IMG/VR virus record: IMGVR_UViG_3300028045_001344
Location: 32,001-96,000 of that record
Length of the DNA stretch: 64,000 nt
From: a virus
Direction: 5' to 3' (one strand)
Shown here: positions 1 to 64,000 of the stretch, piece by piece
How positions within the stretch are numbered: the stretch's first letter is position 1
How the letters are laid out: each line of letters begins with the position of its first letter
Made by a program: the position numbers and the translations under genes
Notes under the pieces: model-generated
The model's input: the letters and a program-made list of their open reading frames with translations, nothing else
The model's database searches: none
Told to the model about the DNA's origin: nothing

Positions 1-282
1 AGATGCCTTAAGACGAATCTTGAGTTTATCTTGGTTCTTATTATTTATCTCTCGTTGTTTGTCTTGCTCTGCTGGTGGCAAATCCTTATCTACTCCGCGA
101 TGGGCTGTCAGCATAACAAAGGGAATATTTTTATTTTCTATATTATCCTTTACCCGTGATAAAGTAGTTTCGTTAAGGTGCTGTTTTGTTGGCTTCTCTA
201 GCACTAGAGAGCCGTGGTCCGATAACGCATCGGTAGCCTCCACAACCATATTTTTTAAATCTGTTAAAGTTATTTTTTTCAT
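1..282 (-). CDS. hypothetical phage protein, 3' end outside window (MKKITLTDLKNMVVE...)
   Basis: Not in ORF track. Manually translated open frame from ATG at 282 to the window edge (94 codons, no stop), starting just after the GroES-like gene. N-terminus resembles the tag family described in findings. Confidence 0.6.
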   Translation of the reverse strand, partial: MKKITLTDLKNMVVEATDALSDHGSLVLEKPTKQHLNETTLSRVKDNIENKNIPFVMLTAHRGVDKDLPPAEQDKQREINNKNQDKLKIRLKAS

Positions 283-291
283 ACTTTTTCC

Positions 292-657
292 TTATTCATC
301 AATCACACCGACAACATAATTTTGATGAATGATGTTAAACGTGTTATCCTCAATTTTTATTTCTTCGATCATGGACTTGTCTACAACGAGTGAAGCATTT
401 CCGCTATTCTTTGCAGAGGTGGTAAATACGTCGTCCATCGTTCCTCTTTGTGTTGCCCAAGTGGGCTGATCGGGATTAAGATCTCTTAAGAACAAATCGC
501 AATCTTTCGCCGCGCAGACAAACTTAACTAAACCATATCTTTCCTGCTCGCCGAGGCTCGCGCCATCAGGAATCAGAACAGGGCTCAAATCTGGTTTTTT
601 TACCTGCGGTATTTTTTGGACAAGCAAGTGTTTATTAAATGGCTTGAACTTACACAC
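292..657 (-). CDS. GroES-like co-chaperonin (T4 gp31-type)
   Basis: N-terminal FKPFNKHLLVQ and C-terminal IIHQNYVVGVI match the GroES pattern (lkPLxDrVlv ... ilrexDIlav); small size. Confidence 0.65.
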   Translation of the reverse strand: MCKFKPFNKHLLVQKIPQVKKPDLSPVLIPDGASLGEQERYGLVKFVCAAKDCDLFLRDLNPDQPTWATQRGTMDDVFTTSAKNSGNASLVVDKSMIEEIKIEDNTFNIIHQNYVVGVIDE

Positions 658-910
658 CGGGCATTTCCTTCTTTACGATTTCCATAAAAGTGCCTAGGTC
701 GTCTAAATCTACCTTTGTCTTCACAGCGTTATAGGCTTTTTTGACTAATGAAATCTCATTATTAGTAAGCCATTGGTTTTCAATATATTCCGTGCGCAAG
801 TCCTTACGCTGATCTTGAAAGGGCTGGATTGCTCCATCGATGGCGCGATAAGATTTGATGAGATCCGTCACGCGCTTTTTCTTTTCTTCTGTAATTGTTA
901 TTGTTGCCAT
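650..910 (-). CDS. small helical protein, possibly DsbA/GapR-like dsDNA-binding protein
   Basis: 86 aa, helical and charged, in the replication operon; family resemblance is weak. Confidence 0.35.
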   Translation of the reverse strand: MATITITEEKKKRVTDLIKSYRAIDGAIQPFQDQRKDLRTEYIENQWLTNNEISLVKKAYNAVKTKVDLDDLGTFMEIVKKEMPGV

Positions 911-927
911 TTTATTTCCTTTTTAGT

Positions 928-2790
928 TTAGATAAATTTAACTTCACATGCGCCACCGGCACATGCTACTTCACCAGACAAATTAGTATTGTCATCCACT
1001 TCTATAATCTTGGTTAAGTCAATCTCCTTTAATGAATCGATCATACTATTGTATGTAGCCTCATCACAGTCTTCAAATGGTGCCTGGACATAGTTTCCGC
1101 CGCTAAACGGAAGGACAGATAGTCCATTATAAAATTCACGATTCTTCCACATCCATTCGCCCACCTCATCCCATTCATGATCTTTGATAGAAACTGTAGC
1201 ACTAATGTTATGGGTATTGTTTCCTGAATTGTGACCCGGACGAATCCATTTCTCTGAAAATCCTTTCACTCGTTGCAAGAGTTGTAGGGCCGTTTCATCA
1301 CGTAAGATTGCACCTTCGGGGGCTTTTTGAGGGACCGAAATCACGGCTGTGTCGTGTGGTCTGAAATATTCATCCTCTACTAACTCTGGATGATTGGCTG
1401 ACAGGTAATGATAAATATCTTCGTTCTTTCCGACACGCAAGCGACGAATATAATAATCACTATGCCATGCGTGTATCCCACTAGAACAGCCAAGCACAAT
1501 AGAAGAAGTTCCGGCTGGCTTGATGGTGGTTACTCTTGCGGCGGATCGAATACCAATCAACTCGGCAACTTTTTTGTTTTCCTCTACTGCAATTTGTGCA
1601 GCTTCTTCAAGATCAAATTCCTGTACTTTGCCAGAGCCAACGCCGGTCATACTCACTCCAACTAATGCTTCACGCTCTGTGGTGCGTTGCCAAACAGATC
1701 TCAAATAATGAAACTGTGTATATCCAGCCTGAAGCGTTCCCAGGAAAGATGCTGCTCGCACTCGCTCATTTAAATCTTCTTGACTCGTTACATCGGAAAC
1801 GTTTACTTCACAAAGATTGCAGAACTGAAAAGGTCGTAAGGCAATTTCGCAACAAGGATTAGTTCCCCAATCCTTATCATTAGTAAAATAAATTCCTGGT
1901 TCTCCTGAGTTAGAAAGTTGTATGCGTTGCCAGAGTTCTTTAAAAAATTTCTTGCGTATGCGATGTCTTACAAGAGAGGCACTGTTGTTCGCTCTAGCCC
2001 GTTGGGGATTTGTCTCCCACCAACTACCAGACTTACAGGAAATCATTTCTTTATCGTCCGCTGAAAACAAACTAATAAGAGCAGCACGTCTTATTCCCCC
2101 TGCCAAAACTGCGTCTGCGATGTGGCAAACAATATCATGAACTTCAATGGGCTCAAGCTGATCACCGTCGAGCTTCTCATTTAAAATTCCTTTAATCTGG
2201 CGGATACACGTCTTGAGTGGTTCTGGACCAGGAGCTTTGCCACCAGAAGTTACAAGCTTTGCACCCTTGGATCTAATATCGCTAAAGTCAAAATCTATTG
2301 TGGAGGTTCCCTCAAAATAAGAGCGCATCAATACTTTAACAGCATCAGCCCATCCCTCGATAGAGTCACCAACTAAAAAACGGCGCTTACGATCTTCTCG
2401 GGGCTTGCGGATCTCTGGTAGCTTTTCTACATGATGTTTTTGTACTGAAAAGCCAACACCAGTTCCGCCTAAAAGCAAAAAAAGAATTTCACTAAAAGCT
2501 CGCCAATCATCGACAGGCAAATAGCCACAGTTATAAATACGGTTAGGGCTAATTTCAATTGACTTCCCCGCGAACTGCATTGAACGCATAGAGGGAAGAA
2601 CCTTCCTGTCTTCCACATATTTGTATGCCGCATCTATTTCTCCATTAAGCATCGTATATTTTTTCCGATGCATTTCTTTATTTCTTCCAACAAGTTCCTT
2701 CCAGTTTTCTCTACGATTTTTTTCCTCCATATGTTTCGCATATTTCATAAAGACAGTTATGTCTGATAAGATCTTGCTTGAGATGTCCAT
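928..2790 (-). CDS. nrdJ: class II (adenosylcobalamin-dependent) ribonucleotide reductase
   Basis: TNPCCEIAL active site, FCNLCEV, TIKPAGT, C-terminal ACAGGACE redox pair; no class I small subunit adjacent. Confidence 0.93.
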   Translation of the reverse strand: MDISSKILSDITVFMKYAKHMEEKNRRENWKELVGRNKEMHRKKYTMLNGEIDAAYKYVEDRKVLPSMRSMQFAGKSIEISPNRIYNCGYLPVDDWRAFSEILFLLLGGTGVGFSVQKHHVEKLPEIRKPREDRKRRFLVGDSIEGWADAVKVLMRSYFEGTSTIDFDFSDIRSKGAKLVTSGGKAPGPEPLKTCIRQIKGILNEKLDGDQLEPIEVHDIVCHIADAVLAGGIRRAALISLFSADDKEMISCKSGSWWETNPQRARANNSASLVRHRIRKKFFKELWQRIQLSNSGEPGIYFTNDKDWGTNPCCEIALRPFQFCNLCEVNVSDVTSQEDLNERVRAASFLGTLQAGYTQFHYLRSVWQRTTEREALVGVSMTGVGSGKVQEFDLEEAAQIAVEENKKVAELIGIRSAARVTTIKPAGTSSIVLGCSSGIHAWHSDYYIRRLRVGKNEDIYHYLSANHPELVEDEYFRPHDTAVISVPQKAPEGAILRDETALQLLQRVKGFSEKWIRPGHNSGNNTHNISATVSIKDHEWDEVGEWMWKNREFYNGLSVLPFSGGNYVQAPFEDCDEATYNSMIDSLKEIDLTKIIEVDDNTNLSGEVACAGGACEVKFI

Positions 2791-2792
2791 TT

Positions 2793-4169
2793 TTAATTCG
2801 TCCCCTTTATTAGTTTTTTGTATTTGTCTAGCATAAATTTAACTTGTTCTTCATTTGAAAGTGCCGGTGATGATGCCGCATCATTTTCATATTTACCCAA
2901 CACCTTAATATCGACATTTGCGGGGTCCATAAAGATAGAGAACACCAAGCCGTCAGCACCATTTCTATTCTTGGCAATATAAATTCTTCCACCATTTGTT
3001 TGCTTATCCTCTGATGTTCTTGAAACAGAAAAGATAAAGTCCGCGATGAAGCATTTATTGAAAGCCTCAGATATTGCTTGCATGGTGATAATTTCTTGGT
3101 TGAGCCCTGTTCGGTTAGTTTGAGAAGCTGTCCACCCAACACAATTATTTTCTTGCATAAGTGCGCGGAGGTCTTCATAGATCGTTTCTAGTTCTTCTCT
3201 CTTTTCTTTACGCGCAGACAATGTGCGTAACAGATCCGCATAATCAACAATAATCATGTCTGGAATAGTGCCTTGTTGTTTAAGTTTTTCCAGATGAGCG
3301 CGAATTGTATTGGTGGTAGCTGTTTTCGTGGGATACTCTTTTATAATCAAGCTTCCATCTAAACCATCTAAAGTTTTCTTGATGTCCACTTTACGATCCT
3401 TGACTTCGTTCAAGCGAATTCCTGTGATACACGAATCATAACGACCAGCGATGACAGTATCACCCAACTCAAGCGTGTAATGCACCACGGTCATTCCGGC
3501 TTTCACGGCAGTCGCGCCAAGATGAACTAAGACCATTGACTTTCCCACACCAGTAGGAGCGATTACGACACCCAATTCTTTGCGACCACCACCACCCCCG
3601 GTGATCTGATCTACTTTTTCCCATCCCGTCGTGATTGTTTCGCGGGTACTAAGTTCAAATCTTTTTTCAAAATCTTTGATATAATCGTAACCAAAATCTG
3701 CATTTGCACCAGCCTTCAACGCATCATTTATGAGTACAGAAATCTCATCAAAAGAGCATTTTTGGAGGAGTGTAGACGATTTTATCATCGCCTCTCGTAA
3801 CTTCTGCTTACGGCAGAATTCCAAAGCGGTGTCTTTTACAAATTCGGCTGATTGTAATATGGTAATATCAGATAAGACATGAGCAAAATACTCTCTTATT
3901 TGTTTCTGAAGTGTTTCATTTTCGTCTTCTATTTGAGAACGAACAATCGTCTTCATTATTTCAGTTGATGGTTGGGTTCCGTATTTTGTTTTGTAGTTGA
4001 ATATTTTTTGAACAAAAACTTGCAGATGCTTGAATTCTAAAAACTCAACATCCAATACTTCTACCATGCGATCAGCAAAGACGCGATCATCTAATATAAG
4101 AAAGGCTAGTTTTTCCTGAAAGGATTTACCATATTTTGAAAATGAGGCGGGGTCGGTTTTTAAGGTCAT
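2793..4169 (-). CDS. dnaB: replicative DNA helicase (DnaB/gp41-like)
   Basis: Walker A APTGVGKS, YTLEL, IIVDYADLL, TASQTNR, IAKNRNG motifs. Confidence 0.92.
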   Translation of the reverse strand: MTLKTDPASFSKYGKSFQEKLAFLILDDRVFADRMVEVLDVEFLEFKHLQVFVQKIFNYKTKYGTQPSTEIMKTIVRSQIEDENETLQKQIREYFAHVLSDITILQSAEFVKDTALEFCRKQKLREAMIKSSTLLQKCSFDEISVLINDALKAGANADFGYDYIKDFEKRFELSTRETITTGWEKVDQITGGGGGRKELGVVIAPTGVGKSMVLVHLGATAVKAGMTVVHYTLELGDTVIAGRYDSCITGIRLNEVKDRKVDIKKTLDGLDGSLIIKEYPTKTATTNTIRAHLEKLKQQGTIPDMIIVDYADLLRTLSARKEKREELETIYEDLRALMQENNCVGWTASQTNRTGLNQEIITMQAISEAFNKCFIADFIFSVSRTSEDKQTNGGRIYIAKNRNGADGLVFSIFMDPANVDIKVLGKYENDAASSPALSNEEQVKFMLDKYKKLIKGTN

Positions 4170-4198
4170 TGTAAGTCTCGATTCCTGAATATTCTGTA

Positions 4199-4227
4199 AG
4201 TGTATAAGAGTGGTTCAAAAGTGTCAA
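4199..4227 (-). promoter_or_regulatory. sigma70-type promoter upstream of helicase (TTGACA-N17-TACACT)
   Basis: Perfect -35 box, 17 nt spacer and near-consensus -10 box in the intergenic gap before the helicase. Confidence 0.65.
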
Positions 4228-4233
4228 GTCTTA

Positions 4234-5217
4234 TTAAGTGCCACGGAGTAAATAGTCTCGGTGGTCGGCAAGAAACGATCTAAATTTCTGAAATAATGGA
4301 TTCCAGTTGTATTCATGTATGCCATCAGTCGCCATCATTTTTAACACTTCGGTTCTATTGAGGGTAGGGGCAAACTGTTCTACTGTGTCTTTTATATGTA
4401 GTGAATTTTTAACAGAAATAGAGGGAGAATAAAGTTGCATTAATTTATAATTTAGTTCCACCTTTTTCTTCTCCTTTAAAATATCTTTATATAATTTGAG
4501 CCCAGTCTCATCACTTCTGCAATACTTAAACACCTCGTCGGGAGTATAAGATTTTTCTTCCCGCAAGAAACTTAATTTTTTAGATATTGTCTTCATGCCC
4601 GCGCCCTTTATGCCCGGTAAGTTATCAGACTTGTCACCATCAATGGCTCGGGCAAGCGCGAAATTGTTAGGATGAATATCAAACTCCTCAAGGATTCGAT
4701 TCTTGTTTAAGAAGATGTCCTTGATCGGTTTATACACCAGCGTCTTGTCGTCACACAGTTGATAAAAATCTTTGTCCATAGACACAATAATCTTTATGTC
4801 TTCTTTGAGTGAAGGCATATGACAAATGTATCCTATCACATCGTCAGCCTCAATGTCTTCTACCATCAATTGTGCGACGGGCATCTTGTTAAGATACTCA
4901 ATTGTGCGCTTCATTTGATCATAACGATTTTGTGTTTCTTCTAGAGCATCCATACCGCTATAGGCTCGGTTTAGTTTGAGTGGCTTGCGCCCTTCTTTGT
5001 ATTGCTTCGCCAAGGTTCTGCGCTTGGCACTACCACCTCCACCATCCCAAACAACAATTATCTTATCTGGATTTATCTCTCGTGCTGTCTTTTGTAAGGA
5101 CATCAAGAAACCTTTCGTTCCACCAATGGGTGATCCCGTCGCACTAATGCTAGGGTTCATAACATAGTTGCGAATGAATGTATTCATCGCGTCAATGATT
5201 AAGATTTTATTCGCCAT
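4234..5217 (-). CDS. 5'-3' exonuclease / flap endonuclease (T4 RNase H-like)
   Basis: IIDAMN, VVWDGG, YKEGR, EADDVIG, SMDKDFYQL, GDKSDNLPGIKGAG motifs. Confidence 0.92.
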   Translation of the reverse strand: MANKILIIDAMNTFIRNYVMNPSISATGSPIGGTKGFLMSLQKTAREINPDKIIVVWDGGGGSAKRRTLAKQYKEGRKPLKLNRAYSGMDALEETQNRYDQMKRTIEYLNKMPVAQLMVEDIEADDVIGYICHMPSLKEDIKIIVSMDKDFYQLCDDKTLVYKPIKDIFLNKNRILEEFDIHPNNFALARAIDGDKSDNLPGIKGAGMKTISKKLSFLREEKSYTPDEVFKYCRSDETGLKLYKDILKEKKKVELNYKLMQLYSPSISVKNSLHIKDTVEQFAPTLNRTEVLKMMATDGIHEYNWNPLFQKFRSFLADHRDYLLRGT

Positions 5218-5600
5218 CGCGCTTCGACCTTGTTGAAATTATCGGGGAAATGCTTCTTTAGAAACCTAAGCATCTGACCCGTGTTACGACTCACTGCTTG
5301 TACGTCAAGAGCAGAGTTCTCTGTATTATAAGAAAAAACCATCTGTTTGTTGAGAGTGAGGAAGGAGCCATCCATAAAATATAGCCTGATCATACTATGC
5401 TTGTCCCATAAATTTGGCGCAAATGGGCCGGGGCACAATTCTTTCACCTTATTTAGTAGATCTTTCTTCTCCTTCATTTCACGCCAAACTTCTTGCTCTA
5501 CTCTGCGCGTGTTATGTTCAAGGAGAGCATCCGTTTTCTCTATCCGTCGTTGCTTGGTTCTGTCATCGAGAACAAATTTTGCCCAACTAGGAATGGTCAT
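5199..5600 (-). CDS. hypothetical protein
   Basis: 133 aa ORF overlapping both neighbours in operon fashion. Confidence 0.6.
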   Translation of the reverse strand: MTIPSWAKFVLDDRTKQRRIEKTDALLEHNTRRVEQEVWREMKEKKDLLNKVKELCPGPFAPNLWDKHSMIRLYFMDGSFLTLNKQMVFSYNTENSALDVQAVSRNTGQMLRFLKKHFPDNFNKVEARWRIKS

Positions 5601-6723
5601 TTTGCTTTACCCCCTCAACATCATCACCATAAAAGTCTTCTGACTTGCCGGTCTTGGTTTCAAATTTACGAATAACTTCTTCATCCATAATATCATAAAC
5701 AAGTTTGGCAAACTTTTCGTCGGTCTGCATTAGCTTAGGGAAGGTTGCGCCTTGGAATTTCTTATCGTATCCATCAAGCGTAAACCACGCTCCACTATTC
5801 TTTAACTTGTCCGATGTTTTGATCGCAGTCAACAAGGATTCATCATTGAGGATACCAACATCCTCGCCTCCCCATAGAATTTTAAAGTTACAGATGCGAC
5901 CCTGTGTTCCAAACTTGGATTTCTCTAGCTTGGCTTTCACTTCGCTGCCGATTCTAAAACCTGCTTCATCTTCTACAAAGGTCTTCTTTCCTTTTAGACC
6001 CGTGAGCCATATTCTTAATGAATAGGCATAGATCATAGCCTTACCACCAGGAGTAAACCAGGGTTGCGAAAGCATCATCATTGGGTTAGAGACATTAATA
6101 TTTGTCTTGAGTTGGTTCAGGACCAACAAGGTTGATTGTGTTCTCGATAAGGACACCACCAATTTCTTCATACCCAAAGATAGAACGCGAGGCATTTGTG
6201 CCATAGAAGATTGGGGATTGAAATCCTTTTCCAGATCCGCACGACATGGAGTCATCGCGAGTGAGTCAATAATAAATAAGAAACGAGTGTCGGGATCACC
6301 AGCCATAACGGTTTCCATTGATTCCAATACCTGCTCAATATCATCAGGCTGGATTATGATAACACTATCCTCGCCATCTACAGTGCAACCAAGTTTCTCT
6401 AAAAACTCTTTGCTCATTGTAGATTCAGAATCAAAGTAGAGAACTTTAATATTCTTCTTCTGTGCTTCCCTCGCTACTTGTCCAGCCATATAAGACTTGC
6501 CTGAACTTTCTAAGCCAGCGATCTCGGTGCAGCGACCAACTGGGATACCTGCGAGTTGACCACGACAGGTAATGGAGTCGAGCCATCGTGAGCCTGTGGA
6601 GATCCAATCCTTTACATCAGCCGGATTCTCTTGATCGCCAGTAAACGCAATTGTTCTTCCCGCTTTTTTATTTATTAGTTTTAAAATATCTTTCGATGAT
6701 AAGTTTCCGTTGCTCATAATCAT
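5587..6723 (-). CDS. recA: RecA/UvsX recombinase (start probably 6723 rather than 6771)
   Basis: GLESSGKS Walker A, YFDSE, IIDSLA, LNQLK, TPGGKA. An AGGAGAG SD precedes the ATG at 6723, and the longer start runs through a terminator. Confidence 0.93.
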   Translation of the reverse strand: MIMSNGNLSSKDILKLINKKAGRTIAFTGDQENPADVKDWISTGSRWLDSITCRGQLAGIPVGRCTEIAGLESSGKSYMAGQVAREAQKKNIKVLYFDSESTMSKEFLEKLGCTVDGEDSVIIIQPDDIEQVLESMETVMAGDPDTRFLFIIDSLAMTPCRADLEKDFNPQSSMAQMPRVLSLGMKKLVVSLSRTQSTLLVLNQLKTNINVSNPMMMLSQPWFTPGGKAMIYAYSLRIWLTGLKGKKTFVEDEAGFRIGSEVKAKLEKSKFGTQGRICNFKILWGGEDVGILNDESLLTAIKTSDKLKNSGAWFTLDGYDKKFQGATFPKLMQTDEKFAKLVYDIMDEEVIRKFETKTGKSEDFYGDDVEGVKQNDHS

Positions 6724-6735
6724 GCCCTCTCCTAC

Positions 6736-6796
6736 AAAAAAGAAAGCCCCGTGGCTCGATGAACAAACCAATAAACAAAAAAGTCACGGGGCTTTC
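6736..6796 (-). terminator. intrinsic terminator after SSB gene
   Basis: 12 bp perfect inverted repeat GAAAGCCCCGTG/CACGGGGCTTTC with a large loop, followed by a U-tract on the minus strand. Confidence 0.65.
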
Positions 6797-6818
6797 AAAA
6801 CCACTTAGGTTTTTTTAA

Positions 6819-7550
6819 CTACGCTGATAATTCCCGAATGGCATCATCAACACCGGAAGGCGCGGTGGCGCTAACAGCTTCCATCGTGCCGCCAGAAGGA
6901 TCAAGATACGATTCCAAAATCGCCTGAACCTCGGTGGTGGTTTTTTTGGTAAACAAAGCATCCACATCAGGAATTGAATCCAAAAGAGCCTTGATCTCGC
7001 CTTTAGGGGCAAGTGCAGAAGACTTACGTTTTGGAACCAAATTGGTCTGCGGAAATGCACCCTTAGTTTTCGGCAAAGTATAAGTCAATGTAAAATCAAC
7101 TCCTGTCTGTACCTCGGTGATGTCACCGTAATCAGGATTCAAGACATAACCAAGCAACGCTTCGTAAATTGTCTTTCCGTAACCCCAGATGCGAACACCC
7201 GCTTCTTCTTCACCACGCACAATTACGGGTGAGAAAAATCTCTGACGAACAAAAAGGCTCTTTGCCATTTTTTTGCTCTCATCAGTTCCCTCTTGCCATA
7301 GTTGTGAAGCGAATTCACAAACCGGACAACCGTCACCAAACTGCCGCTTGGGACACAACACACCACCACGAACATTATCACCTAAGTTATAATGAAAGTG
7401 GAAAACCTTGAACGGATCTCCATCCTCAGTTGGTACAAGTCGAATCTCTTGATCCCCCTCGGTTGGTCGCCAAAAAGCATTATCGCTTTTCTTTCCACCC
7501 GATTCGGATTCCTGTAGTTTCGCTCGCATCTTTGCTAAATCTAATGCCAT
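6819..7550 (-). CDS. single-stranded DNA-binding protein (gp32-like)
   Basis: FWRP...IRLVP, HFHY, CPK...CPVCE zinc ligands, WGYGKTIY, DYGDIT; acidic tail; adjacent to recA. Confidence 0.85.
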   Translation of the reverse strand: MALDLAKMRAKLQESESGGKKSDNAFWRPTEGDQEIRLVPTEDGDPFKVFHFHYNLGDNVRGGVLCPKRQFGDGCPVCEFASQLWQEGTDESKKMAKSLFVRQRFFSPVIVRGEEEAGVRIWGYGKTIYEALLGYVLNPDYGDITEVQTGVDFTLTYTLPKTKGAFPQTNLVPKRKSSALAPKGEIKALLDSIPDVDALFTKKTTTEVQAILESYLDPSGGTMEAVSATAPSGVDDAIRELSA

Positions 7551-7564
7551 TGTATTTTATCTCC

Positions 7565-8440
7565 TTAAGGTGAGGTCGGCAAATCTTCCGACCCCCCAAT
7601 TGTTTTTGTTTGCCCTTGAATGGCTGAAGTATGCGCGACACAATAAATGTAATCTTCATCATAATCAGTTTCAAAGATTCCGTATGAAACCCGCACATCG
7701 GCTTCCATTTTTCTCTTAAGAGAATTCTTTATCTCTCCGAACAAATTGTTTTCTGTTTCCAGTCTCATCTTGTTACAAGCATAATAGTATACCCGATCAC
7801 TCACGTTGTCAAGAGAAAAAAACATCTTATCTACATTTTTTTTTGGCTCCACAAATCCAATAGTAGAAATGCGGGTTCCAATAGGTAAAGAAGAAAAGGT
7901 GTCAGTCACAGGGGGAATGTGATTGAATACATTAATCATATGTAGTGAAGACACGATGGCTTCATTAAGACTAACATAGTGATTCTTCAAGGACGTAGGA
8001 GGTATTGCCCTCTCTACTAAAACGTTGTCCACAAGATAGAGTCGATCAAAAACACCAGATCGAGCATACTCTTGCAGGACATTGAAGACCAAGTTATTAA
8101 TTAATTTTCCTTGTGCTCCTAAAAAATCTTCTTCTGGCTTTATGTATAGCACACTAATGTTACAGTGTCGTAAATATTCTAAAAGAGAAAGTGATGTGAC
8201 GGAGGCTTTTCCGCCGCCGCCTACCACAAATAGAATATCCCCACTCACCCCTTCAAAAAACTTAGTCATATCCGGGCAATTCTTTTCATAATCTTCAATG
8301 TTTTGGCTCTCTTTTAGACTAAACGTATTGGCACTAGGCGACAAGCCTATGTCTATTTTATATGCCTTATATTGAGAATATTGAGCAAAGTTATCTGCGA
8401 TGGCGCAACCTGCTTTGCCTAGTCCGATTACTGTATCCAT
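7565..8440 (-). CDS. divergent tubulin/FtsZ-family protein
   Basis: T1 loop VIGLGKAGCAIA, degenerate signature VVGGGGKAS, YIKP, YLVDN, and N in helix H6 (LNEAI). Confidence 0.72.
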   Translation of the reverse strand: MDTVIGLGKAGCAIADNFAQYSQYKAYKIDIGLSPSANTFSLKESQNIEDYEKNCPDMTKFFEGVSGDILFVVGGGGKASVTSLSLLEYLRHCNISVLYIKPEEDFLGAQGKLINNLVFNVLQEYARSGVFDRLYLVDNVLVERAIPPTSLKNHYVSLNEAIVSSLHMINVFNHIPPVTDTFSSLPIGTRISTIGFVEPKKNVDKMFFSLDNVSDRVYYYACNKMRLETENNLFGEIKNSLKRKMEADVRVSYGIFETDYDEDYIYCVAHTSAIQGQTKTIGGSEDLPTSP

Positions 8441-8617
8441 TTACTTCTCTTTGGTTTCGCCGTATGACACCAGTTCAAACGTGGGGCTATTGCGATATCG
8501 CCCAACATGATTGGAAACCTTCTCGTTGAGCACAATCATTATTGCTTCTGGATCAGTGCTCACTAATGTAACTTCTTCGCCGTTTTCTATATAAACTAAT
8601 TTATATTTCTTGCTCAT
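8441..8617 (-). CDS. hypothetical protein (MSKKYKL...)
   Basis: ATGA overlap with the stop of the upstream gene. Confidence 0.5.
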   Translation of the reverse strand: MSKKYKLVYIENGEEVTLVSTDPEAIMIVLNEKVSNHVGRYRNSPTFELVSYGETKEK

Positions 8618-8922
8618 TCCGAAACCTCTTGTAAAACATAACGCCTCCAAAATCCTCCGCGTTTGCGGTTTTTGATAATCCGTGCCCCTTCAAGATCCCA
8701 TTTATTTATTTCAGCAATTGATAAAAGAACTTCCTGAATGTCCGCTAGTTCTTCTACGCATGGCTCCTCAAGAAACTCTTGAACTTCTTCTGTGAGTTTG
8801 TCCTTGAGTCTTTGTTGATAGTCGTCATTGACGGCTACATAAACTTTGCACTTCTTTCCCTGCTCATTAATAATCTCTGGGATCTTATCTCTCACAAGTT
8901 TGTTATATTTTTTTGTTGTCAT
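8614..8922 (-). CDS. MazG-like / phosphoribosyl-ATP pyrophosphohydrolase-like NTP pyrophosphatase
   Basis: YNKLVRDKIPEII, KLTEEVQEF, EELADIQEV, KRGGF pattern. Confidence 0.8.
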   Translation of the reverse strand: MTTKKYNKLVRDKIPEIINEQGKKCKVYVAVNDDYQQRLKDKLTEEVQEFLEEPCVEELADIQEVLLSIAEINKWDLEGARIIKNRKRGGFWRRYVLQEVSE

Positions 8923-10178
8923 CTAAACCTCTTTAAGTTTCCAAAGTGTGTTCCAAGGCTGGTGTTCACTTTAAACTTTCCTAAATCCGTATCACCGAAT
9001 TTTTTAATTATATCATCGATAAGATCTTTGTCTTCCCGATGAAAGTCAATTACCATGCTATCGTGAATGAGCCCCATTGTAAAGGACTTTTTATTTTCTA
9101 ATAATTTATTTACTGCGATTGCTCTCCTTAAGAATGTATCGGAAGTGGTGCTTTGTATAACTGCATTGAGAGCATGGAACTCGTCGGCTATAATTTTTCG
9201 ACCAAACGGATTGGTGACGACGCTTCCGTCCCAATATTTATTTAATACTTTTCTTTTGTCATAGTGTTTTTCTACTTGGGGAATACCAAGTGATGCACCC
9301 AAAGGGCCATAAAGCCATCCAAAGATTTTGCGCTTGATGTCATCACGATTCAACTTGTGATCTGATAGCCTATTAAAAATTGATCCATGCCAATCATGTA
9401 TGTCCTGTTGTGGTTGCTCTTGATCGTTCAGCGCAAGAAGACAGCGCAACTCCGCTGCATTGAAATCCAATTCGATAAACCAAGTATTCGTTGGTTTAAC
9501 CACTCTCCGGTAATCCTTGCTCATTGTAAGCAGTGGAAAAGAATTTTTATGGGTGGTCAAGCGACCAGTAATCGTCCCAAACATATTGTAGTCAATAAAT
9601 GGTCTTACCGCATTTAGCTTGGAATAAAAACTTCGAGTTTTAGTTTCGTGAAGTTTATCAACAATTTCCTTCGGCTCAATTAATAATTTATGATCTCGGA
9701 TATCAGTTAATAATCCCGACAACTCAACTAAAAAACTATAGTCTTCTGGTTCTGGGATAGTAGATAATACATGTTTTGTTATTTGACTCTTGAGGTTAAA
9801 ATATTCAATTACAAAACTGTGTGGAACTAAATCATAAAAACACTCCTCGTCCAGTTCGCAGAATCCAGTCTGGAAAGATTTAATATAAGCCGAGTATTTT
9901 TTCTTAATGGTGGACCATTCTTTTTTTAATTCATCGGGGCAACACTCGTCAAGGGTTCTCGTCTTGGCATACAAGGACGCATACTTGATACCATAGCCCT
10001 TTAAGGTTGAATGATATGCCCACGTCTTGGAGAGACGCCCATAATCTGGATCTTCTACAATGTGATTGTCGCAATAAATGCTCTTACAGTGTTGTTTTTG
10101 ATCTACGATTTCGAACAAAGAGGTATCTGGTTTATGGTTGGAAAGATCCATCAGGTAGAACAATATCATAGACATCAC
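8919..10178 (-). CDS. compact family A DNA polymerase (polymerase domain; start may be TTG at 10118)
   Basis: TITGRL, motif A ELDFNAAELR, motif B KRKIFGWLYG, NAVIQST, motif C LIHDSMV. Confidence 0.85.
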   Translation of the reverse strand: MMSMILFYLMDLSNHKPDTSLFEIVDQKQHCKSIYCDNHIVEDPDYGRLSKTWAYHSTLKGYGIKYASLYAKTRTLDECCPDELKKEWSTIKKKYSAYIKSFQTGFCELDEECFYDLVPHSFVIEYFNLKSQITKHVLSTIPEPEDYSFLVELSGLLTDIRDHKLLIEPKEIVDKLHETKTRSFYSKLNAVRPFIDYNMFGTITGRLTTHKNSFPLLTMSKDYRRVVKPTNTWFIELDFNAAELRCLLALNDQEQPQQDIHDWHGSIFNRLSDHKLNRDDIKRKIFGWLYGPLGASLGIPQVEKHYDKRKVLNKYWDGSVVTNPFGRKIIADEFHALNAVIQSTTSDTFLRRAIAVNKLLENKKSFTMGLIHDSMVIDFHREDKDLIDDIIKKFGDTDLGKFKVNTSLGTHFGNLKRFR

Positions 10179-13100
10179 GCAAGGTCAAGGCTTTTTGTTC
10201 AGTTATATTTTTGAATTTATTTATTATTTTATCATCCTTGTTTTGAACCGTCAATCCTGATTTGTCCTCGAAGACCCCGTTAGTCTCATGCGCGATGCGC
10301 TGTAATGATTTCGTAAATTTATTGGAATCACTTGATGCCAATGAATTGGAATAGAGATTTTCTATCTGTTTTATCATCGCATCCTCCTCACTAAAGGATA
10401 AGATTCGATCTGATTCAGAAATGCGTATAGCAAAATAAAACTTAAGCCAAAACAAATCATCATATGTTCGCATAAATTCTACATCACTCAATAGTTCGCG
10501 AGTTTCTATCTTCTGAAATGTTCCGTCTCCACATTTATTAAACTGGCTAGTGACAATGAAGGGGTGCTTCGCCACATAAGAGTTATAAAAGTTCAAGGTA
10601 TAGATTTGTAGCAAGTCGATGTCGGTTTCAAAAGATCGGATATATTCACCAGGAGATCGAAGAACGGGAGGGTTGTGCAAATATAAATTATCAAAACTTA
10701 AACGTGGTAACGTCAACCAATCAGCGTAATCCACCACCCACTTATCATAGGCTGATTTTCGCAACTCCCATTCACGTAGCAGCCGTGGGTGGTCATTGAT
10801 GGCTTGAGTATATTGTTCGCGCTTAGTAGAATATTCCTCGACATCCCCAAAAGCCAAAACCCAATCTTTTTCGCGAGGGGGCTCGTCGGGATACGCAGTG
10901 TGACTTCCATAATCAAAAGGAAGTGTTTCGAATGTGTCAAGCGAAGGCTGGCTCTCGGCTTCGTTGTATGGCGTAGTCGTAGATGGAACTTCAATTGGGG
11001 CGCACCCTCCGTCAGATGCAACACTCAACACAAACAAGAGCATATCTGCATATCTGTTAGTATCAGTGGGGTCAAGTGAAATTAAATATCTCACGATCTC
11101 ATCCATTTCTCGGGGAGTGATGGACGGAGATGAAGTGTTCGCGCCATTACTGGCACTTTCCCAGGGAATGATAGCCTCTCTAAATCGAGGGTCATCTACA
11201 AATAAATATCTGGTTGGCTGTTGAGGAAACGTTTCCCCGGCACGTCGATATACTTCACGACGCCATCTTTCATAAGGAGTAAATTGACCATCAATCATGT
11301 TTCCATCATTCCACTGACGGCCGTTCAATATGCGAGCATATGCGCCGCTAAAATCAACCTTCTTAATAACAAAATCGCTCCGATAATTACTTGCCACCGT
11401 GGACAAATTGGTTGAGTCATCTACCCCCGCAGTACCCGCATCGCTAGCTCCGGTTCCTGAACTATTTCGCTGCCACTGAAACCAGTGAAATGGGACAACG
11501 CCCATGCCACTAAATGGTTCGCGAGAATAAGCCACGAAGTATCCAGGGGCGTTGCTGATCCACGATGTTCCAACTGATAGGGGCGGGATCTCGTTTCCTG
11601 TAAGTTGTTTTATGGGAACACCACCCAGAAGTTGAGAACTCAAAATTAGAATAATCTCAAACAGATCAGCCAATGCGCCGCCAAAGAGATCTCCCATTTG
11701 ATCGTCAGGCAAGCCTTTTTCGTAAGAGTTTAAAGAATTTAAGTTCCCACTTCCGTCCGAAAGTTCTCTCGGGACACGGTATGTCTGATATTCATTCCCA
11801 TTACGAAAAGGATAATTTTTAACTGGATAACCACTGTTATCTGGTGTTGCTATTTGATATCGTTCAATCTTTGTTTCACAACTACCAAACACAGGAGGAG
11901 GGTGAAAAATATATCTGTTATTTCCCGCCTCGGTGCCATAAGCTGCGGCTCCTAAAGTTGCGGTGCGGGCTTGCCACTGATTATAAACAAATTGATGAAG
12001 ACATGGTTGCTGCCCGGATGGGAGAGCTTGCCATCCAAAGCCCCCGCGAGGAGATCGTCCAAAAATGTCTGGACCTATTTCGGCTCGGATTACTAATTCC
12101 TGCCAAGATGGGGCTCGCTCTAGAATCCCAGGCTGATTAACTAGGTTAGGGGCTCTATCAAACTTTGAGCCATCTTCATTAGAGGTGATATATTTTATCC
12201 AGCTCGTAAGAAATTTATGCTTGCCAACAATGTCCCACCCCAACCGGGTGCGTAAAAATTCCAACTCGCCAGTCTGGGGTAATTGATCGCCTCCTCTCAA
12301 AACGGGGGTACATAGTCGATTAGCATTACGCCCGAATGGTTGTCCAATCGTGGGATCTAATTCTGGTGACTGATAGCCGCCACCTCCCGGATGAAGACCA
12401 TCCTTTTGTTTCTTGAAAGGAAATGGAAAAAGTTGGTTAGGGCCGAAGCCAGTGCTTATAGTCTCATCAGCCAAGTCTCTCGGCACCTGTGTTCTTGCGA
12501 GCGTAGGCAGATTTGTACCGGAAACTATGAGGTGAACATTCCGGGTTGCTCCAAGCCAGTTAGTATATTCTTGCGTTGAATTCTCATTCCATTCGCGCCA
12601 AACTTCAGCGATTTCCGCTTTGAGTTTGCTGTATATCCATGCAGGACCAAAAGCTTCAGCCGCGTCGGGTGTCATCGCGAACTTATTCGCAGTGGCAGCC
12701 CATGGCAAAGTACAAACATTTACAATAAGTGTAGACACTTCATCGCGCATGTTCCCCCTTTTGTCCTGTAGTTGGAGTTGAATCGTGTGTCTCCCCGAGC
12801 GCACAGGAATAAAATAAACATCAGTTCCCGTAAGGTTTGTGGGCGAAATTGTATCCGGTGAATTGGGAGTAAGGTAAAAGGGTGTTTCAACACCGTGTTC
12901 TTCGTCTTCTAATACTGTCCAAGTATAAGATTTGATTTCACTAGAAAACGTGTTTATGGTACTACCAGCCGCACTTATGCGAATTGGTTGTGGCTTCCAT
13001 GCGCCCAATCCAGTTCGTCGTGAAAATGTACTACCGAATCCACCCACATCATAATACTTATAAACAGTCTCCCGTAATACTTGCCCGTTTCGTGTTTGGG

Positions 13101-14382
13101 GAAGCGGAGCAGTAAGCCATCGGAAATCGTCTAACGTGGTGGGACCATAGGCACCTTGGGAACTTGGAGCACCAACATTGAATTGACCAGTACCCGTGGC
13201 AGAGGGGGCAGCAATATTTATAATTTGAGCTTGAGTTTTATCAGCGTTCAGAGACGCTTCTGGACCCTCAACGAATGAAGATTGAGGTAATATCAGGTCG
13301 GTCGATTGTATCAACGCAATTTCAATCTCATCTACAACTTCTTGAATCTTGAACCTAGAGCGAAGTGGATCGTTACAATCTAATAACTCCGCGATATATC
13401 CAATCGCACCTTCTTCTTGACCGGGTTTTTTGAATTCCACCTTTTGATTTTTCAAATCACCAAACCACTCGGGAGCACAGGGAAGTGGTAGTTGTGGTTG
13501 TGATCCACTCATGGGCGGTTCGACTGGTGCTTCGGGGTAACGACTCATATATTTTTGCATCACCTCTGATTTCAAGTCTGCGACCAACCGCCAAGGTGCA
13601 TTTTTATCTACCCAAAAACCAAATAGACGAGCAGCACGGGTAAAGAAAACAAAGTTTACATCACCAATATAGTCGTCATATTTTACTTGATCGTCGCCAT
13701 GACTTGCTAACTCCAATTCAATAACAATTCCGGTAGTCGTAATGGGGCAATATTTAGAAGTGATATATCCAGTTCGGGTGAATGGGAAATCGGGCTGCAC
13801 AGTTTTAAGATAAGTCTGAAACAGTTTCATGAAATCTTTAAAATCAGTAAGCTCTCTTTTATTTTTTCCTTGGTCTAGAAAGGTTGCGGCGAAGCCTTCA
13901 TACATAACTGTTATGTGTTCATAGTAGCGATTTTGAACTGAGGTCCATCCTCTTTTGGGTTCCATGGCTAGGAACTTTGTATCTTCAGTAAATATTTTTC
14001 CTTCGTTTGCCGCGATACGCATGTAATTTTGTAAATCCGTAAAGGCATCCACAACAAAATTTAATGCAAAGGTGTCGCCGGTTTCGCTCGGGAGTCTCTT
14101 TAGATATTTTTCGTCTACAAAGACTGGATTATAGTCTGTATCTATTTTTCCATAAAGCCCACGGTTATACCAAATATCAATGGGCGTGGGCACTTCATCG
14201 TCGTTATAGGGATACGCGAGATCTTTATATTCTTTGCGCTCAATAAAGAGTTCTTCAGAAGGCATTGAGTTTGTGGCTACAGGTTTAATTTCTTCGCCGG
14301 GTGCTGGTTTTTGGTTAGCTAAAACCTCGGAAGTCAAATAAGCATCCACTAGAGGTATTTCGTTGTTCTTCTTTTTAGCCAT
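10132..14382 (-). CDS. large putative virion/baseplate-associated protein with a PKD/Ig-like segment
   Basis: 1416 aa, directly downstream of the baseplate hub gene; SYTWTV...FIPVRSGRHTIQLQLQDKRG resembles a PKD domain. Confidence 0.5.
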   Translation of the reverse strand: MAKKKNNEIPLVDAYLTSEVLANQKPAPGEEIKPVATNSMPSEELFIERKEYKDLAYPYNDDEVPTPIDIWYNRGLYGKIDTDYNPVFVDEKYLKRLPSETGDTFALNFVVDAFTDLQNYMRIAANEGKIFTEDTKFLAMEPKRGWTSVQNRYYEHITVMYEGFAATFLDQGKNKRELTDFKDFMKLFQTYLKTVQPDFPFTRTGYITSKYCPITTTGIVIELELASHGDDQVKYDDYIGDVNFVFFTRAARLFGFWVDKNAPWRLVADLKSEVMQKYMSRYPEAPVEPPMSGSQPQLPLPCAPEWFGDLKNQKVEFKKPGQEEGAIGYIAELLDCNDPLRSRFKIQEVVDEIEIALIQSTDLILPQSSFVEGPEASLNADKTQAQIINIAAPSATGTGQFNVGAPSSQGAYGPTTLDDFRWLTAPLPQTRNGQVLRETVYKYYDVGGFGSTFSRRTGLGAWKPQPIRISAAGSTINTFSSEIKSYTWTVLEDEEHGVETPFYLTPNSPDTISPTNLTGTDVYFIPVRSGRHTIQLQLQDKRGNMRDEVSTLIVNVCTLPWAATANKFAMTPDAAEAFGPAWIYSKLKAEIAEVWREWNENSTQEYTNWLGATRNVHLIVSGTNLPTLARTQVPRDLADETISTGFGPNQLFPFPFKKQKDGLHPGGGGYQSPELDPTIGQPFGRNANRLCTPVLRGGDQLPQTGELEFLRTRLGWDIVGKHKFLTSWIKYITSNEDGSKFDRAPNLVNQPGILERAPSWQELVIRAEIGPDIFGRSPRGGFGWQALPSGQQPCLHQFVYNQWQARTATLGAAAYGTEAGNNRYIFHPPPVFGSCETKIERYQIATPDNSGYPVKNYPFRNGNEYQTYRVPRELSDGSGNLNSLNSYEKGLPDDQMGDLFGGALADLFEIILILSSQLLGGVPIKQLTGNEIPPLSVGTSWISNAPGYFVAYSREPFSGMGVVPFHWFQWQRNSSGTGASDAGTAGVDDSTNLSTVASNYRSDFVIKKVDFSGAYARILNGRQWNDGNMIDGQFTPYERWRREVYRRAGETFPQQPTRYLFVDDPRFREAIIPWESASNGANTSSPSITPREMDEIVRYLISLDPTDTNRYADMLLFVLSVASDGGCAPIEVPSTTTPYNEAESQPSLDTFETLPFDYGSHTAYPDEPPREKDWVLAFGDVEEYSTKREQYTQAINDHPRLLREWELRKSAYDKWVVDYADWLTLPRLSFDNLYLHNPPVLRSPGEYIRSFETDIDLLQIYTLNFYNSYVAKHPFIVTSQFNKCGDGTFQKIETRELLSDVEFMRTYDDLFWLKFYFAIRISESDRILSFSEEDAMIKQIENLYSNSLASSDSNKFTKSLQRIAHETNGVFEDKSGLTVQNKDDKIINKFKNITEQKALTLRDVYDIVLPDGSFQP
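10160..10188 (-). promoter_or_regulatory. putative sigma70-type promoter for the replication block (TTGACC-N17-TATTGT)
   Basis: Near-consensus boxes with 17 nt spacer exactly at the structural-to-replication gene boundary. Confidence 0.45.
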
Positions 14383-14409
14383 CGTTATAGTGTTTCCGTT
14401 TTATGATTA

Positions 14410-16881
14410 CTAGAATCGCCCAGGGCGTCGTCCAGGGAACTCAGTTGCGGGGGCTTGCTCAGCACGATCCAGAACCGCAGTCGAGTGTTCAGGAGCCGTA
14501 ACTCCATTCCAAATAATTGGAGGTGATGTTGAATTGCCAGGGATTTTTTGTGATCTTTTGATTTGTTCCAACGAGGGAATAGGAACGGTGGATTCCGCAG
14601 TTAAAGTTGTTTCAAATCTCCCATCCTCGATCACGCTCTCAACCTTCGTGACCAAATAATAGCCACCAATACCAATTCTAAAAGAATACGAACCTTCTTT
14701 GGCTGCGTTGCCAAGACCCATAGATGCGGGATCAACAAAGATTAACATACCTGGCTTAAATACTGGATTACCAATCATAGTAATAGAGCATTTATAAACA
14801 TCACTAAACAAGAAATTTCCTTCGGCAGCTTTTTGTGCATTAGCTACTCGGGATTCCCGCGCAAATGGAAGATCCGTTCGTGTAAACGAAAGCTTTTTCA
14901 TAATTCCTTTATCACTGCCACTATAGAGGTGGAAAATACCTTGTGTTTTATCTTTCGCCGCATCACCTTGCAGAGAGCTTCCAACAGCCCCACCAATATA
15001 TAAAAACATATATTGTTGGAGATCTTTTGCACCCTTTGCCTGTGCGGAATTACGAATGGCAACGCTGGTGTCTTTGATTAATTTTCTTCCTACTAGATTT
15101 TGTCCCGCTTTTTTACCCAAGGAAAAATTACCCATACTCAGTCGCGTGTGGGTGGCTTTTCCGATGGAACCGTAGCTTGAGGGGTTTAGAGATGCCACAA
15201 CCAGCTCAGAACATATTCGTCGTATAAATGTTTGAAATGGCATTTTGCTAAGTTCTTTTGAAATTATATTTTTTTGAAACCAAATATTAAAAGTATTAAG
15301 AGAGATCGGAATATCGCTCAATGGAACTGCTTCCAAGGCTCCGGTTGAATCTGTGGGATTGATCATGTCTATGGTGCCCAACATAAAACGAAACTGATTA
15401 TGGTTATCAAATGGAGCGCCGCCTCCGCTTTCTTCTTGTTGTATAATATTGATTGCCGAGTTAATGAGATCTCCCAAAAAGAAAAAGTTAATGCGAGTGG
15501 TGGGCTTTATATTGTTACCTTTTTTGGCGGCTTTTTCTTTGGCGTCGTTGAGGATTCCTTCTATTTTGCCCTCGTCCCCGCCAGCCGATATAATACGACG
15601 ATTCAAACGAGATAAAGTATTATGTGATTCGTTTTCATTTGCGGAAGATAAATCAAAGCCGCCCTCGCTGATAATTTTGCCAATTCGATCTTGGCGATGT
15701 GCTTGAAGCTTGCTGTTTCTTTTTTTTGAATCATCTTTTAGATTCTCAAATTGCTCCTCATTTATCTTCATATAATCCTCCCGCTGCTTCTTGGTGATAT
15801 TGAAGTGTAAAATGCGGCGGTCTTGAGGATCTTCAAGCGAGCGCAAAAGACGACTATAACTTTCTAAACGTGTATCCCTTTGGGTTGCGGCAAGTTTATC
15901 GTTTAGTCTTTTCTCTTTCTGCTCCCTTCTCGTCACAGCACTGTCGAGGTTTGCACCGCCAAAGAAACCTGTTTTTTCTTCGCCACTAGCCTCATCGGAA
16001 TCCACAGCCGATTGCGTTTCGTCTTGAGTAATTCTAATTTCTCTTTTGAGCCTGTCAATCGACCGAAGATAATCGAGGTTTTCGACATATAAAAGATCTG
16101 CGCGAGGAGACATCATCCTTCCCTCAATTGCTGCTATATATTTAATCGTTAAATTGACGGAGCCATCTTCGCCAATATCAATGTCGTGCGTTTGCAGTGT
16201 CAAAAGAAAAGTTACTTGGGAATTCCTCAAGACCGATGGATCTCTAAACACTACCCGCTTCGGGTCGTCGGGAACTGACCACCCCACCACCACTTTTATT
16301 TGAAACATTGAGTCATTGTATTCTCTACGACCATTGACGATGTGTACTCTTCCTCTTGGGGGAGCCAATAGATCAGCAAAAGAAAGCGGGTCTTTATCGA
16401 GCCCTTTGCCTCTTGTTTTGAAAACCCCCTCAAAGCTTTGGAAATGCAGCTTTAGAGTTGCTTCAAAGGAAAAGCCAGTGTCAGCCGGTGTCGTTCCCAT
16501 ATCATCCCACGTAAAACTCTTGAGCCCTACATCGCTACCGCGTTTTCGGGCGCTCTGTGTAATTGATTCTATAGTGGTGCGGTCATCAAATATAAATTCC
16601 CTCTCAAACATCTGTGGGACTTTGGTTTTCTCATCTCCTGTGGATTGAAAAACTTTATAAAGCCTAATCTTTGGGACCATTAGCGGCAACTGTTCAGTGC
16701 GAAGATCTAAAATCTCTTGACCACCACTTGCCAATAACTTATTCATTAAGCCTGTGGGATCTCCTTCAAGCTGAACAAAGTTGGGATAAACTTTGGTCGC
16801 ATTTGCTGCAACAGTCTTGTGAAAGAAATCTAATAAAAAAGCTTGTTCATCAAACTTGGCATCTTCTTTAGGATCGGGCAT
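14410..16881 (-). CDS. baseplate hub protein (gp27/gpD-like)
   Basis: C-terminal ITMIGNPVFKPG...GGYYLVTKVESVIEDGRFETTL hub signature; position after tape measure, tube initiator and LysM genes. Confidence 0.65.
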   Translation of the reverse strand: MPDPKEDAKFDEQAFLLDFFHKTVAANATKVYPNFVQLEGDPTGLMNKLLASGGQEILDLRTEQLPLMVPKIRLYKVFQSTGDEKTKVPQMFEREFIFDDRTTIESITQSARKRGSDVGLKSFTWDDMGTTPADTGFSFEATLKLHFQSFEGVFKTRGKGLDKDPLSFADLLAPPRGRVHIVNGRREYNDSMFQIKVVVGWSVPDDPKRVVFRDPSVLRNSQVTFLLTLQTHDIDIGEDGSVNLTIKYIAAIEGRMMSPRADLLYVENLDYLRSIDRLKREIRITQDETQSAVDSDEASGEEKTGFFGGANLDSAVTRREQKEKRLNDKLAATQRDTRLESYSRLLRSLEDPQDRRILHFNITKKQREDYMKINEEQFENLKDDSKKRNSKLQAHRQDRIGKIISEGGFDLSSANENESHNTLSRLNRRIISAGGDEGKIEGILNDAKEKAAKKGNNIKPTTRINFFFLGDLINSAINIIQQEESGGGAPFDNHNQFRFMLGTIDMINPTDSTGALEAVPLSDIPISLNTFNIWFQKNIISKELSKMPFQTFIRRICSELVVASLNPSSYGSIGKATHTRLSMGNFSLGKKAGQNLVGRKLIKDTSVAIRNSAQAKGAKDLQQYMFLYIGGAVGSSLQGDAAKDKTQGIFHLYSGSDKGIMKKLSFTRTDLPFARESRVANAQKAAEGNFLFSDVYKCSITMIGNPVFKPGMLIFVDPASMGLGNAAKEGSYSFRIGIGGYYLVTKVESVIEDGRFETTLTAESTVPIPSLEQIKRSQKIPGNSTSPPIIWNGVTAPEHSTAVLDRAEQAPATEFPGRRPGRF

Positions 16882-16887
16882 ATCTTT

Positions 16888-17226
16888 TTACACATCCAAT
16901 ATTTGTAACACCTTTTCAAGTGGCAACGGAATAGTAATCACATTCCCAATCTGAGCGTGTGACTCAGTGGGGCGTCTATTATACCATGCAATCACCCACC
17001 ATAAAGAAGGATCTTTATAATATTGATCTGCCAATTTATAAAAACGATCTCCCAGTGACCAAATATGAGAAAAGTTTGTGAGTTGATTTATCTCAGAGGT
17101 AGATGGATACTTTAATTCTCCCGTCATATATTGACTGATGAACTTTACGTTTCTGTTTTTGAATATCTGTCTATACTCGCTACTGCCATTTACTCGAATA
17201 TCTCTGCCGTCGTATCTTGAAGTCAT
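16888..17226 (-). CDS. LysM-like baseplate wedge protein (gp53 / tail X-like)
   Basis: GDRFYKLADQYYKDPSLWWVIAWYN...ITIP motif. Confidence 0.8.
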   Translation of the reverse strand: MTSRYDGRDIRVNGSSEYRQIFKNRNVKFISQYMTGELKYPSTSEINQLTNFSHIWSLGDRFYKLADQYYKDPSLWWVIAWYNRRPTESHAQIGNVITIPLPLEKVLQILDV

Positions 17227-17238
17227 TATATTTTGTTC

Positions 17239-18159
17239 CTATTTTTTTAGAGGGATCTGCACCCCACCTAAAGAATTACGTGCTGCGATCTTTTTATTCA
17301 ACTCCTGTTTTCTTTTGGCGGCTTCGGCTGGATTGTTTAATCCAGGGTAAGCGTTATTGATATTAGCTTGTTGGTCCGGTGTGATCTGTCCCGCAGCGGA
17401 TTGTTGTGGAACTGTGAGGATCTCTGATGCTGCCATCGCAATATCCTCACCGGCATAATCCAAATTCATTTGACGATCAGTAATTGGCATTTCAAAAAAA
17501 CTACTAAAGGGCTCTGAGTCACTTTGGTCGGGGTATTCCTGATATGGAAAGTTAGCGAAGCCTGTTCGGGGGCGCTTCTTTATCCAACCTAATTGGTTTT
17601 GATGTAATACCGTGAAAGTGCAGCTAATGTTTACCACTTTGGCAAAAAGCTTGCCACCCCCAAGAAAAAATCCCACATCAACATTTGGACTATAGGTAAG
17701 TCCATCCACTGTTCCCAGTAAGCCAGCTAATTCTGCCCCTGAAGTTCCATCGACCATAGAATTTGATGCTAGGTTCATAAAATTTAATTTAAAATAAGGA
17801 GCAGCCTGAATTGCGGTTGCGCTTTCGCCTCCATCGTAAGATGGATAGAGCATCTGGATCAAGCCAGTAATACGCTCAAGATTATCGATAGCTTCATCGT
17901 AAGATCCGGCAACTACATCAAATCCAATACTAATTTTTCTTCCGGTTCGTTGGAAAGATTGTATAGGGTCCATTCTGCCATAAGCATTTTCTGAATTCCA
18001 TTCCGAAGAATAGACATCATCAAATTGTGTAAGGAAAGCTTTAAACTTTACAGAATTTCCCGTAGGAACGTGAAAAAAGTCTATTATTTGGTTGCCTTGA
18101 TTTGCGAGATTATCCGTTTGATCAGCTTCTCCTTCAAATGGTTTATTGGGTGCTGCCAT
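17239..18159 (-). CDS. tail tube initiator / baseplate junction protein (gp48/gp54, gpU-like)
   Basis: W...YGRMDPIQSFQRTGRKISIGF pattern; lies between tape measure and LysM genes. Confidence 0.6.
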   Translation of the reverse strand: MAAPNKPFEGEADQTDNLANQGNQIIDFFHVPTGNSVKFKAFLTQFDDVYSSEWNSENAYGRMDPIQSFQRTGRKISIGFDVVAGSYDEAIDNLERITGLIQMLYPSYDGGESATAIQAAPYFKLNFMNLASNSMVDGTSGAELAGLLGTVDGLTYSPNVDVGFFLGGGKLFAKVVNISCTFTVLHQNQLGWIKKRPRTGFANFPYQEYPDQSDSEPFSSFFEMPITDRQMNLDYAGEDIAMAASEILTVPQQSAAGQITPDQQANINNAYPGLNNPAEAAKRKQELNKKIAARNSLGGVQIPLKK

Positions 18160-18162
18160 CTC

Positions 18163-20727
18163 TTATCCCGTCCTCAAATTTAATTTCTTATCCATTACAT
18201 TAATTACTGCGCGGGCAAATTCTCTATCATTTAATATAAGTTGCACGGTTGTGGGACCAGCCTGTGTTTGGCTTGCTTGACGCGAACCTGCTTGAACGCC
18301 TTGTTTGATATTTTGTGCGGCGGCTTGCGCGGCTCCTGCTGGAAGTGGGGTGCTACTCGGGGCGAAGGTAGATGCTAATCCAGAAGTTGCCACAACTACC
18401 TCAAGGCCGGCTTTGTCCGCCGCATCAATCGCTGATTCCAAGCCCTCCATAGACGCAGTAAACGCCACTGATTTTTTAACACTTATGTCACTCAATGAAC
18501 TACCCAAGCTTGCTAGAGCTTGAAGGTCTTCGGTTTTTATCATAGCAAGAGCAGTTGCTAATGAACCTACACCCGCAGCTATTGAAACAAATCCAGCAGC
18601 AATCGCCGGGAGGACTAAAACGTTTGGTATGAGAAGGGAAAAAAGCGCGACTATTGGGGCAATAAGACTAGCTAGACCAAAAGCGGCAATTGCAATTCCT
18701 GCCCCAATCATAAGAAATGCGGCTCCCATACCCAACAAACCAGGAATAACAACTAATCCGGCAGTCACCATCAACTTAGCCATCAGTAGCATCACCCCCA
18801 TGAAGACTACAATAGCTGCTACAGCCCCCAGGATTTGGAATCCATTCAACCCCGCAAACGCAGCCACAAGTTGCGCGACCCCAAGAGCAGCCAAGCCAAT
18901 ACCTGCGCCAACCATTAATATAGCGAAACCCAATTTCATCAGAGAGTTTCCACCACTTTTTGCTGCGGCAGCAACGCGCCTGATGCCTTGGGCTAAATTC
19001 TTAGCCATGCTTTTGCCAACCTCGGCTATAGGTTTTTTCATAGCGTCAATGGGGTGGCGCATCATTGTTGCTGTACTTATGAATAATGCCCCAATTGCGA
19101 CAAATGCTTTTATTCCCACAACAAGAGCTGCCATCACCGAAATCACAATTCCTAAAACGTGAAACACTGTTTCATTCTCACTCACAAATTCGCTTATCCA
19201 ACTAAGGACTGATGATAATACGTCCACCACCGGACCCACCGATATAGCAAAAGCCATCATTATGTTTTTGAGTTTTTCAGTTACAGCTTGAGACTTCTCA
19301 ATCATCTCATTAAGGTTTTTTTGTTTCTCCATCACTTCTTGTGAATTATTTCCAAACATTTTTCCGGCTGTATCTAGATCGGAAATACCTGCGGCGGCAG
19401 CTATAGCTTTCTTTTCAAATTTATTCAAGCTTTCCCAACTTTTACCTGATTGGGTGACGGCATCTTGCATCATCTTAATTCGTTCATCATCGCTGGCTGT
19501 GAGCAGTTCCACACTATTCAATAACGGACCACCAAGAAGCGCATTAAGTTTTCCGGCTGCTTGAGCAGCACCCTCAAAAGTATCAAATTGCTCTGTAATT
19601 CCCAGAAGGGCTTGCATTTCAATTCCTGTAGACTTTGCTGTGATAGCAAGATTCTTAAATATCCTCTCACCGGCTGCTCCATAGGCAATTAGCTTGGGAG
19701 CCGCAGCAGCAAAATCCGATGCCATCTTTGCGGGTCCAACACCGATCCCACCAGCGAACTCAGCCAATTGTGTTTGTTGCTTCATCGCACCTTCAGCAGA
19801 AAAGCCCATATGTTTTGTAAGAAGCTCTAGGTTCTGTGCTGTCGTTTCTCCACCAATGCCGAGTTTTGTTAGTGCGGCTGTTCCTTGTGCAATCGTTGTG
19901 GCTGATGCTTTGCTTAAGTTACTAAAGCTGGACATATTTGCGTGGAGTGCTCCCATCGCTGCGCCAGCTTCACCAGCACCCACTCCCAAATGAGTCATAC
20001 CGCGACTCGCATCTGAAATAGCTTCATTATAATCACCAGCCGCGCCGGTCGCCGCATTAAAAGAAGTGGCGGCTTGATCATAAGAAAGGGCGGCTGCCAT
20101 GGTTGATTGAAAAACTTTAGCTGCTGTTCCTGCCAACAAGTTCATCGGCGCAAAAGTTTCTTTTATTTGTTTCTTAAACTTTTTCTGTGCCTCAACATTA
20201 TTAGCCAGTCCGTCCAATGTTTCTGACATTTTACCCATAAAGGTTTCTTGATATTTTGAAGCAAGACCTATGGATCTACCAAGGTTGATTGCGAGTCCTG
20301 ATGCTGATTCAAGTTGCGCGTTGTGTTTTCTAGATTCCTCAGTTACTTCTTCTTGCCAATTTTTTAGTGTCTCTATTAAAAGAATCTGTTCTTTAAGTTT
20401 TTCCTCCGCTACATCTCCATCGGCAATCATGGTTGCCAATTTCTCTTGCTGTAATCTTAATGTACTAGCAAGTAATTCCTCTTGGGCTTTTAAGCGTTCA
20501 GATGATTCGCCCGTTACTTTCTCAATTGCTTGAGTGATTTCCAGTTCTTTATATGCAATCTCAAGTCTCTTATCTGAAGATTCAAGTATAAAATCTAAAA
20601 ATTGTTTTTGTTCTCGCAGATTTGCGAGGTGTTCTTTGGAATTTTGTAGGCCTTTTTTCTCCATCTCCAATTGTTCTTTTTGGAGTTTATTGAGTCTTTC
20701 TTGCTCTGCTGGAGTGAGTTTAGCCAT
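18163..20727 (-). CDS. tail tape measure protein
   Basis: 854 aa, coiled-coil and Ala/Gly-rich with hydrophobic segments; downstream of tube and chaperone genes. Confidence 0.8.
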   Translation of the reverse strand: MAKLTPAEQERLNKLQKEQLEMEKKGLQNSKEHLANLREQKQFLDFILESSDKRLEIAYKELEITQAIEKVTGESSERLKAQEELLASTLRLQQEKLATMIADGDVAEEKLKEQILLIETLKNWQEEVTEESRKHNAQLESASGLAINLGRSIGLASKYQETFMGKMSETLDGLANNVEAQKKFKKQIKETFAPMNLLAGTAAKVFQSTMAAALSYDQAATSFNAATGAAGDYNEAISDASRGMTHLGVGAGEAGAAMGALHANMSSFSNLSKASATTIAQGTAALTKLGIGGETTAQNLELLTKHMGFSAEGAMKQQTQLAEFAGGIGVGPAKMASDFAAAAPKLIAYGAAGERIFKNLAITAKSTGIEMQALLGITEQFDTFEGAAQAAGKLNALLGGPLLNSVELLTASDDERIKMMQDAVTQSGKSWESLNKFEKKAIAAAAGISDLDTAGKMFGNNSQEVMEKQKNLNEMIEKSQAVTEKLKNIMMAFAISVGPVVDVLSSVLSWISEFVSENETVFHVLGIVISVMAALVVGIKAFVAIGALFISTATMMRHPIDAMKKPIAEVGKSMAKNLAQGIRRVAAAAKSGGNSLMKLGFAILMVGAGIGLAALGVAQLVAAFAGLNGFQILGAVAAIVVFMGVMLLMAKLMVTAGLVVIPGLLGMGAAFLMIGAGIAIAAFGLASLIAPIVALFSLLIPNVLVLPAIAAGFVSIAAGVGSLATALAMIKTEDLQALASLGSSLSDISVKKSVAFTASMEGLESAIDAADKAGLEVVVATSGLASTFAPSSTPLPAGAAQAAAQNIKQGVQAGSRQASQTQAGPTTVQLILNDREFARAVINVMDKKLNLRTG

Positions 20728-20750
20728 GGCTTTTAGTCTATTTAATTATC

Positions 20751-21089
20751 TTATTTAAAAGGCCATTTCAAGCCAGTCTTTCTAGTAAATGCGGTAGTGG
20801 CTTGTTTAAGTTTTGACTTGTCTCTATAGGTGCGAGGGTTGTCTAAACCATAAGTGCGAAGCGAATCTATATATCTCTTTTCGCGTCCAATTGCGGTGGT
20901 AAACGAACGAATATCGCTGGGCTTCCCCTTGAGTTGAACTGGCACAGAACTGCCACCAAACATAGCACCCAGTATAGATTCAACTCCAAAACCCAACATC
21001 CTCAACCAACTCTCGTCAAGCTTGTCTCCGTTGGTTAGGTCAATTATAATAGGAGAAATTTCTTCTTCTTTCAAGTCTTCCATGGACAT
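20751..21089 (-). CDS. hypothetical protein in tail module
   Basis: 112 aa ORF with SD (GAGGT) and an upstream ACTATTTA motif. Confidence 0.6.
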   Translation of the reverse strand: MSMEDLKEEEISPIIIDLTNGDKLDESWLRMLGFGVESILGAMFGGSSVPVQLKGKPSDIRSFTTAIGREKRYIDSLRTYGLDNPRTYRDKSKLKQATTAFTRKTGLKWPFK

Positions 21090-21152
21090 ACTACCTCATA
21101 TATAAATAGTAGTCCTATGAAATAAAAAGCCGGGTGCGCGGGGCTATAATTG

Positions 21153-21356
21153 CTAGCTCCGGGATTTGGATTTTCTCATTTCGGAGTCCATATGTTCTTT
21201 CTCGTCTTTTAGTTGCTTCGCCAAGCGATTTACAAACCATTCGCGTAATTGAATTGGGAGGCTGTATGCTTCGATAAAACTCCAACCACCGTGATACTTT
21301 AAGATGAAAAACTGTTCATAGGTATACTCAACGTATTCAGGCGTTAGGCCAAAAAA
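21153..21356 (-). CDS. frameshift extension of tail assembly chaperone (gp51-like segment)
   Basis: 68-codon frame with no ATG before its 60th codon, FFGLTPEYVEYTYEQFFILKYHGGWSFIEAYSLPIQLREWFVNRL..., entered at a T7 run overlapping the end of the upstream gene. Confidence 0.65.
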   Translation of the reverse strand, partial: FFGLTPEYVEYTYEQFFILKYHGGWSFIEAYSLPIQLREWFVNRLAKQLKDEKEHMDSEMRKSKSRS

Positions 21357-22179
21357 AGTTGGCAGAAAAGGGTATGTTTATCTGTGTGTCCGCGTCACAA
21401 CTCTCACACGAATAATCGTGGCTCAAATCAACGTTGGGCGAAGCCTTTTCATAGATTGATTTAAGATGAGTTGCATCGCGGGCAGGCATAAGATCAACGA
21501 ACTTTTCTACCAACCCCCTATCCGTTTCCCCATTGATGGAGACAATAAATAACTTATACTGATCTGTCAGATTTGTTTCTGGAAGATTATGTTTTTTTCT
21601 TTTCTCAGATTGATTGAACATTTTCTTTTCGTCGCCGCCTGTCAGGAGACGACACTCAACCGTAACATTAGTTACAGGCAATTCAATCTTAAAAGTTCCA
21701 CCAATAGAAATACTAGCTTCGTTTTCAAAATCTCCACACTCTACTTCTTCTAAGTTGAATGAATGATCAGAGGCGTTACCACATGCTGGGCATGTTACCT
21801 TTGTTTTATAGTCGGGTCCAAAACCATTTATTCTAGCCGCAATAAGTATTGCGTTTTTGTCACCTGAATATAAGTCATCAACTTTTACATCTTTATCAAC
21901 TATAATATTCTGAAGCATCCGATCAACGGCAACTCCTTTCTTTAATAGTGATTTTGATGTAAGAATATCTGTATCCTTGGCAGTCATATAACGAATCTCA
22001 AGGGACTCCTTACCGTGCAAGGGATGATCTTCAGCGTAAAACCGACCCTTTGTTGGTAAATCAACAAATTCCGTTGGTAATACAAAATCTAAAATTGAAC
22101 TTTTTTCTGTTATGGGTGGCGCTTCTGCGCCGGTTTGATCTTTAGCCCCGAGTCGATCCTCGTTTCTTGGCATATACAC
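21337..22179 (-). CDS. baseplate hub assembly / tail assembly chaperone (gp26-like)
   Basis: LPTKGRFY, IRYMTAKDTDIL, CPAC and CESC zinc motifs, ends FFWP; follows the tail tube gene. Confidence 0.75.
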   Translation of the reverse strand: MYMPRNEDRLGAKDQTGAEAPPITEKSSILDFVLPTEFVDLPTKGRFYAEDHPLHGKESLEIRYMTAKDTDILTSKSLLKKGVAVDRMLQNIIVDKDVKVDDLYSGDKNAILIAARINGFGPDYKTKVTCPACGNASDHSFNLEEVECGDFENEASISIGGTFKIELPVTNVTVECRLLTGGDEKKMFNQSEKRKKHNLPETNLTDQYKLFIVSINGETDRGLVEKFVDLMPARDATHLKSIYEKASPNVDLSHDYSCESCDADTQINIPFSANFFWPNA

Positions 22180-22198
22180 CTCTTTGTTATGTTATAAA

Positions 22199-22756
22199 TT
22201 AATTTGCGCCTTGCGCGTTAGATGGGAGCTTACCAGCGCCCTCATAGACATTGATATAAGCATTGTCGTATTTGACGGTAATGTCAACATTTTGCATTTC
22301 CTCGCTACCATAGTCGAGGTCGCCGAACTTGACATCCTTAATCCAAGCATTGTTGAGAACCCAATCTTCAACAACCGTTCCATCGGAATTTAGTTGATGA
22401 ATTGTAATTGTACCAAGGGCATTGACTGATTTAGCCTTAGAGACTGTAGCAAGTACACCATCGTTTACCGGCATTTCATATCCAGATGCTTGAAGCATTT
22501 TCATCACTGCTTGTGCTCCATTCGCCGTAGCAGAAATAACATCCACCACCGTAAAGGAAACCTCGTTCCATTGTACTCGACCGGGATAATAAAACGTATG
22601 ATTCAAATACTTGTGTTCGCTCTCTGTAATTGAAAATGAAGGTTTATTCACTTTTGAGATCAAGAAGGTAGGAATTACATTGTCCTGTCCTGCCACTGTT
22701 AAAAGGAACCTATACGATCTTTTAGGTTCCAGTTCTGGGTTTTGCCAAAATGCCAT
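22199..22756 (-). CDS. tail tube protein (gp19-like)
   Basis: EPKRSYRF, KPSF, YYPGRVQW, WVLNNAW...FGDLDY...ITVKYD. Confidence 0.88.
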   Translation of the reverse strand: MAFWQNPELEPKRSYRFLLTVAGQDNVIPTFLISKVNKPSFSITESEHKYLNHTFYYPGRVQWNEVSFTVVDVISATANGAQAVMKMLQASGYEMPVNDGVLATVSKAKSVNALGTITIHQLNSDGTVVEDWVLNNAWIKDVKFGDLDYGSEEMQNVDITVKYDNAYINVYEGAGKLPSNAQGAN

Positions 22757-22796
22757 TTATTATTTTCTCCTATCCTAATTAGTATCTAATCTGGGA

Positions 22797-25256
22797 TTAG
22801 TCTTCAAAAGATGCTCCTGTGCTTGTAATTACAAAATCAATTGCGATGAATTCAATGGCTCGTGCGGGCTTGAGAAAAATCTTCGCATACATGATGTTTC
22901 TATCAATCAGGTCTGGTGTTGTCGTTGATTCATCTAGAACCACACGATAATCTGTCAAGCCCTGTCCCGCAACAATGCCATTGAGAAATGGCACCACTTG
23001 ACCCGTAAATCGATCCCAAGTTGTTTGAGTGTTTTGGTCAAACAATAGCCGTGAAGCGATTCGTGAAACGTTCTTCTTGATGTGTAGCATCAACCTACGC
23101 ACATTCACCCGATCCAAAGCAGATTGTGTGGTCTGTAGGGTCTTTTGACCAAACACCACAATCCCTTCAGAGGGGAACGAAGCAATAGGATTAATATTTA
23201 CTTCATAAAGGTTGTCTCGATCTTTAGACGTAAGCTTTTGTTTTACATTTACAACCGGGATTCCCGCAGAGCCCTCAGTTAAGCCGCCCCTTGTAAATCC
23301 TGCTGGCGCAAACCAAACTTCAGACTTTCGTTGTGCGCTTGAAAAGGTTCCTAATGCTGCCACAGAGGGTGGGCACCAAAAAGTTTGACCATTCTCGGTA
23401 TCTCTGGCTTGAACCCAGGGATAATAAGTACAACCGTAACTCGAATTCAATCCTCGTTCTTCCAGCGAAGTAATTGCGCTACTTATATTACCGCCGCGAT
23501 CCTGTGCCGTTGCGTCGTCTTCCGCTGTTGGAGTATATCCAAAAGGAATGTCAATGACACCCAATGTATCCGCACGGTCTTCACAAGTTTTAATCAAGTG
23601 GTCAGTTAAGCCAATATTGATTAAGCCGGGTGCGGACATTAGGTTGCACTCTACAACTTCAGGGTCCGCACATGTGTCAATCGCAATCTTCATTGAATTG
23701 AAAGTGTAGCTTCCGACTTCAGTAGCGTTGGCACCGGAAGATCCATTCGCTCCCCAAATAGTGTTTCGGAAAGGGTCAGCTTCAGTAATGTCTAGTCCAT
23801 CGTTTCCGCCGATTAGGGGAAGTGTAAAGGAATCAAAACCTGCTTGAAGAACTGAATTCCATGTATTAGTTCCAGTAATTGCTAAAGAGTTACCGACCCC
23901 ACGAGAGCCGCTATAATAATAGACATCAGTCGATGATGTCATTCCTGCGGCTGGTGTCAGTGTTGAACTTGCCGCAGCCGAACCAGTATATCGCGTCAAA
24001 TCTTCCAGCGTAAAGTGGAAGGCATATTCTTGAGCCTCGTTGGAAGCCGGGTCGCCAGTAGAATCAAGTTGATATGGTCCAATGCCAAGGACTAAATCCT
24101 TGTAAGATGGCTCAAATCGTGTGCTTGTTCCCAGTGTGGTATCAATTCCAAAAAATGCATCCTTCGGGCTTGATAGGTTTCCTTCAACCGAACTGGCTCG
24201 CATAGGAAATTTAGGAAATTCAAAACTGGCTGAAGGAATCCCAAATGTATTGACTTGTTCGGTGGCGGAGGCAAGAGACTCGCCGCCGAGAATGCTGCTG
24301 CCGTCTACAAATACATTTGTGTTGAAGGTGTCTGAACCTGTGTTGCAAATGGTTCCTCCGGTAAAAGCGCCGATTGTGCCTGAAACGATTGTAAATCCTT
24401 TCCATCTCACCGGACCTTCAAAACCAAATGGAAGGTAGGCTTCATTAGTTGCCGCATTTTCAACATCGCTATTCATCACCATATAGATGTATTTAGACAT
24501 ATTGGGATAATTTCCGTATTCTCGATATCGTCGGTCAGTATAACTCCAATCAACATACATATCACCAATTTGTTTAGCGACATAGTTTGGAGAAGCCGGA
24601 TTTAGATCGCAGTTGGCATATGATTCCACAACCTGCTTGGCATTATCACTATCCGCTGCCATTCTAATTTGAACCGTAAAAGTTCCATAAGGGACCAAGG
24701 GGTCTGATGAAGATTTCACATCGGTAATTGAAATCTTAAAGTTCTTTTGTTCCCATTCGCCAGCGTCCAATGTTCTAAATTGAAAAAGGTTTTGAACGTT
24801 GAAGCTTCCCGAAAGACCACCGAGGTCTTGTGAGAAAACCCAAGGTGAGTTTGCTTTAGTAGCTTCTCGTCTTTGATCGTTTTGCTGATCACCATAAGAT
24901 GAGCCTGAAACCAAAGGCAACAACACGCCAATTGGATTATCTCCTATGCTCTCCTCTCTTACAGTCCTCTCGTAAGTCTCTCCAAGCCAGTAAGTCTTGG
25001 TGGTTTCGTTTATATCTCCGTTGGTCAGCGTAGGATTGGTATTGAAAACCTTTCTAATATAATTTTTAGAAGTGGTGGAAAAGTTGAAAGATAATGTCTC
25101 GGTCGTTGTTCCCGCAGCATTTGCCACTTCCATTTGCCATCCACCGTTCGCCCCTTGGACAAAACCGCAGGTTCCCGAAATCTGGATAGCAGCATCGGCA
25201 GGACTCGTTCCTTTGAGTCTCAAGGAGCCCGTTTCTGCGTAGAAGATCGCACCCAA
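22797..25256 (-). CDS. tail sheath protein (gp18-like), C-terminal portion
   Basis: YYPWV, WFAPAGFTRG, LYEVNINPI, GQKTLQ, LDRVNVRRL, KPARAIEFI. Confidence 0.93.
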   Translation of the reverse strand: MGAIFYAETGSLRLKGTSPADAAIQISGTCGFVQGANGGWQMEVANAAGTTTETLSFNFSTTSKNYIRKVFNTNPTLTNGDINETTKTYWLGETYERTVREESIGDNPIGVLLPLVSGSSYGDQQNDQRREATKANSPWVFSQDLGGLSGSFNVQNLFQFRTLDAGEWEQKNFKISITDVKSSSDPLVPYGTFTVQIRMAADSDNAKQVVESYANCDLNPASPNYVAKQIGDMYVDWSYTDRRYREYGNYPNMSKYIYMVMNSDVENAATNEAYLPFGFEGPVRWKGFTIVSGTIGAFTGGTICNTGSDTFNTNVFVDGSSILGGESLASATEQVNTFGIPSASFEFPKFPMRASSVEGNLSSPKDAFFGIDTTLGTSTRFEPSYKDLVLGIGPYQLDSTGDPASNEAQEYAFHFTLEDLTRYTGSAAASSTLTPAAGMTSSTDVYYYSGSRGVGNSLAITGTNTWNSVLQAGFDSFTLPLIGGNDGLDITEADPFRNTIWGANGSSGANATEVGSYTFNSMKIAIDTCADPEVVECNLMSAPGLINIGLTDHLIKTCEDRADTLGVIDIPFGYTPTAEDDATAQDRGGNISSAITSLEERGLNSSYGCTYYPWVQARDTENGQTFWCPPSVAALGTFSSAQRKSEVWFAPAGFTRGGLTEGSAGIPVVNVKQKLTSKDRDNLYEVNINPIASFPSEGIVVFGQKTLQTTQSALDRVNVRRLMLHIKKNVSRIASRLLFDQNTQTTWDRFTGQVVPFLNGIVAGQGLTDYRVVLDESTTTPDLIDRNIMYAKIFLKPARAIEFIAIDFVITSTGASFED

Positions 25257-25717
25257 TGATCCTGTATAAGCGAGCCAGTAGCACCGGCACCATCTGGGTC
25301 AGCCACCAAAAAAAGACCCCAAGCACCACCAGTACGGCCGTTACTAATTTCTCCGGCTTTCCATCCGGCAAATCCAGTTGCCGTTGCGTCAGGATGCTCT
25401 TTGCCTAAAAGACGCACAAACGTAACAGGAGAACTATTGCGTAAAAATGCTTGAGTCGCGTAAGCTCCATATGTGGGAGCCAAGCCAGAACCACCGTTTC
25501 GCCAAACGTCAGTACCATCGCCACCCGGCCTTGGGTTTCCAAAAATTTCTACAAATTCAGAAAATGAATCTACTTGAACCGGACGAAGCCCTGGTCCTCT
25601 TTGTGCTCGACCAATGACAACAGGTCCAATTGGTCCGGGTAGTTCAGGAAGTTGCGAATTATCTATCTCCGCCATTTGTACTCCGGGGCTTACAAATTTA
25701 AATTTATTTACTGGCAT
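25220..25717 (-). CDS. tail sheath protein, N-terminal portion (frame break near 25265)
   Basis: FVSPGVQMAEID...GRAQRGP...FVEIFG is the canonical sheath N-terminus; AAGGAG SD. Confidence 0.85.
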   Translation of the reverse strand: MPVNKFKFVSPGVQMAEIDNSQLPELPGPIGPVVIGRAQRGPGLRPVQVDSFSEFVEIFGNPRPGGDGTDVWRNGGSGLAPTYGAYATQAFLRNSSPVTFVRLLGKEHPDATATGFAGWKAGEISNGRTGGAWGLFLVADPDGAGATGSLIQDHWVRSSTQKRAP

Positions 25718-25802
25718 TTATATATTTCTCCTTAAGAAAGCTCAATCTTATTACAAGTCTCTAATAAATAGTATGCAGGGACACCAAATGCAAAAGGAAT
25801 TA

Positions 25803-26681
25803 CTATGGACGATATTTTCCTGGTTGTCCTTCTATCGGACGATAGTGAGGTTTATCCCCAAAGATCGTTCTTTCGCGTGGCGTTCGCAACTCAACCGCAT
25901 TCTGACGAATAACTTTAGAAGGTTGCGGATCATTTTTGCCCTGCCCTATTAGATAACCAAGAGCTTGAATCTGAATGGTGGTGGCAAAGTTGCGACGGTC
26001 ATCGCCCATATCACTCACATTATTTTGCTGACCGAAGTCTTGCTGAATAAAACACTCATACCGATGTTCACCACGATGGGCAAAAAACTGATTCACTCCG
26101 TAAGTCTTTGTAACAAATGGTTGTAACAATTCATTCATCTGTTGTTGATACTCTGTCTGAATAGTGATGGCATAAGTAATATCTACATACACAGGCATTG
26201 GCACCGATATCTGTTCATAAACTATTTTTTTATTTTTATTTTTACTGGGGAAATTTATTTGTCCCCCGCTGGGCTTTACTACGCCACCCACACCATATTG
26301 TCGTGCGCTATCGGCGTTAAGAAAATTAGCCGTTTTATTGGGCTGAATGGTGCGGGCGATTGTAATGGAGCCACCCTTATAATCCTTGACTGGTGGTATG
26401 TTACCATAATAAGAACCTTTTTTATTCAAATCTTTATTTACCGCTGTTCGTTCAATCGTAATAACGGGGTAATTAACAATACCAGATCGGGTTCGTATTT
26501 GATTGGACCGCTGTCCTGATCGTTCCCCCGCAACCCAGATACACGAAACCTTTTGCCAGCCTTCGTTGGTGGAGCAAAATAGATCCATAGTTTCATTAAG
26601 CCAGTCGTAAAGGGCAAAATCTATAGTTTCAAAAGTTGAAGCCTTGTAGGGCAGCAACGGGTTTAGAGTTTCTATAGTCAT
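25803..26681 (-). CDS. tail terminator / sheath stabiliser (gp15-like)
   Basis: PVYVDITYAITIQTEYQQQMNELLQ pattern; lies between neck and sheath genes. Confidence 0.65.
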   Translation of the reverse strand: MTIETLNPLLPYKASTFETIDFALYDWLNETMDLFCSTNEGWQKVSCIWVAGERSGQRSNQIRTRSGIVNYPVITIERTAVNKDLNKKGSYYGNIPPVKDYKGGSITIARTIQPNKTANFLNADSARQYGVGGVVKPSGGQINFPSKNKNKKIVYEQISVPMPVYVDITYAITIQTEYQQQMNELLQPFVTKTYGVNQFFAHRGEHRYECFIQQDFGQQNNVSDMGDDRRNFATTIQIQALGYLIGQGKNDPQPSKVIRQNAVELRTPRERTIFGDKPHYRPIEGQPGKYRP

Positions 26682-27175
26682 TATTCAGTATTAAAAACTC
26701 CTGATCGTGCTTGAATACACTTGGCTGCTACTTCCATCTTATATGGTATTTGGCCGAAGATGGCTCTTGGTTGAGCGATGTTAACAATCTCATAAAGAAT
26801 TTGTCCGTAAAGCACAAAGTCGCCCTCTTGAACATTTACATCTTGATCCTCCGTCAATCTTCGTTTATGGAAATGAATAGTTATGCTAGAGGTTCTGTCG
26901 ATACCATCTTTGAGAGTGGTTGTTTCAGAGCCCTCCCAGTCAATCAATGCCATAACTCTAATGGGAGGAAGGAAAGTCTTTTTAATTGCTTCCTCGTATA
27001 AGGGGTGAAAGTTTGTATGCTCCATGCTGATAGGATAATAGATTATAGTTTGACCAATGACCCGTTCAATGAGTTCATCGTTGACTTGCTTAACTAAATC
27101 TCTTTCAGGTCGTCCAAGAAACAGTGGTGGTGGTGGCGCATCGGGGCGTGACCATTTGTTGTTTTCATCAGCCAT
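26681..27175 (-). CDS. neck / head closure protein (gp14-like)
   Basis: Position after the gp13-like gene; HPLYEE and EGDFVLYG motifs. Confidence 0.6.
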   Translation of the reverse strand: MADENNKWSRPDAPPPPLFLGRPERDLVKQVNDELIERVIGQTIIYYPISMEHTNFHPLYEEAIKKTFLPPIRVMALIDWEGSETTTLKDGIDRTSSITIHFHKRRLTEDQDVNVQEGDFVLYGQILYEIVNIAQPRAIFGQIPYKMEVAAKCIQARSGVFNTE

Positions 27176-27179
27176 TTAT

Positions 27180-28415
27180 CTATCCTGTATAAATCCCCAT
27201 TGGGACATGCGTCATTACTGCTTCTGCGTCCGCTGCCATTTCAGCATCGCCTTTGATCAAGGCACCATAAGTCAATTTTTCTAGTTGAGCTTTTAGTTCT
27301 TCTTTGAGTTTTTCTTGTTCCTCTTTTGCCTGAGATAAAAGATCAGAGGCATTTAGGGTTATATCGTTGCCTGGAATTGGAATGGTTGCAAATTTACCTC
27401 TTATCTGGCCGAGCATTTCTTTAGATATAGCAAGGGCATATTTTCTAATCCATTGTTTACCTATACTATTGATATTATTGTAAGGCAAGTTGGCAAACGG
27501 AAGTGTGTTCATGTTATTGATGCCGTCCACACCAACTTGAGCTGCGGGGTCTTGCGTCCAAGTATCTTGCGGGATACTAAAGTTAAACCACATTCGTCGC
27601 GGATAGCTTACGCAAGGAGGTGGATATATTTTTAAATAATTATCTCGTATTTCATAAGAATAGTGACTTCCGCGTGTATAAAGATTTGTTTCAAATTGTT
27701 GTGCTTGTAATTTGTTCTGCCACGCAGGAACGATTTCAAAAGTGGAGTCGTCGGCATACATTCCATAAGAACTTAGGTTTCCATAAACACCACCACCAAC
27801 ATTCATGTATCCAAAGAATCGCCACATAGCGGCGGGGGATTTATAATAAACTCGTTCAATTCTTACTTTCTTGTTTTGAACCAAGTCTTCCCACACACTC
27901 CCCGACTGTGATGCTGAAACGATTGACTGAAGGTTGTAATCCTGAACTCCACCCGTCAGCGCAAATGATGCTGAATACATACGAACATTATCGCCAAAAC
28001 CCGCAGATTGGGCTAAACCACTTCCGATACGTTCCGAATAGGCAAAGTCAAATGTAGGAAATTTTAAAGCGACAGACGAACCACTAAGGCTGGATGAGAG
28101 TGGGCCTGCTTTCATTTCTCCGTCTTGATCAAAGGTTCCCGTTGTCGCACCGAGAAAATCAGATAAAACATTCTCAGCTTGATGGGAATTGATGATTGAA
28201 GAATATTCTAAGACTCCCAATTCGTATGAAGTATATACGTTCCCCTCCATAAGTTCAATATCAAGAACATCGCCGCCTAACATTTTATATGTAAATGCAA
28301 CCTGATCAACAGCCCCCGAAATAAAATCATCATTATCTAAATATACTCCATAAGGTAAATTCGCGCTTGTCACATTCGCCGCATTACCAGTAACCGGCAA
28401 GATAACCTTGCTCAT
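27180..28415 (-). CDS. neck protein / head-tail adaptor (gp13-like); true start probably 28447 across a 1-nt frame break
   Basis: LGGDVLDIEL, WIRKYALAISKEMLGQIRGKF, ITLNASDLLSQAKEE; directly follows the MCP gene. Confidence 0.8.
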   Translation of the reverse strand: MSKVILPVTGNAANVTSANLPYGVYLDNDDFISGAVDQVAFTYKMLGGDVLDIELMEGNVYTSYELGVLEYSSIINSHQAENVLSDFLGATTGTFDQDGEMKAGPLSSSLSGSSVALKFPTFDFAYSERIGSGLAQSAGFGDNVRMYSASFALTGGVQDYNLQSIVSASQSGSVWEDLVQNKKVRIERVYYKSPAAMWRFFGYMNVGGGVYGNLSSYGMYADDSTFEIVPAWQNKLQAQQFETNLYTRGSHYSYEIRDNYLKIYPPPCVSYPRRMWFNFSIPQDTWTQDPAAQVGVDGINNMNTLPFANLPYNNINSIGKQWIRKYALAISKEMLGQIRGKFATIPIPGNDITLNASDLLSQAKEEQEKLKEELKAQLEKLTYGALIKGDAEMAADAEAVMTHVPMGIYTG

Positions 28416-28494
28416 TTGACTTTAGGTGTTAGTATTGGAAGCGCCATAAACTATATATCTCCTGTATCTAAATAGTAATTTGTTAATAGAAAAC

Positions 28495-28539
28495 AAAAAG
28501 AAATGCTCCCACCTCTCAAAAAGAAAGGGGGAGCATTTC
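28495..28539 (-). terminator. intrinsic terminator after major capsid gene
   Basis: GAAATGCTCCC...GGGAGCATTTC inverted repeat followed by a U-rich tract on the minus strand. Confidence 0.7.
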
Positions 28540-28572
28540 AAAGTTTAAGATTATCTCCTAACTAATCAAATA

Positions 28573-30393
28573 TTAGCCAAAGAGATTTTCCACGACGACA
28601 AGACCGTACATATCAGGTCGAACCATATGCTTTCCGTAACGAGTCATTACACCCTTTCGTGGCGTAAAGTTCTCTGGATCGAAAATGGTTGGGGTGGTCT
28701 GTAGAGGCACATAAGGTGCATATACATATCCACTCTCAAGGAATCCGCTTCCTTTGCGACCAACAAGTAAGAGATTTCGTGGGAAGTATGGGTCAACATA
28801 CACATCCCACTTCTTACTAATCGAGCCCGTCTTCACAGCACCAGCAGTTCCGCGATTTTCATCTGCGGTTGTGTCAGCACGGAAGCCGTTTGTAAATTCA
28901 AGAATGTTCGCAACTTCAGGAGAAGTAACAATAAAGTTAGCTCCACCGCGAAGCGTCTTACGATGAATCTGTGCTGAAACGTCATTGACAGTCTCAAGCA
29001 AAGTCTCATACCATTCTGAAACAGTACCCGTGAAGGTGGGTGGCGCAGCAAGCGCAGCGCCAGTAATCCTATCCACAAAAACTCCTGGTCGTCTGGACCA
29101 GTGGAAAGTAGAAGCAGTCGCACCTTTGATAAGGTCTTCAAGGATTTCTTGATCAATTTCAAGAGCAATCGCTTCAGACAAAATCGAGGTAAGCTCAACT
29201 TCAGCATCCAAATTGTGATAAGCATTGATGTCCTGCTGTAGTTCTGGTGTCCATTTAGCACGAAGCTTTTTGGTCATCGCGGTGATAGAAACACTATCAA
29301 CTTTGATGTCAATTTCAGCAATCGCAGAACCAGAATTTGCCGTTCCGCAAGAATCTCCACCACCAGCAACGGTGCCAAGAGCTTCCAGATCCCAAACAGG
29401 CGCACCAACAATAGCTCCGGGTGGGCCAGCGTTAGCGAAATTATCAGCAATAACAAAACTAGCTGAAACACAAGCATTAAGCGCGGCTGTAGCTTGAGCC
29501 ACATCCGAACCTGAAACAACTACCAAGAGGTTGGCTGGAGCCACGCCTTTTGGATCTGTATAGTCAGGTTGCGTCAAACGACGGATTTGCAATTCACCCG
29601 TTTTATTGATGCCATTAATACGAGCACCAGTTGCGAGAGCCGGAAGCCCTACCGCACCACTGAGCAAGCAGATTGAAACATCATCTTGAACATTGAACTG
29701 CGTAAGCTGAGCTACGGCAATTTGACCAACAACCAAAGCGGCAGCGCCAGCCTCGTTGACGGCACCAAGATCAGGATCAAATCGAATAAGACGATCTCCC
29801 TCGTCGGTGGCTCGCGTTCCGACAACATTGTTCCATCCACCGAGCACGCCGCCGTCGCGTGTTGCGATTAGGGTCGGCACAGTGATCGAGTTTGAACCAG
29901 TCGTTGCGGCATATCCATTGGACAGATTATAAAATCCTTGTTCGTCCGCATTTGTTAAGGGTGGACCTGCTCCAAGCGTTACGCCATTGGCAATACCAGA
30001 CCCAGTAACACCACCACCATAGATAGATTCACATGCGTCATCTCCAAGTTTATCATTCGCTGTAGTAAAGTCGAGGAAGAAGATAAGACCACTCGGCAAG
30101 CTCATAGGCTGAACCGAGACAAGCTCATTCGCTACCAGTCCGCCGAATACACGACGAACGATTGGAAATGCAACTGCTGCAAATCCTTCAACATCACCAC
30201 TAGCCATGGTGGAAGCTTCACGAAGAAGTTCCTTGGCTTGGTTTTCTAGAAGACATGCCATACTGTTTTTGTTATGGTCGCCTTCAATTCCTTCTAAAAG
30301 TCCAGTGTTCTCCCATTTTGATAAGAGAGCATTGGCTTCACGCGAAAGATCACGATTAATGATTCCTTCGGTTAGTTTTTCAATAATACTCAT
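28573..30393 (-). CDS. major capsid protein (gp23-like)
   Basis: VSVQPMSLPSGLIFFLDF, KKLRAKWTPELQQDINAYH, EIDQEIL, YAPYVPL, GVMTRYG. Confidence 0.95.
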   Translation of the reverse strand: MSIIEKLTEGIINRDLSREANALLSKWENTGLLEGIEGDHNKNSMACLLENQAKELLREASTMASGDVEGFAAVAFPIVRRVFGGLVANELVSVQPMSLPSGLIFFLDFTTANDKLGDDACESIYGGGVTGSGIANGVTLGAGPPLTNADEQGFYNLSNGYAATTGSNSITVPTLIATRDGGVLGGWNNVVGTRATDEGDRLIRFDPDLGAVNEAGAAALVVGQIAVAQLTQFNVQDDVSICLLSGAVGLPALATGARINGINKTGELQIRRLTQPDYTDPKGVAPANLLVVVSGSDVAQATAALNACVSASFVIADNFANAGPPGAIVGAPVWDLEALGTVAGGGDSCGTANSGSAIAEIDIKVDSVSITAMTKKLRAKWTPELQQDINAYHNLDAEVELTSILSEAIALEIDQEILEDLIKGATASTFHWSRRPGVFVDRITGAALAAPPTFTGTVSEWYETLLETVNDVSAQIHRKTLRGGANFIVTSPEVANILEFTNGFRADTTADENRGTAGAVKTGSISKKWDVYVDPYFPRNLLLVGRKGSGFLESGYVYAPYVPLQTTPTIFDPENFTPRKGVMTRYGKHMVRPDMYGLVVVENLFG

Positions 30394-30408
30394 TATTTTT
30401 TTTTCTCC

Positions 30409-31623
30409 TTAAATAATGCCCGCAAGTCGCCTCAGTCTATCGACTTGATTTTGACCAGCGGGTTGTTTTTCTTTATTTGATTTCAATATAAGCGGATTGT
30501 TTTTATTCACTGCTTCATTCAATGTCTTCGGAGCAGTCTTGCTCTTGGACGAAAGATTTTCATTCAATGTATCATAAACAATCTTGGCTTCTTCTACTGA
30601 ACCAACTTTTGAAATTGCTTCGACAAGTTTTTCTTTTTGTCGCTCATTCAAGGAGTCGCTTTTCAGGATGCGATTCGTGTAGATTAATTTTGCGTTAGAA
30701 AAATTAACTTCTTCTAACTTCTTTGTTGCCTTTAGTGCAATACTCTTAAGATTATCAAAATCTTTTTTCTGCTTATTCAATTTAAGCTTCTGAGATTTAT
30801 TTTGCTCTTGCAACTTCTTTAATGCTTGGCGCAATTGTTCTTGCTCCTCTGCAAATTCTGTGTCTTGTTCTTGCGCTAAAGCAATATCAAGACCTCGTTC
30901 GTTTTGTCCCATAGTTGGGTGTGTATGAAAGATATCCCCGGAAGGAACATTCTTCATATCGACTACTAATGCCTCGACGATTTCATCAAGTAGTTCTTCG
31001 TCAAGTTCTTCGTTCTCATCAATTTCTTGTTCTCTCGAATCCTCAAAAATTTCAGGGGCGATTTTTTCAGCACCCTCGTTTTTGGGTTTGTCTTTCTTTT
31101 CTTCTTCTTTAGATTGTTTAATGGCTTTATCTCGCGATCCTTTCCATTCAGCTTCTTTAGATTCAACTTCGCCATCACCATCATAATCCTCGTAGGCATC
31201 TTCCTCATTCAGTGCTTGGGCAATTGCCTCAAGAAGATTGTCCTCGCTCACTTCAAAGAGTTCTTCTTCGTCGGCAGCAACTTCACCACCAAGATCCATT
31301 TCTTCTTCGCTCTCGGCTGCTTGTGCTGCCGCGACTATTTGATCTAGATCAAGAACCATTGGCTCTTCTTCTTCGGGGCACGGACACATGTTCTCGCCAT
31401 CGGTCGCAGCAATCGGCATTTGATCGGCGATGCCTGGTTCCGCATCAAGACCTTCCTCGTCTTCCATACCAAACATATCTTCCTCTTGTTCTAAAAGGGA
31501 TGTGACGGCTTCTTTGATTTCTCCTGAATACTTTTCGAGAACTTCTTGTTCTGCGTTTTTCATCGCCGCTTCTCGAAGTGCTTCGGCGTCAATGACGGCT
31601 TGATCTAACATAGTTGATGACAT
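30409..31623 (-). CDS. prohead core scaffolding protein (gp22-like)
   Basis: Highly acidic coiled-coil protein immediately upstream of MCP, ending RLRRLAGII. Confidence 0.75.
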   Translation of the reverse strand: MSSTMLDQAVIDAEALREAAMKNAEQEVLEKYSGEIKEAVTSLLEQEEDMFGMEDEEGLDAEPGIADQMPIAATDGENMCPCPEEEEPMVLDLDQIVAAAQAAESEEEMDLGGEVAADEEELFEVSEDNLLEAIAQALNEEDAYEDYDGDGEVESKEAEWKGSRDKAIKQSKEEEKKDKPKNEGAEKIAPEIFEDSREQEIDENEELDEELLDEIVEALVVDMKNVPSGDIFHTHPTMGQNERGLDIALAQEQDTEFAEEQEQLRQALKKLQEQNKSQKLKLNKQKKDFDNLKSIALKATKKLEEVNFSNAKLIYTNRILKSDSLNERQKEKLVEAISKVGSVEEAKIVYDTLNENLSSKSKTAPKTLNEAVNKNNPLILKSNKEKQPAGQNQVDRLRRLAGII

Positions 31624-31693
31624 TTATTTCTCCTAAAAAATTACAGTGGTCTTCAATAAATAGTAAGTAGGATTAGTAAAATACTATAAATCA

Positions 31694-31942
31694 TCACCCT
31701 GTCGGACCAGGAGGCATCCACGGTGCTGTTTTGCACAAGGCTCGAATTTCTGTATGCGTATAAGTCGAAAGTCCAAGCGTTGCAACCCAAGCTGGTGGTT
31801 CACCTTTCCATTTTAAAATTGCTTGAGATCCGTCTATTGATTTGGCTAATGTATTTATGCTGCTTTCCAGACAATCATTCACAATAGATGGTGTAATATC
31901 AGAAATGCTTATTGTTGTATATGTTAGGTTATTGTTGCTCAT
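31694..31942 (-). CDS. small hypothetical protein downstream of the LamG gene
   Basis: ATG at 31942 directly after the LamG stop; ILKWKGEPP...YTHTEI. Confidence 0.55.
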   Translation of the reverse strand: MSNNNLTYTTISISDITPSIVNDCLESSINTLAKSIDGSQAILKWKGEPPAWVATLGLSTYTHTEIRALCKTAPWMPPGPTG

Positions 31943-31943
31943 T

Positions 31944-34900
31944 TTATCCTTCTCCACAAGTTCCTGCATCTGAATTAACTAAAGTTCCCGACACACTGTT
32001 TCCAGACAGATCTAGTACGTTAGTAGAGCCTGGTCCATCGCATTCCATATCCAAATAAGAAGAAAGGGTTGCGGCTGCGGGTGCGGCGGCTCCGTCGTTC
32101 ATGTTTGTTAAGGTGCCGTTATAGCCGTTACCAGTTTGATCTGTTAGTGTTGAACTTCCGGGTCCATCTTCCATATTCCAATAAGCAAGAAGATTGGAAG
32201 AACTGATGGCGTTTGGTGCCGTACCTGGAAGGGACGCTAAAGAAGCATTATCCAAAACAACATCCCAGACACCTACTGCATCCATTGAGCCTGACCAATA
32301 ACTTCCCAAATCGCGACTATGAAGTCCCATTAGCCATTCGCGATTTGCTTTATCATCTGAAGAATCCCACGATGTACCGGTAAAGCCTCCATTATCATCA
32401 ATTTGCACACCATTACGATACATTGCGACATCAGTTCGAGCCGTCATTGGGTTTTTCCAAGTCATTGCTAAATGAACCCAGGAATTCACATCCCCATTAA
32501 AAGAAGAGTCAGCAGGAGAAGCTGAATAGGCATAGTAACTGCCATCACCAACATTCGCATAATATGTTAAATTTGCTCCTCTACGCCATTGTATAATCGT
32601 TGGTCCAAGATTTGCATTTCCACCACCTGCTGGGCGACCTGCGCCGATTATACCTCTGGTTTCATCACCAGCGCCAATCCAAAACCAACCAGCAATTGTT
32701 CCTGAAGATGGTTGCAAAGCATTACTTTGCGCCGAGCCGACTGTACCACATTGAATATAGTCATCTATTCCATCAAAGGCAAGCGCATAACTTCCTGAAA
32801 CTCCCGCAACCCAGTTACCCGGATCTGACGACCCAGTCGCCGTAGTTATAGCATTTGCTTTTGCGCCCGCAGCAAGATTAGCAATACTGCCAGTATCTAA
32901 AACACCATCCCAAAATGAAACTTCATCGATGTTTCCAGGCCAGGTGTACCCCGGCGCTGGCAATAGGCCCGTGGTTGACAAAACACCAATACGGGTGTCG
33001 CCCGTTCCAGGCAACGGGGTGGCTGTACTTTTTGCTCCATCAGTCCCTTTAACGCCGTCTACCCATAATTGAGAAACATCCGTATCTGTATTGTAAGTTG
33101 CAACCACATGTCTAAAAGTTGTGTTGGGGCCGCTGCCCCAGACTTTATAGGCTTGGTCGGTGGCATTATAATACGAACCCACTGAAAATCTCATTGTCTG
33201 AGATTGTCCATGATTATATTGTATATTATAGCCATCCGTCCAAGCTTGCGCTGCCGTGTTGCTGCTATGACGACCAATTATAGTTTCATAAGAGTCTAAA
33301 CCAGCAGGGTTATTTGCCCAAAAAGAAATAGAAAAGCTTTCGTTTCCATCTCCAAGAGGCAAATATGAAGATGATGCTATATTAATGGAAGTATCTACAC
33401 CATCACACAAGAATGAATACTTCCCAAGTTTTCCTTGACCCCATGCACCAAAATCCGCAACATCCATATTGACGTTCATGGTTCCATTGTGTGCGGTTGA
33501 TGGATGAAAAGATGCTGTCGTAACATCATAAACTGTTCTGGATGTCGGAAAGTTTCCTGAAACTGGGTTTGAGTCGCCAATTTCCCAGTCATAATATACT
33601 AAGAGTGAGCCGGTTGTGCCGAGATCAGAAAACCCAGTCAATGTACCATCATAACCGTTTGCAGTTTGATCTGCGAGAGTGGTTGAGGGAGGACCGTCTT
33701 CCATGTTCCAATAACTCACAAGATTTGAAGAACTAACAGAACTTGGTGGTGTTCCCATTAGTGATGCGATTGCGGCTGGGTCCAAAACAACATCCCATAC
33801 GGCTACATCGTCCAATTTTCCACCCCAGTCATAAAATCCAACAGCCCGACTACTAACACCCAAATTAAACTCACGGGATACCCTGTCGCCCACAGGATCA
33901 AAAGTGCTACCACCATCAAAAGATCCTACTCCGGGTGAAATAAAGTTTCCATTCACATACATTCTTAATTTGTCCGGATCATCAATTGAACTTTCCCAAG
34001 TCATGGCTAAATGATGCCAGGTGTCGAGCGCCCAGCCAACGCCAACGGAGGACCAAGCAACGTTATAAACAAGTTTTAGGTTGGTGCCGTCGCCAGCATT
34101 TGCATAGAACGTCTGCTGTCCACCTTGGTTCCAAGCTTGGAGAGTGAGGAGCTTATTATTAGCACCACCAGTATTCGCAAAACTTGCTCCCATGATTGTG
34201 TAATGACCAAGAACAGACATATTCACCCAACATGCGTATGTACCCGATGATGGTTGGAGCGCATTGGAAGCTGCGCTGTTCGCAGCACCTATCGACACAT
34301 AATCAGTAGTGCCGTTAAAATCAAGCGCATAACTTCCTGAAACTCCCGCAACCCAAGCACCATCACTTGCATTTGGCGGCGTAATGCTGTCGGCTCTTGC
34401 GCCAGCGCCAGAATTATAAAGTTCAGAAATTTCAGTGCTTGTAAGTTCAGTATTCCACACAGCCATTTCGTCCAAACTACCAGCAAAAGGCTCAACTTGA
34501 GTTCCACCACTCCAATACCCACCAAGAGTATAGCCTACCGGACTGTCATAGATATCAAAAGATCCACCAACACCGCCGCCAGATTCATCTAGTGAGCCAT
34601 TAATATAAATTTTTGCAGTTGGTGTGGAAGCGTCAATAACAACTGCCACGTGCGTCCAAGTTCCAGCCACTAATGCTGTTCCAGTTCCAGTTAAACTTAT
34701 GTAAGGTGATGTCCAGTCTCCTGCTGATGTAGCAAACACACGGATATACCCATTCGGACTTGGTGTCCCGCCAATTCCAATAGCCCAACCCCGTTCATTG
34801 GCAGAAGTATACCTATATTCGGATGCTATAATCGCATTGGCGTCGAAGTTATCAGCTTTTACCCAACCAGCAATTGTTATTTTATCTGTATATTGAGCGT

Positions 34901-35078
34901 TTAAGGTATCGGATAAGATGTATTCATTGGTTCCATTAAAACTCATCCCATAATTGCCGACTTTGCCTTGAACCCAATCGCCGCCATAGCAGTATGTGAA
35001 GTCGCAAGATGCGCCACCACCGCCAGAATTACTTGAACGGTTTGCGCCGAACATTGTGAATGGAAAAGGAAAAGGCAT
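31944..35078 (-). CDS. multi-LamG (concanavalin A-like) virion protein, four domains
   Basis: Four copies of YxxxFxG...W(T/H/V)H(V/L)A...G.(L/I/M)D(E/D/A)VxxW patterns. Confidence 0.85.
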   Translation of the reverse strand: MPFPFPFTMFGANRSSNSGGGGASCDFTYCYGGDWVQGKVGNYGMSFNGTNEYILSDTLNAQYTDKITIAGWVKADNFDANAIIASEYRYTSANERGWAIGIGGTPSPNGYIRVFATSAGDWTSPYISLTGTGTALVAGTWTHVAVVIDASTPTAKIYINGSLDESGGGVGGSFDIYDSPVGYTLGGYWSGGTQVEPFAGSLDEMAVWNTELTSTEISELYNSGAGARADSITPPNASDGAWVAGVSGSYALDFNGTTDYVSIGAANSAASNALQPSSGTYACWVNMSVLGHYTIMGASFANTGGANNKLLTLQAWNQGGQQTFYANAGDGTNLKLVYNVAWSSVGVGWALDTWHHLAMTWESSIDDPDKLRMYVNGNFISPGVGSFDGGSTFDPVGDRVSREFNLGVSSRAVGFYDWGGKLDDVAVWDVVLDPAAIASLMGTPPSSVSSSNLVSYWNMEDGPPSTTLADQTANGYDGTLTGFSDLGTTGSLLVYYDWEIGDSNPVSGNFPTSRTVYDVTTASFHPSTAHNGTMNVNMDVADFGAWGQGKLGKYSFLCDGVDTSINIASSSYLPLGDGNESFSISFWANNPAGLDSYETIIGRHSSNTAAQAWTDGYNIQYNHGQSQTMRFSVGSYYNATDQAYKVWGSGPNTTFRHVVATYNTDTDVSQLWVDGVKGTDGAKSTATPLPGTGDTRIGVLSTTGLLPAPGYTWPGNIDEVSFWDGVLDTGSIANLAAGAKANAITTATGSSDPGNWVAGVSGSYALAFDGIDDYIQCGTVGSAQSNALQPSSGTIAGWFWIGAGDETRGIIGAGRPAGGGNANLGPTIIQWRRGANLTYYANVGDGSYYAYSASPADSSFNGDVNSWVHLAMTWKNPMTARTDVAMYRNGVQIDDNGGFTGTSWDSSDDKANREWLMGLHSRDLGSYWSGSMDAVGVWDVVLDNASLASLPGTAPNAISSSNLLAYWNMEDGPGSSTLTDQTGNGYNGTLTNMNDGAAAPAAATLSSYLDMECDGPGSTNVLDLSGNSVSGTLVNSDAGTCGEG
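32780..34355. repeat. 34 bp exact direct repeat (32780-32813 and 34322-34355) within the LamG gene
   Basis: caagcgcataacttcctgaaactcccgcaaccca occurs twice; a 17 bp repeat tccaaaacaacatccca also occurs at 32251 and 33781. Confidence 0.9.
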
Positions 35079-35090
35079 TATGTTGCCTCC

Positions 35091-36158
35091 TTAACTAAAT
35101 GCTTTCGTAGTATCGGCATAAATATATGTTCCATCACTTATACCGCTGACAATATCAACTGCGCCCGCTGCGGTTGAAAGCGTTGGAGCCGTTCCTCCTG
35201 GCCATTTAAATCCTGAAAAACTAACTGTTCGCGTACCAGTTCCATCTTGTCTAAAGAAGAACAAATAAGACGTTCCAGCCACAGGACTGCTTGCAGTTAC
35301 TTCTGAATTAGCAGTTAAATGATAATTAAATACATTATATAAACTACACGTTGCATTTACGGGAGTTGAAATTGATGCTGAGAAATATTGCTGCTGGATT
35401 ATCCCGCCAGAAACATGTAGTGTGCCTGAGACTTGGTGATAATCGGTAGAATTGTCTCCTAATGTTGTGTTTCCTTGAATTGTAAAATTATTAGAATAAG
35501 TCGCAATACCAGCATTAGTCATTGTCAATTGGGTTCCATTATTGGTTCCAATTTGTAGGGTGCCGTTTTGACCGCTTTCGGTTTGGATAAATGCGTTTGC
35601 GCCATTCAGACCAATTGTGAGTCCTCCGTTATCTGATTGATCCGTGCTATTGAGAATACGGAAAAACGAATACACATCATCTGAAATCAATCTCATCGCC
35701 CCAGGTGTTAGAAAACTAGAGCCATCAACTCGAATATCTAATGCGCCTGTGACTTGATGAATATCACCAAATTTATTTCTACCCAAAATTGTTGAGCCAG
35801 AAACATCCAATGTTCCTGAAACTTGGTGATAATCAGTCGAAGTATTTCCAAGAGTTGTGTTACCAGTAGAAGCAAGATCAACAATACCTGTTATATTATT
35901 TGAGTCATCAATTGTGACTCCCGAGTTTTGTATTATTTTGCCAGTAGTTAGATCATATCTTGCAATCGCATTATCAGTTGCAGCACCAGGACCAGTGACA
36001 TCACCAGATCCGCCGCCGCCGCCAGTAATGTTCACACCATTGACAGCCAAACTACCAGTAATAGTAACACTTCCTGTAAATTGATGAGAGTCCGCCAAGC
36101 CCGAACCCATCTCGGTGTCGCCGGGTAAAAAGTTTGGTGATGGGGTCCATTTAGCCAT
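35091..36158 (-). CDS. fibre/spike-like virion protein
   Basis: Repeats GNTTLGxxSTDYHQVSGTLxVSG; C-terminal QDGTGTRTV...KWPGGTAPTLST domain typical of phage fibres. Confidence 0.65.
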   Translation of the reverse strand: MAKWTPSPNFLPGDTEMGSGLADSHQFTGSVTITGSLAVNGVNITGGGGGSGDVTGPGAATDNAIARYDLTTGKIIQNSGVTIDDSNNITGIVDLASTGNTTLGNTSTDYHQVSGTLDVSGSTILGRNKFGDIHQVTGALDIRVDGSSFLTPGAMRLISDDVYSFFRILNSTDQSDNGGLTIGLNGANAFIQTESGQNGTLQIGTNNGTQLTMTNAGIATYSNNFTIQGNTTLGDNSTDYHQVSGTLHVSGGIIQQQYFSASISTPVNATCSLYNVFNYHLTANSEVTASSPVAGTSYLFFFRQDGTGTRTVSFSGFKWPGGTAPTLSTAAGAVDIVSGISDGTYIYADTTKAFS

Positions 36159-36170
36159 TGGGAGTTCTCC

Positions 36171-36578
36171 TTAATCGGTCAAGCCAGAGCCGGTTAGCGT
36201 CATCATGTTTTGGGCTCCAATATCTGTTAAATCCGCCAACACAATATACCCGGACGATGCACCACTGTCATTAGATATAAAAATTTCCTTGCACTTTGTA
36301 TCAAATGTAATAGCATCGCGGTTAGTAGTTAGGGGGAAAAAATGATTTCCCGCAATAACATTTCCCGAACCAGTAGAATTAAAATGAACCCGAATATCGT
36401 CGGTGCCCGGTGAGGTATCGGATAACATTACTGTAACCGATCTTGCCACGGTCGGAAAAGTGATTTGATGTTCGGCTCCGTTAGCTAAACCTTCTGCCCC
36501 GGAGCCCGTTATCCAGGGATTGCCGGATACTTGATATGATCCAACTGCTCCTATTCCAGATTTATATTGATAAGCCAT
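36171..36578 (-). CDS. hypothetical virion protein
   Basis: 135 aa beta-rich ORF with an upstream ACTATTTA motif. Confidence 0.55.
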   Translation of the reverse strand: MAYQYKSGIGAVGSYQVSGNPWITGSGAEGLANGAEHQITFPTVARSVTVMLSDTSPGTDDIRVHFNSTGSGNVIAGNHFFPLTTNRDAITFDTKCKEIFISNDSGASSGYIVLADLTDIGAQNMMTLTGSGLTD

Positions 36579-36608
36579 GTTTTTATATTCCTCTTTTCTT
36601 AAATAGTC

Positions 36609-36815
36609 TTAATAATCATTTGATTCTTGTTCTTTTCGTTTTTGCCGCTCAATTTCAATTAGGCGACGTTGATGCTTTTCACGCCTTTTCTCGGATGGCT
36701 TTTTATAATAACGCCTTTCGAGATATTCTTCAATTATGTTGTCTTTTTTCATCTTGCGAGTAAACCTCTTAATTAAGTTTTCAGAGGTTTCATTTCTTCT
36801 AATTTTTATTTCCAT
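36609..36815 (-). CDS. rpsU: 30S ribosomal protein bS21
   Basis: IKIRRNETSENLIKRFTRK...ERRYYKKPSEKRR matches the bS21 consensus. Confidence 0.9.
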   Translation of the reverse strand: MEIKIRRNETSENLIKRFTRKMKKDNIIEEYLERRYYKKPSEKRREKHQRRLIEIERQKRKEQESNDY

Positions 36816-36825
36816 TTGTTTCTTC

Positions 36826-37239
36826 TTATTCCGCTAAATGGGACCAGCCCCCAGTCATTTTTACTAGACCGTCAATATTTACACCAGCATCACTCGGGTC
36901 TTTATCCCGCAACGCACCATATTTATTGGATTGACCACCACCGCTTGACGGCATCGGTTTGGTTCCTTCAAAGATTCCATGTAGCCCAGTTGCTTTTTGT
37001 AGCGAGTCTTTCACTTCCTTGAGTTGATTCTTTGCTTCAATGAGGCTTTGGCTTTGTTGTTGTTTTTTCGGGGTTATGGGTTGGGCGATGTGTTGCATCT
37101 GTGGGGCTGCATTAACATTTCCTAATCCCTGAACTACTTCAGTTATAAGGCCCGCAAGAACACCTTCTTCAAAAATAGACTCACGGATACATTCTTTAAT
37201 GAGGGGCTTTAAGATTTCCTTCAACTCTGATTTTTTCAT
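36826..37239 (-). CDS. hypothetical protein (MKKSELKEILKPLIKE...)
   Basis: 137 aa ORF coupled to the upstream gene by an ATGA overlap. Confidence 0.65.
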   Translation of the reverse strand: MKKSELKEILKPLIKECIRESIFEEGVLAGLITEVVQGLGNVNAAPQMQHIAQPITPKKQQQSQSLIEAKNQLKEVKDSLQKATGLHGIFEGTKPMPSSGGGQSNKYGALRDKDPSDAGVNIDGLVKMTGGWSHLAE

Positions 37240-37514
37240 ATTTCATCCCGAAGTTTTTTTTCATTTTTTAATTCTCTGAGTTCATTAGTTTTTCCGATCA
37301 GGTAATCTTTCCCTTGTATTTTTAACATAGCATCGCTTAAGGAATCAATTTCAGATTTAAGTTGTTCAATTTCATCTTCAACATTCCGATTGCCCCACTT
37401 TAATAATCGTCTGGATGCTTCATCTGTGGCAAATTGGGCATCCAAGATAACAAGCTCTTCGGCATCAATTTCATCGATTAAATTTTGTAATCGTTTTATA
37501 CGCTTTTCAGCCAT
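37236..37514 (-). CDS. hypothetical coiled-coil protein
   Basis: 92 aa, GGAG SD. Confidence 0.55.
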   Translation of the reverse strand: MAEKRIKRLQNLIDEIDAEELVILDAQFATDEASRRLLKWGNRNVEDEIEQLKSEIDSLSDAMLKIQGKDYLIGKTNELRELKNEKKLRDEI

Positions 37515-37552
37515 TATTTTTCTCCAATAATATCATTTAATATTTATTTTTT

Positions 37553-38545
37553 TCACATCATCTTCTTTCGATTATCAATCTCTTCTTTGATGATTTCTTG
37601 TAGTCTTTCTTTAGAAATTGACATAAGGTTGCGTGATTCTGCGACGGGAGGTTGACCAACGGGATCTTCTTCAGGTTTTCCCCAGGGAGGACTAACATCA
37701 ACATGTCCCTTCTCAAGAGCATTTACTGCGGCTGGAATATCAGGTTCATCGATTACTGGCATATCAGGTCTTGCTGGTGCCCAACTTGGAGTTGACATAT
37801 TAATGCCGCCAAGATTATTAACCATTTTTGTAACCGCAGACTCAACTGCATCTTCACCTTGTTTGCCTGTCCAATCTTGTAAGAGCTTCATTACTTGTTC
37901 CGGGGTTCGTCCTTGCCATCCCTTGAAGGTGTCTGGTACTGTGTCTTGACTGATTCCTCCCTTTGCCATTGATGTTAACATATCTCTAATAGGTTTTTCC
38001 TTAAATTGTTCAAAACCGCCCGAAGCTGGTTTCCCTTTCATCACTTGAAACTGACCCTTTGTCATCGCATTTAAAACCGCAACAAGTTGTTCACCTGGAA
38101 AGTCAACATCATAACCACCAACCGATTGAGATGGATCAACCATCGCTGTAGCAATCCATCTATGATGTCCATCCATGATATATTTATCACTACTAATGAA
38201 AGCGCCAAGATCGCCGCCCGGTTCCATTTTACTTGTAGGATCGATCATATGTAAAACAAATGTCATGGCTTTACCAATATTCATGCTAGATTGAGAAGGA
38301 CTTAAATCTTGAACTGCTGCCACTCCGCTTGGTTTGTAATCCACATTAATTTCGTCATCGGCAGGATCTTGATCAAACTTTGAATGACCATGAGTTACGG
38401 CAACTTCAGCCGCAGCGGGATCTACATCAGATAATTTCATCGGGAAGCGTGCTGGATCAAACTCGTCGGGGTTTGCTTTTTCTCCTAATAGATCTTCCGT
38501 TTCTTCTTTGATCATTCGTTCTAAATCTTCTCGTGATAGTTTCAT
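37553..38545 (-). CDS. ParB/Srx-like domain protein with terminal tag helices
   Basis: LSPSQ...FISSDKYIMDGHHRW motif. Confidence 0.65.
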   Translation of the reverse strand: MKLSREDLERMIKEETEDLLGEKANPDEFDPARFPMKLSDVDPAAAEVAVTHGHSKFDQDPADDEINVDYKPSGVAAVQDLSPSQSSMNIGKAMTFVLHMIDPTSKMEPGGDLGAFISSDKYIMDGHHRWIATAMVDPSQSVGGYDVDFPGEQLVAVLNAMTKGQFQVMKGKPASGGFEQFKEKPIRDMLTSMAKGGISQDTVPDTFKGWQGRTPEQVMKLLQDWTGKQGEDAVESAVTKMVNNLGGINMSTPSWAPARPDMPVIDEPDIPAAVNALEKGHVDVSPPWGKPEEDPVGQPPVAESRNLMSISKERLQEIIKEEIDNRKKMM

Positions 38546-38549
38546 CTCT

Positions 38550-39149
38550 TTAGTCTCCTATAATATCGTTCAGTATTCTATTGATTCGATCAGCCTTTGA
38601 ATATGGTTGTTTTATTCTTGATTCGGTAAGGCTCATAAATGCACCTTGCGTTGAGGGTTCAGAAACTATATCAAAACATATCAACTGAAGATCTTCTTCT
38701 ACAATCGTTTTCCCTTGGCTTTCGTGAACAGACCCCAAAGCCCGAGACGAAATCCCTAAAGTAACCCCGTCGTTTACTAGAGATTCTAAAATTTTTCCTG
38801 CTGGTGTAGATAATACTTTAATTTTTCCCTTCAAGTCTTTACCTTCCCACCACAAATCAGTAACCATGTGAGAAGCATTTTTAAGATTGACAACTGAATC
38901 TTCTGGATGGTCTAATTCTCCACAAGCCCGGTTCTCCTTGACTGTCTTCATATAGTTTTTGACTTCTCTTTCCAGAACTAGTTTAGGATAGACACGACCA
39001 TTACCGTTTTGCTCATCTACTCTCTGCATAATTCCTGATAAGAAAGTTGCGCCATTCTTAACTTGTATCTTTTCCGCCTCTGTTAATAAATCTTCACAGA
39101 CTCCGCCCGCGCACAATTCATAATATTCTCTAAGAAGGTACTTGCTCAT
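38550..39149 (-). CDS. prohead core protease (gp21-like)
   Basis: NGNGRVYP, GELDHP, ASH, LSTPAGKIL, GISSRALGS, FDIVSEPS. Confidence 0.93.
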   Translation of the reverse strand: MSKYLLREYYELCAGGVCEDLLTEAEKIQVKNGATFLSGIMQRVDEQNGNGRVYPKLVLEREVKNYMKTVKENRACGELDHPEDSVVNLKNASHMVTDLWWEGKDLKGKIKVLSTPAGKILESLVNDGVTLGISSRALGSVHESQGKTIVEEDLQLICFDIVSEPSTQGAFMSLTESRIKQPYSKADRINRILNDIIGD

Positions 39150-39153
39150 TTTA

Positions 39154-40362
39154 TTATCTCCCGTCTAATCCATTCACCGACAAGACCGCAACAAGCCCTG
39201 GTAAGTTCTCTTTGATATATACCCCAGAAAACAAGGTTTCGCACCTTCCACCGACATAAGACACGGCTGCGTCTAAGTGTTTGCTAATCTCTGGATCTGT
39301 TGCCATTTCCGGTGTAATAATTAGTAGCATCGTTCCTGTAACGGACTTGCCTTTAGGCATGGGACATGGAGAACGCTTAATACAATTTTGATAAATAGCT
39401 GCGCCAAGTTTAGGATCTGCTGGATTTGCTATCATAGTCGAGCCCAAAAACATTCTTCCCTCGGTAGCCAAGCAACGCCCAAGATCTTTTGAATCAAAGG
39501 TTTGAACATAAGACTTTTCCGAAGCTAGTTTTAAAACTTGATGAAACAACTTAGCAAATGTAGAATTCGCTACGGGATACATATTTAGGATACCAACCTT
39601 TCCGCGAAGCAATTGTGTCTGTCTCTCGTTATCAATAAGAATATGAGGATGTGGTGCTACATCATTAGCTAGGGAGAGCGCATTTTTAGAGATAGTGTGG
39701 TTAAGAGATTCTTGCGCCGTGGGCCAAGATATAATATAAACCACTTTACCTTCACCCTGCACCGAACTAAGATACCGCTCGAACACTTCATGAAGTTCTA
39801 CGCAGGAACTTCCGGTTCCTCCGCCTCCGCCAGCTAAAACAAAAATCCAATCCACTTTTCCAAGTTTGGTACGAATAGCGTCTTCAACAACCGCACTGTT
39901 TTCACTAAACACTTTCTTTCCATAAGCGACATTTTTGGCTACGCCATCAGCGTCAGGAATAAGAATTAAGTGGTCCGCGTCTACACCTTCCGGCTGATCC
40001 TTTTCAGTAGTATTGAGAAGTAGTGTTTTATTAAATCCTAAATCTAAAAAAGCTTTGGCTAGTTTTCCACCAGCACCACCAACACCAATAAAGGCACAGT
40101 TTAAAGCAGACACCGCTTCATTCTCGGGAAGTTGCTCATCATGCTGAATTGTGATTTCCTCACCATAGTGCTCAATAAACCCAAAGTCTTCGGCATCAAA
40201 AGTTTCAAAAGAGGTGCTAGTCACTGGCTCATCATTTGGTAAACTAAAAGCATCTGCTTCTGTGATTAATTCCTCTTTTACTTCTTCTTCCGGTTTTGTT
40301 TCTTCAATTTCACCAGCAGTAATTTCTTCGTCTACATCTGGTTCTTGCTCGTCGTCGATCAT
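39154..40362 (-). CDS. tubulin/FtsZ-family GTPase with acidic N-terminal extension
   Basis: FIGVGGAGGKLA, LLNTT, GVAKN...G, signature AGGGGGTGSS, LIDNE, N in H6, T7-like TFDSKD. Confidence 0.88.
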   Translation of the reverse strand: MIDDEQEPDVDEEITAGEIEETKPEEEVKEELITEADAFSLPNDEPVTSTSFETFDAEDFGFIEHYGEEITIQHDEQLPENEAVSALNCAFIGVGGAGGKLAKAFLDLGFNKTLLLNTTEKDQPEGVDADHLILIPDADGVAKNVAYGKKVFSENSAVVEDAIRTKLGKVDWIFVLAGGGGGTGSSCVELHEVFERYLSSVQGEGKVVYIISWPTAQESLNHTISKNALSLANDVAPHPHILIDNERQTQLLRGKVGILNMYPVANSTFAKLFHQVLKLASEKSYVQTFDSKDLGRCLATEGRMFLGSTMIANPADPKLGAAIYQNCIKRSPCPMPKGKSVTGTMLLIITPEMATDPEISKHLDAAVSYVGGRCETLFSGVYIKENLPGLVAVLSVNGLDGR

Positions 40363-40365
40363 TTC

Positions 40366-40479
40366 TTATCTCCATTCATTATAAAAAGCGGGCGCAACCC
40401 GCGTGACTATGCATCCTGATTTGCATCGACGCACTGGTCGAAGCATACGAGATTTGCTTGTCCATAGATTTTCTAACAT
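40366..40479 (-). CDS. putative 37 aa peptide MLENLWTSKSRMLRPVRRCKSGCIVTRVAPAFYNEWR
   Basis: Not in ORF track. TAATG stop/start coupling with the upstream gene; ends 3 nt before the tubulin ATG. Confidence 0.45.
   Translation of the reverse strand: MLENLWTSKSRMLRPVRRCKSGCIVTRVAPAFYNEWR
40383..40402 (-). terminator. putative intrinsic terminator upstream of the tubulin gene
   Basis: GCGGG-TTGCG-CCCGC hairpin followed by TTTTT on the minus strand. Confidence 0.5.
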
Positions 40480-40772
40480 TATTTTTCACCCCACATTTTA
40501 AAGTTTATTCCTTGATCTCCAAAGATCATGTTTCCAATATATGAAGTTCCAGAACTCACGCACCCCAAAATAAGTGCCGTGGTTATGGAATATTCATAAG
40601 TAAATAGTTCTGTTTGTCCGTTTATCGCCCACAAAAACCATCCGACATGAAACCCTATACACATGGGACAATGAAACAAATGATATGATGGTCTGATTTT
40701 GTCAAATATTTTAGCATACACTAAGAGTTGCGTTAAGCCATAAGCGGCTAAAACAAAATATACTAGGCTCAT
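40479..40772 (-). CDS. DUF1360-like membrane protein
   Basis: Hydrophobic helices around LFHCPMCIGFHVGW; ATGA-coupled start at 40772. Confidence 0.6.
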   Translation of the reverse strand: MSLVYFVLAAYGLTQLLVYAKIFDKIRPSYHLFHCPMCIGFHVGWFLWAINGQTELFTYEYSITTALILGCVSSGTSYIGNMIFGDQGINFKMWGEK

Positions 40773-41329
40773 GAATAATAGCCGGAATAATATGTCCAAG
40801 GATTATTTGGGTTGATTGAGCCCTTGTCTGGTGACTCAGGAACTTCCCCTAATACAGTCGAATCCTCTGCGTCGGGCTCCGTATACCAATCATCAATTTC
40901 TTCTTCGTATCTTTCTTCTGCTTCAAACTTTGGTCTTTCTTGTTCTATGAATTGATAAGTAGAAAGAAGCACGACTTGTGTAGCATCTACACCCTCGTCA
41001 ATGGCTTCAGGATAGCTCCCCTGAATGCTCGCATATACATCACCCGCATGGACTGATGATCTTTCGACGACGCCTTTTTGTGACAGGAAATTGAAATAAT
41101 TATTTTGAATCTGGTAGATTTCATCACTCATTTCATTTTTTGGAAATGTAATAATCTTCTTGTTTGCGTGGTCAATAACAATATCCAAGTCCTTATGATC
41201 CAAAACCATAATTTTTCCATCAACGGTCTTACGAGCAATCAAAGAAATCTGTGGGTGTGTTTCACTTTCTTCTTTGATTTCTTCTGCGCTCAAGGCATCA
41301 GGAGTAACATTTATTTTAATTGACGCCAT
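40769..41329 (-). CDS. hypothetical protein, head module
   Basis: 186 aa ORF overlapping its neighbours. Confidence 0.65.
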   Translation of the reverse strand: MASIKINVTPDALSAEEIKEESETHPQISLIARKTVDGKIMVLDHKDLDIVIDHANKKIITFPKNEMSDEIYQIQNNYFNFLSQKGVVERSSVHAGDVYASIQGSYPEAIDEGVDATQVVLLSTYQFIEQERPKFEAEERYEEEIDDWYTEPDAEDSTVLGEVPESPDKGSINPNNPWTYYSGYYS

Positions 41330-42152
41330 CGGATTTTATCTCATGTATCAAGCCTTGTACCTTGATCACTTTTTGTATCATTTCCTTTTTTGGTTCTTCA
41401 TTTTTAAATTCTTCTAAGGATTCTATTATGGCTTGAACCTTTTTTGTCATAGCCGCATCACTTATAATTTCTTCCATCATTAAAGATTTTTTCAAATCCT
41501 TTTTCAGTCTAGATATCTCCTCGTTCAAATATAACTTTAGACGAAGACCGTTGTCCACAAAGGAAGAAACAAATTTAGATAATAGTTCCTTCTGTTCTTT
41601 CAGGAGTTCACCAGAGTATTCAGCATTAAACTTTTTAGTAAAAGTCTTATATACCAAGTTGTCAATAGGAACCATTTGATCTTTGTCTTTAGCTTCAGAT
41701 AAGATCATTCCTTTTATGATCTGATTCTCTAATAGAACTTTTGTTTTTATGGTACTGCGTTGATTAAAGATTTGATAAATAGTAGCAAGAGATTTATAGT
41801 TAGGAACAAAATTATTGAAAGTGTCTTCTGGAAGCATTTTCTTGATTTTGCGAACTAGTTTATTTTGTTCCGATAATAGTCGTTTCTTATCAATAACCTC
41901 TCTCTGCTTAAGCACTTCCGATAATATTCTCTCTGCCGTGCGAGGGTGAGCATTTTGAGTTTTTGTCAGCGAATGATATAGTTTCAATTCTTGATGGAGA
42001 GAAGTATCAAACCTAAAAGATTCTTTTATCAGAGAGGCTATTTGTGTTTTGGAACTCTCATCTTTTTTCAAGATTGCTTTTGTTAATTCTATAACCAGAG
42101 CCTCATATAAAAAGGCACTATTCTTTTTCTTGTTGTGTTTAAATTTTACCAT
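41316..42152 (-). CDS. hypothetical head-module protein (MVKFKHNKKKNSAFLYE...)
   Basis: Helical ORF directly after the portal; ATG at 42152. Confidence 0.65.
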   Translation of the reverse strand: MVKFKHNKKKNSAFLYEALVIELTKAILKKDESSKTQIASLIKESFRFDTSLHQELKLYHSLTKTQNAHPRTAERILSEVLKQREVIDKKRLLSEQNKLVRKIKKMLPEDTFNNFVPNYKSLATIYQIFNQRSTIKTKVLLENQIIKGMILSEAKDKDQMVPIDNLVYKTFTKKFNAEYSGELLKEQKELLSKFVSSFVDNGLRLKLYLNEEISRLKKDLKKSLMMEEIISDAAMTKKVQAIIESLEEFKNEEPKKEMIQKVIKVQGLIHEIKSDGVN

Positions 42153-44061
42153 TTTTTGCTTCTTCTCTTTTCTCCAAATTCTCAATAATTTGTTGGATTT
42201 CTCTACTATTACTTAAAACTTCGTTTTCTACCTTGGAGTCCTCAGTATAATTAGTTTCGGTATTTTCCTTTATCCCTTTGTATTGTTGCTTAAATCCATC
42301 AAGACCTGGGAAAACATTTCTTTGTGTATTCTTTCCCATCTCGGAAGCCACTTTCCCCATCATGTTTTTTCTTCTTCCGGCTTCTTCTCGATCATCATGT
42401 TTTTCTGGGATGTATGCTTTTCCTTTATCCTTTGGTGTATGGTGGGGCTTTGGGTTTTGAGTTCTCCACTTCATATCATTGCGCTTCCCCGGTTCAGCCA
42501 ATAACGTTTCGTCTTCGCCGCTGTCTTCATCATCCCCGAGGTCATCACCGAGGTCATCACCGAGGTCATCACCACCAAGGTCATCACCAAAGTCGTCGCC
42601 GCCTTCTGCGTCTCCGCCTTCTTCAGCGGTGCCCTCAAGCATGGCTTCAAATCTCTTGTCATAAAACATTTCGCGCTGGTTGCGAACAATTTCTTCATCG
42701 GATAGATTGAGAAGATTTTTTGCTACCCATTGTTTACTAAAGTATCCTTCAGTCGCAGCACCAGCAATTTCGAATTTTGTTCTCCAATGCTCTAATTCCT
42801 GAAGTTCAGCAATTTTAGAAGGGCTATTGAGATGTAATTTAAAAGATAATAAATCCTTTCCTTTGAAGCCTAGTGTATACAAATGAACAACCGCAATCTT
42901 TTCCAGTTCTGATACCACACTTCTTTGAAGCCTTTGTATTGTTCTGGCAAAACGCACATCCTTTTGTGCAAGGGTAGTTTTTTCGTCACCACCTTCATCT
43001 GATTGCGTAAGGTATGATGGTGGGACTTTCAACGCAGAAAATAGTTTATCACGCAAATATTTTACATCGTCCACATCACCCGTGTAAGTTCCGCCTGGAA
43101 GACTTTCAACTCTCGTATTAGAAGCTCCTCCGCGAACAGGGATAAAATAATCTTCATCGGTGCTCATGGGGTTGTAGCGCAAATCAACACGACCAGTTTG
43201 AGAATCAATAACTTGATTTCTTTTCATCTGTGTTACAATGCGTTGCATATGCTGTTCAATTTCCTTTTCAGGAATTCCACCAACATCCACATAAAAAACA
43301 CGTCGCTCGGGTGAGCGCACAACACGATAAGCCATCATCGCATCTTCTAATAGTTGTAGTTGTCTCCAAATGCGTCGGCAAGGCTCCAAAACAGAAGTTC
43401 CATAAGGAGCATATTTATCGTTTCCTAAAATTCGGAAATGTCCTATTTGCCAATTCTCAAAAGTAAGGCCACCACTGTTCCATTGGAATTGAACATAGTT
43501 GGGGTTTGTTTTATCTTCACCCTCCATTCTTTCTACTTCCATAGACGGAAGTCCAATGACGTTGGTGATTCCCAATTCTTCGTTAATATCAAGATATAGA
43601 AACATATCCCCAAATTTGCACATTGATCGACACCATCCAAAAATATTAAACTCAATATTCAAAACATCATAAAACAGTTGTGATAATATCTCTTTGATTT
43701 CTTCGTTGGGACAATTGATTAGAAGTAGTTTTTGAATTGCTGACGATGTGGTCATTTCATCTGCATAGATGTCTAACCCTGAAGCAATCTCGGGCATGTA
43801 TTCCATTTGATCAAAATCAATATATCGCTCCGCTCGGTTGACGTTTTGATATGCGGCTGTTCTAAAATTATCAAAAGGATTATGAGTTTGCTTTTTAAAG
43901 CTCAAGCCACCAGGAGATGTAAAACTATATTTATTCAACTGACGACGCTTAAGCTGACGTGGGTTTTGCTTTCGCCGATCAGTAATAGGACCAGATAAGA
44001 GTCTAGTTAGTGCGCGGTACAATGGGTTCTGATCATTGTTGGGGTTTCTTTTATTTTCCAT
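42139..44061 (-). CDS. portal protein (gp20-like)
   Basis: LDIYADE, LLEDAMMAYRVVRSPERRVFYVDVG, EDYFIPVRG, DVKYLRDKLFSALKVP. Confidence 0.95.
   Translation of the reverse strand: MENKRNPNNDQNPLYRALTRLLSGPITDRRKQNPRQLKRRQLNKYSFTSPGGLSFKKQTHNPFDNFRTAAYQNVNRAERYIDFDQMEYMPEIASGLDIYADEMTTSSAIQKLLLINCPNEEIKEILSQLFYDVLNIEFNIFGWCRSMCKFGDMFLYLDINEELGITNVIGLPSMEVERMEGEDKTNPNYVQFQWNSGGLTFENWQIGHFRILGNDKYAPYGTSVLEPCRRIWRQLQLLEDAMMAYRVVRSPERRVFYVDVGGIPEKEIEQHMQRIVTQMKRNQVIDSQTGRVDLRYNPMSTDEDYFIPVRGGASNTRVESLPGGTYTGDVDDVKYLRDKLFSALKVPPSYLTQSDEGGDEKTTLAQKDVRFARTIQRLQRSVVSELEKIAVVHLYTLGFKGKDLLSFKLHLNSPSKIAELQELEHWRTKFEIAGAATEGYFSKQWVAKNLLNLSDEEIVRNQREMFYDKRFEAMLEGTAEEGGDAEGGDDFGDDLGGDDLGDDLGDDLGDDEDSGEDETLLAEPGKRNDMKWRTQNPKPHHTPKDKGKAYIPEKHDDREEAGRRKNMMGKVASEMGKNTQRNVFPGLDGFKQQYKGIKENTETNYTEDSKVENEVLSNSREIQQIIENLEKREEAKNGKI
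42537..42590. repeat. 12 bp tandem coding repeat (GDDL)n in the portal acidic tail
   Basis: cgaggtcatcac repeated about 3 times plus degenerate copies. Confidence 0.8.
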
Positions 44062-44063
44062 TT

Positions 44064-45653
44064 CTATCCTTTTATAATCCAGCCGAAGTCTTCATAAAGT
44101 TTTTTAGCTTCTTGTATTCTATCACTACTTTCCACACTTTTGTAGCCGGTCATGCCGGGTATTGTAGTATTTAGTTTTGTGTTTGATACAATCATCGCGT
44201 TCAGTGTTGCCCTCTTAAATTGTAAGTCGCGGGTATTCTCCTGTAAGACCGTATCTCTAATCCAACAAGTTATAGCCAGAGCCATAACTAGGTCGTCATT
44301 ATAGCTTCGCTGTGCTTCTGGTCTTCCGTTTCTCCATACAAATGTTTTTAGTTCTTGATAAGTCCTCTCCGAATTTATAGTAATTAGTTCGTTGCGAACG
44401 AATTCTTCTAACTTGGCGACGATGAGCGGTCGTGTCTTTTGTGAAGTGGTGAAGCCTGGAACAGAGTTAGAAATTTGCTCGGCTTCATATTGTTCAATAT
44501 ATTGATGAGTTCCTTTAGTAGAATAATATAAATTTGGATAACCGGCATCAATGAGTTTTTCCAATACCGAGAAACCGATATTGTTGTTTTCAACAACCAG
44601 CATCGCATTTCCATATTCTTTTCCAGCATCAAATAAAATCCTCGCAAACAAATCAGTCGTAGGTTTGCCTCGATATTCGGCAACCTGAACCATCGTGTTT
44701 GTATTAAAAATGTGAAACACTGAATAATCAGCGCCGTCGCCTCGTGAAACATCACCAACTAATAGATACTTGTTATCTGGATCATATTGTTCCCAGATCC
44801 AAAAGTTTCTATCAAAACCTGTTTGGTGTTCTGGACTGCGACAAGCTAGTGCCATCTTATTTAAATTATCCGGGTGAATAACTGTTTCGCCTGAAGCATT
44901 AAAGTTGCACTCATACTCTTGTGCAACTTTACGGCGCGAAAGGTTTCTAGTTGTTTCATCGAACCAGGCTTGATCTCTTTCCGGGTGTAATGTCCAATGA
45001 AGGATCGTGGGGTGAAAATCATTTTCGCCAGCTTGGGCAGAAACATAAGTTTTATGAAACCAGTTGCCCACCCCATTAGGAGAAGACAAGGCAATACAAC
45101 GGCCGCCCGCTGCCATTGTAGGTTGAAGTGCTGTCCATAATTCACTGAAGCCATCGATATGGGCGGCTTCGTCAATTACTAACAATGAGAGTGCTTCAGA
45201 GCGACCAGCATCAGCCGAAGTGGACGTTGCTTTAATTTCAGAACCGTTACTCAAAACAAATGATGAACGATTATCAATGGCAATTTTGGCGATCTGATCA
45301 AACCAAGGAGGTAATAATTTGATCATCGCTTTTACTTTTTTTACAAGGTTGGCTGCTGTGCTAAATTTCGTTGCAATAACAAGAACATTTTTATCACGAT
45401 GAAAAAGAAGCATCCACGAAACATATGCGGCTGTAATTGTTGAAATACCCATTTGACGGGATTTTAAAATAACGTTGTTACGGTAGTCATTAAACTTCTG
45501 TAAAAGATCTTTTTGGAAGTCCCAGGTCTTAAATGCAATTTGACCACGTTGAGGGTGGGCAATCTTACAATAATTGTCTATAAAATAAACTGGATCTTTG
45601 CCGCACTTAACAAGTTCTCGGACAAGTTCTTTTTTGGAAAGATACTGAGACAT
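44064..45653 (-). CDS. terminase large subunit (gp17-like)
   Basis: LKSRQMGIST Walker A, LVIDEAA Walker B, SSPNG, DVSRGDGADYS, VENNNIG, NDDLVMA. Confidence 0.95.
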   Translation of the reverse strand: MSQYLSKKELVRELVKCGKDPVYFIDNYCKIAHPQRGQIAFKTWDFQKDLLQKFNDYRNNVILKSRQMGISTITAAYVSWMLLFHRDKNVLVIATKFSTAANLVKKVKAMIKLLPPWFDQIAKIAIDNRSSFVLSNGSEIKATSTSADAGRSEALSLLVIDEAAHIDGFSELWTALQPTMAAGGRCIALSSPNGVGNWFHKTYVSAQAGENDFHPTILHWTLHPERDQAWFDETTRNLSRRKVAQEYECNFNASGETVIHPDNLNKMALACRSPEHQTGFDRNFWIWEQYDPDNKYLLVGDVSRGDGADYSVFHIFNTNTMVQVAEYRGKPTTDLFARILFDAGKEYGNAMLVVENNNIGFSVLEKLIDAGYPNLYYSTKGTHQYIEQYEAEQISNSVPGFTTSQKTRPLIVAKLEEFVRNELITINSERTYQELKTFVWRNGRPEAQRSYNDDLVMALAITCWIRDTVLQENTRDLQFKRATLNAMIVSNTKLNTTIPGMTGYKSVESSDRIQEAKKLYEDFGWIIKG

Positions 45654-45662
45654 ACACAATAA

Positions 45663-46505
45663 TTAGTTTTTATTTGAGACTTGTTTTAGCTTCTTTTGTA
45701 AAGGAACGATAACTTTTTTTAATAAAGTAAGTTCGCTTCCCGATGCCAGATTTCCCTGTTGGGCATATTTTCTTAGAATCTTGACAACATTTTGAATCAA
45801 ACCTCGCTCCTGATCTGAAATACCTTTGTTTAGCTCGGATGCTGCGGAAAGGTCTGCGCGTTGCGATGTCGTTGCTGATGAACTCGAAACCTTTTCCTTT
45901 CCCAGTTCTAGTTCTTCCGCTTCATTGATTTTTTTTTTAGGTTCTTCGTCTCGCTTTCCAGACACATTTTCTGGCTTCTTGGTTTTTGGGAACTTATCTT
46001 TTCCAAGACCAAGCCAATTCTTGATGCTCGTATCTAGGCGTTCTTCTACCGTGTGCCCTAGCTCGGGTTCATCTGGGATTCCACCAATCTTATATTCTTG
46101 TTGGGCTTGTACCCAAGACCTTACCTTGCTCGTAGTTTGAACAATCATATGGGGCTCACTGTCTTTTGGCTTGGTGAGAGTAAGTCCATTACCTGTAATC
46201 TTTTTATATTCCTTCTTTAGAAAGTTGGCAATATCTTGGAGTCGTTGTTCGATCTCTCCTTCATAATCACCCTTGTAGACTTCACGCAAGGTGACTTCAC
46301 CCTGATACTTGATGGTGAGCATATTGCCGTGAAAGGTTACACCAAATCCATCCATGACTCTCTTATCGAGAATTGGATGACCCTCCTCTCTTTGAAGACC
46401 AACCTTGAGTGGTTCTCCATTTTCATCAAGCGCACCGTCAAAAGCGTTTGATGCCGCTTGCTGGATACCTTGGATAATTTCTAGGACATTTGATTTTTCA
46501 GCCAT
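45663..46505 (-). CDS. hypothetical protein
   Basis: 280 aa ORF upstream of terminase. Confidence 0.65.
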   Translation of the reverse strand: MAEKSNVLEIIQGIQQAASNAFDGALDENGEPLKVGLQREEGHPILDKRVMDGFGVTFHGNMLTIKYQGEVTLREVYKGDYEGEIEQRLQDIANFLKKEYKKITGNGLTLTKPKDSEPHMIVQTTSKVRSWVQAQQEYKIGGIPDEPELGHTVEERLDTSIKNWLGLGKDKFPKTKKPENVSGKRDEEPKKKINEAEELELGKEKVSSSSATTSQRADLSAASELNKGISDQERGLIQNVVKILRKYAQQGNLASGSELTLLKKVIVPLQKKLKQVSNKN

Positions 46506-46837
46506 TTTTCTTCTCTTCCTTCAACGTGTTGAATATAACATTTAAAGCAACATTTAAACTTTGCCATATATAAATCATCCCTTCCGTGAAAGGAATAAAT
46601 ATTACATACTGGGCAAGTGCGCTCTGATTCTTTTATAAATAGTTTCTTGGGCAACAAAACACCATCAACCTCCACCTTCTCTTTGGTCTTTTCGTTTCGG
46701 GATGCCTCTTTGATTTGAGATAGGTAATCTTTTTCTTTTTTTTGATCCCAATTATTTTTAGGATTCTGTATTGCTTCATCACCATACTTCTCTTGTATGG
46801 CTTTCTCAACTTTTATAAGATGATCGGGATCTTTCAT
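46481..46837 (-). CDS. hypothetical zinc-finger protein
   Basis: CPVC...CCFKC. Confidence 0.65.
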   Translation of the reverse strand: MKDPDHLIKVEKAIQEKYGDEAIQNPKNNWDQKKEKDYLSQIKEASRNEKTKEKVEVDGVLLPKKLFIKESERTCPVCNIYSFHGRDDLYMAKFKCCFKCYIQHVEGREEKWLKNQMS

Positions 46838-47301
46838 CTCTTTACTATTTCGCTAGCGGCGAAAAAGATTGCGATTGATGTAATCATTCCCACTGTTATT
46901 CCACCGCCAAACCACAGTATATCATAATCTCCAACATCAGTTGCAATTTTTTGTAAGCGCAAGATTTCCTCATCTTGAGCCGAGACAATGATTTTGTATT
47001 TCTTTTTCTCTATCTTGAGTTCGCTAGAAAGTAAATCATTGTCTCTCGTACACTTTGCTTGTAGTATGTCCGTTTCATATTTTACTTTTAGTTTGCACTC
47101 TTGTTCTGCTCGCGCTTTTTCTGCTAATAGTTTTGCAGTTGCTTCTATTGAGAATAGTGTTCCTGTAAATGGTGCGACATCACCTTCGTTTAGAAAAGTA
47201 AATTTCGCACTTGTGCTCGTGGTTGTTTGGGCGTTGGCTATGACCGACGAGGAAATAAAAATAATACTAATCAGTATTGCTATTGTTTTTTTTAGGTTCA
47301 T
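46834..47301 (-). CDS. secreted/membrane coiled-coil protein, spanin-like candidate
   Basis: N-terminal signal peptide (KK, hydrophobic core, ANA), coiled coil, C-terminal TM helix. Confidence 0.45.
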   Translation of the reverse strand: MNLKKTIAILISIIFISSSVIANAQTTTSTSAKFTFLNEGDVAPFTGTLFSIEATAKLLAEKARAEQECKLKVKYETDILQAKCTRDNDLLSSELKIEKKKYKIIVSAQDEEILRLQKIATDVGDYDILWFGGGITVGMITSIAIFFAASEIVKR

Positions 47302-47665
47302 ATTCAAATCCAAACTCTAGTGTAATTCTTTCCGCCATTTGATCGGGATCATCAGTCCACTCTTTTATGACAGACTTTACAAATTTCTTTTCTTTCTTGT
47401 CTAGTATCTTATTTTCTTTAGAATACTTTTCTTCAATTTTTTTAATGGCATTATCATATTCTTTATCGATCCACTCTTTCTCTTTCTTTTTATTTATCTC
47501 AGCCGCTTCGATTGCGTCTAGTTGTTTCTTGTGAGAGTCATCAGCGGCTTTGATAATCTCCTCAATCTTGCTTTCTTTAGAACGAAAAACTAAAGCGACT
47601 ATTATGAGAACAGGTATATACCAATACGACTTTAGGAAAGACCAGATTTTTTTAAGTGCGATCAT
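47267..47665 (-). CDS. N-terminally anchored coiled-coil protein, i-spanin-like candidate
   Basis: Single N-terminal TM (YWYIPVLIIVALVF) followed by a charged helix; overlaps the next gene. Confidence 0.45.
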   Translation of the reverse strand: MIALKKIWSFLKSYWYIPVLIIVALVFRSKESKIEEIIKAADDSHKKQLDAIEAAEINKKKEKEWIDKEYDNAIKKIEEKYSKENKILDKKEKKFVKSVIKEWTDDPDQMAERITLEFGFEYEPKKNNSNTD

Positions 47666-47684
47666 TTTTTATTTCAATACCAAT

Positions 47685-48296
47685 TCAGTCTTCGCCCTCA
47701 TAACCAGTCACAGTTCGACCATCATTTTGATTTTTAAGAAAATCCCGCAACTGATCTGTAACATCCCAATCATCAGGAATATCCCTCTCAAAGTTACCTT
47801 CGTCCTGCATTGTAGAGACAAGCCACCTAACAAACGCTTTTTCGATCTTATCAGATATGATCTCCGATACTGAATCGTCCATATCTAATTTTCCTAAATT
47901 CCCTTGGGGTCGTTGGCCATCGGGCACCTGATACATTCCCAGAACAAATTCAGAAACCTCATCGGAATTAGAAAATATTTCTTTTGCGGCTGCAACACCG
48001 GGAACAAAATTTGTCAAAATTCCTAAAACTTTTTTTCTATTTTTATATTCTAAGGTACACTTTAACAGAGCATGTAATTCACCAAATGTTTTAACATCCC
48101 CACTGGATTGTAGGGTAGATGGAACTGTCTTCGTACAATAATCATCCTTTAGTTTATCATCGGCTTTATCCCACCCTTTGCCAAATAAATCCCGAAGATT
48201 TTTGACCTTATCTAGTGCTCTCGCTGTACGACTGGGCGCTTCGGCAAGCTTGTCGGCTTCTAAATAAGAACGCCAATTTTCCATTAAGATTTTCAT
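47685..48296 (-). CDS. hypothetical protein with MKILMENWRSYL N-terminal tag
   Basis: ATGA-coupled start at 48296; tag shared with 52664..53503. Confidence 0.65.
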   Translation of the reverse strand: MKILMENWRSYLEADKLAEAPSRTARALDKVKNLRDLFGKGWDKADDKLKDDYCTKTVPSTLQSSGDVKTFGELHALLKCTLEYKNRKKVLGILTNFVPGVAAAKEIFSNSDEVSEFVLGMYQVPDGQRPQGNLGKLDMDDSVSEIISDKIEKAFVRWLVSTMQDEGNFERDIPDDWDVTDQLRDFLKNQNDGRTVTGYEGED

Positions 48297-48691
48297 TTGT
48301 TCTTCTTTTTGTTTTTTTCCGCCCACGCTATTCGAAATGCTGCGGGGCAATCATCTTTACCGCCGCATTCTTGATCCTTCAACGCCTTTACTTTGTCTTC
48401 CATTCCGGGTGGGGCTACTTCTTGGAGAGGGGTTGGTTGAAAACTATCAACAACATCATTAATGGCTGTCGTGATTTTCTCTCTTAGTTCTTTGGCATCC
48501 CTAGTGTCCAACATCTTAAACTTCAAACGAATTATTTTAGTGATCGCAGAATCCATACTCGTGCCTGGGACTGACTTTTTTTGCGGAGGGATTGGGGTGT
48601 GTCCGCTAGGAGAACCTGGGTCCATAAAGCCTGAATCCTCTTGGAGTTCTTCTTGAATAATTCTCTTAAGTTGTGACCTTGTGAGTTTCAT
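48293..48691 (-). CDS. hypothetical protein with MKLTRSQLKRIIQEE N-terminal tag
   Basis: 132 aa; tag shared with the neighbouring gene. Confidence 0.65.
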   Translation of the reverse strand: MKLTRSQLKRIIQEELQEDSGFMDPGSPSGHTPIPPQKKSVPGTSMDSAITKIIRLKFKMLDTRDAKELREKITTAINDVVDSFQPTPLQEVAPPGMEDKVKALKDQECGGKDDCPAAFRIAWAEKNKKKNK

Positions 48692-48694
48692 TTT

Positions 48695-48943
48695 TTATTC
48701 CTTGATATAATCATCCCTAGCGATCCGCACAGCCCAAAAGTCGCTTTGAGGTTTATACTCCACAACTAACTTATCTCGTTGCGGGTGCTTCTTAATGAAC
48801 TTCTTTGCATCCTTCTCTGTGTAAAACAATTTTAGTGTTACCAAGGCTGCGCTTCGGGCTGCTGCTGCCGAAATATCCGCCATACGAGACTCTGAGGATT
48901 CCTCTATAATAATTCTCTTAAGTTGTGATCTTGTAATTTTCAT
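48695..48943 (-). CDS. hypothetical protein with MKITRSQLKRIIIEE N-terminal tag
   Basis: ATG at 48943; first ~40 nt nearly identical to the start of 48293..48691. Confidence 0.6.
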   Translation of the reverse strand: MKITRSQLKRIIIEESSESRMADISAAAARSAALVTLKLFYTEKDAKKFIKKHPQRDKLVVEYKPQSDFWAVRIARDDYIKE

Positions 48944-48944
48944 T

Positions 48945-49133
48945 TTAGTTTCCGTGTTTCCAGTTAGTCGCAATATCTGCGATGCCCTGTATTCCTATGT
49001 AGCCCAACGCAATAGCAACCCATTGATCGCCACTGATCGGACCTAGATATAAAAAGAGAGTGGCTAAAGAGAAAACCGTAAATTTTCTCGATACCACTTT
49101 CTCTAAAGCTTTATCAACAAATGATGAGTTCAC
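48945..49133 (-). CDS. small membrane protein, holin candidate
   Basis: 62 aa with two hydrophobic helices (SRKFTVFSLATLFLYL; WVAIALGYIGIQGIAD). Confidence 0.5.
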   Translation of the reverse strand: MNSSFVDKALEKVVSRKFTVFSLATLFLYLGPISGDQWVAIALGYIGIQGIADIATNWKHGN

Positions 49134-49360
49134 TCTTTTCCTTTGTTAAATAAACTCAGTAAAACAATGAGCGATAACAAACCAACAAAACCACTTGATC
49201 CCATTGATTCAATTAATTTAACAACGTTGCCTACAACGCCCATTCCAAAAATACCTGCTCCATAAATTACTTCAACAAGAATTGCCAAAGCAAGCAAATT
49301 CATTACCAAACCTGTAAGTCCACTAACACCTTCATTAACTGTTTTTAAAATATCTTTCAT
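49130..49360 (-). CDS. small two-TM membrane protein
   Basis: AGGAGG SD before ATG at 49360; two hydrophobic helices. Confidence 0.55.
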   Translation of the reverse strand: MKDILKTVNEGVSGLTGLVMNLLALAILVEVIYGAGIFGMGVVGNVVKLIESMGSSGFVGLLSLIVLLSLFNKGKE

Positions 49361-49395
49361 ATTCACGTACCTCCTACGCAAATATAAATAGTTAG

Positions 49396-52300
49396 CTACG
49401 CAGTAACATTCGCATATCCATCTTTCTTTTCTATAGTGATGATTGAGTCCGCAGCATCTTTTAAGTTATCAAGATGAGAAATTAAAATAACAGTTTTGAA
49501 AATAGAAGTTGTAATATCGAGAATACGCACAAAGCCTTCCATTCTTTCAGCATCTAAAGCAGTACCGGGCTCGTCTAAAATAAACAATTGTGATTTGGGT
49601 AATGAAGAAATATTTGTGAACGCCAAACGTATTGCCATCGCAGCCACAGTTTTTTCCGCACCACTAGCCATTTCTAATGGACTAGGATCACGATCTGGTT
49701 GTTGGATATAAATATCTAGACGATTGTCGTCCGTCTCAAAGAGCACTTGGAAATCTACTACATTCGCAAGTATCTTGGAAATCTCATTATTAATTGTTGG
49801 CAAACTCTTTTTGATTATGTTATATGCAATACCGTTCGGGTGCATACAACGCATATACAGATCGTGTGCTTCATAATCATTCTTTAGGTTTTCGCACTTG
49901 GTCTTTTCTACTTCGAGATTTTGAATTCTATGTTCGCTAAACCCATGAAGTTTATAAAGCCTTAACAATTCACTTTCGCATTCCTCTAGATTGATACCGC
50001 ACTTCCTAAGCACAGAAATCTTTAAGTTCTTATCTTTAACAATCCCTTCTAAATCTTCTATGACCTCCTTATTATCATCATAAAACTTTTCTTTCTCTTG
50101 GAGTTCTCTTATTTCGTGTTCTATGATCAATTTCTTTGAGGATAGGTTCTCTATCAAAAGTTCATCAGTAGGTATCTGATTCTCTAAATCTTTTTTGAGT
50201 TTCAGTAGATCCTCAAACTTGGCAAGATGGCTCTCTACATTATCAATTTCTAAAGAATTCATTTCCACTTGAATTGATTGGGACTCCTCCTGTTTAGTTT
50301 GTTGACCAATTTGAACTAATGGAATTTTATTTTTGGCTTCATACGCATCACGAATAAATTTACAATGTGAAAATTCAGATCCACAAGGAACCTCTTTCAA
50401 TAACTTCGCTCGCGTCTCAAATTGAGATAATTCAGTTTTACTGGCTTTTAGATCTAAAGTGATATTCACTAGTTCTTTTTCGAGTTCTAGATATTTTCGC
50501 TTCTGTGAAAATAGAAAATCCTCATCAAACGATTTAATGAAATCGTTAGCTTTAGTAATTTTGTTTTTATTTTTGATGTTCTCATCAGTCTTGTGTATTA
50601 TGTCTTTTTCGTATAGTAACAACCTCTTCTCTGACTGAGATATGGAATTACGAATATTAAGAATATCAATGATTTCTGTGGGGGCTGATTGAATTTTATC
50701 TTCTAGATCTGAAATCTGATCCTTTAGAACAACAGCCTCCTTCTTTAATATCTCACAACTATTTTTTCTTTTCATCGTCGCGGCTTCGTTATCAAGAAGA
50801 TCTTTATGGGCTATCCTTATGTCTTCATCATAATCAACCGCATCAAGAACTTTAATCTCGGATTTGATATCGGCTGCATCTTCCTTGGCTGTCTTAAACT
50901 TTTTATCAAAGATTTCTAAATCTAAAAACTTTGCCAATATTTCTTTACGCCTTGTAGAGCCTTCATTAATAAATGCTAGCGCACCCAATTGAGAACTCAT
51001 AGAAGTTATTAAGAAATCGTCAAGACTTCCAAAATATTTCATAATATTCTTGTCGGTGTCTGAGCGAGTAAGCCCATTTAAAGATTCTTCCTTTTCAGTC
51101 GCTATGTCCCAAGATTTAAAGTCTACAACAGTTTTAGCCTCAACTGTTTCTGCCCCTTTTAGCCGCTTGAGATACTTGCTGGATTCTCTCCTGATTGTAT
51201 ATACTTTGTTGCCTCGCCTAATCTTAACCTGACCAAAGCCTTCGGTCTTGTTGTTATTGATTATGTTGAGGTTCTTGCGTGAATTCTTTGAAATTGAGTT
51301 GTAGATCGTATACAAAAGTGAATCAACGATACTGGACTTGCCTGAAAAGTTACGACCATAAATCCCAGTAATTCCACTATAATTGGTAAAGTCTATGCGA
51401 TTGTCTTCACCATAATTAAACAGGTTGCTCCACTCTAGTTCCAAGATTTCAAAATCCACATTACGATAAGTCTCGTCATTGTTCTCGACAATCTGTTTAT
51501 ATTTTTTATTTAGATCCCGGATCTTCTTTTCAAGAGCTTCATCAATTTTATAGTCTTCTAGATATTCGCCAATTAGTTTTTCTTGAACTACAAGATCTCT
51601 GAGGTTTTCTTTTTGAAAGGAGTCTCCTATCTCTACACCGTTGGTAAACGTAGATTTATTCACGACCGTAATTGATTCTGGCTTGTGCCGTTTTTTTGCA
51701 ACATCCACAGCCTTCTTTAGTGCTATAGCAGAAATACTATTCTCTACCACCAATCGCAAACGAGCACCTTCAGGAACAGAAGTTTCGGGAACTTTACCAT
51801 CCGTGGTAAGAGGTAGTGAGATAAATGGTTTTGGATTTGTAAGAGTAACGGGTCTAACAGTAAAATCTTCTTTACTTTCAATATCCCAAATCAAGAAACC
51901 TTTACAAGTTCCTTCGCCATGATTTTGTTGGATAGTGCTACCAGCATAGCGAACGCGGCCGGCTTTGTCCATAATTTGATTTGTGAGATGAATATCTCCC
52001 AACATCGCATAATCAAATTTATCAAAGATCGAAATGTCATGCTCGCCAATATCCATCTTCCAGCCTATGTCTGTTTGACAACCACTAATGGAGCCATGAT
52101 AAAGAGCAATATTTATTTGATCAGGATTGGATGGCTCTTTCCAATTTTCTTCATCAAACACGCTCAACACGTTTAAGGTAAACTCGTGACCCATATCAAC
52201 TTCGCAAGAGTTCTTTAGTAAATGTAGGTTGGAATGATTAAGAGATTTTACGATTGGAGTGATTGCATCTTGTCTGCTTGTGTTTCTTAAGTTGCCGTCG

Positions 52301-52539
52301 TGATTGCCTAAGATGATATATGTTGGGGCAATCTCCGCTAAATTATAAAGAAAGTCAGAAGTCATCTCCACATATTCAGGAGAAATCTGTGTCTTGGTGT
52401 GGCATATGTCGCCACAATGAACAATATAATCCACCTTCTCTTTTCGGAGAGTTTCATATATTTTATTAAATATAATCTTATATTCGGTGTGATATTTGAG
52501 ATTGCGAATATGGGTATCCGCGATGTGAGCAAACTTCAT
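49396..52539 (-). CDS. fused Mre11/SbcD nuclease - Rad50/SbcC ATPase (gp47-gp46 fusion)
   Basis: N-terminal HIADTH, GDICH, GNHD, LGDIH; then GRNFSGKSS Walker A, coiled coil, SGAEK signature, FILDEPG Walker B, ISH. Confidence 0.92.
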   Translation of the reverse strand: MKFAHIADTHIRNLKYHTEYKIIFNKIYETLRKEKVDYIVHCGDICHTKTQISPEYVEMTSDFLYNLAEIAPTYIILGNHDGNLRNTSRQDAITPIVKSLNHSNLHLLKNSCEVDMGHEFTLNVLSVFDEENWKEPSNPDQINIALYHGSISGCQTDIGWKMDIGEHDISIFDKFDYAMLGDIHLTNQIMDKAGRVRYAGSTIQQNHGEGTCKGFLIWDIESKEDFTVRPVTLTNPKPFISLPLTTDGKVPETSVPEGARLRLVVENSISAIALKKAVDVAKKRHKPESITVVNKSTFTNGVEIGDSFQKENLRDLVVQEKLIGEYLEDYKIDEALEKKIRDLNKKYKQIVENNDETYRNVDFEILELEWSNLFNYGEDNRIDFTNYSGITGIYGRNFSGKSSIVDSLLYTIYNSISKNSRKNLNIINNNKTEGFGQVKIRRGNKVYTIRRESSKYLKRLKGAETVEAKTVVDFKSWDIATEKEESLNGLTRSDTDKNIMKYFGSLDDFLITSMSSQLGALAFINEGSTRRKEILAKFLDLEIFDKKFKTAKEDAADIKSEIKVLDAVDYDEDIRIAHKDLLDNEAATMKRKNSCEILKKEAVVLKDQISDLEDKIQSAPTEIIDILNIRNSISQSEKRLLLYEKDIIHKTDENIKNKNKITKANDFIKSFDEDFLFSQKRKYLELEKELVNITLDLKASKTELSQFETRAKLLKEVPCGSEFSHCKFIRDAYEAKNKIPLVQIGQQTKQEESQSIQVEMNSLEIDNVESHLAKFEDLLKLKKDLENQIPTDELLIENLSSKKLIIEHEIRELQEKEKFYDDNKEVIEDLEGIVKDKNLKISVLRKCGINLEECESELLRLYKLHGFSEHRIQNLEVEKTKCENLKNDYEAHDLYMRCMHPNGIAYNIIKKSLPTINNEISKILANVVDFQVLFETDDNRLDIYIQQPDRDPSPLEMASGAEKTVAAMAIRLAFTNISSLPKSQLFILDEPGTALDAERMEGFVRILDITTSIFKTVILISHLDNLKDAADSIITIEKKDGYANVTA

Positions 52540-52547
52540 TACTTACC

Positions 52548-52575
52548 ATTATACCAGGAGATATGGTTAAGTCAA
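52548..52575 (-). promoter_or_regulatory. sigma70-type promoter (TTGACT-N16-TATAAT, TGn extension), probably leaderless
   Basis: Consensus boxes; the Mre11-Rad50 ATG lies 8 nt after the -10 box with no SD. Confidence 0.65.
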
Positions 52576-52598
52576 GAGAAAGTTTTGATTTAGTTAAT

Positions 52599-53561
52599 TT
52601 CATTTGTTTCTCCTATTAAAACGAAAGTTTCTCCAATAAATAGTTGTTTAGAGAAGTAAAACACTACCCTTTATATAACTTATCAAAAAGGTTACTACCA
52701 CCATCGTAAAGCATTTCTTCTATAGTGTTTACAAGTTCTTCTGGTGTTGCATATGGGGAGCCACCTGAATATGCGCGATTGATAAATTCTTTTATAGAAG
52801 TTCTTGCTTTTTTTTGTAGCACACGAACTGGGGTGGCTGAAGACTTTGTAGAATAAACATAGTTGGATGCGGGGTCGGCTTTTCCTTTTCCCGTTTCGGG
52901 ATGTATATAACAATCATCTCCTTTCGGTTTTGTTTGTGGATCGTCTATATCGTCAAATTTTCTAGCTTTAATTTTTATTCCCGTCGCTCCGGTTCCTCTT
53001 GCAAGCCACTGTTTGTAGATATTTTGAGCGGGTTTTGAAAGAGCAAACCTATCCGCCATTAATCCCCCCGCTACTGACTTAGTATAAAGAAGTGCCGTAT
53101 CATACAGAAGTGGACCATACCCATTTCTTGCCGCGCTTCTCTTGATTGTAAATATTTTCTTACCAGCCGCAAAACACGGCACACCGCGTTCAGCCCATAT
53201 CTCCACATCGATGATTCCCTTAATGCTTTGAGAAATCTTTTTTTGGACTGTCTTATTTTCAAGTGGATCATTTTTCCGATTTTGTCGATGGAACATAAAC
53301 TGATCTTGCTCATCCCACTCGTCGAAATCACTAGGTTTGGGTTTCAATTTATTTTTTCCTATCGAATTTATAAACTCCTCTGTGTCAAAGAGTAACAAAT
53401 ACTTACCGTCCCTACTTGAGTTAATAAGCATACCCAAATTCGTAGTGTCGGTGACAGCTTCCTCGTTCAAATACTCACGCCAGTTTTCCATTAAAAGCTT
53501 CATTTGTTTCTCTGATTAAAACGAAAGTTTCTCCAATAAATAGTTGTCTAAAGAAACAAAA
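52599..53561. repeat. ~63 bp imperfect direct repeat (52599-52661 and 53499-53561) flanking a single gene
   Basis: 14 bp and 33 bp identical blocks exactly 900 bp apart; the repeat comprises the primase 3' end, ACTATTTA motif, RBS and ATG. Confidence 0.9.
52664..53503 (-). CDS. tagged hypothetical protein (MKLLMENWREYLNEE) with possible GNAT-like fold
   Basis: SAARNGYGPLLYD...LMADRFALSKPAQNIYKQW resembles GNAT motifs A/B. Confidence 0.55.
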   Translation of the reverse strand: MKLLMENWREYLNEEAVTDTTNLGMLINSSRDGKYLLLFDTEEFINSIGKNKLKPKPSDFDEWDEQDQFMFHRQNRKNDPLENKTVQKKISQSIKGIIDVEIWAERGVPCFAAGKKIFTIKRSAARNGYGPLLYDTALLYTKSVAGGLMADRFALSKPAQNIYKQWLARGTGATGIKIKARKFDDIDDPQTKPKGDDCYIHPETGKGKADPASNYVYSTKSSATPVRVLQKKARTSIKEFINRAYSGGSPYATPEELVNTIEEMLYDGGSNLFDKLYKG

Positions 53562-54427
53562 GTGGAAGTTTTCTTGCGAGCTTGGAATGTTTCCTTATCC
53601 ATCTCTCCAATGTCTCCAAACCCCGAAGTATCAACCCGGTAAACATCCACGCCATATGACATAAATAGTTTGCTTATTTTAAACTCTTTTGCGCGGGCAT
53701 CATCATCCAGGGCAATATATATCTTATCGCAGTTCTCCACAATCTTTTGAAAACTATAGCTATTTTCTCGTAGTGTAGAGCCAAGCAAAGGAATTGCGTT
53801 GGTTGCCTTTATTGCGTCGAACACACCTTCCACAATTGTGATGTCTTTATCCCAATCAAGATACAGTTCGTTAAAGATGAAGTCGCGTTCTGCTGGTGGG
53901 TTTTTATATTTCATCCAGTCGTCGCTATATCCTCTAGCAATAAAATAATTAATGTTTCCGTCAAGATCAAATGAAGGCACGATCACTCTTTTGGCATACT
54001 GCCCGTCTGGGCAATATCCAATCTTCCACCACAAAATATCTTCGCGGTCAATGCCTCGGGTCTTTAAATAATTTCTGGCTGGCAAAGAAAGCGGAGTAGG
54101 TTTCTTTTTGGTTAAAGAAATAAATTCTTCTGGAAGTGTGACGATGATCTTTTCTTCTTCCGGCTTTTCCAGATCGGACATGTCAACAATTCCGCAAAGT
54201 GTTTTCCACTCGGAACGGTTTTTTGGTTTTCCATAAGATGAAACAAGATGCGAAATCCTGCGACCGTTATAATCGCAGACCCAACACTTAAAAACATTCT
54301 TGTCGAAATTTACTGAAAACTTTGGTTTGTGGTGTTTGCACTTGGGGCAATAAAAAAGAAACTCATCTTTTGATTTGGAATAAGATCCAAGGAAATCTTC
54401 AATTATTCTAACTTTTCTTTCAGACAT
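53516..54427 (-). CDS. dnaG: DNA primase (zinc finger plus TOPRIM)
   Basis: CPKC...CWVC, YLKTRGI, KYKNP, IVEGVFDAI, IALDDDA. Confidence 0.9.
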   Translation of the reverse strand: MSERKVRIIEDFLGSYSKSKDEFLFYCPKCKHHKPKFSVNFDKNVFKCWVCDYNGRRISHLVSSYGKPKNRSEWKTLCGIVDMSDLEKPEEEKIIVTLPEEFISLTKKKPTPLSLPARNYLKTRGIDREDILWWKIGYCPDGQYAKRVIVPSFDLDGNINYFIARGYSDDWMKYKNPPAERDFIFNELYLDWDKDITIVEGVFDAIKATNAIPLLGSTLRENSYSFQKIVENCDKIYIALDDDARAKEFKISKLFMSYGVDVYRVDTSGFGDIGEMDKETFQARKKTSTFVSLDNYLLEKLSF

Positions 54428-54936
54428 TCAAAACCTGCTCTCGCAATTATTAAGGAATCAGCCTGGTCATAACAATATGGCTTTGGCTTACCTGTTCTTC
54501 CATACTCTACAGTAAAGTGGGGTTCGTTGTCAATAAGAAAATTCATAACCTGCTCTTTTGCCTTGGTTCCTCTTTTAATAGTAATTCCACATTTCTTTCT
54601 TGCGGAGATTGCAGGGATGTATTCTGGGATTATATCAAATGCCTCATAACATAGCCAAGACACAATACCGTTGAACTTTGATAAAGTTGCGATTGTGTGA
54701 GAAGATGACTTTCCCATCATAAACATATTAAGCGCGGGCTCAATAAAAATATTCTCAAATGGATAAGAGTCTTTTAGTTTATTTATTTTATCTTTGATGT
54801 AAAGGGCTTTGGAAAAGAGATCGGTGAAGTGGTTTTTATTTCTTGTATCCCAGTGGCCTATCTCTGCGATTTGTCCGTTATTCAAAAGAACAGTATATCC
54901 CGTAATGCTCGTGGATATATCAAGTCCCAAAATCAT
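54403..54936 (-). CDS. RuvC-like Holliday junction resolvase
   Basis: ILGLDISTSITG, FIEP, DQADSLIIA acidic catalytic pattern. Confidence 0.8.
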   Translation of the reverse strand: MILGLDISTSITGYTVLLNNGQIAEIGHWDTRNKNHFTDLFSKALYIKDKINKLKDSYPFENIFIEPALNMFMMGKSSSHTIATLSKFNGIVSWLCYEAFDIIPEYIPAISARKKCGITIKRGTKAKEQVMNFLIDNEPHFTVEYGRTGKPKPYCYDQADSLIIARAGFECLKEKLE

Positions 54937-54948
54937 AATTTTATTATA

Positions 54949-56121
54949 CTAGAAGTCGAGCTTAAGTTTAAGAGTAAACTCATCAATATTTCGTTTTCTA
55001 ATTGGACTAGCCAGTTTTGCTACCGCAATTAAGTTTTTGTCTTTGTCGAATATGCCGACCTTGTTTATATAAGTGACCGGAGAAAAAGAACCAGTCGGAT
55101 CTGGAAAATTAGTTTTTACAATATTTTTAATGGCTAGATTTTTATTTTCCAAATATAAACTAGAGCCTGTGATAAAACCAGAGTTTGCCGCTGTGCCTGT
55201 TACTTGTTGACCATACTCTATAAATGTAGGATTATTAGAAAAGTTAAGTTCACCCTTTGGCATGTGTGTCAGCATAGTTAGGGTTGGTACATAGTTTGTC
55301 CCGCTGAAAGCCATTTGAAAACTCGATGACAAAGCAGTAGATCCTGTATAACCAAAGTCCAGCCATCTCGGGTTAGTTGACCCGCCAGCACCATAGTCTT
55401 CAGTATGGGTAGAAAGAGCCCACGAGCCTGTAAGAACAATAAATCCCTCATTATATAAAACAACACCCGCAACCGAAGCTGAATCCGCCGTGGATGCGGA
55501 GATTACTTGACGCAATTCTCCATTATATATGTCATCTCTTAATTCATTGACCAAGGTTCCTGAGATATAAAATTTTAGAGAGCAAGAACCTTTTTTGATA
55601 GACGACCCGTAGAAGATAGAGGGAATGCTTATTATTTTTATTTCTTGTGTAGCTTTGTCTCCGAGGCTAGAACTATAAAGATAACTCGGACTAAGGCACG
55701 CATATTTATTGAAAGTATTCTCAAGCGCATCCCTATAATATTTACACGCCGAACCTGTTACGCCAGTATCAAACCTCTCAAAAGAAAGACTAGAAGATAG
55801 AGGATAACTGCCAGTTATTGTGTCGCCATAGGCAAAATCATTATTGTAAGCTGTAGTAGAAATGGTTCTAAAAGAAGTGAGCGAGCCTTGTTTTGTAATG
55901 AACGGATAAATCAACTCACCTGTCGGTCGATCTACATTCATCTCATAGAGACTAATATTGCCAGCCGAAACATGAGTTATGTTAGCGTTGCTGAGTGGGC
56001 CTGTGTATTGAGTGTCTTTGTTGTATATTACTGTCCCACTATAGATATGAAAATCTAGTGCAGGATAAGTCTTTATACGATTGTAGAAAAGATCGTTCCG
56101 ATCAAATTTATACAAGGACAT
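54949..56121 (-). CDS. putative baseplate/tail-fibre attachment protein
   Basis: C-terminal YINKVGIFDKDKNLIAVAKLASPIRK; paralogue of the adjacent gene. Confidence 0.55.
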   Translation of the reverse strand: MSLYKFDRNDLFYNRIKTYPALDFHIYSGTVIYNKDTQYTGPLSNANITHVSAGNISLYEMNVDRPTGELIYPFITKQGSLTSFRTISTTAYNNDFAYGDTITGSYPLSSSLSFERFDTGVTGSACKYYRDALENTFNKYACLSPSYLYSSSLGDKATQEIKIISIPSIFYGSSIKKGSCSLKFYISGTLVNELRDDIYNGELRQVISASTADSASVAGVVLYNEGFIVLTGSWALSTHTEDYGAGGSTNPRWLDFGYTGSTALSSSFQMAFSGTNYVPTLTMLTHMPKGELNFSNNPTFIEYGQQVTGTAANSGFITGSSLYLENKNLAIKNIVKTNFPDPTGSFSPVTYINKVGIFDKDKNLIAVAKLASPIRKRNIDEFTLKLKLDF

Positions 56122-56144
56122 GGCTAAAGGTAATTAGTTAGTAA

Positions 56145-57224
56145 CTAATAATCCAGGCGAACTCGTAAAATCATTTCGTTGGTTGGATCTTTCTTAAGGG
56201 GCTCACTAAGTTTGGCGACTGCCAACAATTCATTGTCTGCGCCGTAAAGACCAACTGTGGTGATATAAGATACCGGCGCGTCCAATTGAGAATTCTTGAC
56301 ACGAATCTTGCTTTCACTCAAATATGAAGGATTGGAACTATAATTGAAATCACTATTATTTGCTCGACAAAAATGAATAGTAGAATTGAGTTCAGTTGTG
56401 TTATTGAATGATATGTTTTGAACACGGTGCCTAAACATATCACACGTTCCAGAAATGGACGTTCCAGTAAGGGCACCACTAATTGTAGTGACCGCTGGCA
56501 ACGCATCCATAAGTGCGCCAACTTTCATTGATCCTGTATTACACCCATCAAATATGGAAGCAGTAAGAACTGCAATTCCGGCTTGATAAAAAATAAGTCC
56601 AGCTTTGGAGTATGTGCCAGTGACACAAGTTGCTGGGGAAGAACAAGTTAAGATTCCATATTCACCCACGGCACTATTCACCTTAAAAGAATTTTGTGCG
56701 TTTGTGTCTCCAAAGGTCAAAAGCCCACCGAAAGGACTAGCATAAGCCGAACCACTTCCGATAATCATTTGAAACGATCCTTTTTTGATTTCATCTTTTT
56801 GGAGTAGCCTAGCAAAGTTTACAAAAACGGCTTCTCTGATTTTGGCTCCAGCAGACGCAATATCACCATCTACATCAAACAAAATCACATCTCCAGCAGT
56901 ATCGTAACCCATGAGTGTCGATGCCATTTGATTATACATATTGATCTTTTTAGCATTTTGAACATTCGTCGATGAACTAAGTTCCGAGTCAGAGGAGTAT
57001 CCAACCGTCAAATCAAAAATGTGGTTGGCTGATGAACTAAGATAAGGATAATCATAAACTGACTGAAACATTCCGTGAGCATAGTTTTTAATATTTAGCT
57101 CCTCTCCAAGCGACCCGGTATATGTTCCAGATACAATCGCTCCGGTAATTGGAATTGCTTCGTGTAAAAGCGTTCTTGTGCTCTTTATATCGTTATTGAG
57201 AAAAGTTTTATAAACTGTTGCCAT
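56145..57224 (-). CDS. putative baseplate/tail-fibre attachment protein
   Basis: C-terminal YITTVGLYGADNELLAVAKLSEPLKK; paralogue of 54949..56121. Confidence 0.55.
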   Translation of the reverse strand: MATVYKTFLNNDIKSTRTLLHEAIPITGAIVSGTYTGSLGEELNIKNYAHGMFQSVYDYPYLSSSANHIFDLTVGYSSDSELSSSTNVQNAKKINMYNQMASTLMGYDTAGDVILFDVDGDIASAGAKIREAVFVNFARLLQKDEIKKGSFQMIIGSGSAYASPFGGLLTFGDTNAQNSFKVNSAVGEYGILTCSSPATCVTGTYSKAGLIFYQAGIAVLTASIFDGCNTGSMKVGALMDALPAVTTISGALTGTSISGTCDMFRHRVQNISFNNTTELNSTIHFCRANNSDFNYSSNPSYLSESKIRVKNSQLDAPVSYITTVGLYGADNELLAVAKLSEPLKKDPTNEMILRVRLDY

Positions 57225-57234
57225 CGTGTTTTCC

Positions 57235-58218
57235 TTATGTTGTGATCTGTTTTATAAATCGAACGGGGATGTCTAATCTATAGCCGGTTGTTGCTCCGGT
57301 GATTTTAATGATTGTATCAATATATTTATATGTTCCTGTTGCCCCGGTAAGACCCCAGGCGGTAGCTACGGCTGCATCTGCGATATCTAAATCTCCGCCG
57401 ATTTGCGTAAACAAGAAATTGCTTGAAATTAATTCCAGGGTAGACTTTATAGAAAAGAACAGTGTGGTTCCTTGTGGTCCCTGGATTGTCGCAATAGAGG
57501 GGGCAGCAATCAAGGTGCTGTTGTTCCATAGTGCGTCCGTGCCGATATATTGCTTGTTGTTGACAATAAATTGTGGATCTGTTTCCTGTGACAAGTAATA
57601 GCTGGCGATATTGTCATCGTCAATAAAAGAAATCGTGGCATTTGTTCCATCGGATGTGCTGGCGATAATCCCCAACCGACTATCAATCTCGATAATATAT
57701 TGGGTTTCTTTGAGATCCTGATCAAGTTCATATTGCCAACTTATTTCCGTTGTGTCTAAGCCTTGATCAATTTTGGCTATCGCTGACCTATCCCAATTTT
57801 CTCCGTTAAAGGTTCCGAGTGGATTGTTAGCCTGCATTTCGGTAACGGTTGCCTGTGTGACTGCCACCGCATATCCTTGGTTCGCCGCAACAACTGATGA
57901 GTCAAGAGCAGTGTTACTGTTTATTTTCAATTCAGGCAAGTAAAGCAAATTTGTTCTGGGAATAGAGAGTAACTTATACTGTAGCATTGACGTGTTGTTT
58001 GTAAACGCTTCCAAGATTGGTGTTTGCATAATCTCTAAATCATAATAAGCCGAACCACTGGAGTTATCCTTGTCATAAAGTTTATAATTTATTTCATCAT
58101 CACCAAGCGCAAACTTTGTGATCCTAAATGAGCCATCGCCCTTCGCGAGCCTATATCGTCCCGTATCTGTTAAAACTGCGTCCAATATAATGTCGCCGCT
58201 ATTGTCAAGAAATGCCAT
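57235..58218 (-). CDS. putative baseplate/tail structural protein
   Basis: N-terminal DAVLTDTGRYRLA...ITKFALGDDE; SD and ACTATTTA motif upstream. Confidence 0.55.
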   Translation of the reverse strand: MAFLDNSGDIILDAVLTDTGRYRLAKGDGSFRITKFALGDDEINYKLYDKDNSSGSAYYDLEIMQTPILEAFTNNTSMLQYKLLSIPRTNLLYLPELKINSNTALDSSVVAANQGYAVAVTQATVTEMQANNPLGTFNGENWDRSAIAKIDQGLDTTEISWQYELDQDLKETQYIIEIDSRLGIIASTSDGTNATISFIDDDNIASYYLSQETDPQFIVNNKQYIGTDALWNNSTLIAAPSIATIQGPQGTTLFFSIKSTLELISSNFLFTQIGGDLDIADAAVATAWGLTGATGTYKYIDTIIKITGATTGYRLDIPVRFIKQITT

Positions 58219-58292
58219 GTTTATCTCCCATAATTACAAATAAATAGTTTGTTTTTTTGTTTTACACCATTTTACCATGGGCTAAAATTTCC

Positions 58293-61211
58293 TTATTCAT
58301 TCGAAGTTGTTTGTGTTGTTTTAAATTTTACATTAATATCTAACTTTTTTGAACTCTTTGTTGAAGATAATCTTATTTTAAATTTTCTTCCGTTGCTTGG
58401 TTCGCCCCAAATACTTTGTTGTCCTTTTCCAAGTTGAGCAGTTACAGTCGCAGAATTGTCTCCCTCTAGTTGAAAATCGTTGTTCGCTGAACTGATTGAT
58501 TTTACTTTCGCTGATAGCTCGCTCTCATTAAGTAAAGCTTGAGAAAAAGATGGTTTGATTTGTAAAAATCTTCTAACGGGTTTTGAGACTTGTCGTCCAA
58601 CGTCTACGTCCATATCCACCAATTGTATTAAAGAATAAATGTTCTCGTTGTCTTGAACTATTTCACACTCATATACTGAAGTAGGATTTGAAGTATGATT
58701 ATGATTATCTATTGCGCGGAAACAATAATAATACTTTGTATTTGGTTTGATGTCGTCTACAAAACCTGCGGAAGTTGAACCTTGAGCGGCGAATATCTTG
58801 GTATGTGCTCCTTGTGTAAAATCGGTATATTTGGTTGGTCTGTGTTCCAATCTAAAAATATCAAATTCAGTTACATGATCGTCGCTCTTAAAATGAACTT
58901 CATCCGGCGTATTGTTACTATTTGTGTCACGCCCATGAAGACGTAACATTTCGCTGAAATCATCCGATGGCAAAACGCTAATGGGTTCCTCCCAATAGTC
59001 TCCCACGCTTCCATTGAGCCACAACAAAATTTTATCCCCGGTGTCTTGATAAGGAATTATATTAATATCAGGTCTTACAGGTGGAGTATCAACAACTGCT
59101 ATCCCCAAGGGGTAATCAATTTTTGTATCATAATAAGGAACCTCTATTATTTTTATAAGGGGCTCGTTGAAGACACAAAGGCGAGCAAGAAAGTCGCCAA
59201 GCCTAGAAGGAGGCGGAGGGGGCGTGAACGGTCCTTGTTTGCCCGATGGGTATACTACCGTCGCATTACTTATGCCACCAATTTTATTAACCTTGTATTC
59301 ATACTTGTTGCCAATAACCATTTGATAAGCCCAGATCTTATAGCGATATCTTTTATTGTATTTTACTTGAGTGTCAATGTAGCTCATAACATCAATCTTG
59401 CTTGAATTAGGAAACCAAAAATTCTGTATGGTTTGATCCGGGACATCGGCATCAACCTTCTCTATGCGGTATAATAGCGTTTCTGAATATGCTTCTTTGC
59501 CCTGTAAGATTTCTTTGAACGATCTAAAATGGCCTTGATTAGAAGTTGGCTCAACCAGTTTATCTAATTCGGCTGCAAACAAATTCATTCGCAACAGAAC
59601 GTCTAACGCATTTGCCGGGTTGGATAGTAGGTCAAGGTCTTCACGGATACGACCAAGAAATGTTATTCTAAATTCTTCCAGATCGTCAAAGAGATCTTTA
59701 TATTCGTCCTGTAGTTGGGTTGGGTCAATAACCCCATCTATGAAGCCGCCTAAATAAAACTGAGTGGAGGGAGCAAATTTATTAACATATTCGCACATTT
59801 CTGTAGCTATATTGAACCAATAGTCAAAACTATATAATCCCCTTGAGGCACCCACCCCAGTCATCCCATTGATAAACTCGGAAATATTTTTTATTAGAAG
59901 TGGGAAAAGGCCGTTACTTTCCACTAGGTCAGCAAATTTAGTTTGAACATCCGTTACAAAGTCTATCTTAATGTTCATAGGGAAAAGGATTTCGTTTCCT
60001 TTGTGGTCCTCAAGCATTCGTGTATTTGAAATTGGAAGTGCTACATTTTCATATTGACTTTTTAGTTTACTAAATGTGGTGTTGGGATCGGGAAAATTCT
60101 GTATCTTATCGGACCATGTTTCAAAATATTGACCCTTGTCAGTTTCTCCGATTTTGCGACCATTGGGACCAATAATATCAACAAATGTCTTAGTGATCTG
60201 ATTTTCTCCCCTGTCATTTTGTAAGTTTATTAATCGACTAAACCGGGAGTTGTCACCGTCTAAAAATCTATTATCAAATTCAGAAGCAAAGGCATAAAGA
60301 TTCGGCAATAAACTTTCTGGAATAGTTGAATCCGCGATTGTTTCTTCATAAGATTTTATATAGAAGTTATACGAAGGAGTTATCTTAGCATATACATCCC
60401 TCACCGAAGAAGGAATATCCGGTGATCCCTCATTGATTTCCTTATCCTCAAAGGGAATCCACATACTAAAGCTAGTATCTTCGTAACTCTTTTCATGAAA
60501 CTTTTCCTTAACAAAGAGAGCCCACTTGGTATTATCCTTCCACCACTCAGGCACACTCTCATTTGGAAAATCTATAAACTCTTGTAATTGTGCGGGAGTG
60601 AAATTCCAAGGCGTTAGTGGTGGGGTTATTTGTATAGTATATTTTTCTCTCTTAGAGGATAGAAATGTTGGGTTGCTAGGTGGAGAAGCTTCAACGCTGT
60701 TCCACGGAAAAGCCGTATAGTTATCACTCAGCAATAAGGAAGACGGAATAACACGGGATTGAAGATTAGAGTTATTTAGATTTCGAAACTCTGCTAGTGT
60801 ATTATAAGGTCTATCATCCGTAAAGCAAATCGCCAAACCTAAATCATCGTCTCGATCAGAAAGATTGGTTGATGGCGTGGCAAAAGCATCGGTCTGGTCT
60901 GGGCTTGCGGCAAACCTATTATCATAATAGTATCTAGCGGGAAAGTTTCCATACCGTGCTGGGCTATTTATTACTGGTCGTGTCCAAAATTTATTATATG
61001 CAGTGCGAAGAATATCTATGTCATTCGGTGATTTCTGGGTTACAACATAAGGTAGATATAGTTGCGGAGTAGTTCCCCAATAAGAATATTGTACCAATGG
61101 AGAGTTAGGTCCATTCGACCCCGTACATTCTCCTTCGTGGAAATATTGAATAGGCACAAGTTCTTTATTACGAAAAAGAAACTTCTTTTTGTGGATGAAA
61201 TTCAGTGGCAT
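58293..61211 (-). CDS. large putative virion protein with FN3-like segments
   Basis: DTQVKYNKRYRYKIWAY and DDIKPNTKYYYCFRAIDNHNHTSNP resemble FN3 strands. Confidence 0.5.
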   Translation of the reverse strand: MPLNFIHKKKFLFRNKELVPIQYFHEGECTGSNGPNSPLVQYSYWGTTPQLYLPYVVTQKSPNDIDILRTAYNKFWTRPVINSPARYGNFPARYYYDNRFAASPDQTDAFATPSTNLSDRDDDLGLAICFTDDRPYNTLAEFRNLNNSNLQSRVIPSSLLLSDNYTAFPWNSVEASPPSNPTFLSSKREKYTIQITPPLTPWNFTPAQLQEFIDFPNESVPEWWKDNTKWALFVKEKFHEKSYEDTSFSMWIPFEDKEINEGSPDIPSSVRDVYAKITPSYNFYIKSYEETIADSTIPESLLPNLYAFASEFDNRFLDGDNSRFSRLINLQNDRGENQITKTFVDIIGPNGRKIGETDKGQYFETWSDKIQNFPDPNTTFSKLKSQYENVALPISNTRMLEDHKGNEILFPMNIKIDFVTDVQTKFADLVESNGLFPLLIKNISEFINGMTGVGASRGLYSFDYWFNIATEMCEYVNKFAPSTQFYLGGFIDGVIDPTQLQDEYKDLFDDLEEFRITFLGRIREDLDLLSNPANALDVLLRMNLFAAELDKLVEPTSNQGHFRSFKEILQGKEAYSETLLYRIEKVDADVPDQTIQNFWFPNSSKIDVMSYIDTQVKYNKRYRYKIWAYQMVIGNKYEYKVNKIGGISNATVVYPSGKQGPFTPPPPPSRLGDFLARLCVFNEPLIKIIEVPYYDTKIDYPLGIAVVDTPPVRPDINIIPYQDTGDKILLWLNGSVGDYWEEPISVLPSDDFSEMLRLHGRDTNSNNTPDEVHFKSDDHVTEFDIFRLEHRPTKYTDFTQGAHTKIFAAQGSTSAGFVDDIKPNTKYYYCFRAIDNHNHTSNPTSVYECEIVQDNENIYSLIQLVDMDVDVGRQVSKPVRRFLQIKPSFSQALLNESELSAKVKSISSANNDFQLEGDNSATVTAQLGKGQQSIWGEPSNGRKFKIRLSSTKSSKKLDINVKFKTTQTTSNE

Positions 61212-63991
61212 TATGGACCCCCTCCTACGCCCGGAATCTCTACGCGATAATATTCATCGTAAGTGGGCAAATCATAATTTGAATTTCTTGATAATAAAAC
61301 CGTATTATTTACATATGCTGTAGAGCGACAGAATGGAGCATAAGTGTCCCAACGAGGCTTAAAAAATGATTCTCTAACAAGCGAACTTCTCCAATTTGGC
61401 TGCTTTAGGAGAACACGAAAAATGGGTGTAGGCGGCGGTCGCGGAGACGAAGATGCATTCAGGTTTGTAACTCGGGGGTTGTTGGGGTTCATGATCACAC
61501 CGACGTTATAACCCGCGAGGTGTTCCATCTTATTAATAGTTTGAGTGCGATACATAAACTCAGGGTATAGTATAACATTATTTTCAATTTTGGCAAAAAA
61601 ATCTCTCGCTGCTTGGCTTAGGCGCGAAGTCGCCGAGTCTGCTAGAACATTATAATATAAAAGTGTCTTTGTTTGTGGTGGCACATCTCTCAAATAAGAA
61701 GATTCATAGCTACGTTCTATGGCATCGTTAGGAGGGTTTCGGGCCGCGACCGCTTGGGAAATCAATAAACTAGCAGAACTATTCTGTTCACTCAAATCAA
61801 AAGAAGATTTATCCAATGACATATTTTTTGTAAGTAAGCGTGGATTTAAGTCTGGGGAAGTGGATTCCTTGAGCACGTCTAAATAAAATTCATATGAAAT
61901 GTATCTGCGCTGGTTTGATAATTTTCTTAGCCCCTTATAATAAGAATCCGCAAAACTGGCAGCTTCCGGGCCAGGAGATGTTCCGTTGGGGTATTGCGAT
62001 TGTAAGTTCAATAAAAATCCGCCCTCTCCACCAATGTCGGGAGTTACAATCTCCGCACTGTGATAAGTTGAAAAATAATTTGATAAGTCATTGGCTAGCA
62101 CTTTATCATTTACAAGTGCTGAAGTTCCAGCACCTTCGACCAATGTTTCTAAAAAATTGTTATTGGTGCGCGACTTTAGTAAAGAATATGACACGGGCTT
62201 AAGAAAATCACTTGATTCATAATTACTGTCTTGAAGTGAAACTGAACCACCAGGCACTACTATACGATAAGGGGAAAAGAAAACACCTTCAGTGTTTCCC
62301 ATTTTTATGTTATCGCCAGGTGTATTACCAGCCAAAAAACCACCTAGGGGAACGATCTGAAATGAAGAATTATAAGACGGAAATAAGTTGGTGTATTGCT
62401 GTGTGGAATATGTAGAATAATCGGCATAAGAGATTGTGTTTAGTCCGCTTTCGTTTTGTGTTGTCGTTGTTGTATTCAAAAAATCAAAGCCCAGATTAGT
62501 CATAAGGTTCGCATTGAAAATTGCTTGTGGGGTATTTTTTATTTTATAGCTGCGATCTTTAGACGCAGGATTTTGCTTTTCATCAAACCCAATGGATATT
62601 ATTTCACCATCTTCATTTCGTGTCTCTTGTCTTTCCCTGCTTCTAATTGTTCCAATGATGGATTCTAAATTATTTGATATAGTTTCCATCAAGCGCATAA
62701 CCGCGTTTATGCTCGAAGGTGTCGCGCTCCAAGGATTTAGATAGTTTAACAAAGTAGTTTCAATGTTGGCCCAATTAAGATTTTTATAAGAGTGATCGCT
62801 CGCCAATAATTTTATTATGCTTACTAATCCATGAGAGTTGTTGCTTATAGTTGATGCGAATTCCACCACCAACTGTCCACCGGGAGCATAAACCTCTGAG
62901 AACTCTGATGTAAAAAAATTTGTTTTTGAATTGAAGTTTCCTGTCTGCACTTCACCACGTTGATAAATTTGTTCAGTGCGACCGGCGATTGTCCCGCCCA
63001 AATAAGGACTTCCATCTTGCGCCGGGATGCCCGGAATAGTTCTCATTACTTTTGTTGCTTCATTGTAATATTTACGAATGCCTTTTAGGTTTATATCAAG
63101 TTGTGATCGTATGTCATCAAGAACCGAAACCGACTTGTCTAGCATTTCAAATTCAATTCGATATTGATAATAGCCATCAGTAATATTTTTTATAGAGCCA
63201 TCGATTCCCTCAAAGTGTCGCAGCGTGTAACTAGGCAAATGCCTTCCGCCATCAATTGTTAAGCCAAGAGAAGTGTTTGAGATTTCTGAAATTACATTAT
63301 CATTTGTTGAAGTTTTGGAAACAGGTATTATTCCGGTGGTCGTAAGAGAATCCTTTGTTTCAAAAAGCATTTCATCAATTTGATTTTCAGAAAATGGCTT
63401 CTGTCTCACATATGCTGGCATTGTATAGTCGGGATTTGGCACTACAATTGGGTTTGCCCCAGCCTCACTACTACCTTGAATCCTGTGTCGAAAAATTCTA
63501 AAGGAGGTTATCTTGCTTTTATTTAGAAGATTGTCAAGAGCCACAGAAGATCTTTTTTCAAAAATCTTCCCAAACACTGAATTATCAAGCAACATCCTTT
63601 GCCAATCAATAGTAAAGAAAAATCTGGCTTGATCCATAATATCTCGTGTGAGAAATAAATCAGAAAAATATGTATCTTGTGTGTTGATATCAATTTTAGA
63701 ATTGCGTAAATTGTTTTTTATTGCGCCCAAGGCTGCGTTCTCAATGTGAGCAAAATCAAATTCAATATTTTCTATTTCGTTAAAGGTTCTAAAATCTTGA
63801 ACTCTTGGTAAAGAAATAATTTCTGGTACAATAACTTTGTGAATGCCCCATTTCGAAATGTCCGAGACTTGATAAGTGCTTGGTACATATTTTGGCTCCA
63901 TTTCGTGACCAGTCATCCATAGGTCTTTCTTGTCTTCAGTGCTGAAAAAAACTAAAATATCTTCTAAATTTTTAATCTTTCTTTCTCGCAT
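61211..63991 (-). CDS. large hypothetical (probably structural) protein, 5' end may lie outside the window
   Basis: 926+ aa ORF coupled to the next gene; frame remains open to the window edge. Confidence 0.55.
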   Translation of the reverse strand: MRERKIKNLEDILVFFSTEDKKDLWMTGHEMEPKYVPSTYQVSDISKWGIHKVIVPEIISLPRVQDFRTFNEIENIEFDFAHIENAALGAIKNNLRNSKIDINTQDTYFSDLFLTRDIMDQARFFFTIDWQRMLLDNSVFGKIFEKRSSVALDNLLNKSKITSFRIFRHRIQGSSEAGANPIVVPNPDYTMPAYVRQKPFSENQIDEMLFETKDSLTTTGIIPVSKTSTNDNVISEISNTSLGLTIDGGRHLPSYTLRHFEGIDGSIKNITDGYYQYRIEFEMLDKSVSVLDDIRSQLDINLKGIRKYYNEATKVMRTIPGIPAQDGSPYLGGTIAGRTEQIYQRGEVQTGNFNSKTNFFTSEFSEVYAPGGQLVVEFASTISNNSHGLVSIIKLLASDHSYKNLNWANIETTLLNYLNPWSATPSSINAVMRLMETISNNLESIIGTIRSRERQETRNEDGEIISIGFDEKQNPASKDRSYKIKNTPQAIFNANLMTNLGFDFLNTTTTTQNESGLNTISYADYSTYSTQQYTNLFPSYNSSFQIVPLGGFLAGNTPGDNIKMGNTEGVFFSPYRIVVPGGSVSLQDSNYESSDFLKPVSYSLLKSRTNNNFLETLVEGAGTSALVNDKVLANDLSNYFSTYHSAEIVTPDIGGEGGFLLNLQSQYPNGTSPGPEAASFADSYYKGLRKLSNQRRYISYEFYLDVLKESTSPDLNPRLLTKNMSLDKSSFDLSEQNSSASLLISQAVAARNPPNDAIERSYESSYLRDVPPQTKTLLYYNVLADSATSRLSQAARDFFAKIENNVILYPEFMYRTQTINKMEHLAGYNVGVIMNPNNPRVTNLNASSSPRPPPTPIFRVLLKQPNWRSSLVRESFFKPRWDTYAPFCRSTAYVNNTVLLSRNSNYDLPTYDEYYRVEIPGVGGGP

Positions 63992-64000
63992 CTTGTTTTT

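What the first reader, a model, noticed from the sequence alone, without database searches (positions are those of the whole stretch)
7565..8440. Second, degenerate tubulin-family gene inside the replication operon: possible two-tubulin system
Seen: T1 loop IGLGKAGCAIA is retained, the signature is altered to GGGGKAS, no T7 DxxD is recognisable, and the gene sits between PolA/MazG-like genes and SSB/RecA. The phage thus carries a probably GTPase-impaired tubulin among replication genes and an intact one among head genes. Inference: either a heteropolymer/nucleator pair (by analogy to alpha/beta, gamma tubulin or BtubA/B), separate roles in DNA positioning versus capsid transport, or a dominant-negative inhibitor of host FtsZ.
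Basis: partly seen in the sequence, partly recalled or inferred. Interest (0 to 1): 0.8.

Follow-up and report, generated by a model that had tools for sequence, protein, structure and literature searches.

The report
Eroded tubulin-fold gene in replication operon
An uncultured marine T4-like phage carries a small protein with a full tubulin/FtsZ shape but worn-down GTPase motifs, fixed behind a mini DNA polymerase gene in hundreds of related phages and independent of the phage's second, normal FtsZ-like gene, so a "cytoskeleton" fold may have been recruited to DNA replication.

Summary
The ORF at 7565-8440 (minus strand, 291 aa) is real. The predicted structure (pLDDT 94) is a complete two-domain tubulin/FtsZ fold: Z 20-24 to CetZ, TubZ, tubulin and FtsZ, against Z 8.9 for the best ordinary Rossmann enzyme.

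It belongs to a large, unnamed, phage-only family (610 clusters at 50% identity). In 80 of 80 related viral loci the gene lies between a mini PolA and the gp32-type SSB gene.

Over 135 representatives the canonical GTPase features are weakly kept. The signature loop is reduced to G-x-[GS]-x-x-[ST]-[GA], and no acidic T7 pair is conserved. A family-specific set is 87-99% conserved: Q-E-Y-A-R-S-G, E-x-Y-E and a C-terminal Q.

A second, motif-intact FtsZ/CetZ-like gene lies at 39154-40362 in the head module. The pair is not obligate. One complete genome and one 102-kb fragment with an intact head module carry the eroded gene but no second tubulin, while 5 of 5 complete genomes with the second tubulin also carry the eroded one.

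My best reading is a pseudo-GTPase structural accessory of the replication machinery, made as a unit with the mini polymerase. Its function is untested.

This scan has already reported the same family in other genomes.

The parts
7565..8440 (-). Eroded tubulin/FtsZ-fold gene (291 aa), the finding itself
   Evidence: ORF. AlphaFold2 pLDDT 94.3, pTM 0.90. Foldseek PDB top hits are all FtsZ/TubZ/CetZ at E about 1e-14. VIA-align Z 20-24 to CetZ/TubZ/tubulin/FtsZ.
8396..8428 (-). T1-like loop, residues 5-15 (IGLGKAGCAIA)
   Evidence: G6 86%, G8 99%, G11 82% over 135 family representatives. Aligned to the GVGGAGG loop of the second tubulin by hhalign.
8201..8221 (-). Degenerate signature (T4) loop, residues 74-80 (GGGGKAS)
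   Evidence: Family-wide only G75 (94-96%) is firm. G77 is 56%, S80 71%, G81 55%. Some clades read GASLSS or AGDSLL.
8054..8074 (-). Family-specific motif Q-E-Y-A-R-S-G, residues 123-129 (end of helix H5)
   Evidence: Q123 99%, R127 99%, S128 96% of 135 representatives, making these among the most conserved positions of the family. It is not a canonical tubulin motif.
7871..7924 (-). T7/H8-equivalent region, residues 173-190, without catalytic acidic pair and without a predicted helix H8
   Evidence: DSSP of the model shows a loop with a short bridge. No conserved acid is present, and the acidic residues seen in about half of the members do not correlate with the nucleotide-site motifs.
7568..7615 (-). 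Flexible C-terminal tail ending GGSEDLPTSP, residues 276-291
   Evidence: pLDDT about 50. The tail is conserved in close relatives. Other clades carry other conserved tails or none. It occurs nowhere else in this genome.
8441..8650 (-). 69-aa ORF whose TAA stop directly abuts the ATG of the tubulin-fold gene
   Evidence: Sequence. Found only in close relatives. No family match.
8614..8922 (-).
   Evidence: No family support for the name.
8919..10178 (-). Mini family-A DNA polymerase (divPolA1-like), upstream partner in the operon
   Evidence: Pfam DNA_pol_A 8.4e-12. Present upstream of the tubulin-fold gene in all loci that reach that far. divPolA1 is described in PMC11348598. Homology to the immuto divPolA1 is weak (6.6e-7).
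6819..7550 (-). gp32-type SSB gene, 14 nt downstream
   Evidence: Pfam gp32 1e-13, PHROG 1192 1.8e-27. Downstream neighbour in essentially all related loci.
5587..6771 (-). UvsX/RecA recombinase gene
   Evidence: Pfam RecA 1.9e-33, PHROG 97 2.6e-54.
39154..40362 (-). Second, motif-intact FtsZ/CetZ-like gene (402 aa) in the head module; not an obligate partner
   Evidence: phmmer to CetZ 3zid 6e-10. T1, T4 GGGGGTGS and T7 FDSKD are invariant in 21 relatives. Absent from genomes G002 and G003, which carry the eroded gene.

Best explanation
The gene encodes a minimal tubulin/FtsZ-fold protein that has become a pseudo-GTPase. It keeps the two-domain fold and, in this phage, probably still a purine-nucleotide pocket. 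It has lost the catalytic T7 loop, helix H8 and the glycine-rich signature. I infer that it does not work as a GTP-driven dynamic filament. I infer instead that it is a structural accessory of the phage replication and recombination machinery, made as one translational unit with the mini family-A polymerase. Its conserved business surface would be the family-specific residues (Q-E-Y-A-R-S-G, E-x-Y-E, Q275), with a clade-specific flexible C-terminal peptide for docking a partner. It acts independently of the head-module FtsZ-like protein. Shown here: fold, family size, phage-only range, synteny, translational coupling, conservation pattern, and non-obligate co-occurrence. Inferred: loss of GTPase activity, absence of dynamic filaments, and the accessory role in replication.
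For: Fold: Foldseek E about 1e-14, TM 0.65-0.69 to FtsZ/TubZ/CetZ. VIA-align Z 20-24 over 257-273 residues, with a sharp drop to Z 8.9 for SDR Rossmann enzymes. hhalign to the co-resident tubulin family gives probability 90%, E 1.7e-6.

Conservation over 135 representatives at 50% identity or less: Q123, R127 and G8 99%, S128 and Q275 96%, E49 91%, E52 90%. By contrast G77 is 56%, S80 71%, G81 55%, N139 79%, Y154 71% and N159 82%. The T7 region has no conserved acid. 46 of 135 keep 2 or fewer of 4 signature positions. Erosion of T1, T4 and the base contacts is correlated (r 0.22-0.42).

A member with GIGNAASA and GASLSS loops still models as the same fold (pLDDT 95; TubZ/FtsZ E about 1e-11).

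Synteny: polymerase, then (small ORFs), then this gene, then gp32, UvsX, FEN and DnaB in 80 of 80 loci. The upstream stop to this gene's start has a median gap of -4 nt, with 61 of 71 at 20 nt or less. The gap to gp32 has a median of 92 nt. In the window, TAA is followed directly by ATG.

Range: phage-only. There is one hit in 185,579 species genomes, and it is the same phage module inside a MAG. Atlas clusters are 100% viral.
Against: There is no direct evidence of any interaction or activity. T1 (GxGxxG), the T6 Asn and the H7 aromatic/Asn are kept in most members, including this one. Nucleotide binding, and even nucleotide-dependent assembly, therefore remain possible. Overlapping stop and start codons are common in phage operons between unrelated functions. 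The cultured relatives with the same polymerase-SSB-RecA order (Flavobacterium phage immuto, Microcystis phage Mel-JY01) lack the gene and have unrelated ORFs in that slot, so it is not essential for that replication block. I could not map the conserved residues onto the model surface because no coordinates are available.
Confidence: 0.45

Rival explanations
1. It is still a nucleotide-binding, filament-forming phage tubulin of the TubZ/RepX or PhuZ kind. It would build static or slowly turning-over filaments that position or segregate replicating phage DNA. The C-terminal tail would serve polymer contacts or an adaptor.
For: It has the full tubulin fold, with TubZ among the best structural matches (Z 22.2, 273 residues). 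T1, the T6 Asn and the H7 Tyr/Asn are kept in 71-99% of members. Clade-specific conserved C-terminal tails follow a flexible linker, as in TubZ, PhuZ and FtsZ. The gene sits in the replication module.
Against: The T7 catalytic pair and helix H8 are missing, and the T7 region is the least conserved part. The signature loop is gone in a third of the family while the fold and the family-specific motifs persist. No conserved TubR-like adaptor gene is adjacent: the 69-aa upstream ORF occurs only in close relatives.
Confidence: 0.22
2. It is the partner of the head-module FtsZ-like protein. It would form a heterodimer or heteropolymer, act as a nucleator, or cap the filament end, by analogy with alpha/beta-tubulin, gamma-tubulin or BtubA/B.
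For: Both genes are in this phage. All 5 complete genomes that carry the second tubulin also carry this gene. A subunit without T7 could in principle cap a filament.
Against: A complete 184-kb genome (G002) and a 102-kb contig (G003) with an intact portal-protease module have this gene but no second tubulin. A 104-116-aa ORF fills that slot instead. The genomes without the second tubulin fall in the same, largely unresolved half of this gene's tree as six genomes that have it. The genes are 31 kb apart in different modules, unlike btubA/B. Viral contigs with this family (at least 596) outnumber those with the second tubulin (222). The 5-of-5 result is expected anyway for a core gene of the lineage.
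Confidence: 0.08
3. It is a dominant-negative mimic that blocks host FtsZ and so stops host division.
For: It has the FtsZ fold. Loss of T7 resembles the bottom-face capping mutants of FtsZ (established knowledge of FtsZ genetics, not tested here).
Against: It is only 11-14% identical to FtsZ in structural alignments. Both the top-face loops (T3, T4) and the bottom face are remodelled. Its fixed place and coupling in the replication operon across 80 loci do not suggest a host-takeover gene. The host is unknown.
Confidence: 0.05
4. The N-terminal Rossmann-like domain binds a different nucleotide (ATP, NAD or a dNTP) in classical Rossmann fashion. The protein would then be a sensor or enzyme of nucleotide metabolism.
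For: GxGxxG is followed 19 residues later by a conserved Asp at the end of strand 2 (D30, 72%). There are weak profile matches to KtrA/TrkA-N (PDB 5but 3e-4; TrkA_N in 7 of 69 members). A conserved E-x-Y-E and an invariant Arg-Ser could form an active site. Nucleotide-metabolism genes lie in the same block (B12-dependent RNR).
Against: The whole two-domain architecture matches tubulin/FtsZ far better than any Rossmann enzyme (Z 22-24 against 8.9). The KtrA match rests on the generic glycine motif, and each single stretch has E 1.9. No enzymatic tubulin-fold precedent is known to me.
Confidence: 0.1

Closest known systems
TubZ / RepX (type III plasmid and prophage partition or replication tubulins; PDB 4ei7, 3m8k, 2xka, 4xcq)
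   Same: Both have the two-domain tubulin/FtsZ fold (Z 21-22 over 268-273 residues). Both are carried by a mobile element or phage, are linked to DNA replication or maintenance genes, and have a flexible C-terminal tail.
   Different: This gene has no GGGTG[ST]G signature, no T7 catalytic acids and no helix H8. It is about 100 residues shorter, lacking the long C-terminal helix. No conserved TubR-like adaptor gene is adjacent. There is no sequence-level match.
CetZ and FtsZ (PDB 3zid, 4b45, 2vaw, 1fsz; Pfam PF00091)
   Same: These are the best structural matches (Z 20-24; Foldseek E about 1e-14). T1 and T6/H7 positions are alignable through the co-resident FtsZ-like family.
   Different: Pfam PF00091 and NCBIfam ftsZ do not match. 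The signature, T3 and T7 loops are replaced. Helices H2 and H3 are shortened and H8 is absent. The family is phage-only.
PhuZ (phiKZ-like nucleus-forming phages; PDB 3rb8, 3zbq, 9pm9)
   Same: It is a phage-encoded member of the tubulin superfamily with a functional C-terminal tail.
   Different: The structural match is weaker (Z 15-16). PhuZ is an active GTPase with dynamic filaments and belongs to the chimallin phage-nucleus system, whereas this lineage is T4-like in its head genes.
divPolA1 gene block of Flavobacterium phage immuto and relatives (Yutin et al. 2024, Virol J 21:200, PMC11348598)
   Same: The replication gene order is the same: mini PolA, SSB, RecA, 5'-3' exonuclease, DnaB. 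A second 'regular' polymerase lies elsewhere, here of family C.
   Different: The paper does not mention a tubulin or FtsZ gene (0 occurrences). The cultured phages have unrelated ORFs in that slot (two small ones in immuto; 129-, 110- and 428-aa ORFs in Mel-JY01, of which only the 428-aa one was compared).

Membership tests
Tubulin/FtsZ superfamily (fold level) | Two-domain architecture: Rossmann-like nucleotide-binding domain, core helix H7, and C-terminal beta/alpha domain | tested here: met
   AF2 pLDDT 94.3. Z 20-24 with 257-273 aligned residues to CetZ, TubZ, alpha/beta/gamma-tubulin, BtubA and FtsZ. The next fold class scores Z 8.9. Foldseek E about 1e-14.
Tubulin/FtsZ superfamily (fold level) | Detectable sequence-profile homology to a bona fide member | tested here: met
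   hhalign of the family profile against the co-resident FtsZ-like family gives probability 89.9%, E 1.7e-6 over 178 columns in the N-terminal domain. Support is moderate, not strong.
Tubulin/FtsZ GTPases (Pfam PF00091) | Match to the curated family model | tested here: not met
   No Pfam hit for this protein at E 0.1. Only 5 of 69 relatives touch PF00091, best E 0.082. NCBIfam gives no hit.
Tubulin/FtsZ GTPases (Pfam PF00091) | Signature loop GGGTG[ST]G (T4) | tested here: not met
   The loop reads GGGGKAS here. The family consensus is G-x-[GS]-x-x-[ST]-[GA], with G77 56% and G81 55%. 46 of 135 members keep 2 or fewer of 4 positions.
Tubulin/FtsZ GTPases (Pfam PF00091) | T7 loop with catalytic acidic residues (NxDxxD/E) followed by helix H8 | tested here: not met
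   There is no acidic pair in residues 173-190 here, no helix H8 in the model, and no conserved acid family-wide. Acidic residues in some members do not co-vary with the nucleotide motifs.
Tubulin/FtsZ GTPases (Pfam PF00091) | T1 glycine loop and base contacts (T6 Asn, H7 aromatic plus Asn/Asp) | tested here: met
   G6, G8 and G11 are present (86%, 99% and 82% in the family). N139 is 79% and N159 82%. Position 154 is His here and Tyr/Phe in 81% of the family. Positions were assigned through hhalign, not from a ligand-bound structure.
Tubulin/FtsZ GTPases (Pfam PF00091) | GTP binding, GTP hydrolysis and head-to-tail polymerisation | not testable with these tools
TubZ/TubR/tubC type III partition systems | Adjacent DNA-binding adaptor (TubR) and centromere repeats | tested here: inconclusive
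   No conserved small adaptor gene is adjacent. The 69-aa upstream ORF is limited to close relatives and matches no family. I did not search for centromere-like repeats.
Paired tubulins (alpha/beta-tubulin, BtubA/B) | Two paralogues that always co-occur (adjacent in btubAB) and form an obligate heterodimer | tested here: not met
   The genes are 31 kb apart. This gene occurs without the second tubulin in G002 (complete) and G003, both with intact head modules. Heterodimer formation itself was not testable.
PhuZ / phage-nucleus system | Co-occurrence with the chimallin shell and phiKZ-like core genes | not tested
   The head genes are T4-type (portal, protease and terminase). No chimallin search was run.

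The most novel reading that the evidence does not exclude
A tubulin-superfamily protein has been recruited as a nucleotide-independent subunit of a phage replisome, for example as the accessory or processivity partner of the thumb-truncated, exonuclease-less mini PolA to which its gene is translationally coupled. That would be the first tubulin/FtsZ-fold protein with a non-cytoskeletal job in DNA synthesis.
Probability: 0.2. Interest if true: 0.85.

Novelty: new variant of a known kind. Interest (0 to 1): 0.6.

Why it matters
Every characterised member of the tubulin/FtsZ superfamily is a GTP-driven filament former. This family would add a large, abundant, phage-only branch (over 600 clusters at 50% identity in marine metagenomes) in which selection holds the fold and a new set of residues but not the GTPase machinery. 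It is also wired into a DNA-replication operon rather than a partition or division system. That gives a concrete case for asking how a cytoskeletal fold is repurposed. It also identifies a missing component of the poorly understood divPolA1 replication block of widespread marine myoviruses. Finally, it corrects the attractive 'two-tubulin system' idea: the second tubulin is an accessory of a sub-lineage.

Tried and rejected
(1) Sequence-only identification failed. Pfam, PHROGs, NCBIfam and phmmer against the PDB gave nothing for this protein. A family profile against the PDB found only a weak KtrA/TrkA-N match on the glycine motif.

(2) I rejected the 'different Rossmann enzyme' reading because of the Z 22-24 against 8.9 gap.

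(3) tblastn of this protein, the second tubulin and the mini PolA against 50,697 cultured-phage records gave no match.

(4) I looked for a homologue, or a split version, in the same slot of Flavobacterium phage immuto and Microcystis phage Mel-JY01. The profile search and hhalign against the ORFs compared (both small immuto ORFs and the 428-aa Mel-JY01 ORF) were negative.

(5) I looked for cellular homologues. The one hit in 185,579 species genomes is a phage fragment scaffolded into a WOR-3 MAG.

(6) I tested whether the GGSEDLPTSP tail is shared with other proteins of this genome, as a hub-binding peptide might be. It is unique.

(7) I looked for a link between the tail or signature erosion and the presence of the second tubulin. 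No consistent pattern appeared.

(8) Acidic residues at positions 184 and 187 in about half of the family could be a shifted T7. I rejected this because they do not co-vary with the nucleotide-site motifs.

(9) The promoter and terminator scan around the gene found no excess over shuffles.

(10) Four literature searches found no description of the family. The library is incomplete, so this is not proof.

(11) Conserved residues could not be mapped on the model surface because no coordinates are returned.

Full report
**Observation**

The window is bases 32001-96000 of a 151.5-kb IMG/VR record of an uncultured phage, estimated 83% complete. The ORF at 7565-8440 on the minus strand starts with ATG and encodes 291 residues. 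It reads IGLGKAGCAIA at residues 5-15 and GGGGKAS at residues 74-80. It has no acidic pair where a T7 loop would lie.

The gene order on the minus strand is as follows.
- A mini family-A polymerase (8919-10178; Pfam DNA_pol_A 8.4e-12).
- A 102-aa ORF.
- A 69-aa ORF whose TAA stop directly abuts the ATG of this gene.
- This gene.
- After 14 nt carrying an AGGAG site, a gp32-type SSB.
- UvsX/RecA.
- A 133-aa ORF.
- A 5'-3' exonuclease.
- A DnaB-type helicase.
- A B12-dependent ribonucleotide reductase.

The 'MazG-like' name for the 102-aa ORF found no support.

**What it is**

Sequence libraries do not recognise the protein (Pfam, PHROGs, NCBIfam, PDB by phmmer). It is nonetheless far from an orphan. 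It has 878 relatives at E below 1e-3 among 5.8 billion proteins. An exhaustive HMMER search found 610 clusters at 50% identity. Nearly all full-length members are 270-300 residues long.

With a 69-sequence alignment, AlphaFold2 gives pLDDT 94.3 and pTM 0.90. Foldseek against the PDB returns only FtsZ, TubZ and CetZ at the top (E about 1e-14, TM 0.65-0.69). An independent all-against-all structural search gave these scores:

| Match | Z |
|---|---|
| CetZ | 23.7 and 22.3 |
| TubZ | 22.2 and 21.3 |
| Eukaryotic, Asgard and Odin tubulins, gamma-tubulin, BtubA, FtsZ | 18.6-20.1 |
| PhuZ | about 15.5 |
| Best ordinary Rossmann enzyme | 8.9 |

The viral structure library agrees. That criterion is therefore not met: this is a complete two-domain tubulin/FtsZ fold. 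A profile-profile comparison with the family of the phage's other tubulin gives probability 90% and E 1.7e-6 over 178 columns. It places T1, T4, the T6 Asn and helix H7 in register.

The fold is minimal. Helices H2 and H3 are shortened and H8 is absent. The last 12-15 residues form a low-confidence tail.

**How degenerate is it?**

I aligned 135 representatives that are at most 50% identical to one another.

Most conserved positions:
- G8 (99%), Q123 (99%), R127 (99%), L84 (98%), S128 (96%), Q275 (96%) and G75 (94-96%).
- Y24 (92%), E49 (91%), E52 (90%) and Y51 (87%).

Apart from G8 and G75, none of these is a canonical tubulin motif. They define Q-E-Y-A-R-S-G at the end of H5, E-x-Y-E where the T3 loop should be, and a Gln after the last strand.

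Canonical positions are kept less well:
- G6 86% and G11 82%.
- G77 56%, S80 71% and G81 55% in the signature loop.
- The T6 Asn 79%.
- The H7 aromatic residue 71% as Tyr (81% as Tyr or Phe).
- The H7 Asn 82%.

The T7 region is among the most variable parts. Thirty-one of 135 members keep all ten nucleotide-site features, and 46 keep at most two of four signature positions. Erosion of T1, T4 and the base contacts is correlated (r 0.22-0.42). Acidic residues that occur near T7 in half of the members are uncorrelated with them (r about 0-0.16), so they are unlikely to be catalytic.

A member that reads GIGNAASA and GASLSS still models as the same fold (pLDDT 95.2; TubZ/FtsZ E about 1e-11). That model draws on the same family alignment, so it is not fully independent.

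The window's own protein is among the better preserved: T1 3 of 3, T4 3 of 4, base contacts 2 of 3. I conclude that the family is selected for the fold and for a new surface or site, not for GTP hydrolysis. Nucleotide binding is probably retained in some clades, possibly including this one, and lost in others. This conclusion is an inference from conservation, not a measurement.

**Context**

In all 80 related loci fetched from IMG/VR, down to 40% identity, the gene lies downstream of the mini PolA and upstream of gp32, UvsX, the exonuclease and DnaB.

The gene is tightly coupled to its upstream neighbour. That neighbour is the polymerase in 50 loci, the 102-aa ORF in 19 and the 69-aa ORF in 2. 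The median gap is -4 nt, and 61 of 71 gaps are 20 nt or less. The gap to gp32 has a median of 92 nt and exceeds 100 nt in 24 of 78 loci. The start positions in that count were inferred from alignments and are approximate.

The polymerase is probably the divPolA1 type described by Yutin and co-workers for Flavobacterium phage immuto and relatives; its direct match to the immuto polymerase is weak (6.6e-7). That type has a truncated thumb and an inactivated exonuclease, and always sits beside a 'regular' polymerase. The paper does not mention any tubulin or FtsZ (PMC11348598). In this genome the regular polymerase is of family C. No family-B polymerase or beta-clamp N-domain was found in the 83% of the genome that is held.

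The nearest cultured phages by portal protein, at about 40% identity, are immuto and Microcystis phage Mel-JY01. Both have the same polymerase-SSB-RecA order but carry unrelated ORFs in this slot.

The family is phage-only:
- Atlas clusters are 100% viral, and one is automatically named 'Tubulin/FtsZ GTPase domain-containing protein'.
- The only hit in 185,579 species genomes is the same phage module scaffolded into a WOR-3 MAG.

**The two-tubulin idea**

The gene at 39154-40362 is a genuine FtsZ/CetZ-like protein. It matches CetZ 3zid at 6e-10. T1, the signature GGGGGTGS and T7 FDSKD are invariant in 21 relatives. It has an acidic N-terminal extension, and it lies between the T4-type portal and the prohead protease.

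Co-occurrence runs in one direction only.
- All 5 complete genomes that carry this second tubulin also have the eroded gene, as do 11 of 20 contigs overall.
- Of 20 contigs chosen for the eroded gene, only one has the second tubulin.
- The complete 184-kb genome G002 and the 102-kb contig G003 have an intact terminase-portal-protease block. In both, a 104-116-aa ORF occupies the slot of the second tubulin.
- On a tree of the eroded protein, the two tubulin-less genomes fall in the same, largely unresolved clade as six tubulin-bearing ones.
- In IMG/VR, at least 596 contigs carry the eroded family, against 222 for the second tubulin. The search patterns differ, so this comparison is rough.

The eroded gene is thus a core gene of the lineage, and the second tubulin is an accessory of part of it. 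An obligate heterodimer or heteropolymer cannot be the conserved function. An added interaction in the phages that have both genes is not excluded.

**Mechanism**

I commit to the following at confidence about 0.45. The protein is a pseudo-GTPase tubulin-fold protein that serves as a structural accessory of the replication and recombination machinery. It is made together with the mini polymerase. It uses the family-specific conserved residues and a clade-specific C-terminal peptide for its contacts. Examples of that peptide are GGSEDLPTSP here, and SYINELDDQDIG or NDNFRLDKEINL elsewhere.

The rivals, with my confidence in each:
- A TubZ/PhuZ-like DNA-positioning filament without hydrolysis (0.22).
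- A Rossmann-type binder of another nucleotide (0.10).
- A partner or cap of the second tubulin (0.08).
- A host-FtsZ inhibitor (0.05).

The most novel reading not excluded is a tubulin-fold subunit of the mini-PolA enzyme itself.

**Novelty and standing**

Four searches of the paper library found no description. This scan has, however, already met the same family in at least eight other genomes and reached similar conclusions about fold and synteny. My own tests agree with those notes on fold, erosion and placement. They also agree that most relatives lack an ordinary tubulin.

This report adds four things:
- The quantitative conservation contrast.
- The correlated erosion of the nucleotide-site motifs.
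- The explicit head-module check in genomes without the second tubulin.
- The gap statistics that tie the gene to the polymerase side rather than to gp32.

I class it as a new variant of a known kind: a phage-only, GTPase-eroded branch of the tubulin/FtsZ superfamily. Function remains untested.

Noticed in passing
window 39154-40362 (-); L167 (G002:C1:79000-88000) and L168 (G003:C1:63000-72000): The FtsZ/CetZ-like gene sits in a variable slot between a conserved 186-aa head-module gene and the prohead protease. Two related genomes carry a 104-116-aa Cys-rich, probably membrane-associated ORF there instead. What a motif-intact FtsZ-like protein does inside a T4-type head operon is open.
   Followed up: partly
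It is present between the polymerase and the tubulin-fold gene in about a quarter of related loci (19 of 71).
   Followed up: partly
window 10132-14382 (-) and 14410-16881 (-): A 1416-aa ORF overlaps the start of the mini PolA by 47 nt, and an 823-aa ORF lies upstream of it. Both are conserved, at weak 21-44% identity (68% in the closest locus), upstream of the polymerase in most related loci. I did not identify either.
   Followed up: no
G000:C1:25706-26485 (about 5.5-6.3 kb before the window start): A family-C (DnaE/PolC-type) DNA polymerase, in an open frame of 1131 aa, is the genome's 'regular' polymerase beside the mini PolA. No family-B polymerase and no beta-clamp N-domain were found in the 83%-complete record.
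   Followed up: partly
L185 (CP070664.1:2247228-2256046, 'candidate division WOR-3 bacterium' MAG chromosome): A fragment of this phage lineage (polymerase, tubulin-fold gene, gp32, UvsX) is scaffolded, with a 200-N gap, into a MAG presented as a chromosome. This is either mis-binning or a hint to the host.
   Followed up: partly
related loci L029, L036, L043, L053, L061, L066 and L030, L041, L044, L063: Different clades of the family end in different but internally conserved 12-residue tails (SYINELDDQDIG; NDNFRLDKEINL; GGSEDLPTSP in the window's clade). Many members have no tail. This looks like exchangeable docking peptides.
   Followed up: partly
window 5199-5600 (-): A 133-aa ORF lies between UvsX and the 5'-3' exonuclease and overlaps both. 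It has no family match. Its size and place would suit a UvsY-like mediator, but I did not test this.
   Followed up: no
window 928-2790 (-): A 620-aa ORF matches adenosylcobalamin-dependent ribonucleotide reductase (NCBIfam RTPR 5e-76, below the cut-off) at the end of the replication block.
   Followed up: no

Follow-up and report, generated by a model that had tools for sequence, protein, structure and literature searches.

Two interchangeable N-terminal leaders on unrelated proteins of an uncultured marine T4-like phage: a candidate capsid-targeting system

Three neighbouring minus-strand genes at positions 47685-48943 of an uncultured virus genome raise the question of why proteins with unrelated bodies should begin with the same short peptides. 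The window analysed here is a stretch of 64,000 nucleotides, bases 32001-96000 of one 151,553-bp virus contig that is 83% complete (CheckV) and holds nearly all of its genes on the minus strand; positions below are those of the window unless given as genome positions. The three genes encode an 82-aa protein with the class-1 leader MKITRSQLKRIIIEE (48695-48943), a 132-aa protein in which the class-1 leader MKLTRSQLKRIIQEE is joined by a variable linker to a conserved body ending in CGGKDDCP (48293-48691), and a 203-aa protein (47685-48296) whose conserved helical body is separated from the class-2 leader MKILMENWRSYLE by a variable linker. None of the three matches Pfam or PHROGs. The AF2 model of the 203-aa protein has low confidence (pLDDT 55) and is too poor for a fold search, and the ESM Atlas was uninformative on it.

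The phage is a distant, uncultured, marine relative of T4, with a T4-like portal and terminase encoded alongside an S77 protease and a Gp23 capsid protein. The best cultured match of its large terminase is that of Flavobacterium phage immuto (44.6% identity). The terminases of five relatives that carry class-2 leaders are 57-63% identical to that of the window, which places these relatives and the window phage in one uncultured clade.

The class-2 leader has the consensus MKLLxENWRxYLxE, and the class-1 leader is of the MKITKSQLKQIIKEE type. HMMs of both leaders, trained on relatives alone, were run against the six-frame translation of the window genome. The class-2 HMM returned 11 matches at 23.5-33.6 bits, among them the 203-aa protein at 48296 (23.5 bits) and a 279-aa protein with leader MKLLMENWREYLNEE (52664-53503, minus strand; 29.3 bits), the next best candidate scoring 7.4 bits. 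The class-1 HMM gave three strong matches at 28.7-36.2 bits: the 82-aa protein at 48943 (28.7 bits), the 132-aa protein at 48691 (30.1 bits) and a gene at genome 2249. Every strong match coincides with the start of an ORF on the coding strand, and a clean gap separates these matches from noise. A class-2 regular expression likewise matched the whole genome 11 times, each time at an ORF start and never internally, and the reversed pattern, used as a control, gave no match in five genomes. An ungapped all-against-all comparison of N-termini revealed no third leader class.

Every peptide quoted in the first-pass annotation is present at the minus-strand ORF start assigned to it, and both class-2 examples (48296 and 53503) are genuine. 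Its six class-1 examples fared unevenly. Those at 48691 and 48943 are strong; the N-terminus at 38545, which belongs to a 330-aa protein encoded directly after the protease gene (37553-38545, minus strand), scores 10.1 bits, the class-1-like helix SKERLQEIIKEE at the C-terminus of the same protein 17.1 bits, and the remnant at 52603 10.0 bits. The other two carry no tag: the N-terminus at 37239 scores 3.8 bits with the class-1 HMM, which is noise, and site 282 gave no match in the leader-HMM scan of the six-frame genome. In the ungapped comparison the 38545 N-terminus scored 33-40 against class 1 (mean -12.5, sd 9.4), and by this measure it is confirmed as a divergent class-1 member. The gene at 37239 (36826-37239, minus strand) encodes a conserved head-module protein of about 135 aa with the N-terminus MKKSELKEILKPLIKE...; as it follows the protease gene and its N-terminus is unchanged in the orthologues of all eight relatives compared, it is best regarded as a head-module component without a portable tag. 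The set of tags listed earlier is real and was undercounted, for a tandem array outside the window, at genome 1965-8816, adds nine class-2 genes and one class-1 gene. After removal of the first 18 residues of the tagged proteins of the window genome (n=17), only the body of the 279-aa protein and that of the array gene at genome 2246-2851 are related (E 8e-13, paralogues), in agreement with the earlier statement that the bodies behind the tags are unrelated.

The extent of the leaders is visible in their information content. Among 217 unique class-2 N-termini it reaches 3.1 bits at Glu14, drops to 0.65 at the next residue and does not exceed 0.3 beyond; among 224 class-1 N-termini it falls past Glu15/Leu16, and a secondary [LIVM]xE peak appears at residues 21-22. 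Because the search pattern forced Glu14, the ending was recounted in the 80 class-2 tags of relatives that lay beyond the pattern's selection: 67 of them (84%) have [LIVM]xE at residues 12-14, against a per-position background of 1.9%, and in the 13 exceptions the motif is mostly displaced by one to three residues. Together with the 10 of 11 class-2 tags of the window genome that end in (I/L/V)xE, this bears out the tag ending first described.

The conservation of the leaders concerns the peptide. Among the tags of the window genome, 46% of same-residue codon pairs differ and DNA identity is 71%. The focal 203-aa and 132-aa proteins have orthologues (42-90% identical) that keep the leader and in which the segment that follows varies in both sequence and length. 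The leader of the 203-aa protein is retained in 14 homologous clusters; the 132-aa protein has 40, and an alignment of 16 of these shows a conserved leader and body on either side of an indel-rich linker. These codon and orthologue comparisons show that the tags are under peptide-level selection. The helical amphipathicity of the leaders (hydrophobic moment) is not clearly above that of shuffled controls. A role as a secretion signal was considered and rejected, since the leaders have no hydrophobic core.

One and the same body can take either leader. The family of the 330-aa protein comprises 646 clusters; among its best 120 members, 25 carry a class-1 leader (about 23 residues, ...[LM]xE[EK]) and 35 a class-2 leader (15 residues, ...[VIL]xE[EK]), and with either leader the body begins at the identical residue, the Ala of A[DN]P. 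Bodies of another family (NFFDNMRAK...) are likewise found with both leader types. The two classes are thus modular and interchangeable as judged from these junctions, and the natural swaps of leader on one body support the earlier suggestion that new cargo is gained by fusion to a tag. The C-termini of the 330-aa family also vary: of the best 120 members, 23 have a class-1-like helix and 10 have ...ERWRKLAGLL, a motif that is also the ending of the proteins encoded in the scaffold position, ahead of the capsid gene. AF2 models the 330-aa protein (mean pLDDT 88) as a confident globular body with an N-terminal helix (residues 5-20), a C-terminal helix (312-329), low-confidence linkers and disorder at 297-308. 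Since flexible segments set off the terminal helices in the model, both tag-like parts of this protein appear to be appendages. The C-terminal helix could not be removed by a cut past its own Glu, so this copy may act differently.

The distribution of the tags in relatives was surveyed with one degenerate DNA pattern per leader, which matched at least 118 and at least 119 stretches in IMG/VR. Among the matches listed, 206 ORFs carry class-2 and 194 class-1 tags, nearly all at ORF starts and frequently in tandem. Among these listed matches, 201 class-2 ORFs reach 60 aa or more, and they fall into at least 96 sequence families. Pfam assignments of class-2 representatives include NUDIX, protein kinase, GNAT, zeta-toxin/AAA_33, ART-PolyVal, HD_4 and GDSL lipase, as well as transglutaminase-like, 2H phosphoesterase, nucleotidyltransferase and DUF192; no multi-domain chain is evident in the Pfam tally of the 96 representatives. 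Genomes hold from 1 to 11 class-2 genes, in sets that are highly variable between relatives. Most tagged ORFs measure 60-400 aa, the cargo reaching about 840 aa; among class-1 proteins, a small size (70-200 aa) and an acidic composition are common.

Scans with the DNA patterns found tags of neither class in five cultured T4-like marine phages (immuto, P-SSM2, HTVC008M, Syn9 and Mel-JY01), which makes the tags a trait of this lineage and not of every S77 phage. A tblastn search of GenBank phages with a 24-aa tag and the 279-aa tagged protein gave no match, nor did a full-text search of the literature turn up any paper that contains or describes the tag peptides.

A protease that could act on the [LIVM]xE boundary is encoded in the head module, between the portal and capsid genes. 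The 199-aa prohead protease of the T4 gp21 family (Peptidase_S77; 38550-39149, minus strand) matches PF03420 (E 4e-30; 105 bits against a cut-off of 27) and phrog_207 (E 2e-53). It shares 34% identity with T4 gp21, and when it is aligned with T4 gp21 and relatives, the catalytic columns His81, Ser134/135 and Asp160 do not vary. T4 gp21 cleaves past Glu, for example at ITE-6 and LTE-619 of Alt and at LIE-9 of gp21 itself (PMC5694885, PMC9026906). An N-terminal LLTE of the window protease is conserved within the clade.

The 606-aa major capsid protein of the Gp23 family (28573-30393, minus strand; PF07068, E 3e-70) has an N-terminal propeptide with conserved LLE34-G and LRE59-A sites. MAFFT sets LLRE59|A opposite the T4 gp23 maturation site FLTE65|A, and GLLE34-G opposite T4 PLLE18-G. 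A BLAST local alignment instead pairs IEGDH (residues 36-40) with T4 IGGDH, which puts LLE34 at the mature boundary. Both alignments leave a conserved LxE in place on the capsid protein, and the cleavage specificity of the window protease is probably T4-like.

Each of the 14 large tag-bearing contigs that were tested encodes S77, among them all 6 with a completeness rating of 90% or more. Of 39 tag-bearing fragments (11-68% complete), 12 hold it, against 14.5 expected at one copy per genome, as do two of ten other mid-sized contigs (20-27% complete). No complete small genome with tags occurs among the tag-bearing contigs. To our knowledge, every T4-like phage has an S77 protease. The co-occurrence of tags and S77 is therefore non-discriminating, as the tags are limited to one lineage of these phages.

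The timing of expression is suggested by a promoter-like motif. The T4 late promoter TATAAATA was tried as the late signal of this phage and rejected, not being enriched (7 versus 12 by strand). De novo search yielded CTATTTA(T), with a strand bias of 29:3 in the genome (15 versus 1 for ACTATTTAT), which sits 13-53 nt upstream of the sheath gene, the scaffold-like gene and other structural genes. The bias is 34 to 1 in the head-module loci of eight relatives, and the motif is conserved there upstream of an orthologous structural gene of 135-144 aa. From its position, CTATTTA(T) may be considered a candidate late promoter.

Tagged genes are found in units headed by this motif. A copy at 49385-49391 (minus strand) lies 24 nt upstream of the gene at 49360, which opens a gap-free run through 48943, 48691 and 48296 and onwards to the terminase and portal genes. 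Another, at 53537-53543 (minus strand), lies 33 nt upstream of the class-2 gene at 53503, within a 49-nt promoter/RBS cassette. A third, at genome 9039, stands ahead of the class-2 array and right behind a strong terminator (9095-9070), which ends an upstream unit with a sigma-70-like promoter. The order terminator, motif, array recurs in relative G005, and in G002 the motif lies immediately upstream of a class-2 gene. Gene by gene, the motif is not enriched within 100 nt upstream of tagged ORFs in the relatives (12% versus 11%; 7% versus 7%), as expected for genes inside operons.

At a probability of about 0.6, these data are best explained by leaders that serve as T4-style capsid-targeting propeptides, built from tags not homologous to those of T4, with the cargo loaded into the head, trimmed and delivered as effectors. 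The tags themselves are real and modular, end in a protease motif, co-occur with S77 and lie in late-like units and in the head module, all of which can be read from the genomes. Under this explanation the tagged genes would be co-transcribed with structural genes, and those driven by CTATTTAT, arrays included, would be late. The N-terminal helix, of 14-15 residues in class 2 and 15-23 in class 1, would dock each protein into the prohead core or the inner shell during assembly. The gp21-type protease at 38550-39149 would then cut past the Glu of the terminal [LIVM]xE and free the mature cargo within the head, from which it would exit with the DNA at infection and act early on the host. That the tagged proteins dock, are cleaved, stay in the head and are injected is what we infer. 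The modular, T4-like capsid-targeting system proposed in the first-pass annotation thus gains support from the swappable leaders, the gp21-type motif, the S77 protease, the late-promoter-like context and a tagged gene in the head module, and is to be corrected for the two class-1 examples that proved untagged.

The closest known system is the capsid targeting sequence (CTS) of T4, which gp21 removes from IPI, IPII, IPIII and Alt. As here, non-essential proteins that are otherwise unrelated share a short peptide of 10-20 residues at their N-terminus (PMC9026906, PMC5694885, PMC3012670). Both T4 CTS and the present tags end in Glu within an (L/I)xE context, some T4 internal-protein genes lie in variable clusters like the tagged genes, and the two phages share a head-assembly lineage (S77 protease, Gp23 capsid, T4-like portal and terminase). 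An ADP-ribosyltransferase-type domain among the cargo recalls T4 Alt, whose LTE-619 site also offers a precedent for processing at the C-terminus, where the 330-aa protein has its second tag copy. T4 CTS peptides are 10-19 residues long (PMC5694885, PMC9026906). With Asp in place of the Glu at the cut site, T4 proteins are still targeted but no longer processed (PMC9026906).

The differences from T4 are equally clear. The T4 CTS MKTYQEFIAE, located twice in the T4 genome (NC_000866) with identical DNA, has no sequence similarity to either class beyond the Met-Lys start and the terminal xE. T4 has one leader class, whereas two distinct and interchangeable classes exist here. The scale is far above that of T4: the class-2 bodies alone make up at least 96 families, a single genome can hold as many as 11 class-2 genes, and the cargo reaches about 840 aa. 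The leaders of T4 ipII and ipIII are identical in DNA, while those described here differ at synonymous sites. Function is proven for the T4 CTS and inferred for the present leaders.

Two further systems invite comparison. In the phiKZ-like giant phages SPN3US and phiKZ, ejection and inner-body proteins of the head are cut past Glu, within a short motif, by a protease related to gp21, as proposed here, and their propeptides are thought to target proteins to the prohead (PMC5694885). These propeptides are mostly longer than 100 residues, share no portable tag and are processed at S/A/G-x-E motifs by an S80 protease, in contrast to the S77 enzyme of the window phage (PMC5694885). The polyvalent proteins of phages and conjugative elements have overlapping domains (ART-PolyVal, possible ParB-like, kinases, NTases) and a similar proposed role, delivery that accompanies the DNA and acts against host defences; they fuse 2-15 domains in one giant chain, whereas separate small enzymes with their own address peptides are found here (PMC5512222).

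Should the leaders prove to be address labels for the capsid, their presence on a protein would predict that it is part of the virion and is delivered along with the DNA. In the abundant uncultured phages of the ocean, hundreds of families now called "hypothetical" would then become defined candidates for injected host-takeover or anti-defence proteins. The CTS principle of T4 would be widespread, re-invented with different peptides, and new short packaging tags would become available for loading foreign proteins into phage heads.

A different partner for the leaders is the best surviving alternative, though a doubtful one. The leaders might dock to a hub other than the capsid, such as a host complex, a phage chaperonin, a membrane or a degradation machine, their terminal xE being structural and never cut. 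The genome does encode a GroEL-like protein, and some enzymes of the kinds found among the cargo are ordinary early proteins in other phages. A hub of this sort would leave unexplained why the [LIVM]xE boundary is fixed, shifting by only 1-3 residues in most of the 13 exceptions, why a tagged gene is conserved beside the protease gene, and why late-like promoters stand behind terminators. Nor would it account for the way in which a class-1-like helix and a scaffold-type motif alternate at the C-terminal end of proteins of the 330-aa family. The leaders also lack a hydrophobic core of the kind seen in secretion signals.

A more specific and rather unlikely possibility is that the leaders copy the head's own assembly motifs. 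The scaffold-like acidic protein, recognized by its position and composition, is encoded immediately upstream of the capsid gene (30409-31623, minus strand) and ends in ...RLRRLAGII; a C-terminal motif of this type is also present in scaffold-position proteins of two relatives and of Flavobacterium phage immuto. In sequence, the class-2 LLMENWRKYL is similar to the motif that ends the scaffold-position proteins of this lineage (ERWRKLAGL, NRWAKLAGI) and, more loosely, to a conserved LLSKWENTGLLE segment of the capsid-protein propeptide. Such mimicry would provide two docking routes, and the cargo would share the partner of the scaffold, the inner capsid surface, instead of the core. If this were so, reading the leaders would yield a sequence-only catalogue of the proteins injected by a large uncultured marine phage lineage.

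The fate of the cargo might also differ from that in capsid targeting with delivery. In T4, the core proteins gp67, gp68 and gp22 are degraded and expelled in maturation. The leaders could in the same manner bring assembly or scaffold accessories into the prohead core, to be degraded and expelled at maturation rather than delivered. The small size (70-200 aa) and acidity of many class-1 proteins would suit this role, as would the second [LM]xE that is frequent at class-1 residues 21-22, an invariant internal PLQE site in the 132-aa family and the loosely similar N-terminus of the conserved head-module protein. Yet many of the bodies are intact enzymes of kinds that manipulate the host (ART, kinases, NUDIX, GNAT), and class-2 genes number from 1 to 11 per genome in variable sets, unlike core assembly parts, so that this fate appears improbable.

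The explanation that least survives would need no function of the peptide at all. The 49-nt promoter/RBS cassette is duplicated on either side of the 279-aa gene, the copies being near-identical over about 50 nt, up to ATGAA. The second copy is followed by the 41-codon remnant that starts MKLTKSKL (52478-52643 for cassette and remnant, minus strand; HMM 10.0 bits), which has been overrun by a strong sigma-70-like promoter (52548-52575; 11 of 12 positions match) serving a 1047-aa gene. This duplication and the tandem arrays could suggest that the shared starts are recombining DNA cassettes (promoter, RBS and first codons) or one diverged paralogous family, but cassette identity ends at ATGAA, ahead of the tag, the codons of the tags diverge at 46% of synonymous opportunities, with a DNA identity of 71%, the tags are kept across orthologues 42-74% identical, and the bodies have unrelated Pfam folds, so that the codon and fold data largely exclude such an artefact.

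The body of the 330-aa protein contains a DGHHRW motif, with which its ParB-N/sulfiredoxin-like matches are in keeping; its top Foldseek matches, ParB-N and Atu1540, are weak (E about 0.01, probability 0.7-0.8), as is the match of residues 69-161 to sulfiredoxin (VIA Z 4.3). The body has no Pfam or PDB sequence match and no decisive fold. In tblastn searches of GenBank phages the family gave two weak matches only, both to uncultured megaphage records, and no record bearing a tag came up. A class-2-tagged member of the family also occurs on a 179-kb NCBI/Logan contig.

The class-2 leader, one of the two short N-terminal tags found on unrelated proteins, is loosely similar to two motifs of head-assembly proteins. 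One is the segment LLSKWENTGLLE of the capsid propeptide (Gp23-family gene, window 28573-30393). Between this segment and the leader LLMENWRKYLNE, the spacing from Leu-Leu to LxE is equal, and the Trp is displaced by one. The other is RW.KLAG(I/L), the C-terminal motif of scaffold-position proteins (window 30409-30440, and the compared loci L253, L255 and L244). The leader HMM scores neither the propeptide segment nor the scaffold-position motif, and the double likeness is suggestive only. In the head module of the relative G004 (locus L251), a 182-aa protein (3378-3926) carries a class-2-like tag and a class-1-like C-terminus (SDIREIIKEEY), and a 356-aa protein (4881-5951) has an internal TWRTFLNE and a scaffold-type C-terminus, RRWHQLAGI. 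Head-module proteins seem to exchange such terminal motifs by shuffling.

A minus-strand gene (window 39154-40362), located between the protease gene and the genes on the portal side, encodes a 402-aa protein with a very acidic N-terminus containing ELITE-A. It gives a sub-threshold match to the Tubulin/FtsZ GTPase family PF00091 (E 2.4e-6; 28 bits, cut-off 33) and holds a GVGGAGGK motif. No gene occupies this position in the head modules of the eight relatives (0 of 8), so the gene for the 402-aa protein appears to be an insertion specific to this lineage.

The three focal tagged genes (starts at 48943, 48691 and 48296) are flanked on both sides by four small membrane-type proteins on the minus strand (window 46834-47665 and 48945-49381). 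Two, 62-83 aa long, contain hydrophobic helices; in a third, an N-terminal TM precedes a coiled coil; the fourth combines a signal-like N-terminus with a C-terminal TM. These genes may form a lysis or membrane cassette inside the late-like run of the focal genes. The 132-aa class-1 protein (window 48293-48691, minus strand) contains, at about residues 86-96, a segment invariant across its family, P-T-P-L-Q-E-x-A-P-P-G. This is a candidate second LxE cleavage site, and a cut there would free a C-terminal peptide, rich in Cys and about 40 residues long.

The 279-aa class-2 gene (window 52664-53503) is bracketed by two copies, each of about 50 nt, of a promoter-like/RBS cassette, ACAACTATTTATTGGAGAAACTTTCGTTTTAAT..GAGAAACAAATGAA (window 52590-52643 and 53490-53543, minus strand). 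Their identity ends directly past ATGAA, and the duplication may be a recombination scar from cassette insertion or replacement.

The first array gene (genome 8747-8816, minus strand) has an in-frame extension upstream that resembles a double-glycine leader in its final residues, ...ELTDEDLEQVVGG. The tag ATG is probably the true start, because a GGAGGA ribosome-binding site lies 9 nt upstream of it.

By N-terminal sequence, a 524-aa phage protein (genome 11359-12933) seems to be GroEL-like and a 121-aa one (window 292-657) possibly GroES-like; both are encoded on the minus strand. Outside the window, a single minus-strand ORF of 3847 aa (genome 97914-109457) sits among tail/baseplate-side genes.
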